Assembly (NCBI GenBank): GCA_030704615.1
Contig: CM060733.1
Coordinates: forward strand, 24,180,001-24,244,000
Direction: 5' to 3'
DNA from: Takakia lepidozioides
Lineage: Eukaryota; Plantae; Bryophyta
Length of the DNA: 64,000 nt
The first letter of the stretch is position 1, and each line of letters begins with the position of its first letter. Shown piece after piece: positions 1 through 64,000 of this stretch. The position numbers were made by a program, and so were the translations under genes. The notes beneath the pieces are model-generated. The model saw nothing but the letters and a program-made list of their open reading frames with translations. It ran no database searches and was not told where the DNA came from.

Positions 1-2650
1 TCACCCTATGGAGGGTGAATGCTATGCCTTGGTGTGGGGAGTATTACACTTTAGGCAGTACCTGTATGGAACCTTTTTGTAATCAGGACTGATCACAAAC
101 CACTGGAGTGGTTGGCAACGGTAAGTGACGCATATGGACGCAGGGGTAGATGGATCATGATGTTACAAGATTTTGAGTTTAAAATTGTTCATAGGGCGGG
201 TGCTAGGCATGCTAACGTAGATGCGCTAAGCAGGTATCCAATGGGACCAGCTGAGGAAACCGAGGAAATCAAGGTATACTCTACTTCTCTATACAGTCAG
301 AAAAGGGAAGGGAGAAAGAGGGATGGAGCCTATCTTCTTAGACTAGAGTGGGATAGGGGTGCCATCAATGCTTCTCTATTTCAATTTAAAGAGGGTAAGA
401 AGGAGTTGAGAGAAGAAGCTCATAGGCAAGTAGGGTATAGCAGTGAAAAGGGGGAAATGATTTGCAAGAGAGGAGTACTATGCATGTGTATGGGGTCTTT
501 GGTATTTCAAGAAGACACTGTTGGGATGTCATTTTTCTTTAGAAACAGATCTGGATCCATATTGGTGGCTATACTCAGAACACCACATAGGCATAGACTT
601 GCTTGGTGACTTTTCATTTGAGTTTGTTCTTGGAATAGATAGATCTTCCACAGGTGGGATGTTGACCAAGGCTCATGGTATATTGAAAGGAGAACTAAAA
701 CCAGGTGTAATGCCAGATAGGGAAGGAAAGAAGGTGACTTTTGCTGCACGGACTTTTGCCACCAAGACCCAAGGAAAGGGCATTGATCAATCAACCCCTG
801 TCAATCTGGTAAGGGAAGGTATTTGGAAAGATGTGGGTGCAGGAAAGAAGGAGGTTCCTGCAATCAGCAACAAAGAAGGGGCAGATCTGATGTCCTCTTG
901 TCCCACCATCCATGTGATTACCCGAGGATCTCTTCTCGTGATCAGGAGCTAAGCAAGGTACAGCCAGCCTGTGAACTTGTGGAAGAACGATCAAACAATG
1001 AAAAGGGAAGCTCACTAGAAACACCATTCCTTCAACACTCTATATACACAGAGACAACAGGAAGAATTTGGGTGACCTCCTCGGCAGAATGCCCAGCTGA
1101 AGACACACATGGGGGTGAGTGTTCCACCAAGACATTTTATTCTTCAGTCAGTGATGGATCACGTTGTTCAAGGCAAGAAACTTCTTCTTGCAACAAGGAT
1201 GTTAAAGGGGACTGGGTGCCATGGACCACACCCACCAAAGCTACTCAGATGTCACTATTACGTGCAGCTGAAAGATGGGGGGAAGACTCTCTCATCAGCT
1301 CTGACAATCATACATCAGCTGTTAAGGAGGAAAGGCAACCTGATGTACTTGATGATGTGGAAGTTATGCATCTCTTATGTTTTGGAGAAGTCAATGACTA
1401 TTTGACAAAGGAAGAAAGCAAGAGAGCCAGCAGGCGGGCAAGGCAGTACTCCTATCTCAAAGGGGAAGTCTACTTTGAGGGAAGGGTAGTTCCACCAAGA
1501 ACGGACAGAGAGGCAATAATCAAAGTGAAGTGCATAAGGCCACTGGCCATTTTGGAATCCGGAGAACACAGAAGAGATATGTCGACGGTATTTCTGGCAT
1601 GACAGAACGAAACTCATCAGGCAAGTACTCAAGGGCTGTGGAGAATGTCAGATGACCAAACAGAACGGAGTGTTACGCTCAGGTAGCTCAAAACTTCACA
1701 GCATTCCAGTTGTGGATCTGTTTTTCAGAGTTGCAATTGACACAGCAGGGCCATTACCCATAACCAACAGGGGCAATCAGTACTTTCTGGTAGCAATAGA
1801 TCACTTCTCAAAATGGATAGAGGCTGCACCAGTGGCAGATCATACAACAGCACTTACTGCCCGCTTTCTAGTGGAAGAAGTCATTAACAGGTATAGCTGC
1901 CCCCACACATTGCTCACTGACAATGGCACGGAGTGGGGAGGTGAGTTTGAAGATGCATGCCGCGAATATGGTATAAAAAGAGAGCATAGCGCTCCCTACT
2001 GGCCTCAGTTTAACGGAATGGTGGAAAGGGTGATTAAGTCCCTCAAGCAGAGCATCACCACCTTGGGAGTTGGAAACGACACTGAGTGGGATCAGAACCT
2101 ATACAAAGCCTTGTTTGGTTACAGAATGGGTGTTCATACTTCAACGGGATTCTCACCTTTTCAAGTGCTGACTGGTAGGATTCCAAGACTTGGGATCGAT
2201 AACAGGTTGCACTTTCTTACAGCAGCAGTAAATTTTGAGGGATCTGTTGCAGAGGTCACACTGATGATGCAGCAGAAAATCCAGTTCCTATCAGAGATAA
2301 AGGCTAAGCTGCGGAAAAATGTGAAGAAAGGGCAGCGTCAGCAGGCAAGGGATTATGAAAGGAGACATCAAGCAGGGCGCAGCTACTGCAAGTTGATAAA
2401 GAACAGCAAGGTGATGATGTTGAGGCCTGGAAAGAGGTCTTCCATGACATCTCCATGGGAGGGACCCTATGACTTTTTGGGGTACAAAGATGCAGGAAAA
2501 ACCACAAGGACAGGGGAAGCTGCACGCATATGCAGGCTAAGAGATGGGGCAAACAAGGAATGGGTAAGAAGTAGGCGGGATTTGAAACCATTCATACCAC
2601 CAGTGGGTGGTCAGCCAGTGAAGGTGGTCAGTGAGGACCCTGACACTTAA
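1..2650 (+). pseudogene. E1 pol 3' part: RNase H, about 1.1 kb unrecognised spacer, frameshifted integrase Zn-binding region, open integrase core (1652-2650); no chromodomain
   Basis: IDTAGP...IDHFSKW...LTDNGTE...NGMVER (DDE) and a WEGPY (GPY/F) motif; frameshifts between ORFs 112, 521, 823 and 1652. Confidence 0.9.
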
Positions 2651-2679
2651 AAAGGGAGACACACTACATATGTAGTGTG
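2649..2679 (+). other. E1 polypurine tract (2649-2659) followed by a perfect 20-bp palindrome CACACTACA-TA-TGTAGTGTG (2660-2679) spanning the 3' LTR start
   Basis: Read directly: AAAAAGGGAGA CACACTACA TA TGTAGTGTG. Confidence 0.9.
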
Positions 2680-2853
2680 AATGCAGGGGAGTGACATTAC
2701 ATTTTGTCTTACCGTTAAGACCCTACATCACTACAACGGGAGTGCCCGTTGTACAACTGCAGGAGGGATATATCCCTGCATACAGGTAATTTCATGGGCA
2801 TACTGTGCTTATGCTTTGCCAGGATAAAAATGGCTAAATCATGACCATGCGTA

Positions 2854-2925
2854 TTTTCATCCGTAGGATGAACGTTTTCATCCGTAGGATGCACGTTTTC
2901 ATCCGTAGGATGCACGTTTTCATCC
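2854..2925. repeat. 21-bp tandem repeat in the E1 LTR (3 units here, 2 in the other LTR)
   Basis: Unit TTTTCATCCGTAGGATG(A/C)ACG, each containing the dyad CATCC-GTA-GGATG. Confidence 0.9.
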
Positions 2926-4212
2926 CAGGTGTTTAACCTAGAAACGCGGGTTGAGGAAAACGAAGAGGAAGATGACGGGCAACTCTTAGCAGCTGCTGCA
3001 AGCAGTGGGGTTGTCAGGGTCGTCTGTTTTTGGGAGGTTGTACCTACGCTATGGGACTCTGCTTGGTTTAGAGAGCAGCATTAAGTGCTTCTGCTTGGTA
3101 TTCTGTGTAAAGGGAAGCGGTGCCGCTTCTCTCGTAGTGATGATCAATTCCTGGAGTAGGAGCATGTAAGAAGAGCGGCGCACCACCGCTGTCGCCATTG
3201 CCTTGAAGAAAACAGTTATGGGCAGATGAGCAAGCAAGGAAAACGGCCAGCTGCCGGAAGCACAAGGAAGTGAGTTGTGGGCACAATCAATGGAGGGGAT
3301 GAGGCATGTGAAGTGCTGGCTGGATGGCAACTCAGGTTATCTGTAATCAAAGCTTATAGCTGCTTTTGTGTCTTCTTTGCTATAGGACCATGTCAATTCT
3401 TAGGGAAGAATTGCACGCATAGAAGGATAGAGTATTTAGTTGGCAAGCCACAGGATGTTCCATAGGATGAAGAGGAGCCATCATGGCATGATAAATACTG
3501 GAATCAAGACAAGGAGAATAGGTTGAAGTGGCTGCTGACAGGCGATGGTGAGGTGCCATCTTGGCAGGCAGATCCACCGCTTCGCTGGAGGATAAAACAG
3601 ATAAGTTCGTAGACTGTTGGCTTCGGTTTTTGGGGGTAGTGACTTAGAAATCGTTTTGGTGTGGATTTAGGACTGGCTCTTGGTAGAGGAGAAGGAGGTA
3701 GAGACATGTGATAGAGGAAAAGGTTTTGGAAATGGAATGGAGACTCTGGACTTCAAACCAGGATAGGGAAAGGATGGATGCACCTGATGTTATAGTGTCA
3801 GTAGGAGAAATGAGTGGGGGGAGAGATTGCTTGTCACTGAATCAGAATGGTCACTGTTTGTCTTCATTCTTGTTCTTTGTTTCAGTGTTATAAACCTGCA
3901 CACAATGCTGCCCTGGGTATTGATACACTGGAACCAATGTAGACCTAGCTTGGCTGATTGAAAACACCAGTGAGGGTTAGTTAGAACTGTTGAAAACAGA
4001 GAAAGGATAATGTGGATGGGGAAGCAATACGGACATTGATTTGGTTTTGGAACTGATTTCCAGTATGGTCTCAGGGTATGAACAACTGAGGTTCACAGTT
4101 GAAGGGAGAAGAGGGCTGTTGGGGTATTTGGTTGAAACTTGTAGAAAGGCTGAGAGCTGTTTGGGCAATGGCTTCTTTTGGAAAAAGGTAGTGTGAAGGG
4201 TTGGACATTGGC

Positions 4213-4214
<2 letters not shown>

Positions 4215-4306
<92 letters not shown>
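4215..4306. repeat. (GA)n microsatellite in the E1 3' LTR; shorter counterpart at 10314-10357
   Basis: Pure GA run of about 46 units, versus about 22 units in the other LTR. Confidence 0.98.
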
Positions 4307-4309
<3 letters not shown>

Positions 4310-5000
4310 ATGAATGGGATGGTTATGCCTTGTGTGACCGAGGATGATTTCAAGGCTGGGTGCACTGGATGCCTAGCTGAGTTGTTCATTGCATTGCATG
4401 GTAGATATGCTGCTGTTGAAGAAGTGAGGAACCTGTAGACCAAGATTAGAGAGAGAGAGAAAAGGATTTGGGAAGGGAGAGAGCTGCTCAGTAAAAGGGG
4501 TTGATGGGGATGGCCAATTTGGGGAGATGAGATGAAGAAAAATGAACCCTGAAAGAGACCAGTGGCCCTGCAGTTCATGGCAGATCTGAGCTGCCTCCCT
4601 CTAAATCTGTGTCACCATTACAAAGGGGGCTTCCGACGTGTCACTGCTCAAGGGAGCTTCACATTAAGGGTCGTGTTCAGCGCTGTCATAGGGCTGGTTG
4701 CATCACAGAAAAGATCATGGCAGCACTGGTGGCGCTGTGATCATAGGGCAAGGCTGTTGTATAAAAGTAGAATCAAGAGCAAGAACAATTCAAAAACTCC
4801 CCATCCATGTCTTCTCTTCCGCTGCGGCGTGGATGAGGATTGCATGAACTCTGATCATGAACGAACTAAGGGAAACCCACAGCCATGTGAAGATGGTTGG
4901 ATCACTAGAGCGCTCCTTCCTTTGCTTTAACTTCAACTGGGGAGGAGTACAGATTGGAATCACCCAGAAGGGGATTCACGCCCCTTCTTTTCACACTACA

Positions 5001-5581
5001 CCACCATCGAATATGGAAAGCTTCACGTTTTCGTCGTCCACACCAATGCGAATGTCCCCATACAATGGAGAAGATGAGCACACTCCTTCAGGAGTATAAG
5101 TCTCTCCGATGGAGTCCACCCACGTCCACTGGCAGCAGTTCCCTTGCAACAGCATAGCAGTGCGCATTCTTCTGCATGGGTGCCCGTCGTAGCTGGGAAA
5201 ATCGGAATCAAGGATGCGCACGAGCCACGGACTCCTCAGACCAAGATCGTCACCCCGCTCGAAGGCGTACTGGCCTGGGAGATACTCAAAAGCGGACAAT
5301 GTTTCCACATTCAAACCAGTATCTTCTGTGTAATCTGTGTACCAGATAACAATGTCTCCCGATGTGGCCGAATACATTGCATAATCGATGCCTCCATAAG
5401 GGCAGTCGTCCCGGTTCCGGAAGCACGGTATCCTTGCAAAGGAGGACCTGAGGACGTCTTTGATGCCGATGACAATGACCTTGCGGACAGCAACGAAGCC
5501 CTTAGATTTTCGAAATGATGAGAAGCGGAAGAGCAGTGCGGGCTCCAATAATGGAGCATCTGGGTCACAAGTACCCACCAA
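5001..5581 (-). pseudogene. Unknown protein, paralogue A; interrupted by E1, with its 3' end at 11880-12016 (+)
   Basis: Aligns with ORF 5934-6398. Joining across the TSD gives an open frame ...VKLSIFDGG-MIEGRDIVVNIN...VEVPLTT*. Start codon not resolved. Confidence 0.65.
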
Positions 5582-5933
5582 TCATCGTGTAATGTGTTCA
5601 TCACGCCAGTGGTGGATGAATCGATACGAGGTTTAGTTTGAAATCTGCCACCGAAGTCCATCCCCCGGATGGAAATTCGGCGCCGCATTTACATCGAAGG
5701 GGGGATGGACTTCGTCGTCTCGAGTGGCTATAGGCCCACCTGGCACTTACTGCCCATAGTTTGCATGGCAGGGAAGGAAACTGAAACGGCTACATTCATG
5801 GATGAGCCAATCTTCATCCGTGCAGGTTCCTGTCGGGGGGAAATTTAAATGTGCCATGGAGTGTTTGTGAGGAATTGCAGCGTTTGCTTGAATTTCTTCC
5901 AGCCACCGCGCTGCTGCCTCCTCCATCCGGGAG

Positions 5934-6398
5934 TTGCTGTCATTGAGCGTACTTCGATACTCTTTTTCAGGGATGCCGTGCCGCCGAAATCCTGCTGACT
6001 ACCCTTATCATGGCCACGATTATGCTATGTTCAAACCAGAATCAGGAGACATCATTGTCTGGCTCTCTGTTTTCACAGACGCTTCTAGAATCAAGCAGGA
6101 GTCTTTGCGCGCAATGGAGTATCTGGAGGGCTATTACCGCTTTGAGCGAGGTGAGGGCGAAATCCCATCTTCACCTTGCGGAACCGACCATCTCACCTCC
6201 GTTGGCTCGTCGTCCTCCCTGTCTGCATCGCTCTCATCCGCTGAATCACATATGAACTTTTGCACCCATCTACCTGTCTCAGCTGTTGCCAACTCTTTCC
6301 TTATCCTTCTGTCCTCCCTAGCCCTCTCCAAAATCTGCTCTACTTTACTGGGATTCTCACATCGTCTAATCGCTGTATTTGCGAGTTTAGCTGCATAA
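5934..6398 (+). CDS. Unknown protein, paralogue B (similarity to A ends near 6160; ends uncertain)
   Basis: VLRYSFSGMPCRRNPADYPYHGHDYAMFKPESGDIIVW...AMEYLEGYYRFERG versus VLRSSFARIPCFRNRDDCPYGGIDYAMYSATSGDIVIW...AFEYLPGQYAFERG in A. Confidence 0.6.
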   Translation: MLSLSVLRYSFSGMPCRRNPADYPYHGHDYAMFKPESGDIIVWLSVFTDASRIKQESLRAMEYLEGYYRFERGEGEIPSSPCGTDHLTSVGSSSSLSASLSSAESHMNFCTHLPVSAVANSFLILLSSLALSKICSTLLGFSHRLIAVFASLAA

Positions 6399-7187
6399 CT
6401 AGGAAGGGAGTAGTCCTTCACTGGGCTCGTCATGAAGTCGGCCCTCGCAAAGAACGGGACATTCTTCCTGGCAGGAAGTGTAGGCCCTACATGTTTCGAC
6501 CCGGATCCTGGAATCCTGCACATAACAATCACCAACGAGACCAATGAGAACCAGAGTCCGGAAATGCGTTTGACAAAAAATCACCCAGAAGGCTTTGCAA
6601 ACTTACAATGTTTGCACTCACTCGTATTGCGGGTTCTCCTCGGCATCATGTCCACTGTCTCTTCCTCCGACTCCGACGAATCCGAGGAGTCCTTGGCTTC
6701 GATGGGAGCCGGCCTTCACATTCCATTGCAGCCCTTCCAGATGGGATCCCCAGACGGATGTGTCCTCCTCGTAGGCAAAGAGGTGCCGGTCGGAAAACCG
6801 CCAAGCCCACATTGAGGCACCTGTTACAATGCCATCCACACATTATGACATGGCCCTTCAGATGTTGCAAATGAAAGCATAACGAGAGTTTGCAGAATAG
6901 CATACAACAAGATTTTGCATACCTGTCCCACAGATGAGGTCGAGCACTGTGCCCTCCACGTCAGTGCATGTCTCCATAATTGTCTGAATGAAGGCAGGGC
7001 TCCGAGTGCGTGAATACCGCAGGGGTTCAGTTGAAGTGAGGCTATGAGGGAGAAGTTCCGTGGGAACGTTGTTGAACATGACGTCGTAATCGATGGGGTC
7101 GCAGTTCGGGTCAACCAACAATCCCTCCTTCCGGAAAGCAAAGGTGGAGTTCTCCTTCACAAAGTAGTATGCATCGAACTGCTTTGT
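6134..7187 (-). pseudogene. 3' part of a spliced beta-class N4/N6 DNA-methyltransferase-like gene; exons 7187-6923, 6820-6622, 6515-6134; 5' part removed by a breakpoint near 7200
   Basis: Spliced product RSPAFIQTIMETCTDVEGTVLDLICGTG|ASMWAWRFSDRHLFAYEED fits motifs X-I-II. Both GT-AG introns (102 and 106 bp) keep the frame. Catalytic motif IV is not in the window. Confidence 0.65.
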
Positions 7188-7199
7188 CTGCATACACAG

Positions 7200-9177
7200 T
7201 GGGCTCTATCTACCTTTTCGTTCTCCTCATATCCTCCCATCTCCTCATCTTTATCAGATTCAGAGCTGTCAGAGTCTGGAGATCCTTCCTCCGTGTCCAC
7301 AAACTCTTCCTCGGGCTTTCTTTCTTCTTCCCACAAACCTAGGTACTGTTCATCTGATGTCAGGGTCAAGACATTTCCTACTGACGTAGTGCTTGCATAC
7401 CTTACTCTGCCCTCATCCCCTCTGTGGTAGGCTATTCTGGTGACTGCAGGCTCATTATAATTTATGGTGTGCAAAGGGAAGTGAGCAAAATCCTTTCCTG
7501 GCCCATAGCGTACACGAATCGTTTCAGCTTCGGTGTCAACTACCGCGCGAAACTTTTTGAGAAAGTCCAAGCCCAAAAGCATGTGATACGTATCCGTGTT
7601 TACCACCATAAGCAATTGGTCAGTTCTCCTACTTTGACCTTGATGTCCTCAAGTCTGCCCATTGCAGTCTCAAGAGCACCTGAGGCTACTCTGTAATTTA
7701 CATCCTTATCAGTAACAACAGATCCCATCAGACCAAGATCCCTGACTGTACTTGCGGATATTACAGAAAGCATGGCACCGGTGTCAATTTGGCCTAATAC
7801 TTGGTAATCTCCCATTGTAATCATTACATGAAGCGCTTTAACCTTACCAGTATAAGCATACGAGATCGTGGGCTCAGCGTGTGCTGAGTACAAAGGCCTT
7901 GGAACATCCCTTACTATTTCTACACTGTGAGTTGTCTCCTTTTGTTGTACCATTGCCCTTTCCACCACTTTGACCAGCCCCTTTAATTTATCTAACTCTC
8001 CGGGCACAGTCATGATTAGGTCCATGGGAGACAAGGATATTCTCCCATTGTAGAAGTGGTTCAGGATTCTGGATTTAGTACCTCCTTCTATGGCAGCTTT
8101 GAAATTGTTCTTTGGGTAGATCTCACTCTTGGTCTTGCTTGGCTGTTCACTGCTCTCACCATTCCTCTCTGGTGACTCTGTAGGTTCAACAGTAGGACTC
8201 TGGACAGGGATACGCGTCCTTGGAAGTCTGACTTCATTGATACTATTTTGTGACATCAGATCTGTCATTTCTGCGAGTACATCATCCTCATCATCATAGA
8301 ACACATCTACAAAGTTAGTTCCAGGAGTTCCCATCATAGTCTGGTCGAGTTTTCTACTGCACTCACTCTCTGTATGCCCTAGTACCTTGCAAAAGTTGCA
8401 TCTCACACCACACATTTCCGTGGAATGCCCAAACCGGTGACATTTGTCACACTTAGCTTGGGTTCTTCCTTCAGGACAATATGTAGCTATGTGACCTTCT
8501 TTATGACAAACGTTACAAAGGCGCACACGAGGAGGTGTTCTAGATCCAGAGCTTTCTCCTATGACTGGTCCCCTATCAAAGTACTTCTGTAGGGTAGTGT
8601 TTAGCTGATCAAGTCTTCTGTCCACAGGGTTGACAAACACAACTGACTCATCTGTATCATCTCCTTCCAATGGCTCTAGAGGTATTTCCCCCAACTTTCC
8701 CAGGCCCCTCTCAATCTCAATGGCTGTCTCAAGTGCTTCCTCTACATCAGAGAAGCGCCTGCCCAGCATTACTCTTGCTATTTCAGGTCTCAAACCTGCT
8801 GCAAATCTACGCCTCTGTTCCAAATCAGATGCCCCACTTCTTATAAACAACCGGTTCAACCTATCAAAGTATGTCTGAACCCTTTGTCTATTTTCCTGTT
8901 TGATGGTATCCATCCTCAGCCTGATTTCTGCCAAGTCAATGACACCAAACTTGGCTGATATGGCTGCCTTGAAATCTTCCCAGTTGCCTGGTCTAGGGTT
9001 TTGTTTACGGTACCATTCATCAGCCTTGGCTCTCAGGTTGAGCCTTGCTACCTTGAAGGTTTTATCCTCATTTAAATCTCTAACATTTGCCTCCATCTGA
9101 ATCCTTTCCAGCCAGTCATTCACATCCTCACTATTCCTACCATGATAAGGCACATCTATGCTAGTTGGACTGGTCAT
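7200..9177 (-). pseudogene. E1 gag-protease (ORF 9177-7600, frameshifting into 7615-about 7200)
   Basis: Capsid-like N-terminus; three CCHC knuckles (CNVCHKEGHIATYC, CDKCHRFGHSTEMC, CNFCKVLGHTESEC); protease IDTGA...LLGLDFL. Confidence 0.92.
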
Positions 9178-9249
9178 TCTTCTACTCTCTAGTCTGAGTT
9201 CAAACTGGTTTTAACACCTAATTCTGATTCTAATTTTTCTGAAACACCC

Positions 9250-9576
9250 TTAATGCTGACCTCTATACCACTCCCACTGTCCATTTCGCAACATCTCTAC
9301 TCTACCTCCCCATGTCACTTCTCGTGCCATGGTATTTATCTTCTCCCACCTTCCTAACTCTCTTATCCAAAGTACTATGGTTGTTCTTCCACCAGCATGT
9401 ATCACTCTAAGACATAAATCACCATCAGCTATTCTCCAAGCAGGGTTGAAGAAGTACAAACAAGGGTTTGCGTAGGCATTTGGTGAGCGTCGGCTGAAGC
9501 AAATCAGCACATCTCCAATGCTTGGTTCATCAGGAATCAATGTATGGTCTCTGCCTGCCATCAAACCATCCAACAC
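9250..9576 (-). CDS. Short extra ORF between the PBS and gag of E1, function unknown
   Basis: Sense ORF of 108 codons (first ATG 9561), Trp/Arg-rich, ending about 70 bp before the gag ATG. Confidence 0.45.
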   Translation of the reverse strand: MLDGLMAGRDHTLIPDEPSIGDVLICFSRRSPNAYANPCLYFFNPAWRIADGDLCLRVIHAGGRTTIVLWIRELGRWEKINTMAREVTWGGRVEMLRNGQWEWYRGQH

Positions 9577-9616
9577 AAATCAAGATCCCTAGCTAGTAGA
9601 TATCACAATTTAACGA

Positions 9617-9629
9617 GGCTCTGATACCA
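9617..9629 (-). other. E1 primer-binding site (tRNA-iMet)
   Basis: TGGTATCAGAGCC directly after ...CCCCTTCTTT, with no CA in between. Confidence 0.92.
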
Positions 9630-10310
9630 AAAGAAGGGGCGTGAATCCCCTTCTGGGTGATTCCAATCTGTACTCCTCCCCAGTTGAAGTTAAAGCAAAG
9701 GAAGGAGCGCTCTAGTGATCCAACCATCTTCACATGGCTGTGGGTTTCCCTTAGTTCGTTCATGATCAGAGTTCATGCAATCCTCATCCACGCCGCAGCG
9801 GAAGAGAAGACATGGATGGGGAGTTTTTGAATTGTTCTTGCTCTTGATTCTACTTTTATACAACAGCCTTGCCCTATGATCACAGCGCCACCAGTGCTGC
9901 CATGATCTTTTCTGTGATGCAACCAGCCCTATGACAGCGCTGAACACGACCCTTAATGTGAAGCTCCCTTGAGCAGTGACACGTCGGAAGCCCCCTTTGT
10001 AATGGTGACACAGATTTAGAGGGAGGCAGCTCAGATCTGCCATGAACTGCAGGGCCACTGGTCTCTTTCAGGGTTCATGTTTTCTTCATCTCATCTCCCC
10101 AAATTGGCCATCCCCATCAACCCCTTTTACTGAGCAGCTCTCTCCCTTCCCAAATCCTTTTCTCTCTCTCTCTAATCTTGGTCTACAGGTTCCTCACTTC
10201 TTCAACAGCAGCATATCTACCATGCAATGCAATGAACAACTCAGCTAGGCATCCAGTGCACCCAGCCTTGAAATCATCCTCGGTCACACAAGGCATAACC
10301 ATCCATTCAT

Positions 10311-10359
<49 letters not shown>

Positions 10360-11879
10360 GCCAATGTCCAACCCTTCACACTACCTTTTTCCAAAAGAAG
10401 CCATTGCCCAAACAGCTCTCAGCCTTTCTACAAGTTTCAACCAAATACCCCAACAGCCCTCTTTTCCCTTCAACTGTGAACCTCAGTTGTTCATACCCTG
10501 AGACCATACTGGAAATCAGTTCCAAAACCAAATCAATGTCCGTATTGCTTCCCCATCCACATTATCCTTTCTCTGTTTTCAACAGTTCTAACTAACCCTC
10601 ACTGGTGTTCTCAATCAGCCAAGCTAGGTCTACATTGGTTCCAGTGTATCAATACCCAGGGCAGCATTGTGTGCAGGTTTATAACACTGAAACAAAGAAC
10701 AAGAATGAAGACAAACAGTGACCATTCTGATTCAGTGACAAGCAATCTCTCCCCCCACTCATTTCTCCTACTGACACTATAACATCAGGTGCATCCATCC
10801 TTTCCCTATCCTGGTTTGAAGTCCAGAGTCTCCATTCCATTTCCAAAACCTTTTCCTCTATCACATGTCTCTACCTCCTTCTCCTCTACCAAGAGCCAGT
10901 CCTAAATCCACACCAAAACGATTTCTAAGTCACTACCCCCAAAAACCGAAGCCAACAGTCTACGAACTTATCTGTTTTATCCTCCAGCGAAGCGGTGGAT
11001 CTGCCTGCCAAGATGGCACCTCACCATCGCCTGTCAGCAGCCACTTCAACCTATTCTCCTTGTCTTGATTCCAGTATTTATCATGCCATGATGGCTCCTC
11101 TTCATCCTATGGAACATCCTGTGGCTTGCCAACTAAATACTCTATCCTTCTATGCGTGCAATTCTTCCCTAAGAATTGACATGGTCCTATAGCAAGAAGA
11201 CACAAAAGCAGCTATAAGCTTTGATTACAGATAACCTGAGTTGCCATCCAGCCAGCACTTCACATGCCTCATCCCCTCCATTGATTGTGCCCACAACTCA
11301 CTTCCTTGTGCTTCCGGCAGCTGGCCGTTTTCCTTGCTTGCTCATCTGCCCATAACTGTTTTCTTCAAGGCAATGGCGACAGCGGTGGTGCGCCGCTCTT
11401 CTTACATGCTCCTACTCCAGGAATTGATCATCACTACGAGAGAAGCGGCACCGCTTCCCTTTACGCAGAATACCAAGCAGAAGCACTTAATGCTGCTCTC
11501 TAAACCAAGCAGAGTCCCATAGCGTAGGTACAACCTCCCAAAAACAGACGACCCTGACAACCCCACTGCTCGCAGCAGCTGCTAAGAGTTGCCCGTCATC
11601 TTCCTCTTCGTTTTCCTCAACCCGCGTTTCTAGGTTAAACACCTGGGATGAAAACGTGCATCCTACGGATGAAAACGTTCATCCTACGGATGAAAATACG
11701 CATGGTCATGACTTAGCCATTTTTATCTTGGTAAAGCATAAGCACAGTATGCCCATGAAATTACCTGTATGCAGGGATATATCCCTCCTGCAGTTGTACA
11801 ACGGGCACTCCCGTTGTAGTGATGCAGGGTCTTAACGGTAAGACAAAATGTAATGTCACTCCCCTGCATTCACACTACA
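9630..11879 (-). repeat. E1 5' LTR (lacks the terminal 10 bp present on the 3' LTR)
   Basis: Starts TGTAGTGTGA at 11879; differs from the 3' LTR by a few substitutions, microsatellite length and one 21-bp repeat unit. Confidence 0.95.
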
Positions 11880-12517
11880 GTGGTATGATTGAAGGGCGGG
11901 ACATTGTGGTGAACATCAACAGGGGCAGTACAACGGCTGCAATCCAGTTTACCTGGAGGAGCCCGATGACTCATGAGCTAGTTCTCAGAGCAGTCGAAGT
12001 CCCATTGACAACGTGACTTGTATTCAGAAGGCACAGGGCTAAAGATTTGTTTGCACAATCAGCACAGTAGACGTGCTTCAAATGCAATTCATGTGGATCA
12101 ATAAAAACCCCATTGTGCCCTCTTTTTGTTCTATTCTGTATCCATCGTTCCCAAAATGCGTCATTCCTCATTTCGTTTGGGATTGGGAGTGTGGGTGGAT
12201 TTTGCAAGTGGCTGGTAGGCTGAAATGGGCTGCCATTGTACAGAGCAGTACCACCCTACCATTCGCGAAACATTGCCTTTCAATATGTAATTCTAAAAAA
12301 CATTGTCGAACCTCCTTCATCGGGAGGTCCTTCTCCCCCTATGACCGTGACACCCTAAACCCTATTCCCGCGGACACTCATTTCCGGAAAATAGTCCTGC
12401 TCATGTTTTTTTTGACACTTACGACTCTGTTCATGGCTCATGCCGCTCATGGCTCATGGCTCATGAAATAGCAGCCCCCCTGAGATCTTGGGTATTGACT
12501 CCTATGAGCTTGGCCTC

Positions 12518-14030
12518 TCATGTCTTGTGAACTGCCACTAGCCATATCCACTGCCACCATCCCAAGCAGTGTGGACATAACCAATCTCCATCAGGAACCC
12601 TCTCAAGAGGTGGTGTCAAGCATCCCATGTGCCAACCTCGTGAGCATTGATCACACACCAACATAGTGGCGGCACCATGAGCATGCCCACATAGCATGCA
12701 ACGCAATCCTGCAGGTACCACTGCAAGGTTGGGATCTATCCTCCCATCCACATGTGGAAGGTGACATGGCGCACAATTACACACATGGTCCTTCCATACC
12801 ATTCCATCTCGACCCTCTAGAATCAACACTCCTGAAGGCAACACCTCCTTGACCCTTAGAATCACACGTCCTGCTGTGACATCCAAGGTCGTAGGCGCTG
12901 TCTGCTGCAGATACACATAGTCCCCAGGGTGGAAACGCCGAACACCTGGCCGATATCCCCCTCTACGTATAGTGACATACCTCAATGTGTCTCGGTGTTG
13001 GGCAATAGCAAGATTCTCAAAAGCCATAGGCATGACTCTCTTGAACAACTTTGCCCACTGGGCACATGCTTGTGTCCACACATCCGGATCATCAAGGTTG
13101 AGGACTACTGCAGCCTCCCTACGAATAGACGCAGGCAAATCTGACTCTCGGCCAAAAAGAAGGAAATATGGTGAGAAGGAGGCAAGTGATGCTTGCTTGC
13201 TAAACCTGTAGCCCATGGCTAGCCAAGGTACCTGAAGATCCCAATCTCCTAGGTGTCCTTTTTGCAAGCCATACTTGCGCAAACCCCTCTTCACCGTCTG
13301 CACCACTCTCTCTGCCAAGCCATCGGCCTCAGGATGATCCCGAGAAGTGGTACGGTGGTCTATCAAGGCTTTATCACACAAAGCCTGAAACTCCCCTAAG
13401 AACTCTCTCCCTTGGTCCGTGAGTACCTCAGCTGGAGCACCAAATCGGCTAAGCACACGATCCAAGAATGCATATGCAACCCCCTCACTAGCCTTGTCAG
13501 GCAATGGAACCAACTCAATCCACTTGGAGAATTGCTCCACCATCACCAACACATATCTGTGCTGACGCATCGTTAGTGGCAAAGGCCCTGCGAAGTCAAG
13601 ACTTCACCTATAGCCCAATCCCATGATGGGTAAATGATGCAACTGTGGTGTAGGGGTGTTGAATGAAGCACGCACCCTGTCACACACCATGCACCTAGCC
13701 CCGAACCGTTGCACCTCTGTATGCATACCACGCCACCAATACTGCCCCTGCAGTAAACTATGAGTGCGTCGCACTCCAAAATGCCCAACTCCTCATGGGC
13801 ATGCCGCACTAACCGTGCACGCGGTGTTGAGTGAGGCACGATCCTCACCCGACCATCCTCCCACACTTGAAGCAGGTGTATCCCCTCCCACTTGAACCTC
13901 TTGGCTCGTTGTAGGATCCGATCCATCTCCTTGGTAGTCACACTAGCTGCCGTGTCTCCAGTGCAGAGGTAGTCCAACACAACCGAATCCTCATATATAT
14001 CTCTGGCACCACCTGGCTCATCACTAGCCT
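12518..14030 (-). pseudogene. E2 integrase with C-terminal PHD finger (12566-12700)
   Basis: HEELGH..C..C Zn-binding region (frameshifted); LTDQGREF...DGLAER; CMLC...CDQCSRGWHMGC...WLCPHC. Confidence 0.92.
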
Positions 14031-14729
14031 CAGGGTCCTCAGACACTCTGTCTACAGTCATCCCTGTTGTAGGTCCAACCTGACCTCCCGATGCCAAGAT
14101 ACACAAAAAAGGCAGATGCATGCCATCCCGGCACCATCTCCTTGTCCGTCTCACCATGCCACCGAGCTCCAGTGTCATCCTGCTAGCTTGTGCATGGATT
14201 GCGATTCAATCCATCCGCATCCCTATTGACCAAACCCGGTCGATGCACAACCTGAACATGTTTCTCATGCTCCTCCACCGTAGCATGAGAGACAAAGCAA
14301 TTCCTGTAAGCCTCAGGAACTACCGTATACGTCGTCTCTCTCCTCTAGTGACAATAGGTCCAATGTCAGGCTCCCAATTGCCCTTCGTAACTACAACCTT
14401 AAGTCCAGCAGACTTGGAGGTAGAGGACGCGTCCCGTGGTTGCTATGCCGCAACCTCTTGAGCAGTACTCCCTGCCTGCTCAGTCAATGAGAAGGCCTCA
14501 TCTTGCCCCATCATCTCATCCTTGAGGACCTCCTCAACCCGAGAAGAATCCCCAACCTCATCCATCACAGCCGCATTGGCTGCCAACTCCCTCTGAACCT
14601 CGAGCACCTCCCACATGTGCCATGGATGTCTACACCCTGTGGTCCTCACTGGCTCGCCCCCACTCACTGCCTATACCGTCTCGGTAGGCAGAGAGACCGT
14701 CAAGGGAAGTGCACTCCGCACTCTTCGTT

Positions 14730-15695
14730 GCTCAGCCATAGCCAAGCTGATAATCCAGGTCAAGCAATTTAGATCCATTGCTCCCCAACACCTGACGACG
14801 TGATGCCTCAGAAAGAGAAGGCACCACCGTGGTCCCAGTGGAAAAACCCATAGCCCGCTCTTGCTCGTCGGCATTAGGCTCCAGTAATTGCTACAACTGA
14901 TCATCCCACAGGAGGCCAGGTCCATTATCCCGGAAAGCATGCGATCCTGGGAAGCTGAGCAGTGTAGGTAATGCTGCTCGTGGTTGACCCACCTTGTTGA
15001 CCACTGCCAAAGGCGAACGGTCCTCGTGTCTCACATGCTAAGACTGCCTCCCTGTGTCCAAAATGCTATCCACTGTGAGATGTGCTGGCCGCTGCACCCC
15101 ATCAAATGCACGCTTGAGCAGTGCGGGTGGCATCAAGTTAGTCCACCATAGCCGTGGACGATGAGCCCGTGACCCCACTGTAGCTGCATCTAAGAACATT
15201 GTTGACCCAAGCCACGACCGGACTTGATGCACACTGGCCATCATCCTGGCCCAAGAATCGCCCATCAGTGGCACATTCTCCAAGATGTATGCTGGAGATA
15301 CAGCTTGATGAAGCTGTAAGTGGCGCAAAACCCGCACCATCTCCCAAAAGAGACCCGACCTCGAGTCTCGCAATCCATTGTCATGCCCGGCTGATGAATG
15401 CCCTTGGCAGGGCCAACCTGCCACTACCAGATCAATGGAGCCAACCCGCTCCAAATCCTGCACCCCCAGCAATGAAATGTCTGCTGGCAAGGCCTGCTGA
15501 TATCCACGAACTGCAGACACTGGCAACAACTCAGGGTACCGGTGCACCAACTGAGCAACATGACGAAGTGAAACGCGTCGTGCAGTTTCATCCCTCTCCA
15601 CATACAGGTAACGCCAAACTCGTACACCTACCTGTAACACAACAGCCAATCCGGTGCTGATACCGCCAAACAAGTCCAGAAGACAAATGCCTTCA
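14730..15695 (-). pseudogene. DNMT3-like DNA (cytosine-5) methyltransferase domain in the E2 polyprotein
   Basis: Motif I LDLFGGI, II YVERD, IV AGWPCQGHS, VI ILENVP, VIII AHRPRLWWTN, IX ERAMGF, X-like VLG-AMDLN. Stops and frameshifts after motif VIII. Confidence 0.92.
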
Positions 15696-16267
15696 TCCGG
15701 ATACTGCCACACAATAGGTGTGGTGTCCAATGGAGGCAATTGAGGTGGTCCTGGTGCAATCCCCGCACTCTCCTCCTCTCCTGTCGGTACAAAAGCCTCC
15801 ACCCAGACTTGTTGCACCCGTCGATCAGCATCCCGCTGCAAATCCTTGCTCGAGTCTGAGCAACCATGGTAGGCAACTCCGCCATACCATACATGTCATC
15901 CTGCTCTCCCGGAGGTGGCACATCCTCTGAATGAGCGTTGCCCTCAAGCAACTCTCCAGGCCAACTCACTGCCGATGTGAATGCTGTTAGTGTCGGCATC
16001 TTGTCTCGCTGGGCAACCGCAACTCCTCCTATGAACATCACAGGGAGCTGCACATGCCGGCCCTCCGTTGACTGCCATGCAGGCCTATAGGAAGCTGACT
16101 CCTCCCAAAAATCCAGGGTGAAGCCCATGGGGTACAATACTGCCCCACCAACCATGACATCGTACGAGACCGCGTCTGTCACAATGGCCTTGGCTCGCAT
16201 CACTGAGCCATCTGTAGGGTGATCCGGCCGTCGTCTGATAGCCAACTCACGCCGTGTCATGCCCCGA

Positions 16268-17159
16268 TGTTGAGCGGCTTTTACTCACCCATCCCTTCGC
16301 TATCCGAGGTGGAAACTCCAAAATAGAAGAGTTGGATATTTCTAAGCACTCAACCCGCTCAGTGCAATCAGTCATGACCTACAGCTAGTGAATCATGGTT
16401 GTGCTTCCCAATTGTATTCCTTCTTGCCTTCATGTTATCAATTCACCTTATCTGATACTAAAGCATCAGATTGCTTCAATATCTACTTAATTCCAATTAA
16501 TCATGCATTCATTTCACAGCTTCACCCATGTCTCTCTACACAGCGTGCTTGTATTGAATAAGTATCAGATTACGATTTATCAGGTACTAGGCCAATGTCA
16601 AGTGACACTAATCCACCCTACAGTATCACTACAGTTCTGCATGAAGTAAAGCATCTACTGTTCATCTCTCCTCCTACTCCGTGCTCTCGTTCTTGCTCTC
16701 CCCTTGATCTCCTCTCCTCCCTCACCATGAAGTGCTCCCCGTGAAGTGTCATTCTTTCCGTTGCCGCTCTCCTTATCTGCCCCCCAAGCTGTTGTAACCA
16801 CCTAACTAATTAACCGTTATCTCCGAAGTATCACGTTCCTTCTGCAGATATCGTTCCCTCACAGTCATTCCCTGCCATTGATAACTGTTCCCCATGTACT
16901 GTGACAGGCTGTGTCAAGCTGTGCCGAGCTGTGACTGGCTGTGACGAGCTGTGGCGGCCGTGCGAAGCTGTGTCAGGCTGTGTCGGCTGTGATTGGCTGT
17001 GACGGGCTGTGTCGGGCTGTGTAACCCCCCCCCCCCCCCCCCCCCCAAAAGTCTGTTGCTGTCACCCCTAAGGCTCCTGTTGGTCTCAGTCTGTGTAAAA
17101 AATTAAGGGTACCCCACAGATTCCGTAAAAGCGTCTAAGTCCCAAGCAGCCCTCTAACA
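16268..17159 (-). repeat. 3' LTR (892 bp) of element E3, inserted in the E2 protease
   Basis: Minus strand: PPT GAGAGGGGGAGGGG-TAAA, then TGTTAGAG...CTCAACA; E2 protease resumes at 16267. Contains a C22 run (17025-17046) and a GCTGTG array. Confidence 0.8.
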
Positions 17160-17198
17160 TTTACCCCTCCCCCTCTCAAAAAGCCGTGTCCTCACGGT

Positions 17199-20100
17199 TT
17201 ACTGTTTGGGATTAGCAAACCTTTGTGAGCGAGCACCTTTCTGACGGTGAGAGTCTCGTGAAGGACTCCGTGTGCGAGCCCGAGTCTTGTCACTAGTTGA
17301 CGGAGATGATTGAGCACTACCTGGAAATGTCAGTCCCTCCTTTGGTTGATATCGTGGTAACCTCTCAGGCATAAGAGATCCCCGTCGTTTCTTTTTTGCC
17401 ATCTGAATTGCGTAGTCCTCTGCCATGTCAAAAGAGTCCGCTGAAGAAACAATAGTATCAGAGTCTTCGTCGCCCCTCAGGTGTTTTAACGGTCGAACTC
17501 TAACTGGAATCCGTTGGGGCATACAATGTGGTCCCACCATGTCTGGAAGTTTACAATGTACAACCTGTTGTAAGCTCTTAATGGCAAAATTGGTGAACAC
17601 CCTGAACTCCTTGTCCGTATAGGTGAGTGGTGTGCCAATGACTTGGGAACAGTGCAAGTATTTCCATGCCTCATGGCCCTTAAAGAAAATATCGCCAGGG
17701 CCAAATTTCTATGTTGTCAAATTGTTCCAAGCCGAATGAAACCATGAACGAAGTTGGGAATCCTTCTACATCATAACCTTTGCATCATATAGGTACATAT
17801 GAGGTGGCACTGAAGGTAAGACCCAATGATCCCCACTGGAATAACTCAGAAATCGCGATTGCATCTTCTGCTGCTCAATGTGATAACGTGCCAGAAAACA
17901 AGCAGCATAGTATAACCCGCAGCCTATGACAATACTTGCTACCTCCTTGGTCTTGGTATAAATGTACCCATGTACAACCTGGAGGGCAATTAATTCCTTC
18001 AACATGGTACTTGCTTCATGCCAGTACCTCGCAAAGTGATGATCCTCAATGGGGCGATTGTTCGGAAGAACCTTAGTCCTAGTTGCCACTGGCAGCCAAA
18101 TGCGCATGATCAAGTAGTAATGTGCCAACGACTGCGGAGGACTGAATTCCTTCCAAGCCAAATCCAACACAATGGGAATTTGATTGAAGGGCATAATCAT
18201 AGCCCGACTGTACTCCCGTGCAGCAGGAGTCCTAGGTGGGTTAAAAGCAGCATCCCCCCATACCTCAGGTTGTGGTGGCTGTGGTGTGGCTGTAGTAACA
18301 ACAGGGTCAGCTATCGGCACAGTCACTTGTTGTGGTATTGGTAATACTGGCCCTTCCACCACTGGCATCTCCTGCATCCCTTGCGAAGAAGACTCAAAAA
18401 TTAGAGTTCTGGCTTGTAAATAAGTAGCCATCAGCTGCTCCTCAGGTATAAAGACTCACTTATCAATATTTGAAGTCAGGTTCTCCACCTGAGTCTGCAG
18501 GCCGTCTACATCCTCCTGTAGCTCCGCTATCCTACTATAGACATTGTCTATAGTAGTTGTGGCAATGTTCTGCACCTGCAGTCTGAGCTCATTCATCTCG
18601 CCTTGGGTGAGCTTCCGTGGTGCTTTGCCTTCCACTGGCCCTTGTGCTAACCAGACTTGCATAAGGTGGTTATCCACCAAGTTGCGTGTGGCACCCCTGA
18701 GAGTCTGCTCCTCTGTGAGCCTGTACACAGCTATCTGCTGCTGTAAAGCCTCCATGCGCTTCGCATGAGGTTCAACCAAACTCGCATAGGCAGCCAGATT
18801 ATTGGCTTCTTTCCAAGCCTTGTTAGCCACAGAGAGTTTATTTCTATTTACCATGACCGTTTGTTGCAATTCCAGGATGTACCTCTCTTGGTCAGCTTCA
18901 ACCTGCCTGTATTGCTTGAAAGTATTCTCATTGCGACAGATTGTATTCTTCATATCAATAATGAGTTTTGCCTGCCCGACATTCTCTGTCTGTGCCTTCA
19001 TACATCTTTCTGCTTGGCTGTTAACTTCTAATGTAGTTTGCTCAAGCGTAGTTGTGAGTGTAGCACATTGTATGGCCATCCTCTCATGTACTGTCTGCAA
19101 CTCCGTATGTAGTGCATTCACTTCTTGCAACTTGCTCTCATGCTTCACCTGCATTTGGTATAGCTGTTGCTTATGTGCTTCGTGCAACAAGTCCTGCGTG
19201 AGGCCTCCTTCAATCAAATGTTCCTTGGCCAACTGCAAAGCAGCTGTTGTATCCTCTAACTCTTGCTGTAACTTGAGAGTGACCTCCTCATCGACCTTGT
19301 TTGACACTCAGTGGCAAGTCGAGCCTCAAACTCCTTCCTGAGTTCCTCCCTCAAAGCTGCCAATTGGGTAGATGGAACATGGGATTTCACATAAGTGCCC
19401 AACAAATTAAGTGTCCTGCTTATGGAACTCATAAGCATGGCCTGCTGAGGGTCATCATGGTGAGCTTGCTGCTGTTCTCCCTGATCCTCAACAGTGTGAT
19501 GCCTCACAAACCATTCAGGCCATTGCCCCACCAGATTTTCTTCCTGTACCACTTCATTCGCCACAGGTGCTGCAGTGTCTTGATATTCTACCTGTGGTAC
19601 CTCCGTCACATGTGCGGGTACTACATGCACAACAGGGTTTCCCCTGGACAACCGCTGCACCTTTGGAATCACTGTTTCCCTTACCAAGCCAGAGTTTTCA
19701 TAGAGAAGGTCACCCTTCTCAATTTCGGCCACGACTTGCTCTGTAGTGGGAATGTCCAACCTTTCTCCTTCCTGAGCAATTGGTGGTGATGCCACAACAT
19801 ATACTAGTTGTGGAACCTCCAAAACAACAGAGTCAATTGGTTGTGGTGGCTGTGGTATCGAATTGACTTCCTCTTCCCTCTCTGAAGGCCCTGCTTCCAA
19901 TAGTAGCAGCTCTCTGTGCTGCTGTGCCCCATCCTGCACAAAAGCTTGGGAAACATTATCATGCGGTTTCCGTGAAGCCAGTGGATCCGCCACTACAATC
20001 TTACCCCGCCTTTGTCTCTTAGACTGGTGTTGCGCTGCCAGTCCACCCTCACTGTGTGAAGAGCCTTGCTCTTCAATTGCAGTGATTTCTGCTTCAAACA

Positions 20101-21397
20101 CTCCCATCTCCTTTCTTTCCCGAGTATCAAGTATGCAAGAATCAAGAATTATTTGAGCAATGATTGGACCGGACACAATGATGGGAGACTTAGCAGTAGT
20201 GCCCTGTAACCTCTTCATCTTGTCCACCAATCCGTTGTACATTAACTCCGCCCAAGCGACATCCTCTCCCCTCAAAGCTTTCAGGATCTCCTTTGTGAAG
20301 GACCTGCTCAAATACTGTTGGTTCTGTTTCATGGCAAACAGAACGTTCAAGATTTGGCCAACTTCTCTAAGCCCTGGGTACTCCGCTTTGGTACAAGCAA
20401 AACCTTGAGTTTTAAAGAAACTCCCTTCTTGGAACAGATTCCCTATCTGCAATCTTACCCTGTGCTCATCCACATCCACATGTCCTGATGGCAAATCAAA
20501 CAATTGCTGCAGGTACTGGGGAGTAATTTCTATATCTACTCCCCTCACCTGAGTAACTCTTGTCCGAGGCTCAAAATTCTGAAGAAATTGTATCATGAAC
20601 TGCCGATGATGCAAGGACCAGTCTTTGCATAGCAATCCCTCCAATCGCAGCTCCTTCAGTAGCTGCACCGCCTGTGGTGCAGCAATCGTTTGCTTCTGTA
20701 AGATTGTGGTGCTCTTCACCCTGATATCCTCCATTCCTCTCACTCTCTTCATTCTAGACAAACAGAAAGGTTTTGGTTGCAACAACTGAAGAAACGCCTG
20801 CAGGGCACAAAGCATAAAAGTATGGTTGGCGCAGAATGAAATGGGTAAGTGCTTGTAAGCCTGTGGGGCTTGCAAGTATCGGTTTAGAGAAAAGGTACTT
20901 TGCGTTCGCCCGTCCTTGTGCCACTGCGTAAGTAGTAATGCGAGAGTGTAGTCTGTTATTTCCGCCATAGCTTCAAAGCTATAGCTTTGATTGTCTCTCC
21001 TGACGAGACGTCCGTTACTTGGAACGACACCGACTCTTGCGCTCAGAATCCCTCTCAATTCTTGATTTTGCTTCTTGGAAAATACCCTGTGCAGGTAATT
21101 CTGGCTCATGATTGGCTGTTGGCTCTGTGATTGGTTTTGTAATTTAATTCCCTTTTCTGAACTCGAAAAGGGTTCCGTTACCCTGGCACTGAATGCATTA
21201 ATGGGCCCACAATTAGTTGCTGTACCGGGCAGGTACTTTGACGGCCAATTTTGTTTTCTTTCTTGATGACACCCGTTCTTGCAATTCATGACCAGCTGTG
21301 TGTCTCGCCCTGGCGTGTATGTGTCCATTTCTAAACGTGCATCCATCCACTTTTCCGCCGGCCACTCTCCGGATGTTAACCCGCGTCCACCTGTCAC
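17199..21397 (-). pseudogene. E3 large accessory ORF (one frameshift, three in-frame stops): plant-transposon-protein-like domain, acidic linker, long coiled coil, unknown C-terminal domain
   Basis: ORFs 19307-18456, 18431-17766 and 17657-17199 share one frame. FLQNF...VRGVDIEITPQYLQQLFDLP resembles retroelement accessory (Transposase_32-like) domains. Confidence 0.7.
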
Positions 21398-21409
21398 TGA
21401 TCCTATGGA

Positions 21410-21580
21410 CTGTGTAACCCCAATAGGCTGTGTTGAGCTGTGACAGGCTGTGTCATGCTGTGGTAAGCTGTGATAGGCTCTGACATGCTGTGGTAGGTTG
21501 TGATAGGCTGTGACACGCTGTGGTGGGCTGTGATAGGCTGTGTCACACTGTGATGGGCTGTGATAGGCTGTGTCACGCCT
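21410..21580. repeat. 10-bp-period GCTGTG array, same motif as 16899-17023 in the E3 LTR
   Basis: Units such as TGATAGGCTG, TGTCATGCTG, TGGTGGGCTG. Confidence 0.85.
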
Positions 21581-21659
21581 GTACTGCCCGCCCTGGTCAT
21601 ATACGCTCGGCTTAGCGACAAGTGCTCCATACTCCGTTGGTACTCCATACGCCTTTCAT

Positions 21660-23215
21660 AGCATGGAAGGGGCTGTTTCAGTACCTTGAGGGGCCGCCTA
21701 TGGATGATTACCATGAGTTTAGGCGGGGGCATGAGGTTGAGATCGAGGAGTGGAAGATGTACTGGTCACCCGACTATGTCTCCATCACTAGGGGCACTAG
21801 AGCCACGAGGGCAGTGGCTACACCTGCCGCTGCACCGACAGCTTCAGCAAGCAGCAGTGGGACTGGTGGTACAGTAGCTACGACGTCCACCCAAGCCACT
21901 ACCGCACCGGCACTATTACCCGTGCCTGCCTTCAACCCTGTTGTGGAGTTATTCAAAGAGTTGAGAGGGAACTACCAAGGGGTGAGGACAGAGAAGTTGC
22001 GGAGCTTGCAAGAGTTCCAACAGAAGCCGACTGAGAGCTTGAGGGAGGCTTTCACTCGAATGAGGCGCTTGATAAATGTAACCCAAGGGGTTACGGAAGC
22101 TCAGGCAGTCCAATTCTGGTATGGGATATTGGACAAGGAGCTGAGGAGAAGGGTGCGGGCAGAGCGGATAGAGCTCAACATGGTGGAGGAACGAGTGGTC
22201 ATGGTGGGATTTGCTAAGGAGACACCACGGGGTAGTGATGCTCCTAGCCAACCACTACCTCAACGTGCTCAAGGCAACAAGGGGGCTCAGGTGAAGCTCA
22301 GGGAAGGGCAAAGAGGACCTCAGATGCAGGGATCTCTCCTTTCATTTGTTGGCCAACAACGGACGAATGTGGTGTGCTGGACATGTGGAGGACACCATGT
22401 CAAGAAGGATTGCCTAGAGGGAGGCAAAGGGCCGGCACATGCACAGCCTGCACAGTTGTAGTGTGGGCATTGTGGCAAGCACGGGCATGGAGAGGCCCAG
22501 TGTTATGGTTTGCATCCTGAGTTGCGCCCAGGCCAGTTCCAAGGGAACAATATTGGCCGGGGGCGAGGTGGAGCAGCCCAAAGAGGACGAGGTGGCCAGG
22601 CACAGGGTGTAGGCCAAGGGCAAGCTCAACATGGCCAAGGACGCGGAGGTCAGAGTGTTGACCAAGGCATGACCAACCGGCTTCAGTAGCTAGAGCAGAG
22701 GCTCGCTGCCATGGCTACAGCTCAGGTGGTACCGGCAAGGCCGGATGGTCCACCTCCTGCTCCTGAGGGAGGAGATATGGGAGGCATGGGATTCATGTGC
22801 GGAGCAGCACTGCCACTAGTGCAGGTGGAGTCTGCTACAACCGTGACTGAAGGAGCAGCACGAGTTCCTGAGCCATGAGGTGCAGAGGTGGAGTTGGATC
22901 CACAGTGTGGGGAGGCAAGCCGTCAGGCTAGGCTCCCTCAGTCATTCACATTGGCGGAGACATTGGCGGAGACAGTGTTGACGCCATCCATGGCACCTAG
23001 TTCTCGCCCGATAGTTACCGAGGCGGAGGTTACTACGCCATTGGGGAGAGCTACACGGGTATCACCACTACCTAGTGTTGCCAAGGCTACGGCAGCTAGT
23101 GTGCTGCTGGGAGCGGCCACATCTGTATGTCAGGCTCCATTGTTCTCGGCTACCATGATTGCGACGCAAGGGGTAAGACCAGCTGAGGTGTTCAGGCTGG
23201 CAGCTACACTCTGTG
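21660..23215 (+). pseudogene. Retrotransposon gag fragment, truncated at both ends (possibly the inverted gag of E2)
   Basis: LQEFQQKPTESLREAFTRMRRL capsid-like motif; knuckles CWTCGGHHVKKDC and CGHCGKHGHGEAQC; several in-frame stops. Confidence 0.8.
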
Positions 23216-24140
23216 AGAGTTGTGAAAAGTAACTCTGATGTAGGTTTTTGATATAACAAGTGATTTTTTTTTTTGGAGAGGAAGTAGCCCTTGAGAAGTG
23301 ATTAATGATGCATTTTGGCTTCTCCCACGAAGAATGAAACATGTGATATGGTGAGGAGATAACTGGTGACTTCTCAATGTGAGTGCTACAAGTTTCAAAG
23401 ATGGATGAGCGGTTATCTGTTCTGATTGGCTATTAAAAGATCACCGGTTATTGGCGATCATCAGTTATCTTCATGGCCAAATACATGTTTGAAACCTTTT
23501 TTTGTTTGACTGAGCCCGATAGATTAGAGGGTGGAAAAAATAACCACCAAGAGGCCGTGGATGCTTATAGTGGGGAGACTCACCGTAACCACTATTAAAG
23601 CTATTCAAGAGTTATTCAAGAGTCCAACCAACCCACCCAATTTGTCCAAACTCCAGAAAAATAAAGAAAAAAGAGAAAATCAACCAAAAACAATAACGCT
23701 TGCCTACATATGTGTGAATTCAGCTGTCTTGGGGGGCTTATCTGTTCAGCTCAGCTGTTCTATTAATTACTACATCTATGGTTTATGTTTGCGTTATTTT
23801 TTTGTGGGGCTCTGTGTGCAAAGCCCACTAAAGTAGGTACCTACTAACTTAGAAAGTACTGTAGAGTCCTTCGATGTCTGGCGCATTGCTGCCAAATATT
23901 TAATTATTTAGAGAAAGTAGGTCCGGCACCTAAATTTAGATTTTTACAATTTTTGAACAAGTTGGTCACATATATTTAAATTACCTCTAGGGAGGTAATT
24001 AGGATATATCATCTAGAGGATAACCCTCACGCGGAATTCTTTATCGCTTCAACATTGAGGTCATTACTTTTCTGAATATTTCAGATAAACAAAATTTGAA
24101 TTAATAAACGCCGTACATGGAACGACTCTTTGATAGTAAG

Positions 24141-24810
24141 AGGCAGGGGACGAGATCGCACTTCTCCTTTATATACCCTTGGGGGCTCGGCCGCCCCACC
24201 CTGTCAAGCCGTGGGGACCTTTCTAGAAGACTACCCCACACGTGTCACTACCCCACTTTGGCACCTAAACCATCCCCCAATTAATAGATGTCACCTTCCT
24301 ACCTATCTTTTTTCTTATCCCCTTACACAACGGTTATTTTTTCAAATCCTTGTGTAGCTTACTATATATCCCCCATTTTAAATTCCTGGACCATCCTCTA
24401 ATGGACAAGGTCAATGTAGTCATGGGGGCCTCTACTTCTATTAATTTATTATGTCATGGTTTGCATTTTCTTTTGGGGGCCTGCGTGTGCAGAGCCCCTT
24501 AGGTACTAGTAAGTAGTAAGTAGTAAAATGCAGGGGAAGAGAGCCCGCTCTCTACCTTGGGGGCGGTGGCACCCTTCTAAGTAGAAGGCAGCCGACCCCT
24601 GAAGCAGTGGGACCTTCTAGAAGGCTGCCCTGACACACGTCGCTCCTAAAAACCACCAAGCCTGCTTACCCCAATCTAACCATGAACCATCCCCTATTTA
24701 ATAGGTCTTACCTTCCTGCCTTTTTTCCTTCCCCCCTTACCTGACAGTTATTAATTGAACTCCTGCTGTAGCTTACTATAACTCCCGCTTCATAATTCTT
24801 GGACCACACC
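24141..24810 (+). repeat. Two diverged copies of a ~270-bp non-coding repeat (24141-24400, 24530-24810), with a Helitron-3'-like hairpin + CTAG between them (24476-24509)
   Basis: Shared blocks GCAGGGGA, GGGACCTT(T)CTAGAAG, AACCATCCCC, TGTAGCTTACTATA, TGGACCA. Hairpin GGGGC...GCCCC then CTAG-T; related hairpin near 23805-23830. Confidence 0.55.
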
Positions 24811-25369
24811 CCCTTTCAAACCTGGCCCCTTATTGAGCGAGCAAGGATGAAAAACATATCCATCAGGATGCGCTTCATCCAACTCCATCCATGTGCTGCA
24901 AAACGTGCAGAAATTCACCCGCGCACGTGCGATACAAACGCAGGTCCCCGCGAGAACGAACGAGCACGGGCACGCAAAAAAGCGAACATTCCATCCCCAT
25001 CATTGCTCGAGATCCCTCCTTCCAGCCTCGGCCTCGCTGTCGACAGGCTCGGCACGCCGAAGCTCGGAAGAGGTGTGTCCCTGACGCCTGATAGTTGGCG
25101 CCACCGTCGCCTTGGAGTTTCGCCAACCCAGGTTACCGTTGCCGGGTGTACTCGTGTACTCTCGTTGCCCAATGACCACAAAAAGAATTCGTTTATCATA
25201 GGCTTCCCCACGCTGGTTGGCCGAAAAACAATCCACGCGTTGGGCTGCTGACCCGCACGCTAACCGCGGTTAAACTTCGTAGTATCGCCAAAAGTGCGCC
25301 AAAGTGGCGCCCTCGCAGCGAGAAGGGTGTGTTGTGGGCCGAGCGCGCCGCACAACAACGACGGCGGCC

Positions 25370-28300
25370 ATGCGAGTGCTGCGGTCCAGGACTGTGAGCG
25401 GGGCCGGGGCCCCTGCTCTCAAAGCTGCAGCAGCAACAGCAGGGATTCATGGCCGCGATGGGAAGGGGAAGGTGGAGGAGGTTGATGGAGAGCACGCTGT
25501 TGTGATGCACGCGGGGCTGGGGAGTTCATTGGAGGAGGAGGAGGTTGCAAATCTGGTTGCCGGCGCTGTTGGAGAGGGATTGGTGCCCGAAAGCCGGGCT
25601 GTGGTGTGCGGGCCTGTAACTCCTGCGCAGGAGCGGGAAGTGCCTCTCGTGGATGTGTCAATCCCTGGGAATCTGGGGCTGAGATCCTCAGGGAGGCGGA
25701 AGGCATTGGGGAAGGTGTTGGAAGGTGCGGTGGGCATTGGGGATGGAGTGAAGGGACGGAAGAGGCGAAAGAACGTATTGAGTTGTGTGGATATGGATGA
25801 TGAAGAGGATGAGAGTGCGATGGGGGAGGGTGGTAAAGCAAGGGGGGAATTGTTGGAAAATGTGGGGCACTTTGATGCGGAGGCTTCTGGGAGTGCTGAT
25901 GCTTTCGGTGATGGGGATGGAGGTGTGGCTGCGGAGCCCGATGGAGGTGTGGAGCCCGGGGGTTCTCAACACCCCGCGGGCAATGCTGGAGAAGTTGGAC
26001 GGGGGAGATTGAGAAGAAAGGAGAGGGTTAGAGGCCCCGACAGGTCTGCAGCAGTTCTTGACGATCACGGTGGCGTCTACGAGGGTCCTGCTAACGTTGG
26101 GGCCCAGATGCGAGACGAGGTTCCTGTGCGAGCTTCGAGGAATAGTGCGAATGCTCAAGAAGCCACTAGGGCAAGGTTTTTGCAAATTGCACGAAGCCGT
26201 GCTGCCCATTTTGCGCACTTTGCAGCGGATGATGAAGGCGCTCCTCCTGATGCCGCCGCGAGTCTTGATCAAGCGGAACGCCTGGGCAAGGGCAAGAGAC
26301 GCGCAGAAGATGCAGTATGTTTTTTCCTTCTCACAGTCTGTGAAGTATCTATGTCGTGTTGTGAGAGGCAGGGGTTTGGAGTCGGACACTGCCGTTGGAG
26401 CATGGTCACTACTCACTGGGCGTGTCAGACGCCTTCTTTCGTTTGTGTTGGAACATAGACCGACTCTGAGATTTAAATTGGCAAAACAATTAAACAGTTT
26501 TGGGTGAATCCGAGCCCTTTGAACCGAGGTAGAAACTCAATGGCTCTAATTGGGATGTCTGTGGGTGCTATTGCCCCAGGGTACCTTTTAGACTTGCCAG
26601 AAAGGTCCTGGGAGGCCTGTCAATGGTGTCCTTGATAGCTTTCTACTATCAGATGTAGGTCGTCTTTCAGACAGACTTAAGGTGTGCGAATGAACGCTGC
26701 ATTCATGGTACATGAATTTCAATTGTATAGTTTTCTTTGCTGCCAGTGTAAGTCAGCAAATTAATGCCTTTCTTATGGGTTAGATTACTGGCAATGCCTG
26801 GTGAAGCTGCAAGGAGGGGGATTGGGGTCTTGGATTCCTAGGTTGAGGGAGACCATTTGTTGTACCCTGGGCAGCACTGTTCAAAGTACGGTGTCATACC
26901 AGCTGTTGTCCAAAAATCGTCTGCAGAGTGTCTGAATATGGGGCTACTGTTTTGGTGTAGGCTCAGCCTCTCCGTCCGGAGGAGGAGCAAGATTGGCCAG
27001 GTCCCTATGTGACAGCTAGGCGGCTTGTGGAAGGTCGGGCTGCTGCTGCTGCTGCAAGGCAGGAAGCCTCTCCTGCAAGTACATCAGGCCCTGTGGTTGA
27101 TTGGTCTCCAACAAGAAAGCCTGGGGATCATCAGTTTGGGAAATTGGCAGCCCCTACTCTACACAGTTTGTGTATTGAGCTGCTTTGTGCCAATGTGGAG
27201 CACGTTGTGTCTCTTGAGGGTGTGCCAGGATCAATAAAAAAACAGATCAGTTCTGGTCTCTGTGGTCGTAGAAAGATGACCCCCAAGTCATTGAGCCTAT
27301 TTCTGGAGGGTTCGCCACTGGAAATTTCTGTTCCTGATTGCTCACAGATTGCTGAAGACGTCCTGAAGAAGAACATGGCTCAATGCTCAGCCCACCGATT
27401 GGAGGTTGTGGACTTATTATGTTTGCTTAGGAGGCCATGTTTGTGGGTGTGTGTGAGAGGGACTGATGTTACAAGACTTGCATTAAGTTGGTCGTGCTTG
27501 ACATGATAGAGAGAGAGAGAAGAGATGATGTGGATGGAGGAAAATGGTGCTCTTCTGGCTCATCTTGTTTTCCTCTTACCACCCATTGCCTGTAGAAAAT
27601 TGCTTCATCGGATACCTCCTGATACCATTTTTGGTTGCTGGCTTGGAGATCCTCTGCACAGTCTGTTTTCCGTTGTCTCATACTGTAAATGTTTGCAGGT
27701 TCTGGAGCTAGGGATGTGTGGGCGTGGCCTGTCCGATGAGTGCTTGAGAACATTTGCCCATGGGCCAGGCAGCCTACCCTCCCTCAAAATGGTCTCCATA
27801 CGTGGAGCTTACCGCCTAACAGACAAGGGACTTTCTGCATTAGTGCATTCTGCTCCATATCTCACCTCTCTGGATCTCACCCAGTGCTGTTTGCTGCAAG
27901 AGGCAGGGATTCAGGCAGTGGCCGATTGTCTTGGCCCTAATTTGAAGGCTCTGACGTTGGATGATTGTGAAAAGCTGGATGCTTTGAAGCTGCTGCCAAA
28001 ACTGTTGAAGATGCCTGGCTTGCGAAAGATTTCACTGTCTAGGATTCCTGGGATGAATGACGAGGTTGTCAGTGAATTGGCTGTGGCATTTGGTTCCAGT
28101 TTGGAGGAGCTTCATCTGGCCGAGTGTCGGTGGGTAATGTTCACCCAATTATCAAGATCATGGGTAGATTTTGCATATACACAAGTAGTGCATCTCAGTC
28201 AACAGAGTTTGGGAGGTTGTTGGTGTCTGTGGTTTTGATACAAGCTATACACTGATACAGACTGACACAAACTATAGATGATCTGGAATTCTAAGAAAGA

Positions 28301-30262
28301 TTCTGGGTGTCAACTTCCAAGCATTGAATAGTGGATCATGTGCTACCTTGGCCAAATTGGATGCAATGGGAACTGACGACAATTGTTATTATACTTAGAT
28401 TACTCTTGATTTCCAACAACCAAAGAGAATGAAATGGTGCAGAAACTCTAGTTGTCTTAGGAAGTCTGGAACTAACCAGGTATTTGTGAATGTTCTTTGG
28501 GGTTGATAAGTTTGTGTATTTGTCCCTTGATATTTTATGTATGCCACTATTGTTTTCAGAACTCTGACGGACGCGGCAGTGGTGGGGTTGGCTGCGTGCT
28601 GTCCGGGGCTCAAAGTCTTGGATCTGAATCATTTGCCTTACCTCACTGACATGGCCATTGGTCGGCTTGCTGATGGCTGTCGAGAGTTGCGGGTGCTGTC
28701 TCTGAAGCGTAACAAGTTCAGGTGATCTCATGCAGGCCACTGGAATTGACTGTCTCAAAGAGCTCCCTTATATCCTTCTAGCTTTTGTCTACATGAGCTT
28801 CTTCTTTGGAGGTGGAGAGAGGAGAGGGAAGGTAGAGAACATGTTGATCATTGCTTAATCAAGTTCACATTAATTATTGTGGGTGGTGGCGGGATGTCAG
28901 TGATGAAGCGATGGCAGCATTTATTACTGCTTCGGGGGCTGCGTTGTCTGAGCTCACTCTCAACAGTGTACGACAGGTAAAATTTGTTCTGGATTTTTGT
29001 GGTGGATTTTTACCAACCTAGGATCAACCTACAGGTGATTGTGCATTCCAAGTTCCATCTGATTCCCTCATTCTTGTTTTCAAAGGTAGCGTGGCACCTG
29101 AAGTACTGCTAGAGTGGAGTATCCATCAAGAGCTATTCACCAACTGAGACATCCTTTCTTGTGGTTGGGGCCTCTTTTTCAGTTATTTGGGTAGTTTCCC
29201 CTGTACGTAAACAAGATTAGGTCATATTTTGATCTACATACTGTTTTTAAGAATGATTTCTTGTAGATCTAGTTGCAAAGGATCTTTGTTTCCTTACTCC
29301 TTGGTTTGAACTCTGTTAATGCGCACTCAATACATTTTTTGTGTTGATGGGCAGTCATCTCTTGACACAAGGGAAGTTTGTTTGCTTTTCAATTGATGTC
29401 TCCCCTTTGTCATATTATGCATTGGTGCCTGGAAATTCAATTCAGGCATAGAATATGTTGCTTTATGCTGGTAGCTCTTGGTGAAACTGCCTGTCTGGGG
29501 GGAGTGTAGTGTAGAAGAGGAAAGGAAGAGCTATGAAGGGGACTCTAGACAAATTAACGTGGTCTTATGTGCAGGCTGGGAACAACACATTGTTGGCATT
29601 AGCTAAGCATTGTCATATGAATCTGGAGCTTTTGGACATGTCATGGTGCCGCTGTGTGACGGATGAAGCTCTTGGTCTACTTGCAGATTGCTGTCTTCGA
29701 CTTCTAGAGCTCCGCCTGTTTGGCTGCACCCAGGTCTGTCCTCCCTTTCTCCCCTGGCTCAGACTCTTCTGCCTTTCTATTTCCTCTTTCTATCGGTCAT
29801 TTTATAAGCACTCTCTCTCAATCACTTGTGAGGGCAAGACTTTAGCATTAGGGGGACGCATGCTTGTGAAGGCAAGACTGTCTGCTACCAGTTTTCCTCC
29901 TAAGCTCATATTCATTCCAGCTCTGCAATTGGGCTTGCAAGGTATTGTACAGTTGCTCTTTAATAATCCTGGCATCAGATTGTTGAACTACATGTTAGCT
30001 TACAAATTTTCGAAGGATGTCAATTTTGGAGGGTAAATGTTGGAGAATGTGTTGATTTGATCTATTGCTCTTTTGTGCTATCATGAGAGCTGCTTTGTCT
30101 TGGAGCAACTCACCTGAATACTTTACACTCAAATCTCATCCAATGAGTGACATCTGTTTGACTACACCAAATGCTGTGCAGGTCACCCGTAGTTTTATGG
30201 ACGGGCACTCCAACCCCTCTCTAAAGGTGATTGGATTTGGGCAAGAAAAGATCATTTACTAG
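25370..30262 (+). CDS. RAD7: RAD7/rhp7-like RNI-type leucine-rich repeat protein; exons 25370-26314, 26961-27404, 27699-28129, 28560-28721, 28901-28976, 29575-29733, 30182-30262
   Basis: All six GT-AG introns preserve frame. Family motifs ARSRAAHFA, DWPGP, PTLHSLC, LGMCGR, GAYRLTD, LDMSWCR, LFGCTQVT..F..GHSN. Confidence 0.85.
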
Positions 30263-31198
30263 ATTCTGTCCATATTTCTTGGGTCCAAGAATTATAAATC
30301 ACTGAAGTAATGATGCACAGGTCTTTGTTTTTCAGCAATTGCATTGCTTCAGCACAAATTTGGTGAAAAATTAGTGGTTGATCCAGCTGCACTGTAACCC
30401 ACATTTAAGTACTCCAGGATGTCATCGTGCAATTTACCAAGGCAATCTTGCTGCCGATGGCTAGTCTTCGCCAGGAAAGCCGTGTAGCAAAAGATGGGAG
30501 ACACTTGTGGAGAGATTTCCGGTATAGACTGCTGCCTCCATATTGCCGTGTAGCCATCTGACCCCTGACCCTTTTGTGGACACATCTGGCTCACAATCTA
30601 GGGTGTGAAAATCATTATTTCTCTACAAGTTTCAAATTGTGGAACATTTGGGAATACATGTCAAAATGCCCAGAATTGAGGATGATTTTACACTTTACTT
30701 TTTTTGAAGTGACAATTTTTTTTCAAAATTACATTGACCACTGATGTCTTGTTGCAGTAACTGTCTTCAGTGATGTGCATGGTTGTTTCCTCACTTGAGA
30801 TGTCTAAGGAACAGCACTGGTGATAGCGGTGACATGGGTGATAGTGTTACGGAGGCTGTATCAGAGTCATTTCTTAGTGTGTGCTGGTGTCCTGCTTCAA
30901 CAATAGAAGTTTTTTTGTGGTTTCCAGTTGATTGCATCAGCTATTGTACAGCTGCTAATGAAGATTCCAGAAATTTGATCATTCACGGTACTACACTCTC
31001 TAGCTCTTAACTTCTTCAGCTTCACATGAATGACCATATTGCAAGAGGGGTTCACAGTGATTCTTGCCCCGGCCAGTTGGGAGTCAGTTCCATATTGGAA
31101 GCCAAGTGGTAAATTATTGCTGGAGAACATTCTTCAGGGACAGCCACTCCTTGGCAGCAATTGTCCATTATTCACAGATGCTTTGTGAATCTAGACAG

Positions 31199-31576
31199 TA
31201 GAGTTATCCGTAAAGTGAGCCTGAGTTTGGTACCCTGTTTGGACCCGAGTTACGGGTTTCATCCTGAGTTTGAGTGAATCCGTGTAAAGTGCAGAAAACT
31301 GAGCACGAAGTCAGAAAAGAGGGCACCAAATCATAAACTGGGGATGAGGGCAACCGCTGCTATGGCGCGAGCTCGTGAGCTCTGACCGCCTCCGCCTCGA
31401 CGACCATCAAAACTCGGCACCAAACTCCTGCCACCCCCATTTTCCTAGTCCTGGCAGTTTGGTCCCGTGTTTTTTTCTAGTCTTACCGCTTGATCCTGAG
31501 TTTGGAGTTTCATACCGAGTTTTGGCCAAACTCAGGGTTCTCATGCCGAGTTTGGGACCCTTCACGGATAACTCTA
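31199..31576. mobile_element. hAT-type MITE (378 bp)
   Basis: 13-bp TIR TAGAGTTATCCGT / ACGGATAACTCTA; many internal GAGTTT/AAACTC repeats; no 8-bp TSD seen. Confidence 0.7.
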
Positions 31577-32512
31577 GTCTCTCCCAACTTGGAGGATCAG
31601 TTGAGGTTGATTAGTTTTATGTGGTGGTGAAGCCTGTTGGGGTGTCTATCCTGTCTTCTCTTTGTTCCATAATCTCTCTGAGCTTTCGGGTGGGCGGTAC
31701 AATTATCTTTCTTTCCTCCCACCTTTCTCTCACTCTCCTGATTAAAGCTGGTTATATGCAAGAGTCATTAATCTGCACAGCTGGATCTCCGTCTTCAGTT
31801 GCAGTGGGTCTACTGTTTTGGTTTCTGACATGGTGTTCACTTGTTGGGCCCTTTGGGTCTCCTTATATGGTAAGAAATTTCTTTCTTTCTTTTCTCATGT
31901 GTGTGTGTTGTTGTTGTTCTACTGTGGCCCAAGGGCACTCTAAACATCCACTGGAAATACTACAATTGTTCTTTCTTGTCTTGTCTTTCTTTCTTTCTTT
32001 CACTCTGGCCCCTCATCTAAAGCTCCCCAATCTTTATTCCTTCAATTGTGAATAATCTTGCCTCCGATTGATCACATGCAATGACTGAAATTTTCTTTTG
32101 GAAACGATGTGATCACTTGCTACAAGACAGACAGGCTCAATCTGATTAGGCACATGGGTCCATGGCTTCAGTTATGTTGGAGAGAGAAGTGATGTTGTTA
32201 CTAATCTGCGCTGTGCTCAGCAAACTGGCGGTTTGGCGCTTGCTTTGTTTGTTGATGGTGAAGTTGCTCTTGCTCAAGGTCACTTATTGGAATTCCTCCC
32301 CCTCTCAAATGGAAACGTACCTGGTAGTTGCAATTTCAAAATGGAAGCCTTGCTAGGCAGGCATCGCCAGCCATTGCGCATCAATCCTCGAGTGAGTCCC
32401 TATCTCATCGTGATGCAAAGCTCCTGTTCCCCTCCCCTCCCCCTCACTGCTGGAGAAGAAAGTGAGATATTGAAGAGATGTGTAGAGTTTCAGCCCAAGT
32501 CTGTGATGATGA

Positions 32513-34132
32513 TCAGAGGCTGAAGCGACCACTCAAGCTCTCAATCCAGGAGGAAGATTGAAAAATGATACTGTGCATTCGAGCCTCATCTTCCAACAGC
32601 CGTCTTCGTTTGGTGCGAAGCTCTTCCTTTCTCCGCTGGACCTCGCGGCTCACCTCCTGCAAGCTGACCTCAATGTACTGTAGCGACTTCTCCTCCTCCT
32701 CTAGACTGATCTCATTGAGAGCATTGCTGAACTTGGGATCAGGATCGTTGCATGCTCCCATGGAGAACCCTTGCAGCATCGAGTCTACTTTCTGCTTCGT
32801 CCCCCCACAGACAGGCGATGCCGAACGCAGCTGTTGCACCCGCTCCAAAAGGGCTGTATGGGTGGAGTGCTGGGCTTCACTTGGACTTGCATGCAGGTGT
32901 CTCTTGAAAGCGGGCGGTGGGGTGCTGGCAACTCCCAGTTGAAAATCAGTCATGGGTACCTTACAGGCTCCAACACTGGCATATGGTCGAAAGGGCCGGG
33001 TGATTGGAGGAGAGGTGAGAGAATTGAGCGCCCGGCTACCATCTAGAGGTGATGGCTGAGTGCGACAACTTGGGTCCTTGTTATCAATGCAGCTCTCGGA
33101 GGTCAGAGCACCTGAGGTCGGACTGCCCGATTCTGGAGAAAGACGCAGAGAGAGTGTGCTTCTTTGGAAAGGAAGCTTGCCCAGGTTTGATTGCTGTAAA
33201 GAGCAGACTTGAGTGTAGGACATGGAACCCATGCTGCTGCTACCATTGGGGTCGGTTTCGGCAGCAAACCTTTCAATTGCTGTTGAGAGACTAGCAAGCG
33301 TGCTGGTTGTACTCTGACCTGGGGATGTCTCATATAATGTCAGCGCAGTGGGGCCTTCGGTTCCTTTTGGAGAGAGATAGTGCATACTGGTCACAGAGCT
33401 CGAGCGAGAGGACCCTTGGACCTGCTGGGTGTGGCCTGGGGTCGGCCCCATAGCTTCATTGTCGCTGCTTGAGGCAGGAGAGGTGAACTTAGGAAGGGCT
33501 TCCGTATCACCATTGCTGCACGGTCGAGGCACATTAGCAGATGGAGATACTGTGGCGGATGTTCCCTCGTTGTTGTTGAGCAGCAATGTGGATACTGACA
33601 CTGGGACAGTCTGAGTGCGCTTGCGAGAGATGCTCCGGATAGGCTTTGAGTAGCAAGGGAGGCAAATAGGGACTGTGTCTGCGGGTGTTTGTGGAGTGAA
33701 GCAAATGCAAAACAGACGGTTGTCGCACTTGGATGAGAGCAGCGAGATAGCAAGTTTAAAGGAAGCTCGCCCAGAAACCATGCGGGTTGGCCGGTCCTGG
33801 GCTGGAAACTCGACCCCATTGAAAGTTGTGAACAAGGGAGGTTCAGCAAGGAAAGGCTTCTCGTCCCGCACTACAGGGCTATGATCATGGGCATAAGCCA
33901 CGGAAGCCACAATCGCCATATCTCGAGAGACCAAGCTGCCTTGATCGTCTAGCAGATGGACATTCAACACAAACTTGCGACGGCAGGATGCTTTTCCTCC
34001 CAAGACTGTGAGCACTTCAGAGCTTTTACCAATGCCCATAGCCTCAGAAGCTACTGAGGACACTAGTCTGTACATGTCGCTTGCGGCTCGTGTGCCCTTG
34101 GCTCCCCCGGCTCCCGCACACACAGCCACCAT
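32513..34132 (-). CDS. Intronless protein with a CudA/STATL (AtSHA/AtSHB-like) DNA-binding domain, Ser/Pro/Thr-rich middle and C-terminal coiled coil; no SH2
   Basis: 539-codon open frame from ATG 34132. AEPPLFTTFNGVEF..DRP....GRASFKLAISLLSSKCDNRLFCICF...YSKPIRSISR matches, from recall, the conserved block of plant SH2-domain proteins. Confidence 0.8.
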   Translation of the reverse strand: MVAVCAGAGGAKGTRAASDMYRLVSSVASEAMGIGKSSEVLTVLGGKASCRRKFVLNVHLLDDQGSLVSRDMAIVASVAYAHDHSPVVRDEKPFLAEPPLFTTFNGVEFPAQDRPTRMVSGRASFKLAISLLSSKCDNRLFCICFTPQTPADTVPICLPCYSKPIRSISRKRTQTVPVSVSTLLLNNNEGTSATVSPSANVPRPCSNGDTEALPKFTSPASSSDNEAMGPTPGHTQQVQGSSRSSSVTSMHYLSPKGTEGPTALTLYETSPGQSTTSTLASLSTAIERFAAETDPNGSSSMGSMSYTQVCSLQQSNLGKLPFQRSTLSLRLSPESGSPTSGALTSESCIDNKDPSCRTQPSPLDGSRALNSLTSPPITRPFRPYASVGACKVPMTDFQLGVASTPPPAFKRHLHASPSEAQHSTHTALLERVQQLRSASPVCGGTKQKVDSMLQGFSMGACNDPDPKFSNALNEISLEEEEKSLQYIEVSLQEVSREVQRRKEELRTKRRRLLEDEARMHSIIFQSSSWIESLSGRFSL

Positions 34133-34608
34133 GGTCACACAGCTCCTGTAAATATGAGGAAAAGTCTTGCAAGCTGCTACTCTTCAGCTCGTCACAGCCA
34201 TGGGCTCCAAGCCTTCTGTCCCTTCAAATGCGACTGCAGCATGGCTCTTACTGCTGGATTGTGGTGCTACATCAATATCTGCATGATATGTTAGAGCTGT
34301 GTATTGCTTATCTTTGCCTCCCTCCTTTTCAAACCGCCCATGTGTATCTCCCTCTCCATCTCCCTGTCATTTGAACTTTGCAGATGCATGTAGGCTGCCC
34401 CAGCAACTCTATTTAAGCAGCGCCTTCTCTCTTTAGCTGCCTCCACCCTTTTGTGTGTGTCGCATCTTTACGTCTTTTCTCCCTCGCTGGTTTCTTTCTT
34501 TCTAGCTGGACCCCGAAGTCTTCACTGCGAGCCTGCTCCGGTGAAGGGGGAGGTTGGGGGAGGCTCCGAGGATGGTGGAGGCAAGCGCCGCAGTGATGAG
34601 GGCGATAG

Positions 34609-34653
34609 AGACAGTTACGCCTTAACAGACAGTTACGCTTAACAGACAGTTAC
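34609..34653. repeat. Three tandem copies of AGACAGTTACGC(C)TTAAC upstream of the CudA-like gene
   Basis: Read directly; the third copy is partial. Confidence 0.85.
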
Positions 34654-34779
34654 TTCCTTTCCTGTCCCTCCGCATGGATTTGATGAGCATAGTCATGTCA
34701 GTGGGGCCAAGTTTATATAGCACATTCTTGTCTGTTAGTGCAGCAAAGCCAAAAAGGCGAAAGGTACTAGTGAACCCAA

Positions 34780-35520
34780 CTACTGCACTTTCAGCTGAAC
34801 GAGGCATACGACGAGAGACTCTTGTAGAGATGGCTTGCCCTGCTACCGGGTTCAATGGCACCATGGGCAAAAGAATAACAACAGCGACATCACTCGATAG
34901 CAGCAAAAACAGATCCAGCAATTCGTAGGTGAGAAGCAATGCTTGGATAGCAAACCAATAAAGGAAGAGTGTTGGGTTCTAAAATGCTCAGAAAGATATG
35001 ACAAGAGAAACCAATCTTCTCTCAGTGTTGGCAGGCTACTTATTGCCAATCGTGGTTTTAGGTCAGGACAGCAAGAAACATGATTGATCGGGCTTGGATT
35101 CCTGGAGAACTTCATGGATGAGAGTGATGAAAGTGAATCATTGTCCAAACCCTAAAGAGCTAAGCAGACATGAGCAGGAGGAAGGGGAAGCAGGAGAGGG
35201 GTCAACTCTGCAAATCAGCATTGCATCTAAGAAGCAAATCCAAACCAGCCATGCAGAAAAAGGGGAAAAAGTCCGAGACAGTATATGGACGGAGCAAGTG
35301 ACGTGTGGGATCGTGAAAGGTCTGCCTGGGCCTCTCCTTCGTCCACAGCATTTTCCAGCTCTTGAGGTATGTTTGTCCCTAATCTTTGAGGGAGAATTAT
35401 GGGTTTTCTCTGTCCTCACAAACCCCAACTGATTCAGTGACATTCAAGGGGAAATCACACAGGGCAGTCTCCAGATCTAGAATCACGAGTCTGCCCATGG
35501 CCCTTTGTGCCTCCTCCTCC
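34780..35520 (-). pseudogene. Decayed coding-like segment paralogous to about 46500-47270
   Basis: Collinear DNA blocks; MGRLVILDLETALCDFPLNVTESVGVC versus MGRLLILELETALCNSPLNVVE*VGVC. Confidence 0.55.
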
Positions 35521-38500
35521 TTCCTTCTTCTTAGACAATCCGTTGAGCGATTTGGGCTGCTTCTGGCCCCTCTCTTTCTTGTTTCCTTCTTCCTCATCCC
35601 ATAAGCCCTTAAGTTTTTCATCCTTCTGATGTTACAATGTACCATTTCATTTCTATTATGCCTGGGATTTTCTGTTGCATGAAACGCATTGCAGAAAGAT
35701 GTGAAAGGCCAGTTCTTCTTCCCAAAGGGAATCAAACTACTGAAGGAAGCCTTTTCCTAGGCTAGTTGCAACTCTTAACAACCCCTTTCTTTCCCGTAGC
35801 ACCTGTGTCCGTGGCATCGTGTCAACAGCCAGAAGGCTTACACATGCCATTAGCTTTGTAGAAATTCTCACACTGTCAAATGAATGTGGCTCTGTGTTTG
35901 TTTCGATGTGTTTAATGAGTGGCACTTTCTATGAAACAGAGGAGAGGTACTCCCCAGGGAAGTGTGTGCCAGAGACTGTCCCACCTGCAGTTCCCAGAAG
36001 GCCTCTGGAGGGAAAGAAAAGTACAGACTCCGATGGTTTCCATCCCCCAAGGATAAGGATAAAGGTGTCATTCAGCTTCACTGAACTGTTAGAACTGCAT
36101 GAAATATTCTCGTGTATATAGCCAATTTAGGATTGTGAATGAGCAATGTACATGAAAGCAGCACCCAAGACTCCTCAGTGAACCTCCATTTGGCTGTTCA
36201 ACACACGGAAGCATGATTGACAGCTTCCTACTTTCCCCATTCCTTGGTCCTTTTCAATTCAGTGGACAATCCTTGCTAAAGACCCTGGGAAGGAGCCAAA
36301 GACATGCAATTCTCAAATGCTGGTGGAAAGTTCATAAGCCCCACAACAGTGCTCAGTTCCTTGTGGCCCTGAACAAAACACAGCATGGTACCATCTGTAC
36401 CACAGTCTTGCATTCTACTGCCTTGGGCCAACAGACTCATGCCAACTTGGATAGACCAGAATTGACTAGTGGAGAAGCCTAGGTGGCAGAATGGTGAGAA
36501 GGAGCATGGGTGGTATCATTGTGATCACTAGCTCCTTCAGCGTTTTTTACATCTGGCTATTTTGGGGTGGATGAAAAGAAGTGTTCCTGCGTGCACAACA
36601 TGTGGTTATGTGGGCCCTGCCTTAACTACACTTACCCTGGGTCTTTCTAGGGCAGGAGTGGGACAGACCGAGGTTTCTTGGAGGTATCAGGTTTTTCTTC
36701 TGCTAGTGTGATGGCGTGGGCGAGACTGATGGTGGGAGCAGTCAGAGGATGGGCAGTGCTCCAACTTCATCTCCATCTCTGTAGCTTTCAAGAGAGACTC
36801 TATGGAGATTTCAGAAGCCTTCCTTAATTACTTGCACAACATTTGTCAAATGTTTAAACAATCTCTTGGAGCTCTGATGGAGTTCATGAATAAAAACTCG
36901 ATTTGCAAGGTTGGGAGCATTTACTGGGTTGGTGCAGGGGTCTACTGTTTGTTTGAAATCTTCTAGAAGCATTTTATTGCCATGAAATATAGGCCACTTA
37001 TGGTTGCTAAAAGGAGTCAGAGTTTTGGGATTTGCATCTACAAGTATCATTTCTGTAAAATCAGTCAAGAATTTTGCGGAACTGGTTAAGCTGCTGGAGA
37101 GAAAGAGGAATTCCTAAACAAAATGACCCCTCAGCCCATGAATCAGCTGGAAAATTTGCTTACCCTCCGTGTAATCCCGGGGCATTCTTTTTCAATGTAT
37201 TAAGATTACATGATCTCTATATTTTAATCTGTTACCAGTAGGCACAGGAAGGATTGTATAGCACTCACTAGGAGGTAGAAGGGGGACCTCAAACCTTTTG
37301 AGAGTAGGCTCTCCACTCTTATGACTCTCTGCATTACCATCACACATTCCTTCAAATGCTAGAAAGCTCTCTGGATCAGAGATAAGTAGTTGCTTATTGT
37401 GGCAGGTGTGGTGTCTAAAACTCTATAACCCATCTTGAAATCGTCACACATGCTTTCCCTCGTGCATAGTGTGTCATTTCAAAAGTGAAACAACATGACA
37501 AGCTATCTAACAGCTGGGAAGTTCACTAGGATCGTCCATTGTATCTACACTCCCAGATCATGTATTGCCAAGGCTCCGGTCAGATATGTAGATTTGTGAA
37601 GATCCGTTCCATCTCTTGCTTCTACAGCATGGGTCATTTTCGTTGTCAGAACCTAGACTTCCCAGGAAAGGACTGCATAGTGATGTCTGGCCACTGTAGG
37701 CTAACTGGGGACTGACAGCTCTTACAGTACTCTTACACTCCAGACAAATTTGGCCCCGTCCAACCTGATGCTGGCTAGGTAAGCGTTTGAGCTTCGAGGA
37801 ATTAGGTCCCTGGATAGTATTGGAGCAAATCACGTAACCAGCGAGGTTTCAGGAACCCATTGCCCATGACCATATCCAAAACTTCATCACAAGAACGGAT
37901 AAATTGTGGTTTGAAAATGGTTTGAAAACAACGGCTAGATTTGGTTTTGGGCACGACAGGGTCGACCGAAAGTAGTAGACTAGCTGTGTGATTGAGCCAC
38001 AAAGGGACCACCAGATTGCAGTTTTTTCAGCAACCGTTTGGGCCACCTGTCGAAGCTGTATGGAGATTGTATGTCTTGAGGGGATGTTTCTCATGAGTCA
38101 TGTAAACCGGACAGCAATGTGATGATGTGGCCAAGGCAGGGTCCAGCAACTTCGTGATTCTACCTTTGAGAGGCTGACTATCTACCAGTAATAGAACACT
38201 TAAGTGCATTGTGCAATCCAAGTATACCTCTGATTGGACCACAGAAGGGTCACCAACTCAAAAACAATTTAGCAACCCTTGATCTCACCCACTGAACCAA
38301 CTTGCGGACTGTAACTTGAAGAGAAGTTTTCGAGGGCTGTTGCTGCTGATTGGGCCAGAGAATGTTCCTCAAGCTGCAGGAGAGTGACAGCAGCTCATCG
38401 TTACAATGGTCTCGGACAGTTGCACCGCCTCCGTCTGTTTCTGCCTACTTTACAGTTTCTGGGCTATCGTGGCCACCCACCATGGCTGCAGGCCTACCTT

Positions 38501-40162
38501 CCTCCTCTGCCGGCCTTCCTCACACTCCTGCCTTGTTCATCTCTTTACCCCACACTGCCGCCTGACCCTTTGCCAAACTCTGTGACTGTCGGTTACATAC
38601 TAAATAGCCAGCCAATGCTACCACAGTTAAATCCTGGTTACTATCATGGCTAACTCAAGGAACTTAACTGTAATTTAGCATTGTCCATCAGTGATGTCCC
38701 GCTCCACATATCACACTGCAAACACATCCGAGTAACACACACCAAAGTCATCAGCATCTGCTCCATCACCATCACAACTCGTAGGTACTGTTCAGCTCTG
38801 GAGTACATGTAAGTAGATGGTAACTGGTTAGCACTCCATCTGGCTTCTGAGATCATATTCCAGCTCAAGACTGTACTAGCTGTCTTGGAGCCTCTTTGAT
38901 CGTCCATTCTTGTGTTTGCATGGTGTGGACATCGTATTGGGATTTTGCAAATTTTACATGAAGGCAGTACACTATACCCAGGAGAGCAACTAAGAAGCTG
39001 TTTGTAGTCTTAAAAATTGAGGGATCCTGTGAAATCTCATCCAGTTAAGGCAGTTCCAGGACCAGTTGACCACAAACAAGTCATCTGCCATCTCTGAATG
39101 CATCAAGCATGTTCGGTAATGTAAGTAATAGACAAGGATGTCTCCAAAACCTTCCAATTCAATTGCTGAAATCTACTGTCTACAGACAAGTACATCAATT
39201 AGTCAGAAGATGTCTGACCCTCCAGTTTTGAGTGGGTGCTATTCCCATGACTTACTTGGGTTTTTGAGAAAAGTCCGGCACATGAGAGTATATATAGGGT
39301 CAACACTCAACACCAAGATGAAAAATACAAAGACCTGTCGAACAAAACTTCCGAAGCCATTTCATAAAGGAATAGCAATGTCATGTTTGTTTTTATTTTA
39401 TTGGTGGGGGTTATTTGTCGCTTCGATTTAATACTTGATGGTCTGGAACTTTATTTACAAGTATAAACATTTGAAAGTTACAAGGGAAAAAACACACAAA
39501 TCTAGAATGCATGCTCATTCCGACGAGTTCTGCCAGAAACTGGGATATAGGGAACTTGTTGGGCAACCAAAGTTTGCATTGGAGTAACAACACTAAGTAT
39601 TGAATCTACGGAACTAGGAAGGCTCGATTCAACAGTAGCCTTCTCTGCAAGCTTAGTACAGTACAATTCTCGTAAATGGGAATTACCTGTACCACATTCA
39701 AAAAAGATCTGCACTACATACATCTACCATTTCCAACACATGGGGCTAGTTTTACTAGCATGTTCCTTATGCAAGGTCGCTGGGCCCACCACCGTTCCTT
39801 ACACCTTATGGCTCGTCGGGGCTCGTCCTTGTCGCAGCATGTCACTTCCGCACCACCAGCTCTCACCACCGTAACTTGCACCCTGCACGCTGACCCACCA
39901 CTCTCAGCCTGCACCACTCTTGCTCGCTCACCTCCTCATCCTTCTACAAAAATCCCGGAGAAGTTTCCAGATCGCAGCTACTAGCCTGTTCTTTATTGGT
40001 TTATTTGGAAAAAATTGTGACCCCCTTAATAAAAATGAGGTCCTCCATCCCCTCATAAAAATAAACAGCCGCAAACCGTGAGAGGCTCTGTCCGTTGAAG
40101 CAACAATTTTGACAAGCTGCCACGTGGTTTATACTTAAGAGCTTTTTTAGACCAATCGTACT

Positions 40163-40380
40163 CTTGACACGGTGTAAGGTCCCTTGACCATATTTTCTCC
40201 ATTTACTTCAACATGATGCAAAGTTGTCCCAACAAGCCTAAAACGACAGTGGGCTTGCTTTGGCAAAACATAAGAGGAAGGTGAGAGTAAGGACATGACT
40301 CAACACAACACACCAATCAAGCCTTGACATGGTGTAAGGTCATTTTGACCACATTTTCTCCCTTGACCTGAACATGTTGC
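40163..40380. repeat. Diverged ~58-bp direct repeat (40163-40220 and 40323-40380)
   Basis: CTTGACA(C/T)GGTGTAAGGTC..TTGACCA.ATTTTCTCC...AACATG.TGC occurs twice. Confidence 0.75.
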
Positions 40381-40458
40381 GTAGTCTCTCTCTGCAAGAG
40401 AGCCAATAAATAAAATTTAAAATTTAAACTTGTGACAAAAAATTCTATGTTATGAGCA

Positions 40459-42340
40459 TGTGATGCCCCAAACTTTCCTCATCAAAGATTTACCTTATTC
40501 ATCCAAAACGGCGATACTCATTCGTAGTATAATTTTTTGGCTTAAAATACCGTTGAACCGTTACAAAGATATCATAGCCAGGGTTAGTTATGGCTAGTGG
40601 CTGCATCACGGCCGTTCAATAGATCTAGGGTTTTGATGTGGCGCCGCGGGCTCAGCCTGACACGCCTCGCCACGCGTCAGGAAGACATGCAGCTAGGGTT
40701 TGTATAAAGTGGCGGCCTGACCTTGTGTCAGGCAGCTGATGTACTTTGGTGTATGTAGATGTGGAAAGTTGTCTGAATGTGATACGTGTGTATGATTTTC
40801 TGTCAGTTCGCTCGTTGAGATCCTCCTCTCGCGTGGGTGCACGCTCCTCTTGTTCTCCCCCCGTTGTTTTGAAGAGCACTTGAGATGATAGGCAGATATT
40901 CGTCCTGCTTCTTTTATGGTGGAGGTGCGCCGGGTGTTTTTCTTGATCATTTAAACGGCGTGCTTAGGTTAAGATTAAGAGCTCCTCGGTGTCTTATAAA
41001 GATGGCGGCAGCCCGCCACCCCGCAGTGTATTTGCTTAGTGTTGAGTTCTCTCCATGCTTGCTCGTTAATCTTGCTTCTGTTTCAGACTATGGCGTCTCA
41101 TGTGTCGATTACTAGAAGTGTTGTTAATCGTGAAGGAGAGCGCTTGCTTGATCTAGTCATTTCACTTTCTGCTTCATCTGCTAACCCTCCTTCTTCCAAC
41201 ACGTCGCCTGACACTCTTGCCTTGCCGGTGTTGCTGATGCGTGGAGATATTGCTGTTGATTCAGGTCTTGTTGTCTGCTTGAATTCACCTAGTCCTAGTA
41301 AAGAAGCTAATCTAGCTGCAGCCGAAGCTTGGTCGCCAAGCACTGCGAGGTCCGGTTCATTGGATAGTTGTGATCCAGAGTATTACAATTTTGATATCTA
41401 TCATGATCCAGGGCCCGATTTCGTCTGTCCCAGAGAGCAGGAGCGAGAATTTGAGATGGACATAGCTCGTTCACATGAGTATGATGCTACAGTGTGTAAC
41501 TTACTTTCTGTTGATCAATTCTGGTTTGACAAGATAGAGATTGCGGTGCAACGGGACGTATTCTACTTCACTGAGAGTCGAGTTTCGGCGCCCAGATGAC
41601 CTGACTCTGACCCAGCGGTGATCGCTGCGGACTCTCTCTCTGCGACAAGGCAAGTTGTGGCTTCGAGGAACGCTGCTTGTCTGTCTCATGATGTGGTCAA
41701 GTCCCATTTCTTGAATCATCAGGCTCTGTCGTGGAAAGAACTGGGGCTTCATCTTCCTTTATCTACTGAACGTGTTCACCGTGATTGGCTGGTTTCCTCC
41801 TTTGTCGAGCCATCTTGGCTGTCGTTAGCTCTCCGAGGTACGGGCTCTCTCGTTCTACGTCTTCTTCGTTTTCATCACGAGCCCAGCAAGGGTCTGCCAC
41901 CGTCAATCGACCTGCTTCAAGGACTGTCGTCGGATAGTCTGTTTGGCCGAGCTTCCAACATTGTCATTTTGCCAGGGACTTTATTTGACGATCAACGGCT
42001 TGTCAGACCTGAGATGCTTGAAAACCTTGATCGCTTTCCTGTTGATTCAGTGCTATCTCGCATTTGGGAGAAGGAGAACTCTACCTATGTGTCCTTAGTA
42101 CATATGAGGATAACGTGCCAACAATATATCTGCAGTGTTTCTCATGTTAGCGGCATTGTCTGTGCATATTTGCACGATTCTATCACTTCCGACCTGTTCG
42201 ATGAAGTCCGTCAATAGTTAGCATTGATAACGTCCATCTTTCTTCTCGCCGCTAGTGTCGACCGATCCCAAGAATTGTTTCCCAGCTGGACATACGAGCA
42301 TGACATTGAACAACGGTCTGTTTGTAACAGAACTGGGTAA
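40459..42340 (+). mobile_element. E4-family 5' portion: 5' LTR (40459-40916), PBS (from 40917), extra ORF; truncated against a hAT fragment
   Basis: LTR starts TGTGATGCCCC; about 24 differences over 458 bp (manual count) from the reverse complement of 52414-52871. Followed directly by TGGTGGAGGTGCG (tRNA-Ala-like PBS). Confidence 0.88.
41090..42217 (+). pseudogene. Extra 5' ORF of E4 (about 375 codons, one in-frame TGA at 41597), function unknown
   Basis: ORFs 41039-41599 and 41618-42217 share a frame; no gag or pol motifs. Confidence 0.6.
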
Positions 42341-43630
42341 GCTCGGTCATGGCATCTTCTAGCAATCCTGTGCGGAGATTGTGATAAGTCTGAGGCACGT
42401 ACGTGGATCTGGACTCCGAGGTTGCTCTAACGGCAGAAACAAATGCCGGAAGTCTTGCCACATTAAATGATATGTTGGCCTCGAAGAAAAACTGCGCTCA
42501 TTTTTTATCCAACTGTCTTTTCGCAGATAAGTTAAGACCTTCCTGCATGGATTGCTGCCGTAATCCTCTACTCCGTTGAAGTGTAGGGGTACAAAGAGGT
42601 GTTGAAGCAGGTGTTGCTCCGACACAACCCATTTGTCCAAGGGCACCCGAAGCCTCATAAGAGTCGCCCGGGGTACTAATCGGGGCATCCTGACGGGAAG
42701 ATGGAGTGTTCTGCTCAGAGGTCATGTCCAGATCCAAAGACATTGGAATATTGCCTTCACACTGGGCAAAATGGTTTTTTACCCACATAGATGCTTTGGG
42801 GCATAAACCCACCCCAGCGCTCTTCACATCTTTATAGCCGAGGTGAGCGAACAACCAATCCTTACGATAAGAAAACTTTAATCCACATAAGTTGCACTCA
42901 ACACAGTGTTCGGGATTGCCGTATACCAATGGCTCCATTCCTCCCTCATCTTCACCCAATATCCACTCCCCTGAGACCTAGCAATGCAAGCAACAAAAAA
43001 CAGTCACCTATAAATGAACGTGTTGTGAATGTAGAGTGCAATGCGATAGCCCAACACTTCTACACCTGTCAGCTACCCAAGTGGATCGATGTGGATTGTA
43101 GTGTTGAGCTTATACACAATTTGCTGAAGTGGCTTTGGTGGAAGCCACAACAGTAAAATGTGCGCACCCTCTTCTTGGGCTATACTCTCGTTCAATGGAA
43201 GAGAACATCCAAAGCAACCTCAAGTGTTTGCACCAAAAGAAGTGAGGAGAGTGGTGACCCTCCTCCCTTATATATGATCCAAGAGATAAACGAAATGAAA
43301 GTGAAACGAATAAATGACGAACCAATAGCGCCCACCCGAAAAAGGCTGTACAACCATATTCGTTGTAATTTTGAAATTAAGCGACCGGTAATACTACGGT
43401 CGTTATTTTTATTTTTTTATGAAAAACAAGCGACCGCCATTACTGCAGTCGCTTTTATTTCCTTTCATTTTGTGCAATATTGCGGTCACTTCTATTTTGT
43501 ATATTTAAAAATTTAAGCAACTGCCCATATGACGGTCGCTATTGTTTTTTATTTCAAAATATAATGCGACTGCCGGTATGGCGGTCGCTTCATTTGTTAA
43601 TATATTTAAAATAAAGCGACCGCTACCGGC
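42340..43630 (-). mobile_element. hAT transposon 5' fragment: BED-finger N-terminus of the transposase plus subterminal GCGACCG repeats
   Basis: CNLCGLKF...LFAHLG...LCPK; QFFFEANISFNVAR.PAF...YVPQTYHNLRTGLL; GCGACCG/CGGTCGC repeats at 43380-43630; internal stop. Confidence 0.8.
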
Positions 43631-43909
43631 AAAGCAGAGTTAATCGACTCACTTCACAGGGTAAGTTTGCGTTTCTAAGTCCTACGGAATTTCTACTTTC
43701 TATCAAGTCACTGCCTTCCTTCATCAACGATATCCAGTTAAGCCCCGAGCTACACGTCAATAAGACGTCACAACGATGATGTCAGCCATGTTAGCTTCAA
43801 GGTGAAGACTCCACATTCAATGTACCTGATACACGCTAAGGAGGGAGGAACATCACACATCAGTATATATAGCTACACTTCCAGCACTCTTGCATCTTGT
43901 ATTGGCAGT

Positions 43910-44311
43910 ATGGAGTCACAGGAACCAGACAAATTGGAGTTGTCGCTTACCCAGTTACCAGATCAGCCGTTCCGACTCTCACGACCTTCAAGATCGCGCC
44001 GACGCTCTCGAGACGATGGGCCACCGATGCGACGCGTACTTCCTCGTCTGGAACCCGTACGACGGCAAGTGGAGCCTACTCGAAGTCTGATAATTCTGTT
44101 GGAGGTTGAGGCTTCGGACCAAGAGGGCAACGAAATCATGTTTGAAGGCAGCTTCGAAAATCAGAATGCTCAAATCACTGCGTGGTCCCAAGTTCAAGGT
44201 GTTGGACACTATCGATGGTTGCAGGGACCTATAAATCATTTGAGTCAAGAACGAAGAGCCGAATACTTGACAAGTACCATTCGCCGGATTTTGGATTTTC
44301 TCCAACTCTAA
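43910..44311 (+). CDS. Small ORF (133 aa) in the 3' region of element E6, function unknown
   Basis: TATATATA at about 43864, ATG at 43910, open to 44311, about 40 bp before the PPT. Confidence 0.55.
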   Translation: MESQEPDKLELSLTQLPDQPFRLSRPSRSRRRSRDDGPPMRRVLPRLEPVRRQVEPTRSLIILLEVEASDQEGNEIMFEGSFENQNAQITAWSQVQGVGHYRWLQGPINHLSQERRAEYLTSTIRRILDFLQL

Positions 44312-44352
44312 GTAAGTCCAAGATTTTACCGCTCCTCAAGGAACTGGGCGCT

Positions 44353-44997
44353 AGAGGAGGGGGTGATGTCACGGACATAGCCCAGAAGAACTTATCAGGA
44401 GTAAATACCAAAAGTTACCAAATTACCATGTTACCAAAAGTTACCATGATCTACCATGATCTACCATGATTTACCATAAGTTACCAAGTTATCGGAAGTT
44501 TACCAAATTACCGAGAGTAACTTGAGAAACTGCTTAGGAAGCTTCTTTTGGAAGAAACTTCTCCATCAAGATACCTCCTTTGTTTAAGGAAACTTTTCCA
44601 TCAAAAAACCTTTGTTTAACCTTAAAAACTTCTCCATCAAGAAAACTCCTTTGGGGAAGCCTCTTAGGGAACCTTCTAGTAGCCAGTATATATAGGAGGC
44701 GAGACTGGACACTATTCAGTCTCGCCAACACAAGTTTAAGCTACTCTTGTTCCCAGTCCCAGTACCCCAGTCCAGTTTCCAGTATCTGATACCCTAGTCC
44801 AGTTCTCAGCATTCCAGTATTCGAGTCGAGTTCCAGTCGAGTTTCAATATCTTGTACTCTTGTCCATTGTTATAAAGATCATCTTGATTCATGTTTACCC
44901 ACCATGCATTCGGCCACGCCGACCTTGACTTCTTGTCTAGTCTTGTACCTCTAGTCTGATCTCTTGTTTGTATTCAGTCATGTTCCCGTCCTTGACA
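44353..44997 (+). mobile_element. E6 PPT and 3' LTR (44367-44997, 631 bp); rest of the element absent
   Basis: AGAGGAGGGGGTGA then TGTCACGGAC...GTCCTTGACA (9/10 terminal IR); TTACCA repeats; TATATATAG near 44687. Confidence 0.8.
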
Positions 44998-45843
44998 AAG
45001 CACATGCTTCACAAGTGCACTGATTTGCACACAAGAGGGACCAGCCCCCTCTCTTCACTCATACCTCTTCATGAGCTTGGAGCTGAAACTCCCAACAGAC
45101 TGCGATGCATCCCCTCGCAGCTCCACTATTCGGCTGCTCGTCATCTACCCGCAACAACTGATTTCAGGCATAAATACCTGGAGCTGATCATATCATCTCC
45201 AACCTGCAACATGCTAGCTTCCCATGCGGAGCCCACATTCCTGCAGCTCCTTAACTCGGCCTGCAGCTGAAGAAGACGACCACCAGTTCGCCCACTCGTG
45301 GCCAGCATCTCCTCCGCTTCATACTAGAACCGCATACTCAGTTGCCATAGCGTTGAGCTATGCAACATTGATCGCCTCTCTATCCATTGCAAACCTGCAA
45401 CCTGTTCGCTTTTGCACTCTATCTGCTTTGAATAGGCTCATGCACGGATCCCTGCACTCTAGGCTGAATCGTTTCTCATGATCTGAAAACACAAGTGTTA
45501 CAACTAACTCGAACCTGACACTCACAGACTCGAGCTGATCTTTCTCGAGTGATAAAAAAAAAAATGATACAAACACACAAGCTCTCTCAAACTCTCATAC
45601 TTGCACATGAAAACATCACTTATATATTAAGTCGAGCCAAGTGCACCCCACGCCATGGGGAATCCACACTACGACGCCATAGCTAGACGCGGTGAGGGCT
45701 CAACTCGATAAAGATGAGCCCACCGCGATCTGCCGTGAAGATAACAACGTCAGATGCCCAAACATATATTGGCCCTTGGATTGACACTTGGGTCAATGCC
45801 AAATGTCAATATATAAAAGCTAGCTATTTCCTAGCTAACTTCA

Positions 45844-46420
45844 CACTAGTGGTAAAATAACTTGACAAGGGCGACGATTTGCAGGTGTGTCGGGCGACCC
45901 AGGTAGAAGCGATTGCCTGAGCGATTGCCTATGTATATGTCATGCCACACATGACTATTTTATTGTGTCGGGCGACCGCTAGTAGAAGCGATTGCCTGAG
46001 CGGCCCGGTGGACCCCGCTTCTATGGCAATTGGATATGCGGGGCAATAAAATAGTCATGTGTGGCATGACATATACATAGGCATCTGAAACCATGGATCT
46101 GATATTATGACATGTATGTGTGGCATGAATATGAATGCCTCCTAAAATGGATAGCAGGTTGGGAACAAGTGGGTTGTTGGGAACAAGTAGATGCAATAAT
46201 AAATAGGATGTTGGGAACAACTAGTTGTTAACAAGTGGGATGTTCCAATCAAATGGTTGTTGTTCGGAACAACACGTTGTTAACAGTTATTAAATAACAA
46301 CGAGTTGTTATGGAATAACAACGTGCTGTTAACAATTGTTAACAAGTATGAAAGCATATTTGAAAGATGCTTTAAAGAGAAGCATATTTGCGAAGATGCT
46401 TTGGTTAGAAGCATCTTTTA
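45844..46420. repeat. Repeat-rich segment starting CACTAGTG (possible CACTA terminus), with a perfect 40-bp inverted repeat (45926-45965 / 46044-46083) and GTTGGGAACAA/TGTTAACAA arrays
   Basis: Repeats read directly; the CACTA assignment rests on one end only. Confidence 0.5.
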
Positions 46421-48228
46421 TGGGTGTGACAGGGACAGCGAGCGGGCGGAACAGGGACAGGGTTTGTGGTAAATAAGTATTCCATATAAACACATATCCG
46501 GGATTGAAGAGTCTGGTAGAGATGGCTTATCCCTACACCCATCGCACAGGTAATACGGAACAACAGCGAGAGCGATTCTCGATAGCAACTAAAGCAGACC
46601 CAGCCATAGATTTGCGAGCATAAAAGAAAGTGCTATGCAAGAGTGTTCGGTTCAGTGATACCAGCAAAGTGAGTGTTGAGTTCAAGAGTTGTGGGGTTCT
46701 AAAGTTTTGAAAGATCTAGAGAACCCTGATGATCGATCATCTCTCGATACTCGCTGCCTACGCCGAATTGTGGTGTGGGCTTGGATTCCTGTGAGAACAT
46801 CATCATGGATGACAGGGACCAGGTGGATGAAACAGAAAGAGTCGAAAACCCTAAAACAGAGAAGAGACGTGAGCAGTAGGGAGTAATAAGAGGAAGCAGG
46901 AGAACGGTCAATTCTGGAAGTCAGGCTTTCATCTAAGAAGAAGCAAATCCAGACCTGACATTTGGGAAACGCACAGACAGTTGCATGGTCGTAGAATTGT
47001 GAGGGATATGGATGGCGCTAGTGATGAGAAGGAGCGGCGTAGGGATCGAGGTCATTCGCACCGGGACCGGTCTGCCCGGACTTCTCCTTTGTCCACAGCG
47101 TCTTCCAGCTCCTCAGGTATGTTCTTTCCTGCAATTTGGCAGCGTTTGAGGGAGAAGGAAAGATCGTTTTTCGCCGCACAAACCCCAACTTACTCAACGA
47201 CATTCAAGGGCGAATTACATAATGCAGTTTCTAGCTCTAGAATCAGGAGTCTGCCCATCCTCCTCCTTCCTCTATTATTCCTGGGGTTTTCCATATTCTT
47301 ATGTGCCTGGTGGTCGCTTTCCGGAGAACTGATATATGAGACCTAATTATGAGCTTCAAACTTGTCATGGTCTTAACGGAGGGAAAGATGAGACCAGGTT
47401 CAGAATTTTCTCATGCTTGTGTCTTATTCGTTAGAAAGTCACTCACCACGTCTTGCCCCAGACTATCTCTACAAAGTTTCTTACACCAAGTGAAAAATGC
47501 GGCTAAGCTTCCTGATGTCTCAATTCCATACTTGCCTGCTAACTTGTGCAATTTCTCAGATCAAAAGTGACAGATCCAGCGAGAGGATTTCCCATCTCCT
47601 GCACTCCGCCCAACCCTAGAGTTGTAACTAGGATACCATTCGGAATCATTTACTGACACGGTGTGAAATCAAGAAGTATTCATTCTGTAGTTTAGTACTT
47701 GTCCCATCAGATGAGTAACGGATGTCTACTGCAAGTCTCTTCTGGGTCTTTCTCTGTGGTGGTTGCGATATAGGACACAATTGGTGAAGTCATCCCCTGT
47801 GACAACTGCCGAGGCATTTTGCTGTACATAGTTTGCATATATCATGTAATGTCCCATAGTTCAAGCTCCAGTGTCAAGGAGATGCCCATGTTACACTACT
47901 TCAGCAGGCACTGAACTTATCTGCTCTAGCAACCATGGTCAGCGTATACATGATCGAGGTCAAGTTGTATGGTTTATGGGTTTAATAAATTAGTAATGCA
48001 ATCAACAGCCCATCTCCGAGTTGGTGGCTGTAATGCGGGTCATGGCTTTAGCCCTGTTCCTTCATGATCCTAGCTTTTCATTCAGACTTGGTGAAGGATG
48101 TGTTGCCCTTATCACAGCAAAGCAAGCCACGTTTTTAGCTTCAGGGATTAGGGTTTAGTGGATGACTTGGAAGATTGCACGGAGTTGCTAATTGTACTCA
48201 TCTGTCAGTTGTGTTGCGTTCTTCAAAG

Positions 48229-50608
48229 ATGGAGACAGCAGCGATGGAGACAAGCGGAGACGGGACCGGAAGCAAAGGAAGGCTAAAGAGAAAGAAAGGA
48301 AGACACATCATCGACACAAGTCTGATAAAGCGAGATCCTCAAAAGAGGAGAGAAGGAAATCAAAAGATGAAAAGAAGCTGAAACGAAAGAGAAAACATGT
48401 GGGTGATGATGACACAGACACCAACAGCAGTGAGGAGAGAAAGAAGCGGAGATTGTTGAAGGAGGCCAAGAAATTGCTGAAAAGTATGTACGCTTGTTAC
48501 ATTGCTTTTGTGATTTGGTGTCAAGTTTCTAATTAGAAAACAACAACAACAATGTTGTTGAGAGCAAGGGCCCTGTAATTGGCCACTTCCTTCACATAAA
48601 TTGCTACTTGCAGAGGGAATAGTTTTGGGTCTGTGTACTTCAGGAATATATTCTTGTGGTAGGCACCACTTGGGAATGGCACAAGGGACTGTAGTTGGTT
48701 GACAGCTTATTGTAACATGATGAACAGAGCACAGAGCAGAGGCAGAAGCTGGTCCAAACAAGCCCACAACCTCCTTGTCAGAGGTCTACCACTCACTCCT
48801 CATAAATGTGCAGTTTATTGTGGTATGAGCTTCATGCAGGTCATGTGGATATTGTGATTTTTTCATCTGCAGGGATTCACATGGTAAGACTAAGCCCCTT
48901 AGACTGCTAGTTACTTGGCCAAGGGAGTATCTAACCAGGCCGACCTTCCTTAAGCACATGCTAATTATCAGAGCCAGACAGTTCTTCATATTTGTAACTT
49001 GATGTTGATACTCATATCATAGTTTCCACGGGGCATGTTTTGAACTTGGGTATGAGGTATTCAAAACCGGGAATTTGGCAGCCATGTCTGATTTCTGTCT
49101 TCGTACAACATGATAGCCACAGTTTAGAGACATGCAATCGATTATGAATAAATTTGTCTGTGCACTTTGGCGTATTTGTGATTGTCTGCTTAAGTTCTTT
49201 CTTTTGATTGTGGACCACACTGAAGATGGACAAGATATCTGAAGAACATTATTACGAGAAAAGCAATGAATTTGCAACGTGGCTCAAGGAATCCAAAGGC
49301 ATTTTTTTCTCCAACCTGTCTTCCGAAGAAACACACAAATTGTTCACCAAATTTGTAGACATGTGGAATGCCGGCGAACTCAGTCCCAAGTACTACCAAG
49401 GCATTAAAACTGCCCAACGCACGACCCATCAATGGGGCATCAAGATGAATCGTGCTGAGACCCTTGCTCTTGGTAAATCTTTTCTTTCTCAGGAGTCACC
49501 CACTTTCCAGGGTCCGTCTTTTGATCAGTTTTATGTACTGGTTGGCCCTTGATAGTGGGAGCTTTCAAGCAGCAATTAGCCCACTCATGGGATTATTCCT
49601 GCATATTCTATTTTATCCCTTCGCTTTCTACCAATGTGTGAGACCATGGTCTTCGATCAAAAAACATGAAATTTCTGAATGAGACCCTTCGGTTTGCTTA
49701 ACTTTCTGGGATTGAGCTGTGGTGCCTGTTGTTCATTTATTGGAAAGATGAGATCTTTGGATGGCTGTCTTTGCCCCACTGTAGTACCTTCACTGATCAA
49801 ATGCGGTGCTATGCAGGTATGGATGAAGAGGATAAGATTCTGGAGAAGAAGAGAGAGAAGTTAGAAAGGAAGAAGTACCATAAACAGCAAGGTGTGGTGA
49901 TGGATGAGTTACTTCCCAAGGCTACTGGCCGTGAGGCTGTATTAGAGAAGAAAGCTCTTCGACGGGAGCAGGCTCGTGCTCGTGAGGACAGTCCAGAAAT
50001 TATGAAGGAGCGAGATGTCATGGGTGGGGGGGATGACTTCCAGCAAAGGTTTGACTAGCATGCAGCTTGTTTAATAATTTTATTGGTCGGTACGGCTTGT
50101 TGGAAGATGAGCCATGTTTGGGTGGTCACAAAATGTAGTCTACTCCAGCCTCTACTAGTGTTTATAGCTTAGCTTCCTTGATCTCTGAACCTTATCACAC
50201 ACTTGGTTGTGGATATGGAGTCCACATTGGATGTGTGTAGCCGGTTGTCAGTTGTCCTTTAATATGAGAGACACCTCATGGAACCTCATGGATAGAGGAG
50301 AACCACATAGGAGAGGGGATGATTGATGCGTAACCTGGTGATTTTCCGGAAAGAGATAACCATCTTTTTAGTTGTTGCTCATCGAACATTGTTTTACCAG
50401 TCACAGTTCAACAACATGTGCTTGCAGGCTAGCAAGAGAACGAGCTTGGAGAGAGAGGAAAGCTGCGGAGAAGGCCAATGTTTATATGGAGAAGCGCTCT
50501 GTGTATGAAGAGAAGGAGATGGCTGCCATGAACCAGTTCAAAGCTCTGGTAAATGTTGCTGGTGGAAAGATCAGTATTCCTAAACGACTCGACCCTCCAG
50601 TCCCATGA
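48229..50608 (+). CDS. SCI1: Style cell-cycle inhibitor 1-like protein; exons 48229-48483, 48728-48783, 49226-49472, 49817-50048, 50428-50608; first exon not identified
   Basis: Lys/Arg-rich N-terminus; YYEKSNEFATWLKE.K..FF..LSSE....LF..FV..WN...L...YY.GI domain; splice phases are consistent; C-terminal extension DELLPKATGREA.LEKK. Confidence 0.8.
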
Positions 50609-53600
50609 ATCAGCCAGAAAAATTTGTTTACCCTCTGGGTATTCCCTGGCATTCTTTTTCATGTTTGAGTCAGAAAGTATGAAGGCTATATGAACTGTTT
50701 CCCGTACTGAATTTTCTCATAATGTCCTCAGTTGTGCATCATTTGTCATTACAATTATTCTGAGTGAGTGTCAGCTAGAAGCTAACTTCAAGCAGTATGG
50801 GCAGCTCGTGAAACTTCAAGAACCAAGCAGCATGACAAGCTTAACAGCCATTGAAGTTATCTAGGATCACCCATTGCATCCATATCTTCCAGATCAGTGA
50901 ATGTCAAGGCTTGCGGAGATCCGTTCCATCTATTGCCTCTACAGAATGGATCATTTCAGCCATCACAATGCAACAAATTCTCTGGTCGATTCTGCAGTGG
51001 TTTTGTGGGTCACAGTGCAGTGCCAGTCCTATTTAGACTTCCCAGGAAATCATTGCAGAATGATCATTGGCCACTGTACTGGTCCACCTACTGACTGTTG
51101 CACTCCAAATTTGGCCAGATGGTCCCGGTCCAACATAAATGTATCTGGGGTAAAATGTCAATGATCAGTTAAGCATTTGCTTGAGAAAATGTTGCTTGTG
51201 TTCTCTTGGCGAAGGACGTTTCATCTGACACTGCTAAACATGAGTTTGATGGACTCCAATGTATTTTGGTGAACATCAAGCCTTAGGCCCAGTTGCTCAA
51301 AAGCATGCTTCCCGATCCTCTCTTCCTGATCCTCTCTTCTTCCTCTCTTCTGAGGGCTGTAAGGTTGAATTATGCAGTCCAGTTTCTCAAAATCATGCCT
51401 GCACCACAGAAGGGACGTCTTTTCCTGATCTCATTTGCTTCAATTCCCTGTTTCTCATACTAACGACGAAAGAGCATGTACTCGATCCCTTAATAGTAGT
51501 ACTGAGATGTCATGAATGGGTGCGGAGTGCACAATGTGAAGATGCAATCTCCACATCTTGGGCCAGTGTTAGATTATACAATGTAGTCAACCATCCATGG
51601 AGACCAGCAGAGACAGGACCACAAGCGAAAGGAAGGATGATCACAAGACCAGAGAGACCTTGAAAGAGGAGACAAGGACATGAAGGATAACAATAGGTCA
51701 TCCATTGTCTGTCCGGAAGATCAATTTTGGACGCCCTCCAGATTCATTGACAATTTTGTTTTCTGGATGATGTGTGAGAAAAACTAGTAAAAGTACAAAA
51801 TTCTCCCCTTCCCTTGGGCAGTGTCCCTTGAGCCTTGTGCTGGGTGCCTCATGGTGAGGTTACTATGAAAGACGGTGTTTTCTCCTCTCACTATAATTAA
51901 GGGGCCTGATTTGTGAGTGATCACTCCCAGGTATATTACCCTTTCTCAAAAAGAAGGAAGAAGCAAGATTCTTGCCCAAGCAAGTGTAACTTATGGTGTC
52001 ATTACACCCTTGAAGGGCCAAAGTCGAAACAATATAAGAAATTAGCTACAACCCCACTCACTATTGTGCTTTAATGGAGAGGAAGCGAGACTCTCCACCA
52101 CGCACAAATCGAACCGAACGGGAAGGAATGTATCTCTAGGATGATGATTGTAGTATTTTCATTTGCAGCTATCAAAACAAGAAAATTTCTCTATAAGGAC
52201 GCTGATGAGATAAAATATCCAATTGGATAACTTAGAGTCTGTGATGACCACACCTTCACAAACCACACCTACTAGGTACGCACGGAAATCATGTCAGGGG
52301 CACTAAAATGAAACGTCTTTTTTTTCTTTCTGTCTTTTCAAATTCCCTGCTAGTGACGACTCGCTCGTTCGAAATCACTCAATAAACTAAGTTATAGTAG
52401 GCTTGTGAAGCCTTAAAAGAAGCAGGACGAATATCTGCCTATCCTCACAAGTGCTCTTCAAAACAACGGGGGGAGAACAAGAGGAGTGTGCATGCACGCG
52501 AGAGGAGGATCTCAACGAGAGAACTGACAGAAAATCATACACACGTATCGCATTCAGACAGCTTTCCACATCTACATACACCGGAGTACATCAGCTGCTT
52601 GACACAAGGTCAGGCCGCCACTTTGTACAAACCCTAGCTGCATGCTTTCCTGACGCGTGGCGAGGCGTGTCAAGCTGAGCCCGCAGCGCCACATCAAAAC
52701 CCTAGATCTATTGAACGGCCACAATGCAGCCACCAGCCATAACTAACCCTGGCTATGATATCTTTGTAACGGTTCAACGGTATTTTAAGCCAAAAATTTA
52801 TACTACGAATGAGTATCGTCATTTTGGATGAATAAGGTAAATCTGTGATGAGGAAAGTTTGGGGCATCACATCTGTGAAGCCTACCCCCCACGAAGAATC
52901 CTGAGCTCCGCAAAGCACAATATAAGAAATAATAAGTAAATGTTTGGGATAAAATCACCCTCCACTGTTGGGTGAAAAAACCTACCAAAGGAAAACATGG
53001 CACCTGCAAATTAGGCCGAGGACAAAACCTTTGGCTAGGAAAACCGTGCAGGGAGTACACGTGATGACATATTATAGGTCTACAAATGCATCAAGAGTTA
53101 GAACGAAAGGCCAGAAAGGCCGAAAAAACCATAAAGTGCCAAATCCGCAAGCTACACTAAGCCGCCAAAGAAGCCAATCTGAAGAAGATCAAGACATCAT
53201 CCCACCGTACGTCCCTCCACATTGATGCACGTAAGATCAAAGACCAGCTTGGAATGCACCAGATCCGTGAGAGAAACATGTCCATCACGCGCATGGACAT
53301 TGAACCCCTGTGGAAGAAGGAGAGCACGTCGCCCACGTAAAAGCTCATAGATCAAGTATGGACCGTCGATCTTAAGCTTAGATTTGTAAGCATGCTTACC
53401 ATGCTGCAACCGAATGCACACGGTCTGTCCCATTTTAAAAAGGTTAGAATACTTGACACGCTTGTTAAAATTACGGGTTTGGGTGAGTTGAGCCTTACCA
53501 ATGTTCGTCTTGGCATCATGGATGGACACCACATGCCAAGCATGAAGATCCTCAACAAAGATCTCAAGATCAACTGGCTCAGCTACAGTAGAGATATAAG

Positions 53601-56419
53601 GGGTAGAATGCAAAGGAGAAACACACTTGCGACCATACAACAACTCAAAAGGAGTCTTCTTAGTGCTAGCATGCACGGCGGTGCGATAAGCAAAGAGAAT
53701 ATGGGGAAGAAAGGTATCCCACTCCCTGGTAAGTGCGCCATTCTTCTCCAACATGCGACAAAGAGTTTGGTTGAAGCGTTCCGTAAGGCCATTGGTCTGG
53801 GGATGGTATGGGGCTGTGGTGGAATGCTTGACACCAAAGTTGAAGCACACCACCGTGAGGAGCTGGTTACAAAACTCCTTGCCCTGATCCGTTAGTATCT
53901 CCCGAGGACACCCATGCCGCATAAGGATCTCATTGAAGAAGAACTGAGCTACAGCATCACTAGTCTTGGTACGCAAAGGTCTGACTTCTACCCACTTAGT
54001 CAAGTAGCCGGTAGCTACACAAAGATAGCTTCGACCCTTTGATGTGAGTGCGAGGGTTCCTACCAAATCAATGCAACACGAGCAAAAGCATGTATAACAG
54101 GCAAAGGCCGTAGCTCATACAAGATCCGGGCCCTAGGGAGAGCAATGTTAGCACGACAACCTTCACACTTAGAGATGAACTCCGTGACATCCCAGTGAAT
54201 TCCCAACCAATAGTAAACCTCTTGGATGCGGGCCACGGTCTTCTTGATACCAAGGTGACCTGCATACAAGGAACAATGAAAATGCTCCAATAAAGCATTC
54301 AGCTGGCTCCGTGGTGGCACCTCCAAATAGCATGGCACTCCCCCTCTAGTGAGCTCTTTAAAAAGCTTATCACCCATGAAGCGGTGAGTAGACACATGAT
54401 AAAGAATTTGCTTGCGCAAGGACTCGGAAAGGCCAGCTGGCGAACGCCCTGATTGGCATCGCTGGAGTAGCGCAGCATGTAGCTGATCATCCATGACAAC
54501 ACTGCACATAAGAGGTAGACAATGGGCTTTAGAGAAGGTGGTCTGGAGTGTCTGCACCTATGATCTCCAGCCAAGGATACCTTCACCTCATTTGTTACTA
54601 CTCATGGACAGCCAAATCAGGCCTTGAAGTTCAAGCCAATAGTCACACCGGAGACCCTAAGCGATAAAATCCACCACACATACTAACACATGAATAAATC
54701 AACCAGGATCATCAAGAAGGCTAGACCAGCCCCAAGCAGCCAAGATGCCATCCGAATCCAAGGTCAAGGGGTGCTGATCTGCACAAAGGAGGTTGAGAAG
54801 TGGAGCTGGAACAGGAGGAGGGGCTGCATCAGCAGCAGCAAGGTCATCCAAGGTGAGCATAGGCCTGCTGACAGGAGGATCAACCCGTGTGAGTGCATCA
54901 ACATTAGTGTTTTCCTTTCCTTTCTTATAGACGATATCCATGTTAAATTCTTGTAGGAACATAGCCCATCTAGCAAGTCTGCCATGAAGTTCCCTGGGCT
55001 TGACAAGAGCCTTGAGTGGAAGGTGATCAGTCTCTACTACCGGCTGCCATGTAAATATTGCCTAAAATGCTTTACACCGAAGACTAGGGCCAGACCTTCC
55101 TTATCAGATATGGAATAATCCATTTCATGACGATCTAGGCGGCGAGATGCATAAGCTATCACATGCTCCTTACCTTCTACAACTTGACATAAGATTGCAG
55201 AAATAACAACATCGGATGCATCAGTCTGAAGCAGAAAAGGTAATTCAAAGTCGAGAAACATCAGGATGGGAGCTGAACATAAGGACTTGCGAAGAGTGTC
55301 AAAGGCTATTTGCTGGGAGAAGCTCCATTCAAACCTGGCATCCTTGCACAATACCTTGGTCAGAGCAAAGTTCAAAGTTCAAAGTTCAAAGTTCTTTATG
55401 AAGCGCTTGTAATAGGAGGCCAGACCAAAGAAAGATTTGATGCAGTGTTTGTCCCTGGGAATAAGAAAGCCCCAAACAGACTCAAGCTTGGCAGGATCAG
55501 GAAGCAAACCATCCTTGGACAGAATATGCCCAAGAAAGTGTAACTCAGGCATAAACAGCTCACACTTTTTGGGTTTAACCTTGAAACCTGCAGTTCGTTT
55601 TTTGTTGAAAACACGCTGCAGATCAGTCAAGTGTGCATCAAAGCTGGCTGAGTATACATGGATATCATCAACATAAATCAAGGCACATACCCAGCGAAGA
55701 TTTCCTAAGACAATGTCCATGAGGCGTTGGAAAGTAGAGGTAGCATTGCACAAGCCAAAAGACATGGTTTCGTACTGGTACTTGCCCATGCGACACACAA
55801 ATGAAGTTTTTCCCTTGGCTGCTTCAGTGAGAGGAACTTGCCAAAAACCAGATGCAAGATCAAGAGAGGAGAAAACGGTAGCACCATGCAGTTGATCTAA
55901 GGTTTCATTGATCCTGGGTAGAGGGTAGGCATCCTTCTTTGTGATGTCATTCAATTTCCTGAAGTCAACACAAAAGCGAGTAGTGCCATCTTTCTTACCA
56001 ACCAGGACAATGGGACTGGCCCAAGGAGAGATTGATGGCTTAATTACACCAACATCTAGCATCTTCTGGACTTCTTCCTAGACTATGGCACGTTCTTAAT
56101 ACTTTCTCGGTATGCAAATTGTTTAATAGGAGGTCCCTTAGTGACAATGTCATGTTGAAGGATGAGAGTACGCCCCAGACCAGTAGATCCCAAGCTGAAA
56201 ATATCGAGATTTTTTGCAACAAGCATTTCTACTTTTTTCTTTTGGCCAGATGAGAGGTACTTCCTAATGTAAGTTCAGACAACACTTTGGTAAGAGCCTT
56301 CTTACCTTCAGGACTGAGATCAGGGAGAGGTGGTGGTGCTAGAGCAGCAAAGGCAACAACAGCATCCACAGGGCCGTGTTGAATGCCAATGGCCTTCAGC
56401 CCAAAGCCAACTTGCTCTT

Positions 56420-56705
56420 CTTGGATTTCAGCAATGGGCAGGGCAGTGATACGAGCCAGGACCTGCCCTTTCTTAATGGTCACAGGAAAGCGCTCCGGAT
56501 TAGCAATTAACACTTTGACCTCCTGCCTATATCCTCTATCTATAACCCCAGTAGCCACCAAGCAATGCTTGAGATCAGTGAGTCTCTGCCAACCTTCTAC
56601 TTCCAGGAAATGAGCAATTGGGCATAAAAAAGGCCAGAGCAGACTTGATCACTTTCTGGGTCATAGCAGGGATGGTGACGTTCATGGGTGCACGAATCAG
56701 AGTAG
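56420..56705 (-). pseudogene. dUTPase-like domain between protease and RT of E4
   Basis: IRAPMNVTIPAMTQKVIKSALAFFMP...VATGVIDRGYRQEVKVLIAN....VTIKKGQVLARI fits trimeric dUTPase motifs I, III and IV; motif II (RSG) not seen; frameshift near 56600. Confidence 0.75.
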
Positions 56706-57025
56706 AATTTTTCGGGACAGCTATAGGCATCCCTGTTCTACCATTAGCACTAGGAACATGCCATTGATATAAGAGTTGCAGATCAGGTTGAAGTTTGTAA
56801 AAATCATTCCAATTGAGGCTGGAGTGAGAGTTCTGTTGCACCTCTTTCACCATTGCCTGAACTCTGGATAGATTGGTTGTGGCAGATCCAGCTCTAAGTT
56901 TCACAGCCTTTAATGGAACAACGACCTCATGGCCCTCTCCATTGTTAAATCGGAGGGAGTAATCGGCCAGACTGATGGTTGCACCAGCTTCAGTCATCCA
57001 ATCAAGGCCTAGCAAGAATTGATCG

Positions 57026-60000
57026 TGTCGTGGCCCTTTGCCTTGAGGGCAGGGGGTCGGGACGCAGAGGGGCTGCCCCTGTGGTGGGGGCGGTGGCAAC
57101 AATAGGTACGGGGGGTTGAAGCACCCTTGAGTGCCCAAGGCACTCAAGGAGGCGGAGGCGCTCACTAGGTGGAGCCCCGCACACCGGGTTGCGGTGGGGG
57201 TGGCTCCACAAGGGGTGCAGGTAGCTTAGTGGGACTTAGTGGGGGTGGCATAGGACTCACTATGGGGCGGAGACCTTGTGGTGGGAGTCGTGGGGAGTCT
57301 TGGGACTCACCACGGTCCAATGAGGCCGTGGTGGATGGGCCAAGACTCACCGCGACTCATCACCGGGAATCGAGGGTCCTCGTGGTGATTCGCCATAAAA
57401 TGACATGGTTGTTTGTGAAACCCCCGCGGATAGTCACAGAAGTATATATAGGGAGTAGTAACCCCGAGAACAGTGCAAGCCTGTTGGTGACCAAAAACTA
57501 GTGAGTAAGCGTGCGAGCCGGAAAGCGACCAAGGAGTGGGGAGCTATTCCGGACTGCCATCTACCAAAGGGAATTTCCACTAGGCCCAAATTGGTGGAGG
57601 GTCTGTTGGGGGAGAAAAAGGGGACCGTTATGTCCCGGTGAGCAGCCGAAGCTCCGAGTTGGCCCGGCGGCCAGGTTGGGAGTTAGGCACGCGCATCAAA
57701 GCGAGTAACTATGACTTGAAGGGGAGCTTACCGAAGTGAGGTGCGCGACACTTGGTATCAGAGCTTAGAGTTCAGTACGCGATCGTCCTTGGGATCGACC
57801 TCATCATGGGGTTGGGCAAGCCAAAGCGAAAGCGGAACGGCCCGAAAGATGATGATCCTGGTGAGCCCGATGGGTGTGACGTGTCACCGAAGCGGCCGTT
57901 TGAGGAAGCGATGCATGCTTTTGAAAACAAGGCCGCTCAAGAACAGGAGGAATCTGAGGAGTCAGAGCCCGAGGAATTCCAGAGAGCTCCGACAGACCAA
58001 CAGATGCCTCCCATGCCAGCAGCCTTTTGGGAAGGGTTGTTGGCGCAGTTTGGCGGGACGTTGAAAGACGTGTTGAGGCGGCTAATGCCACTTCCACTAA
58101 GGCAAAGTTTAAGGTGAAGCCTAAGGAACCCGGCACCTTCGAGAGCATCCGAAATCGGAAGGCACTCAACACCTGGCTCTTGGAGCTAGAGCAGTACTTC
58201 CGGGCGGCCAAGTTGAGTGACGATGATCGGGTGGAAGTGACTCCTACCTATTTGAGGGGCTATGCTCAACAATGGTGGCAGAAACACCTTCATGACCGAG
58301 GTCCAAACTCGGAAACCTTGAACTGGAGTGGGTTCAAGGAACTGATGAAGAGACAATTTGTGCCTCTCAACGCGTCCTGGCTCGCCCGGGACAATATGAG
58401 GAATCTGAAGCAAACGAATGACATTTGTGGATATGTTCAGGCTTTCAATGTGCTGTTGCCGAAGTTGCGGACATGGCAGAACCAGAAATGGTCTTCAATT
58501 TTGTGGCGGGATTGGCCCCATGGGCCAGACGGAAGTTGGAGGAGAAGCCACCTAAGACTTTGAACGAGGCAATTGAGAGGGCTGAATGTTTCTCGGATGT
58601 CCCTAGGGGCGAAAGACAAGGCCGTACGGAGCTGAACCACAAGAAGACCCGGCGGGAGGGTGACTCCTTTCGACCGGAAAAGAAGTGGGATAGGCCACGC
58701 GGCGACAATGGCACGTGGAAATCGAAGGGAGGGCCTTCACACGCCAAGACGACACCCGGTGTTCCAAAAGGAAAATCAGGTGCGACGGCTTATGGCGAAC
58801 AAAAGGCGACCTTCGATGGAGTGTGCTTTAATTGCGGGGAGCCCGGACACATGGCTAAGAAGTGTGCAAATCCCCGACAATTGAACATGACTCGGGCGAC
58901 CACAGAGCTGTCGGAAGATTCTATCAGCCGCTTGGTGGAAGCGGTGGTCGCCAAGACTTGCAAGGTAGGCAACTACTCTTGTGAGTTGTATCAAGAAATT
59001 GACGCCCTGCGTAAAGGGAGTCAGTTATTGTTCGTGAGTGGGATAATTTCCGGAACTAACGTGTCGTTGTTGGTGGACACATGAGCATCGCACTCCTTCA
59101 TGACACCGGCAACGGCACGGAAGCTAGGACTCCCGACAAGTGATGTGGGGGCATGTATTGAGGTGCGTTCTGCTAAAAGAGAACCACAATTGGCGACGAG
59201 GTTGGCGTTCGATGTCCCTCTTCAACTCGGGAATTGGGAGGGACGTGAGAACTTCACCATTTGCGAGATCGATGGAGTGGATCTCATTTTGTGGATGACA
59301 TTTTTGAGCAAATCCGGAGCGGTTATAGATGGCCGCAAGAGAATAGTCACGCTACCGTGTGGGAATGGTGGCGAAGTTTTAAAAGTGTCGAAAACGCCCA
59401 ACCCAGTGGGAGGGCAAATAAACCTGTTGTCAGCAAAGGAGTGGGCCGTGGAGGGGTCACACGAGCCCCAGTTTTTGCTTTATGTAAGACAAGTGAAGGG
59501 AGAAGGCGATGGGGAGCCGAGCCCCGATTGGATCAAGGGGATTTTGGAGAAATACCAGGATGTGATGCCGGAGGATTTACCAAGCGGCTTGCCATCGCAA
59601 AGGGGAGTTGACCACAAGATTGAGGTGATACCGGGATCGGAGGCGCCTGCCAAGGCGCCCTACCGGTTGAGCCACAGAGAGTTGGTCGAGCTGAAGACTC
59701 AGCTCAAGGATCTAATATCAAAGGGGTACATCCGGCCGAGTAAGTCACCTTACGGAGCCCCGGTGCTATTCGTAGACAAGAAGGATGGGACACTACGGAT
59801 GTGTGTCGACTACATGGCTCTAAATAAGGTGACTATCAAGAACCGGTACCCTTTGCCAAGAATCGACGACCTCTTCGATCGGTTGGCAGGAGCGAAGTAT
59901 TTCAGCCGGATCAATTTGCGCTCCGGTTACCATCAAATCTGAGTGGCGGTAGGAGATGAGGAGAAAACCGCGTGCAGGACAAGATATGGTTCGTATGAGT

Positions 60001-61303
60001 TCTTGGTGATGCCTTTTGGACTCACCAACGCACCCGCGACCTTTAGCACGTTAATGAACAGCCTTTTCCAGGAATGGCTGGATGACTTTGTGATCGTGTA
60101 CATCGACGACACCTTGGTGTACTCGAAAACAAAGAAAGAGCACCTAGAGCATCTCAAAAGGGTGTTCCAGAAATTGCAGGAAGGGAAGTTGTATGCCAAA
60201 GCTTCAAAGTGCGAATTCGGGGTCACAAAAGTGGAGTTCCTGGGGCATGTGATTACACAGGATGGGATCAAAATGGATGACAGAAAGGTGAGGGCGATCT
60301 TGGACTGGGAGCCTCCGACTTCGGTCCCGGGAGTGCGATCCTTCCTAGGACTCGCTTCCTATTATCGGAAGTATATGAGAAATTTTGCCAAGATCGCGGG
60401 GCCGCTGTCAGACCTTCTGTGTAAATCCAAAGTTTGGGTATGGAACACCTTTTGTGGTCAAGCTTTTGCCGAGTTGAAGCAGCGGATGGTGGAAGCTCCA
60501 GTCCTCAAAATCCCGGAGTTCGACCATCCATTTGAGATTCATACAGATGCGTCGGACTTCGCTATAGGGGGTGTACTCATGCAGGATGGACGTCCAGTGG
60601 CTTACGAAAGTAAGAAACTGAATGAAGTAGAACGACGATGGGGGCGGTGGCAGCAATAGGTACGGGGGGCTGAAGCACCCTTGAGTGCCCAAGGCACTCA
60701 AGGAGGCGGAGGCGCTCACTAGGTGGAGCCCCGTACACCGGGTTACGGTGGGGGTGGCTCCACAAGCGGTGCAGGTAGCTTAGTGGGACTTAGTGGGGGT
60801 GGCATAGGACTCACCATGGGGCGGAGACCTTGTGGTGGGAGTCGTGGGGAGTCTTGGGACTCACCACGGTCCAATGAGGCCGTGGTGGATGGGCCAAGAC
60901 TCACCGCGACTCATCACCGGGAATCGAGGGTCTTCGTGGTGTTCGCCATAAAATGGCATGGGTGTTTGTGAAACCCCCGCGGATAGTCACAGAAGTATAT
61001 ATAGGGAGTAGTAACCCCGAGAACGGTGCAAGCCCGTTGGTAACCAAAAACTAGTGAGTAAGCGTGCGAGCCGGAAAGCGACCAAGGAGTGGGGAGCTAT
61101 TCCGGACTGCCATCTACCAAAGGGAATTTCCACTAGGCCCAAATTGGTGGAGGGTCTATTGGGGGAGAAAAAGGGGACCGTTATGTCCCGATGAGCAGCC
61201 GAAGCTCCGAGTTGGCCCGGCGGCCAGGTTGGGAGTTAGGCGCGCGCATCAAAGCGAGTAACTATGACTTGAAGGGGAGCTTACCGAAGTGAGGTGCGCG
61301 ACA
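57026..61303 (+). mobile_element. Ty3/gypsy element E5 (chromovirus-like RT) nested in the E4 protease; internal deletion removes integrase, PPT and the first 59 bp of the 3' LTR
   Basis: TSD GATCG (57021-57025, 61304-61308); 5' LTR 57026-57750 TG...CA; CT then PBS TGGTATCAGAGC 57753-57764; gag, CFNCGEPGHMAKKC, LVDT*A, RT YIDD, RNase H HTDASD; 3' LTR remnant 60639-61303. Confidence 0.96.
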
Positions 61304-64000
61304 GATCGCCTATAGTGACTATACATGTAACCACAACCTCTTTCTTGTGAACCCTGATAGGCACAGTGACCAAACCTAGAGGCTCATATCTGGACCCATC
61401 CGCAATTAGTACTTCAACACCAGAGGCAGGGCATAACTTAAGACCAAGAACTCTCACATTATTTAGAGGCATAGCAGATATGGTGCAACCCGTGTCGATT
61501 ACACAAGGGAAACTCAACTCGTGAATATGGCATTGGGCCATAAGAAGGCTGATCTATTGTCCTGAGGTCTGCCTGCTTAGAGGACAATGCAAAGCTTTGA
61601 AATTAGTAGAATGAGAGAGGAAGGGTTGGTGACCGGTGGACCTCTTGCCCCCTTCCCAAGAGGTCTGTCTAATTTAAAGGAGAGTTGGAACCACTGGCAG
61701 CCTTTTTGTTTTTAAGCAGCTCTGGTAGGCATGCTCTATCATGGCAGTGCTTGGTCCAATGTTCAGAAGACCCACATATGTAGCATGCGGTTCGGTTGCC
61801 TTCATAGGCCTGACCAGTTTGGGTACGACCTCTGTTGCTACCACCTGTCTGTGCTTGTGGCTGTCTAGGCTGCCATCGTTGCTGATGAGCTTGCATGGCA
61901 GCGAACTGAGTGGCAACTGACTCACTTAGACTACCCACTGTGTTGGCCAGCCCTTGAAGAGTGAAATTATCTTACTTACATTGCATAGCAGGCGGGACAT
62001 AAGGTGAAGATGTTGCAGCCATGCCAAGCTCGGAGCCCACTGGAGCTTGAAACTTGGCATGAGTTTGCATTGATTTGCTGTCAGCTAAGTCTGCCATCTT
62101 AAGATTAATTTCAGCTAGCATAGTTTTGTCATTGACAAAATGACGACGTTGGGCCCAATTTTGAATACCATGGGGCAAGCCAAGGAGAAATTAGGTCTTC
62201 ACCATTCGATCACGTTCTGCTAGATCAATGATATTTTCTGCAGCAGCAAATTTTAGATCCATGTAATACTTCCACAAAGACTCTCCTGGCTGGTAAGTCC
62301 TGGAGCTTAATTTGGTGAAGCAGTCCAAGGGTCTTTTCAGGTGGTTTGAATAGGGTTTTAGCCCATTCCACAAGGGATGCCCAAGTGAGATGGGGGTCAT
62401 CCATGACAGCTGCATGCAACAAGTCACGGGATGGTCCCTTCATGCTCATTCTAAAAATTGCCATTTTAAAATTCTCAGGCACTCCATTCACATTAGCAAT
62501 CACTTCAAACATCTGGAGATATCTATCAAAGTCTTCTCCCATTGTGTATTCTGGATAGGGCTGGGTAGTGAGCTGAGAAAGCAAATGACAGGGCAGACTA
62601 TGATTCATGTGACCAGGCTGAGCAGATCCATGGGCCGGGCAGCAATGAGCCATAGCCTGAGTCTGATTGGTGGTTGTATTCATAGCATGGACCCCACTAG
62701 TAACCGGGACATAGTTGTTACTCATGACATTAGAGGGACCTTGAAATAACAAAGATGGCAGGCTAGGCAGTAATGTTGTCACGCTCACCTGGGGTGCATG
62801 AAACACAGGCCTTGACTGAACAGCTTGACTGACCATGGCTGCTTGGTTTGGAGCCACTCCACTCATGGTGGGAATGGGTGGCCTTCCCAATTGCTGGGCT
62901 GACTGACCGCCTACACTAGAGCTAGAACAAGCAGTATTCATGCCAACATACAATCCAGAAGTCACAGACACACCAATTCCTCCCCCAAGAGCGGGATTAG
63001 GAACATGCACCATAGAAACAGGCAAACCAGCAGCAATTCCTACGTTGACACGAGCATTTGACGGGGCTGGCATACCGCTCACATTAGCCCTTCCCACTGG
63101 GACTTGCACATTCGCATTGCATACACCACTAGCAATCGGGTCTAAAGAAGGGGGATGGATGGCATGCCTGTAAATACCACCCAAAGAACTGGCTCCTGTA
63201 ACTTGAGACAGGCCAGGCATCATGGCCATATGTCGAGTAGAGGCTAGCTGATCAGCAGCTGCGGACAGGCCCTCGTTAGTGACAAAATTACCAATACCAG
63301 CTACACTTGGCACCACAGGCCCACCAGGCAACATAGTGACCCCTGGAACTTCAAATTGCACTATCTTTGTGAGACCAGCGGGCGTCACTTGAACATCATC
63401 TAATTCTTGGGAAACAATACCATCTTCACAAGATAAATCAGTAGAGATTGGCCTCTGGTAGAGGCGATCCCTCATCTAGACTTACCATCCCATGTTGCAT
63501 TCGCGGATTGTCCCTCAAATTACCTGTAGGTGATGGAAGACCCGGCTCTCTGACCTCGACAGGGGCTGATTCCGTTGTGGCCAGATCGGGAGCATCCATC
63601 GCAACACGTTGCCTCCAAGACCTCAGCCAAGTATTAACAATGTTTCTTGCCATACAACAGGAAGCAACGAGTCCAAACACGAACAAAAAAATATTTTGTT
63701 CTGATTAAACTATGTCAAGATATAGGAATAGTAGAGAGATAACCTGGAAGCAACGAATACCAACAAGAGTTCTGATTAAGCCAAAGTCAGCAAGCAGGGA
63801 TGGGTAGCAATCCGCTACAGCAGCCCGCAATACCACGATCGTCCTTAATTCAAGGCCAGGTCGAACAGGAGATCACCTTGGTGATGTTGTGAGAGTCAGA
63901 ATCGTGCATGGAGAGCGCCCACCATTTCCACGTGCTCGTGGTCTTAACCCGTTGTGTTGTTCATATCATTGACCTCCTTTTAGAAGATTGGGGAAAAGAA

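Follow-up and report, generated by a model that had tools for sequence, protein, structure and literature searches.

A Ty3/gypsy retrotransposon of Takakia lepidozioides with a 3′-only LTR tail that is probably made by joining cDNA ends

Introduction

The nearest described elements to the one reported here are plant non-chromodomain Ty3/gypsy retrotransposons, in particular the short non-seed-plant clades Phygy and Selgy (PMC6317226), with which we compare it by their descriptions. In the available text of that survey, Phygy has a tRNA-Trp primer-binding site (PBS) and a 4-bp target-site duplication (TSD) of the form NCGN, and Selgy has a tRNA-Ala PBS and a length of 4.4–6.7 kb. Non-chromoviruses, according to the survey, do not use tRNA-Met. 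Its search required TG/CA termini, so elements of the type described below could have been missed or mis-bounded there.

On the accepted view, linear cDNA is the form from which LTR elements and retroviruses integrate, 2-LTR circles being side products or at most a back-up (PMC4372172). Retroviral 2-LTR circles are a back-up and not the main substrate, and their junctions can be cleaved by the integrases of HIV-1 and spumavirus, which leaves CA-3′ ends (PMC4372172).

Here, we analyse a 64-kb stretch of DNA from Takakia lepidozioides (the window). A first-pass annotation had noticed a retrotransposon whose 5′ LTR runs into the PBS without CA and whose 3′ LTR alone carries a tail, a second copy of a segment that follows the polypurine tract (PPT). 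It proposed that the cDNA ends are joined and that integrase then cuts the joint. These motifs are all present in the sequence where it placed them. We find that the tail follows the post-PPT segment (X) across distant relatives and that the tail junction gains bases, which supports the proposal; joining and cleavage are steps that we infer.

Results

An element split by an inversion

The window element is a young Ty3/gypsy retrotransposon, with Pfam hits to gag, protease, RNase H and integrase (Table 1); the reverse transcriptase (RT) itself lies outside, before the window start and upstream of the RNase H part. The integrase frame contains the DDE core and a GPY/F-type motif and ends at the PPT, and the pol region upstream of it is frameshifted. 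The gag-protease region is interrupted by a stop or frameshift near 7600, and it is truncated by the inversion described below. Directly after the PPT stands the palindrome CACACTACA-TA-TGTAGTGTG, as the first-pass annotation had it, and the 4-bp TSD CCAC that it reported is found on both sides. The TA spacer is missing from both integrated ends. Near its start the 3′ LTR has GGGG (2686–2689), and its 3′ end is a pyrimidine tract (CCCC at 4981–4984 and a T-run). The PBS, TGGTATCAGAGCC, is presumably of the tRNA-iMet type. The genomic order is thus LTR-PBS-gag-pol-PPT-X-TA-LTR-X. Another element in the window served as a control and has canonical ends, with CA at both LTR ends and CA-CT-PBS.

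Table 1. Features of the split element in the window
Feature	Positions	Strand	Basis
RNase H, C-terminal part	55..336	+	Pfam RT_RNaseH E 3e-5, marginally below its cut-off; tblastx to relative L071
Integrase frame	1538..2650	+	Pfam rve E 3e-13, Integrase_H2C2 E 1e-4; ORFs
PPT	2649..2659	+	Sequence; position matched in 76/80 relatives
Segment X CACACTACA, putative internal copy of the right-hand attachment tip	2660..2668	+	Identical to 4992–5000
TA spacer of the palindrome	2669..2670	+	TA in 75/76 relatives, TG in 1
3′ LTR	2671..4991	+	Start TG, TGTAGTGTG from 2671; end CCCCTTCTTT-T at 4991
Tail, second copy of X CACACTACA, source of terminal CA; 3′ LTR only	4992..5000	+	
TSD CCAC, right copy	5001..5004	+	Sequence
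Right flank, non-element DNA	5005..~7200	.	No tblastx similarity to relative's internal region below 7460
gag (capsid, zinc knuckles) and aspartic protease	7200..9210	-	Pfam Retrotrans_gag E 3e-7, Asp_protease_2 E 4e-6
PBS TGGTATCAGAGCC, abutting the 5′ LTR without CA	9617..9629	-	Sequence; family contigs
5′ LTR, no terminal X/CA	9630..11879	-	TG start at 11879, CCCCTTCTTT end at 9630
TSD CCAC, left copy	11880..11883	-	Sequence

The two LTRs face each other, which the earlier annotation did not mention. RNase H and integrase are encoded on the plus strand and gag-protease on the minus strand, and the two parts are separated by some 2.2 kb of non-element DNA, right flank that the inversion brought in. 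What the inversion has split is one element; its breaks lie near 7200 (approximate) and before the window. We regard it as a single insertion because the LTRs are nearly identical (8 mismatches over 2250 aligned positions), the halves are complementary and the CCAC copies match. Weak support also comes from a reading frame present in both flanks, which runs on through the empty site for 43 more codons; a homolog search with this flank ORF, aimed at proving the empty site, returned no match. The element is colinear with relative L071 by tblastx.

Junctions in the family and in distant relatives

All three junction types (LTR/PBS, PPT-X-TA-LTR and tail) recur in other copies of the window's own family. 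Among the records listed, four family contigs (depth 79–1023) cross the LTR/PBS junction without a tail, and a second insertion has the identical tail and a different flank. The contigs over 2000–4190 indicate, among the matches listed, a family of very high depth, which does not in itself prove that X is invariant within it.

More distant relatives were collected from short-read contigs of repeats as 80 loci with about 45% integrase identity to the window element; genome-contig matches at 26–35% identity were left out of all counts. PPT-X-TA-TG is present in 76 of the 80, the other four being cut off or interrupted, and the spacer between CA and TG is strictly 2 nt (TA in 75/76). None of the 20 full PBS junctions has CA before the PBS, a count taken from an unbiased junction table and not from a TTT-requiring pattern. 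The first-pass annotation had named two patterns that would speak against its proposal, a tail on most 5′ LTRs and a post-PPT repeat that is not conserved. Neither appears: the LTR/PBS junctions of both the family contigs and the relatives are tail-less, and the ACA-TA-TG core is conserved in 76 of the 80 loci.

Among the 45 relatives long enough to reach an LTR end, the end is a tail in 36 and a PBS in 3, and it was not located in 6, so that a tail is present at 36 of 39 located 3′ ends. Excluded before the tail counts were the 4 loci without a junction, 31 that were too short, the 6 without a located end and the 3 ending in a PBS; removal of three duplicates of the same insertion (L025, L065, L038) then left 33 independent tails. 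BLAST boundaries set without reference to motifs were obtained for 17 of 46 loci tried, and in 15 of these 17 the boundary is no more than 10 nt from where the tail stops. Of the 7 relatives in which both flanks are present, 5 have a 4-bp TSD. Intact relatives have direct LTRs. The relatives are ~7.5–8.5 kb long by LTR and junction coordinates, and their integrase frame also ends within ~50 nt of the PPT. L025 has LTRs that are 90% identical and lacks a TSD, and three loci run from a 3′ LTR into a PBS.

In viral contigs, an alignment search yielded two partial relatives, one with the PPT palindrome (L081) and one with the CA-less PBS junction (L082); a search with a single protein query found nothing. 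A representative search with cluster look-up gave no name for the lineage.

The tail follows X

In the window's own family, X is a perfect inverse of the LTR start, and so is the tail; discrimination between X and the inverted LTR start as the source of the tail consequently rests on the relatives. Of their 33 independent tails, 24 are identical to the X of the element concerned, and 2 to its inverted LTR start. By similarity, 29 are closer to X, 2 are tied and 2 are closer to the inverted LTR start, both of these exceptions differing at the first base only, inside an expanded T-run. For the four tails not closer to X, as for the tail GGTTACA seen in two of three elements with X = GGCTACA, later mutation or a chimeric contig may explain the mismatch.

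The X variant GGTGACA is accompanied by the matching tail in all six elements that have it, and that tail occurs in none of the other 27. These six fall on four branches of the integrase tree; several have a common LTR start, however, and independent origins may number fewer than four. The Fisher value of 9e-7 likewise overstates independence, the loci being related. Between families, X differs in both length and sequence (9 nt, CACACTACA, versus 7 nt, GGTTACA), and the tail changes with it.

Extra bases and the search for joined forms

Extra bases are found at 12 of 33 tail junctions, whereas none of the 18 PBS junctions has any (T-run test, p=0.005). In comparisons made inside one element, they occur in 5 of 10, always on the tail side; among homopolymer runs taken as controls, the figure is 6 of 119. 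Assembly easily gets the length of a T-run wrong, which does not hold for the A and C insertions (3/33). The bases gained at the tail junction look untemplated. In the window itself, the extra T before the tail may be a retained copy of the tRNA 3′ A, as first proposed, or equally a T added inside the T-run.

A GG at positions 13–21 is present at the left end in 30/33, at the right end in 31/33 and at the inner PPT half-site in 0/33.

The permuted products suggested by the first-pass annotation did not materialize: there is no clear case among 72 PPT-X matches. Two of these matches lack TA-TG, one being a contig end and the other a distant chance match. An integrated LTR-X-TA-LTR junction was likewise looked for and not found: the 11 apparent matches to a joined form are all minus-strand readings of the PPT junction.

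Discussion

A joined-end route to integration

These sequence comparisons make it likely that the right attachment tip of this element is stored after the PPT and not at the end of U5, and that the cDNA ends are joined head to tail and the joint cut by integrase. Identity of tail and X, together with the extra bases at the tail junction, implies that the tail is likely rebuilt in each cycle by joining cDNA ends. By standard reverse transcription, the linear cDNA here begins with X-TA-LTR and stops at the LTR base that adjoins the PBS, and its right end would therefore lack CA. This right end, often extended by a few bases, would be joined to X at the left end, forming a 2-LTR circle or a head-to-tail multimer. 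The joint would be an LTR-end-X-TA-LTR-start palindrome with a purine/GG subterminal signal on both halves. Integrase probably opens CA^TA in each strand: staggered cleavage behind the two CAs would leave two CA-3′ ends with 2-nt 5′ overhangs, the TA spacer being the putative overhang, and strand transfer of the CA-3′ ends would generate the 4-bp TSD. The internal PPT-X-TA-LTR palindrome would be spared, its PPT side having no subterminal signal, which would also explain the absence of permuted products.

As for the joining activity, our tentative first choice is the element's own RT, jumping from end to end; host end-joining is a weaker candidate, and integrase an unlikely one. Tf1 RT has a clamp and a template-independent activity, according to the accessible text of PMC3035444. 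On balance, we lean towards the broader view that a whole plant Ty3/gypsy lineage uses the 2-LTR junction as its obligatory integration substrate, the attachment (att) site being absent from linear cDNA, made by end joining and opened by one staggered integrase cut. That 2-LTR circles are a back-up in retroviruses speaks against the joined-end reading.

It is also possible, if rather unlikely, that the cDNA stays linear and that RT adds X by jumping to a detached or internal minus-strand copy of it, such as the 11 nt that integrase would remove from a long left end, the two ends then being processed separately. Such a route would account just as well for the match of tail to X and for the bases gained at the junction; no integrated joint was found, and the RT clamp needs only two paired bases, as the accessible text of PMC3035444 has it. 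However, RT would need a free or internal template and would have to start on it precisely where PPT and X meet, almost every time; in the window's own family, the bases facing each other at the join (T and C) are not complementary. A single staggered cut, moreover, predicts a strict 2-nt spacer such as the TA between CA and TG (75/76).

The joined-end reading must also be weighed against ways of inheriting the tail. Very improbable, in our estimate, is an RNA route from the 3′ LTR or the primer, through read-through RNA or with the tRNA 3′ end TGGTATCA copied to act as att end, with the match to X arising by integrase selection. The tail of a related family, taken with its T (TGGTTACA), does resemble the PBS start (TGGTATCA), with CA at the same offset. 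Yet the tail varies with X and the PBS does not, the window tail T-CACACTACA is unlike the PBS, and selection for symmetrical att ends would be expected to favour tails like the inverted LTR start, a sequence that only 2/33 tails match exactly. Still less probable is an ordinary terminal inverted repeat, copied from the LTR start by fold-back or strand switch, with X a bystander: the window tail fits this perfectly, and two of 33 relatives fit it better, but the 29 tails closer to X, and the confinement of both exceptions to the first base of a T-run, largely refute it. That a canonical element simply lost 9–10 bp from its 5′ LTR once, or that the ends are an inversion or assembly artefact, is hardly credible. 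The window copy is indeed rearranged and its pol broken; the high-depth family contigs are tail-less at this junction too and none of the 20 relatives has CA there, which refutes this explanation, and the visible inversion break lies more than 2 kb from each junction.

Comparison with known systems

Like Phygy- and Selgy-type Ty3/gypsy elements, the window element has gag-PR-(RT)-RH-IN, a DDE integrase, direct LTRs (before the inversion), a PBS, a PPT and a 4-bp TSD; unlike them, its lineage has a 5′ LTR without terminal CA and, probably, a right tip stored after the PPT. In canonical end formation, both LTRs are TG...CA and the PPT is a few nt from the LTR, whereas here it is 9–11 nt from TG. 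Pfam gave no chromodomain match at the integrase C-terminus, where the frame stops at the PPT, and the element is thus not recognizable as a chromovirus. We also rejected membership of Phygy, given the Met-type PBS and the TSDs (CCAC, CACG, GTAG, ATGG, CTAG and ATTG), five of which, of six exact ones, lack the NCGN target rule, and of Selgy, given the Met-type PBS and the ~7.5–8.5 kb relatives.

The repeat order A1-body-B1-A2-B2 (A = LTR, B = X) is that of the split-direct-repeat elements PAT, TOC1 and Ngaro, and is expected if the element was opened from a circle. Those elements have a tyrosine recombinase, long B repeats and usually no TSD; the window element differs in its DDE (rve) integrase, tRNA priming, PPT, B of 7–9 nt and 4-bp TSD. 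Membership among tyrosine-recombinase retroelements was rejected on the rve integrase and the TSD. The junction between PPT and 3′ LTR in Sireviruses is similar in its conserved PPT, attachment site, C-rich integrase signal near the LTR 3′ end and inverted repeat around the junction; these are Copia elements, with the inverted-repeat arm upstream of the PPT and an AT/TG attachment site, and the accessible text describes no 3′-only tail (PMC2829016). A literature search of titles and abstract openings found no description of such an end structure; subscription journals and repeat-database reports lay outside its scope, and absence from print is thus unproven.

Cleavage of 2-LTR circles by HIV-1 and spumavirus integrases, in the accessible part of PMC4372172, resembles the step proposed here in its DDE integrase, palindromic LTR-LTR junction and integrable CA-3′ ends; the integrated products of the window lineage fit such a cleavage. 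Retroviral linear cDNA carries both att ends; the linear product here would lack one, so joining would be obligatory. The join would also be off the palindrome centre, 9 (or 7) nt inside the right end. If this is true, the lineage is a natural exception to integration from linear cDNA, and the circle-precursor model, abandoned for retroviruses, is realised in nature, making an old question directly testable. It would also suggest a blind spot, in that a high-copy lineage could be overlooked, or given wrong boundaries, by finders for which each LTR must have TG...CA.

Finally, the accessible text of PMC3299598 describes, for IS3, IS30, IS21 and IS256, a DDE enzyme, abutted ends with a 1–2 bp spacer (IS2), and cleavage to 3′-OH with a CA-3′ terminus, all of which resemble the junction proposed here. 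IS3-type circles arise from chromosomal DNA through a figure-eight, with both ends in the element (PMC3299598), whereas the intermediate of the window lineage would come from reverse transcription, and its spacer is encoded in the element. If the joined-end reading is correct, it would link retroelement integrases to junction cleavage by IS3-type transposases.

Structure of the element in the window

The end structure of this Ty3/gypsy element is real, non-canonical and lineage-wide. Inspection of the sequence recovers all motifs named in the first-pass annotation. The polypurine tract (PPT) is followed by CACACTACA (termed X), a TA dinucleotide and the first bases of the LTR, TGTAGTGTG; together these three form a perfect 20-nt palindrome. 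On the plus strand, the last LTR base is 4991, after which come a second copy of X (the tail) and then CCAC. The minus-strand LTR, running from 11879 to 9630 with CCAC on its outer side, directly adjoins a Met-type primer-binding site (PBS), after which comes gag-protease. Missing from the first-pass description was the orientation of the LTRs, which are mutually inverted. Between the two LTRs, 8 of 2250 positions are mismatched, and the coding halves are complementary parts of a single element. In our reading, a single young insertion is split by an inversion that spans at least 7.2 kb (a real rearrangement or a misassembly); a breakpoint lies near 7200, over 2 kb away from each end junction.

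Other features of the window are compiled in the table. Between RNase H and integrase lies a second, shifted RNase H-like piece, which suggests that this copy has undergone an internal duplication or an insertion. The PPT and the pyrimidine tract that closes the LTR are roughly complementary, in the relatives as well, and U5-PPT pairing in the RNA might bring both priming sites together. The element appears to have inserted about 600 bp into the 3′ side of a decayed gypsy element.

Coordinates of features in the window
Feature	Position	Strand	Remarks
RNase H-like piece	461-952	+	tblastx E 1e-6
Integrase frame	1538-2650		Pfam rve; terminates at PPT
PPT	2649-2659		
LTRs	2671-4991 / 9630-11879		2.3-kb inverted repeat
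Pyrimidine tract	4981-4991		at LTR end
Paralogous frames, unknown protein	5249-5491 / 5922-6155	- / +	right flank; opposite orientation, 44% identity; no match in Pfam search; no database homologs found for minus-strand frame
Frame	6861-7205	-	motif, by eye, presumably resembling C-terminal part of N6/N4 DNA methyltransferase; no match in Pfam search
Decayed gypsy element	12518-15895	-	PHD finger on integrase (E 3e-10); C5 DNA methyltransferase frame upstream (E 1e-12)
Arrays of 10-bp GCTGTG-type unit	16888-17021 / 21407-21586		
Inverted repeat pair	40458-40919 / 52411-52872		462 bp, 95%, ~11.5 kb apart; possibly transposon ends
Control gag-pol element	57085-61303		LTRs 666 bp at 97.6% identity; CA-CT-PBS junction, canonical; pol truncated; no matching TSD

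Other copies and distant relatives

The stretch was matched in contigs of 5 runs, and contig depth indicates a high-copy family. Four of the listed records (depth 79-1023) span the 5′ LTR/PBS junction without an inserted tail, bearing out the earlier claim that only the 3′ LTR carries one. Several further listed records start exactly at 9629, and the loose end listed at this position consists of the same tail followed by a different flank.

With an integrase alignment as the query, 80 distantly related loci were recovered (43-47% identity, the best 80 of 486). Conservation of the repeat after the PPT extends to these relatives: in 76, integrase is directly followed by a PPT, a 7-nt X, a spacer (TA in 75, TG in one) and TG, and in the remaining four this junction is cut off or interrupted. 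X is mostly GGTTACA, GGTGACA or GGCTACA. All 20 full PBS matches are preceded by a pyrimidine tract, CA being absent. When 3′ LTR ends were located by a profile trained solely on bases preceding the PBS, 36 of the 45 sufficiently long relatives ran on into a tail and three into a PBS, with no end located in six. These 36 tails terminate in CA or a one-base variant, and a motif-free boundary test, tried on 46 loci, agrees in 15 of the 17 that yielded a boundary. Where both flanks are present (n = 7), the target-site duplication (TSD) is an exact 4 bp in five, a 3/4 match in one and lacking in one. At the three loci where the 3′ LTR passes straight into a PBS without a tail (L001, L043 and L080), we may be seeing chimeric contigs or elements arranged in tandem with a shared LTR, a frequent arrangement in plants according to the accessible part of PMC11899658.

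Origin of the tail and a proposed model for end joining

In the relatives, X matches the inverted LTR start only imperfectly, so that the two candidate templates for the tail can be distinguished there. Among 33 tails counted as independent, although relatedness and possible recombinants reduce that independence, 24 are identical to their own X and two to the inverted LTR start; by similarity, 29 are nearer X, two are nearer the inverted LTR start and two are ties. A GGTGACA X is paired with a GGTGACA tail in six of six elements, spread over four branches of the integrase tree; this tail occurs in 0/27 other elements. Of the three elements whose X is GGCTACA, two carry a GGTTACA tail. Neither the length nor the sequence of X is the same in the two families, and the tail changes accordingly. 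A copy of the tRNA end was ruled out as its source, the tail in the window being unlike the PBS.

In the relatives, the T-run is 3-5 long before the PBS (18 distinct junctions) and 4-10 long before the tail, counts that are open to assembly error; A or C precedes three tails. Extra bases are found at 12 of 33 tail junctions versus 0 of 18 PBS junctions. Compared within elements, they occur in 5 of 10, always on the tail side, versus 6 of 119 other homopolymer runs. From these sequences, the tail junction looks freshly made in every cycle.

The right end of retroelement cDNA is set by the primer junction and the left end by the PPT cut. The linear product would therefore begin with X-TA and finish without CA; for X to reach the right end, the left end must either be joined to it or be copied there. 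Joining of cDNA ends before integration, as the first-pass annotation proposed, is the best explanation and a probable one, judged solely from integrated products, in that the tail follows X and bases are added at the junction. The joint would read LTR-end-X-TA-LTR-start, and cleavage after each CA would yield exactly the observed ends, each with a 2-nt 5′ overhang. Reverse transcriptase (RT) would be the first choice as joining agent, given that bases are added at the junction and that Tf1 RT has clamp and template-independent activities, as described in the available portion of PMC3035444.

Permuted insertions, which cutting of the internal palindrome would be expected to produce, were not seen in any of 72 PPT-X matches. 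Of the two true ends, 30/33 and 31/33 bear a purine-rich stretch that includes GG at positions 13-21, against 0/33 of the PPT-side halves of the internal palindrome, and the element in the window is the same. Lack of this stretch from the PPT-side half-site would explain the lack of permuted insertions.

Comparison with known systems

By its domains the element is Ty3/gypsy, yet it departs from the canonical end rule; another gypsy element of the window, serving as control, has canonical ends. Titles and abstract openings of the literature searched, whose coverage is incomplete, hold no earlier description of such an end structure. In repeat order, the element presumably resembles the split-direct-repeat elements. 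It does not match Phygy or Selgy by PBS and TSD, as far as the available text of PMC6317226 describes them, and its junction is unlike that of Sireviruses in the part of PMC2829016 at hand. Its proposed working is akin both to cleavage of 2-LTR junctions by integrase (PMC4372172) and to junction insertion of the IS3 type (PMC3299598), to the extent that the accessible sections of these papers set them out.
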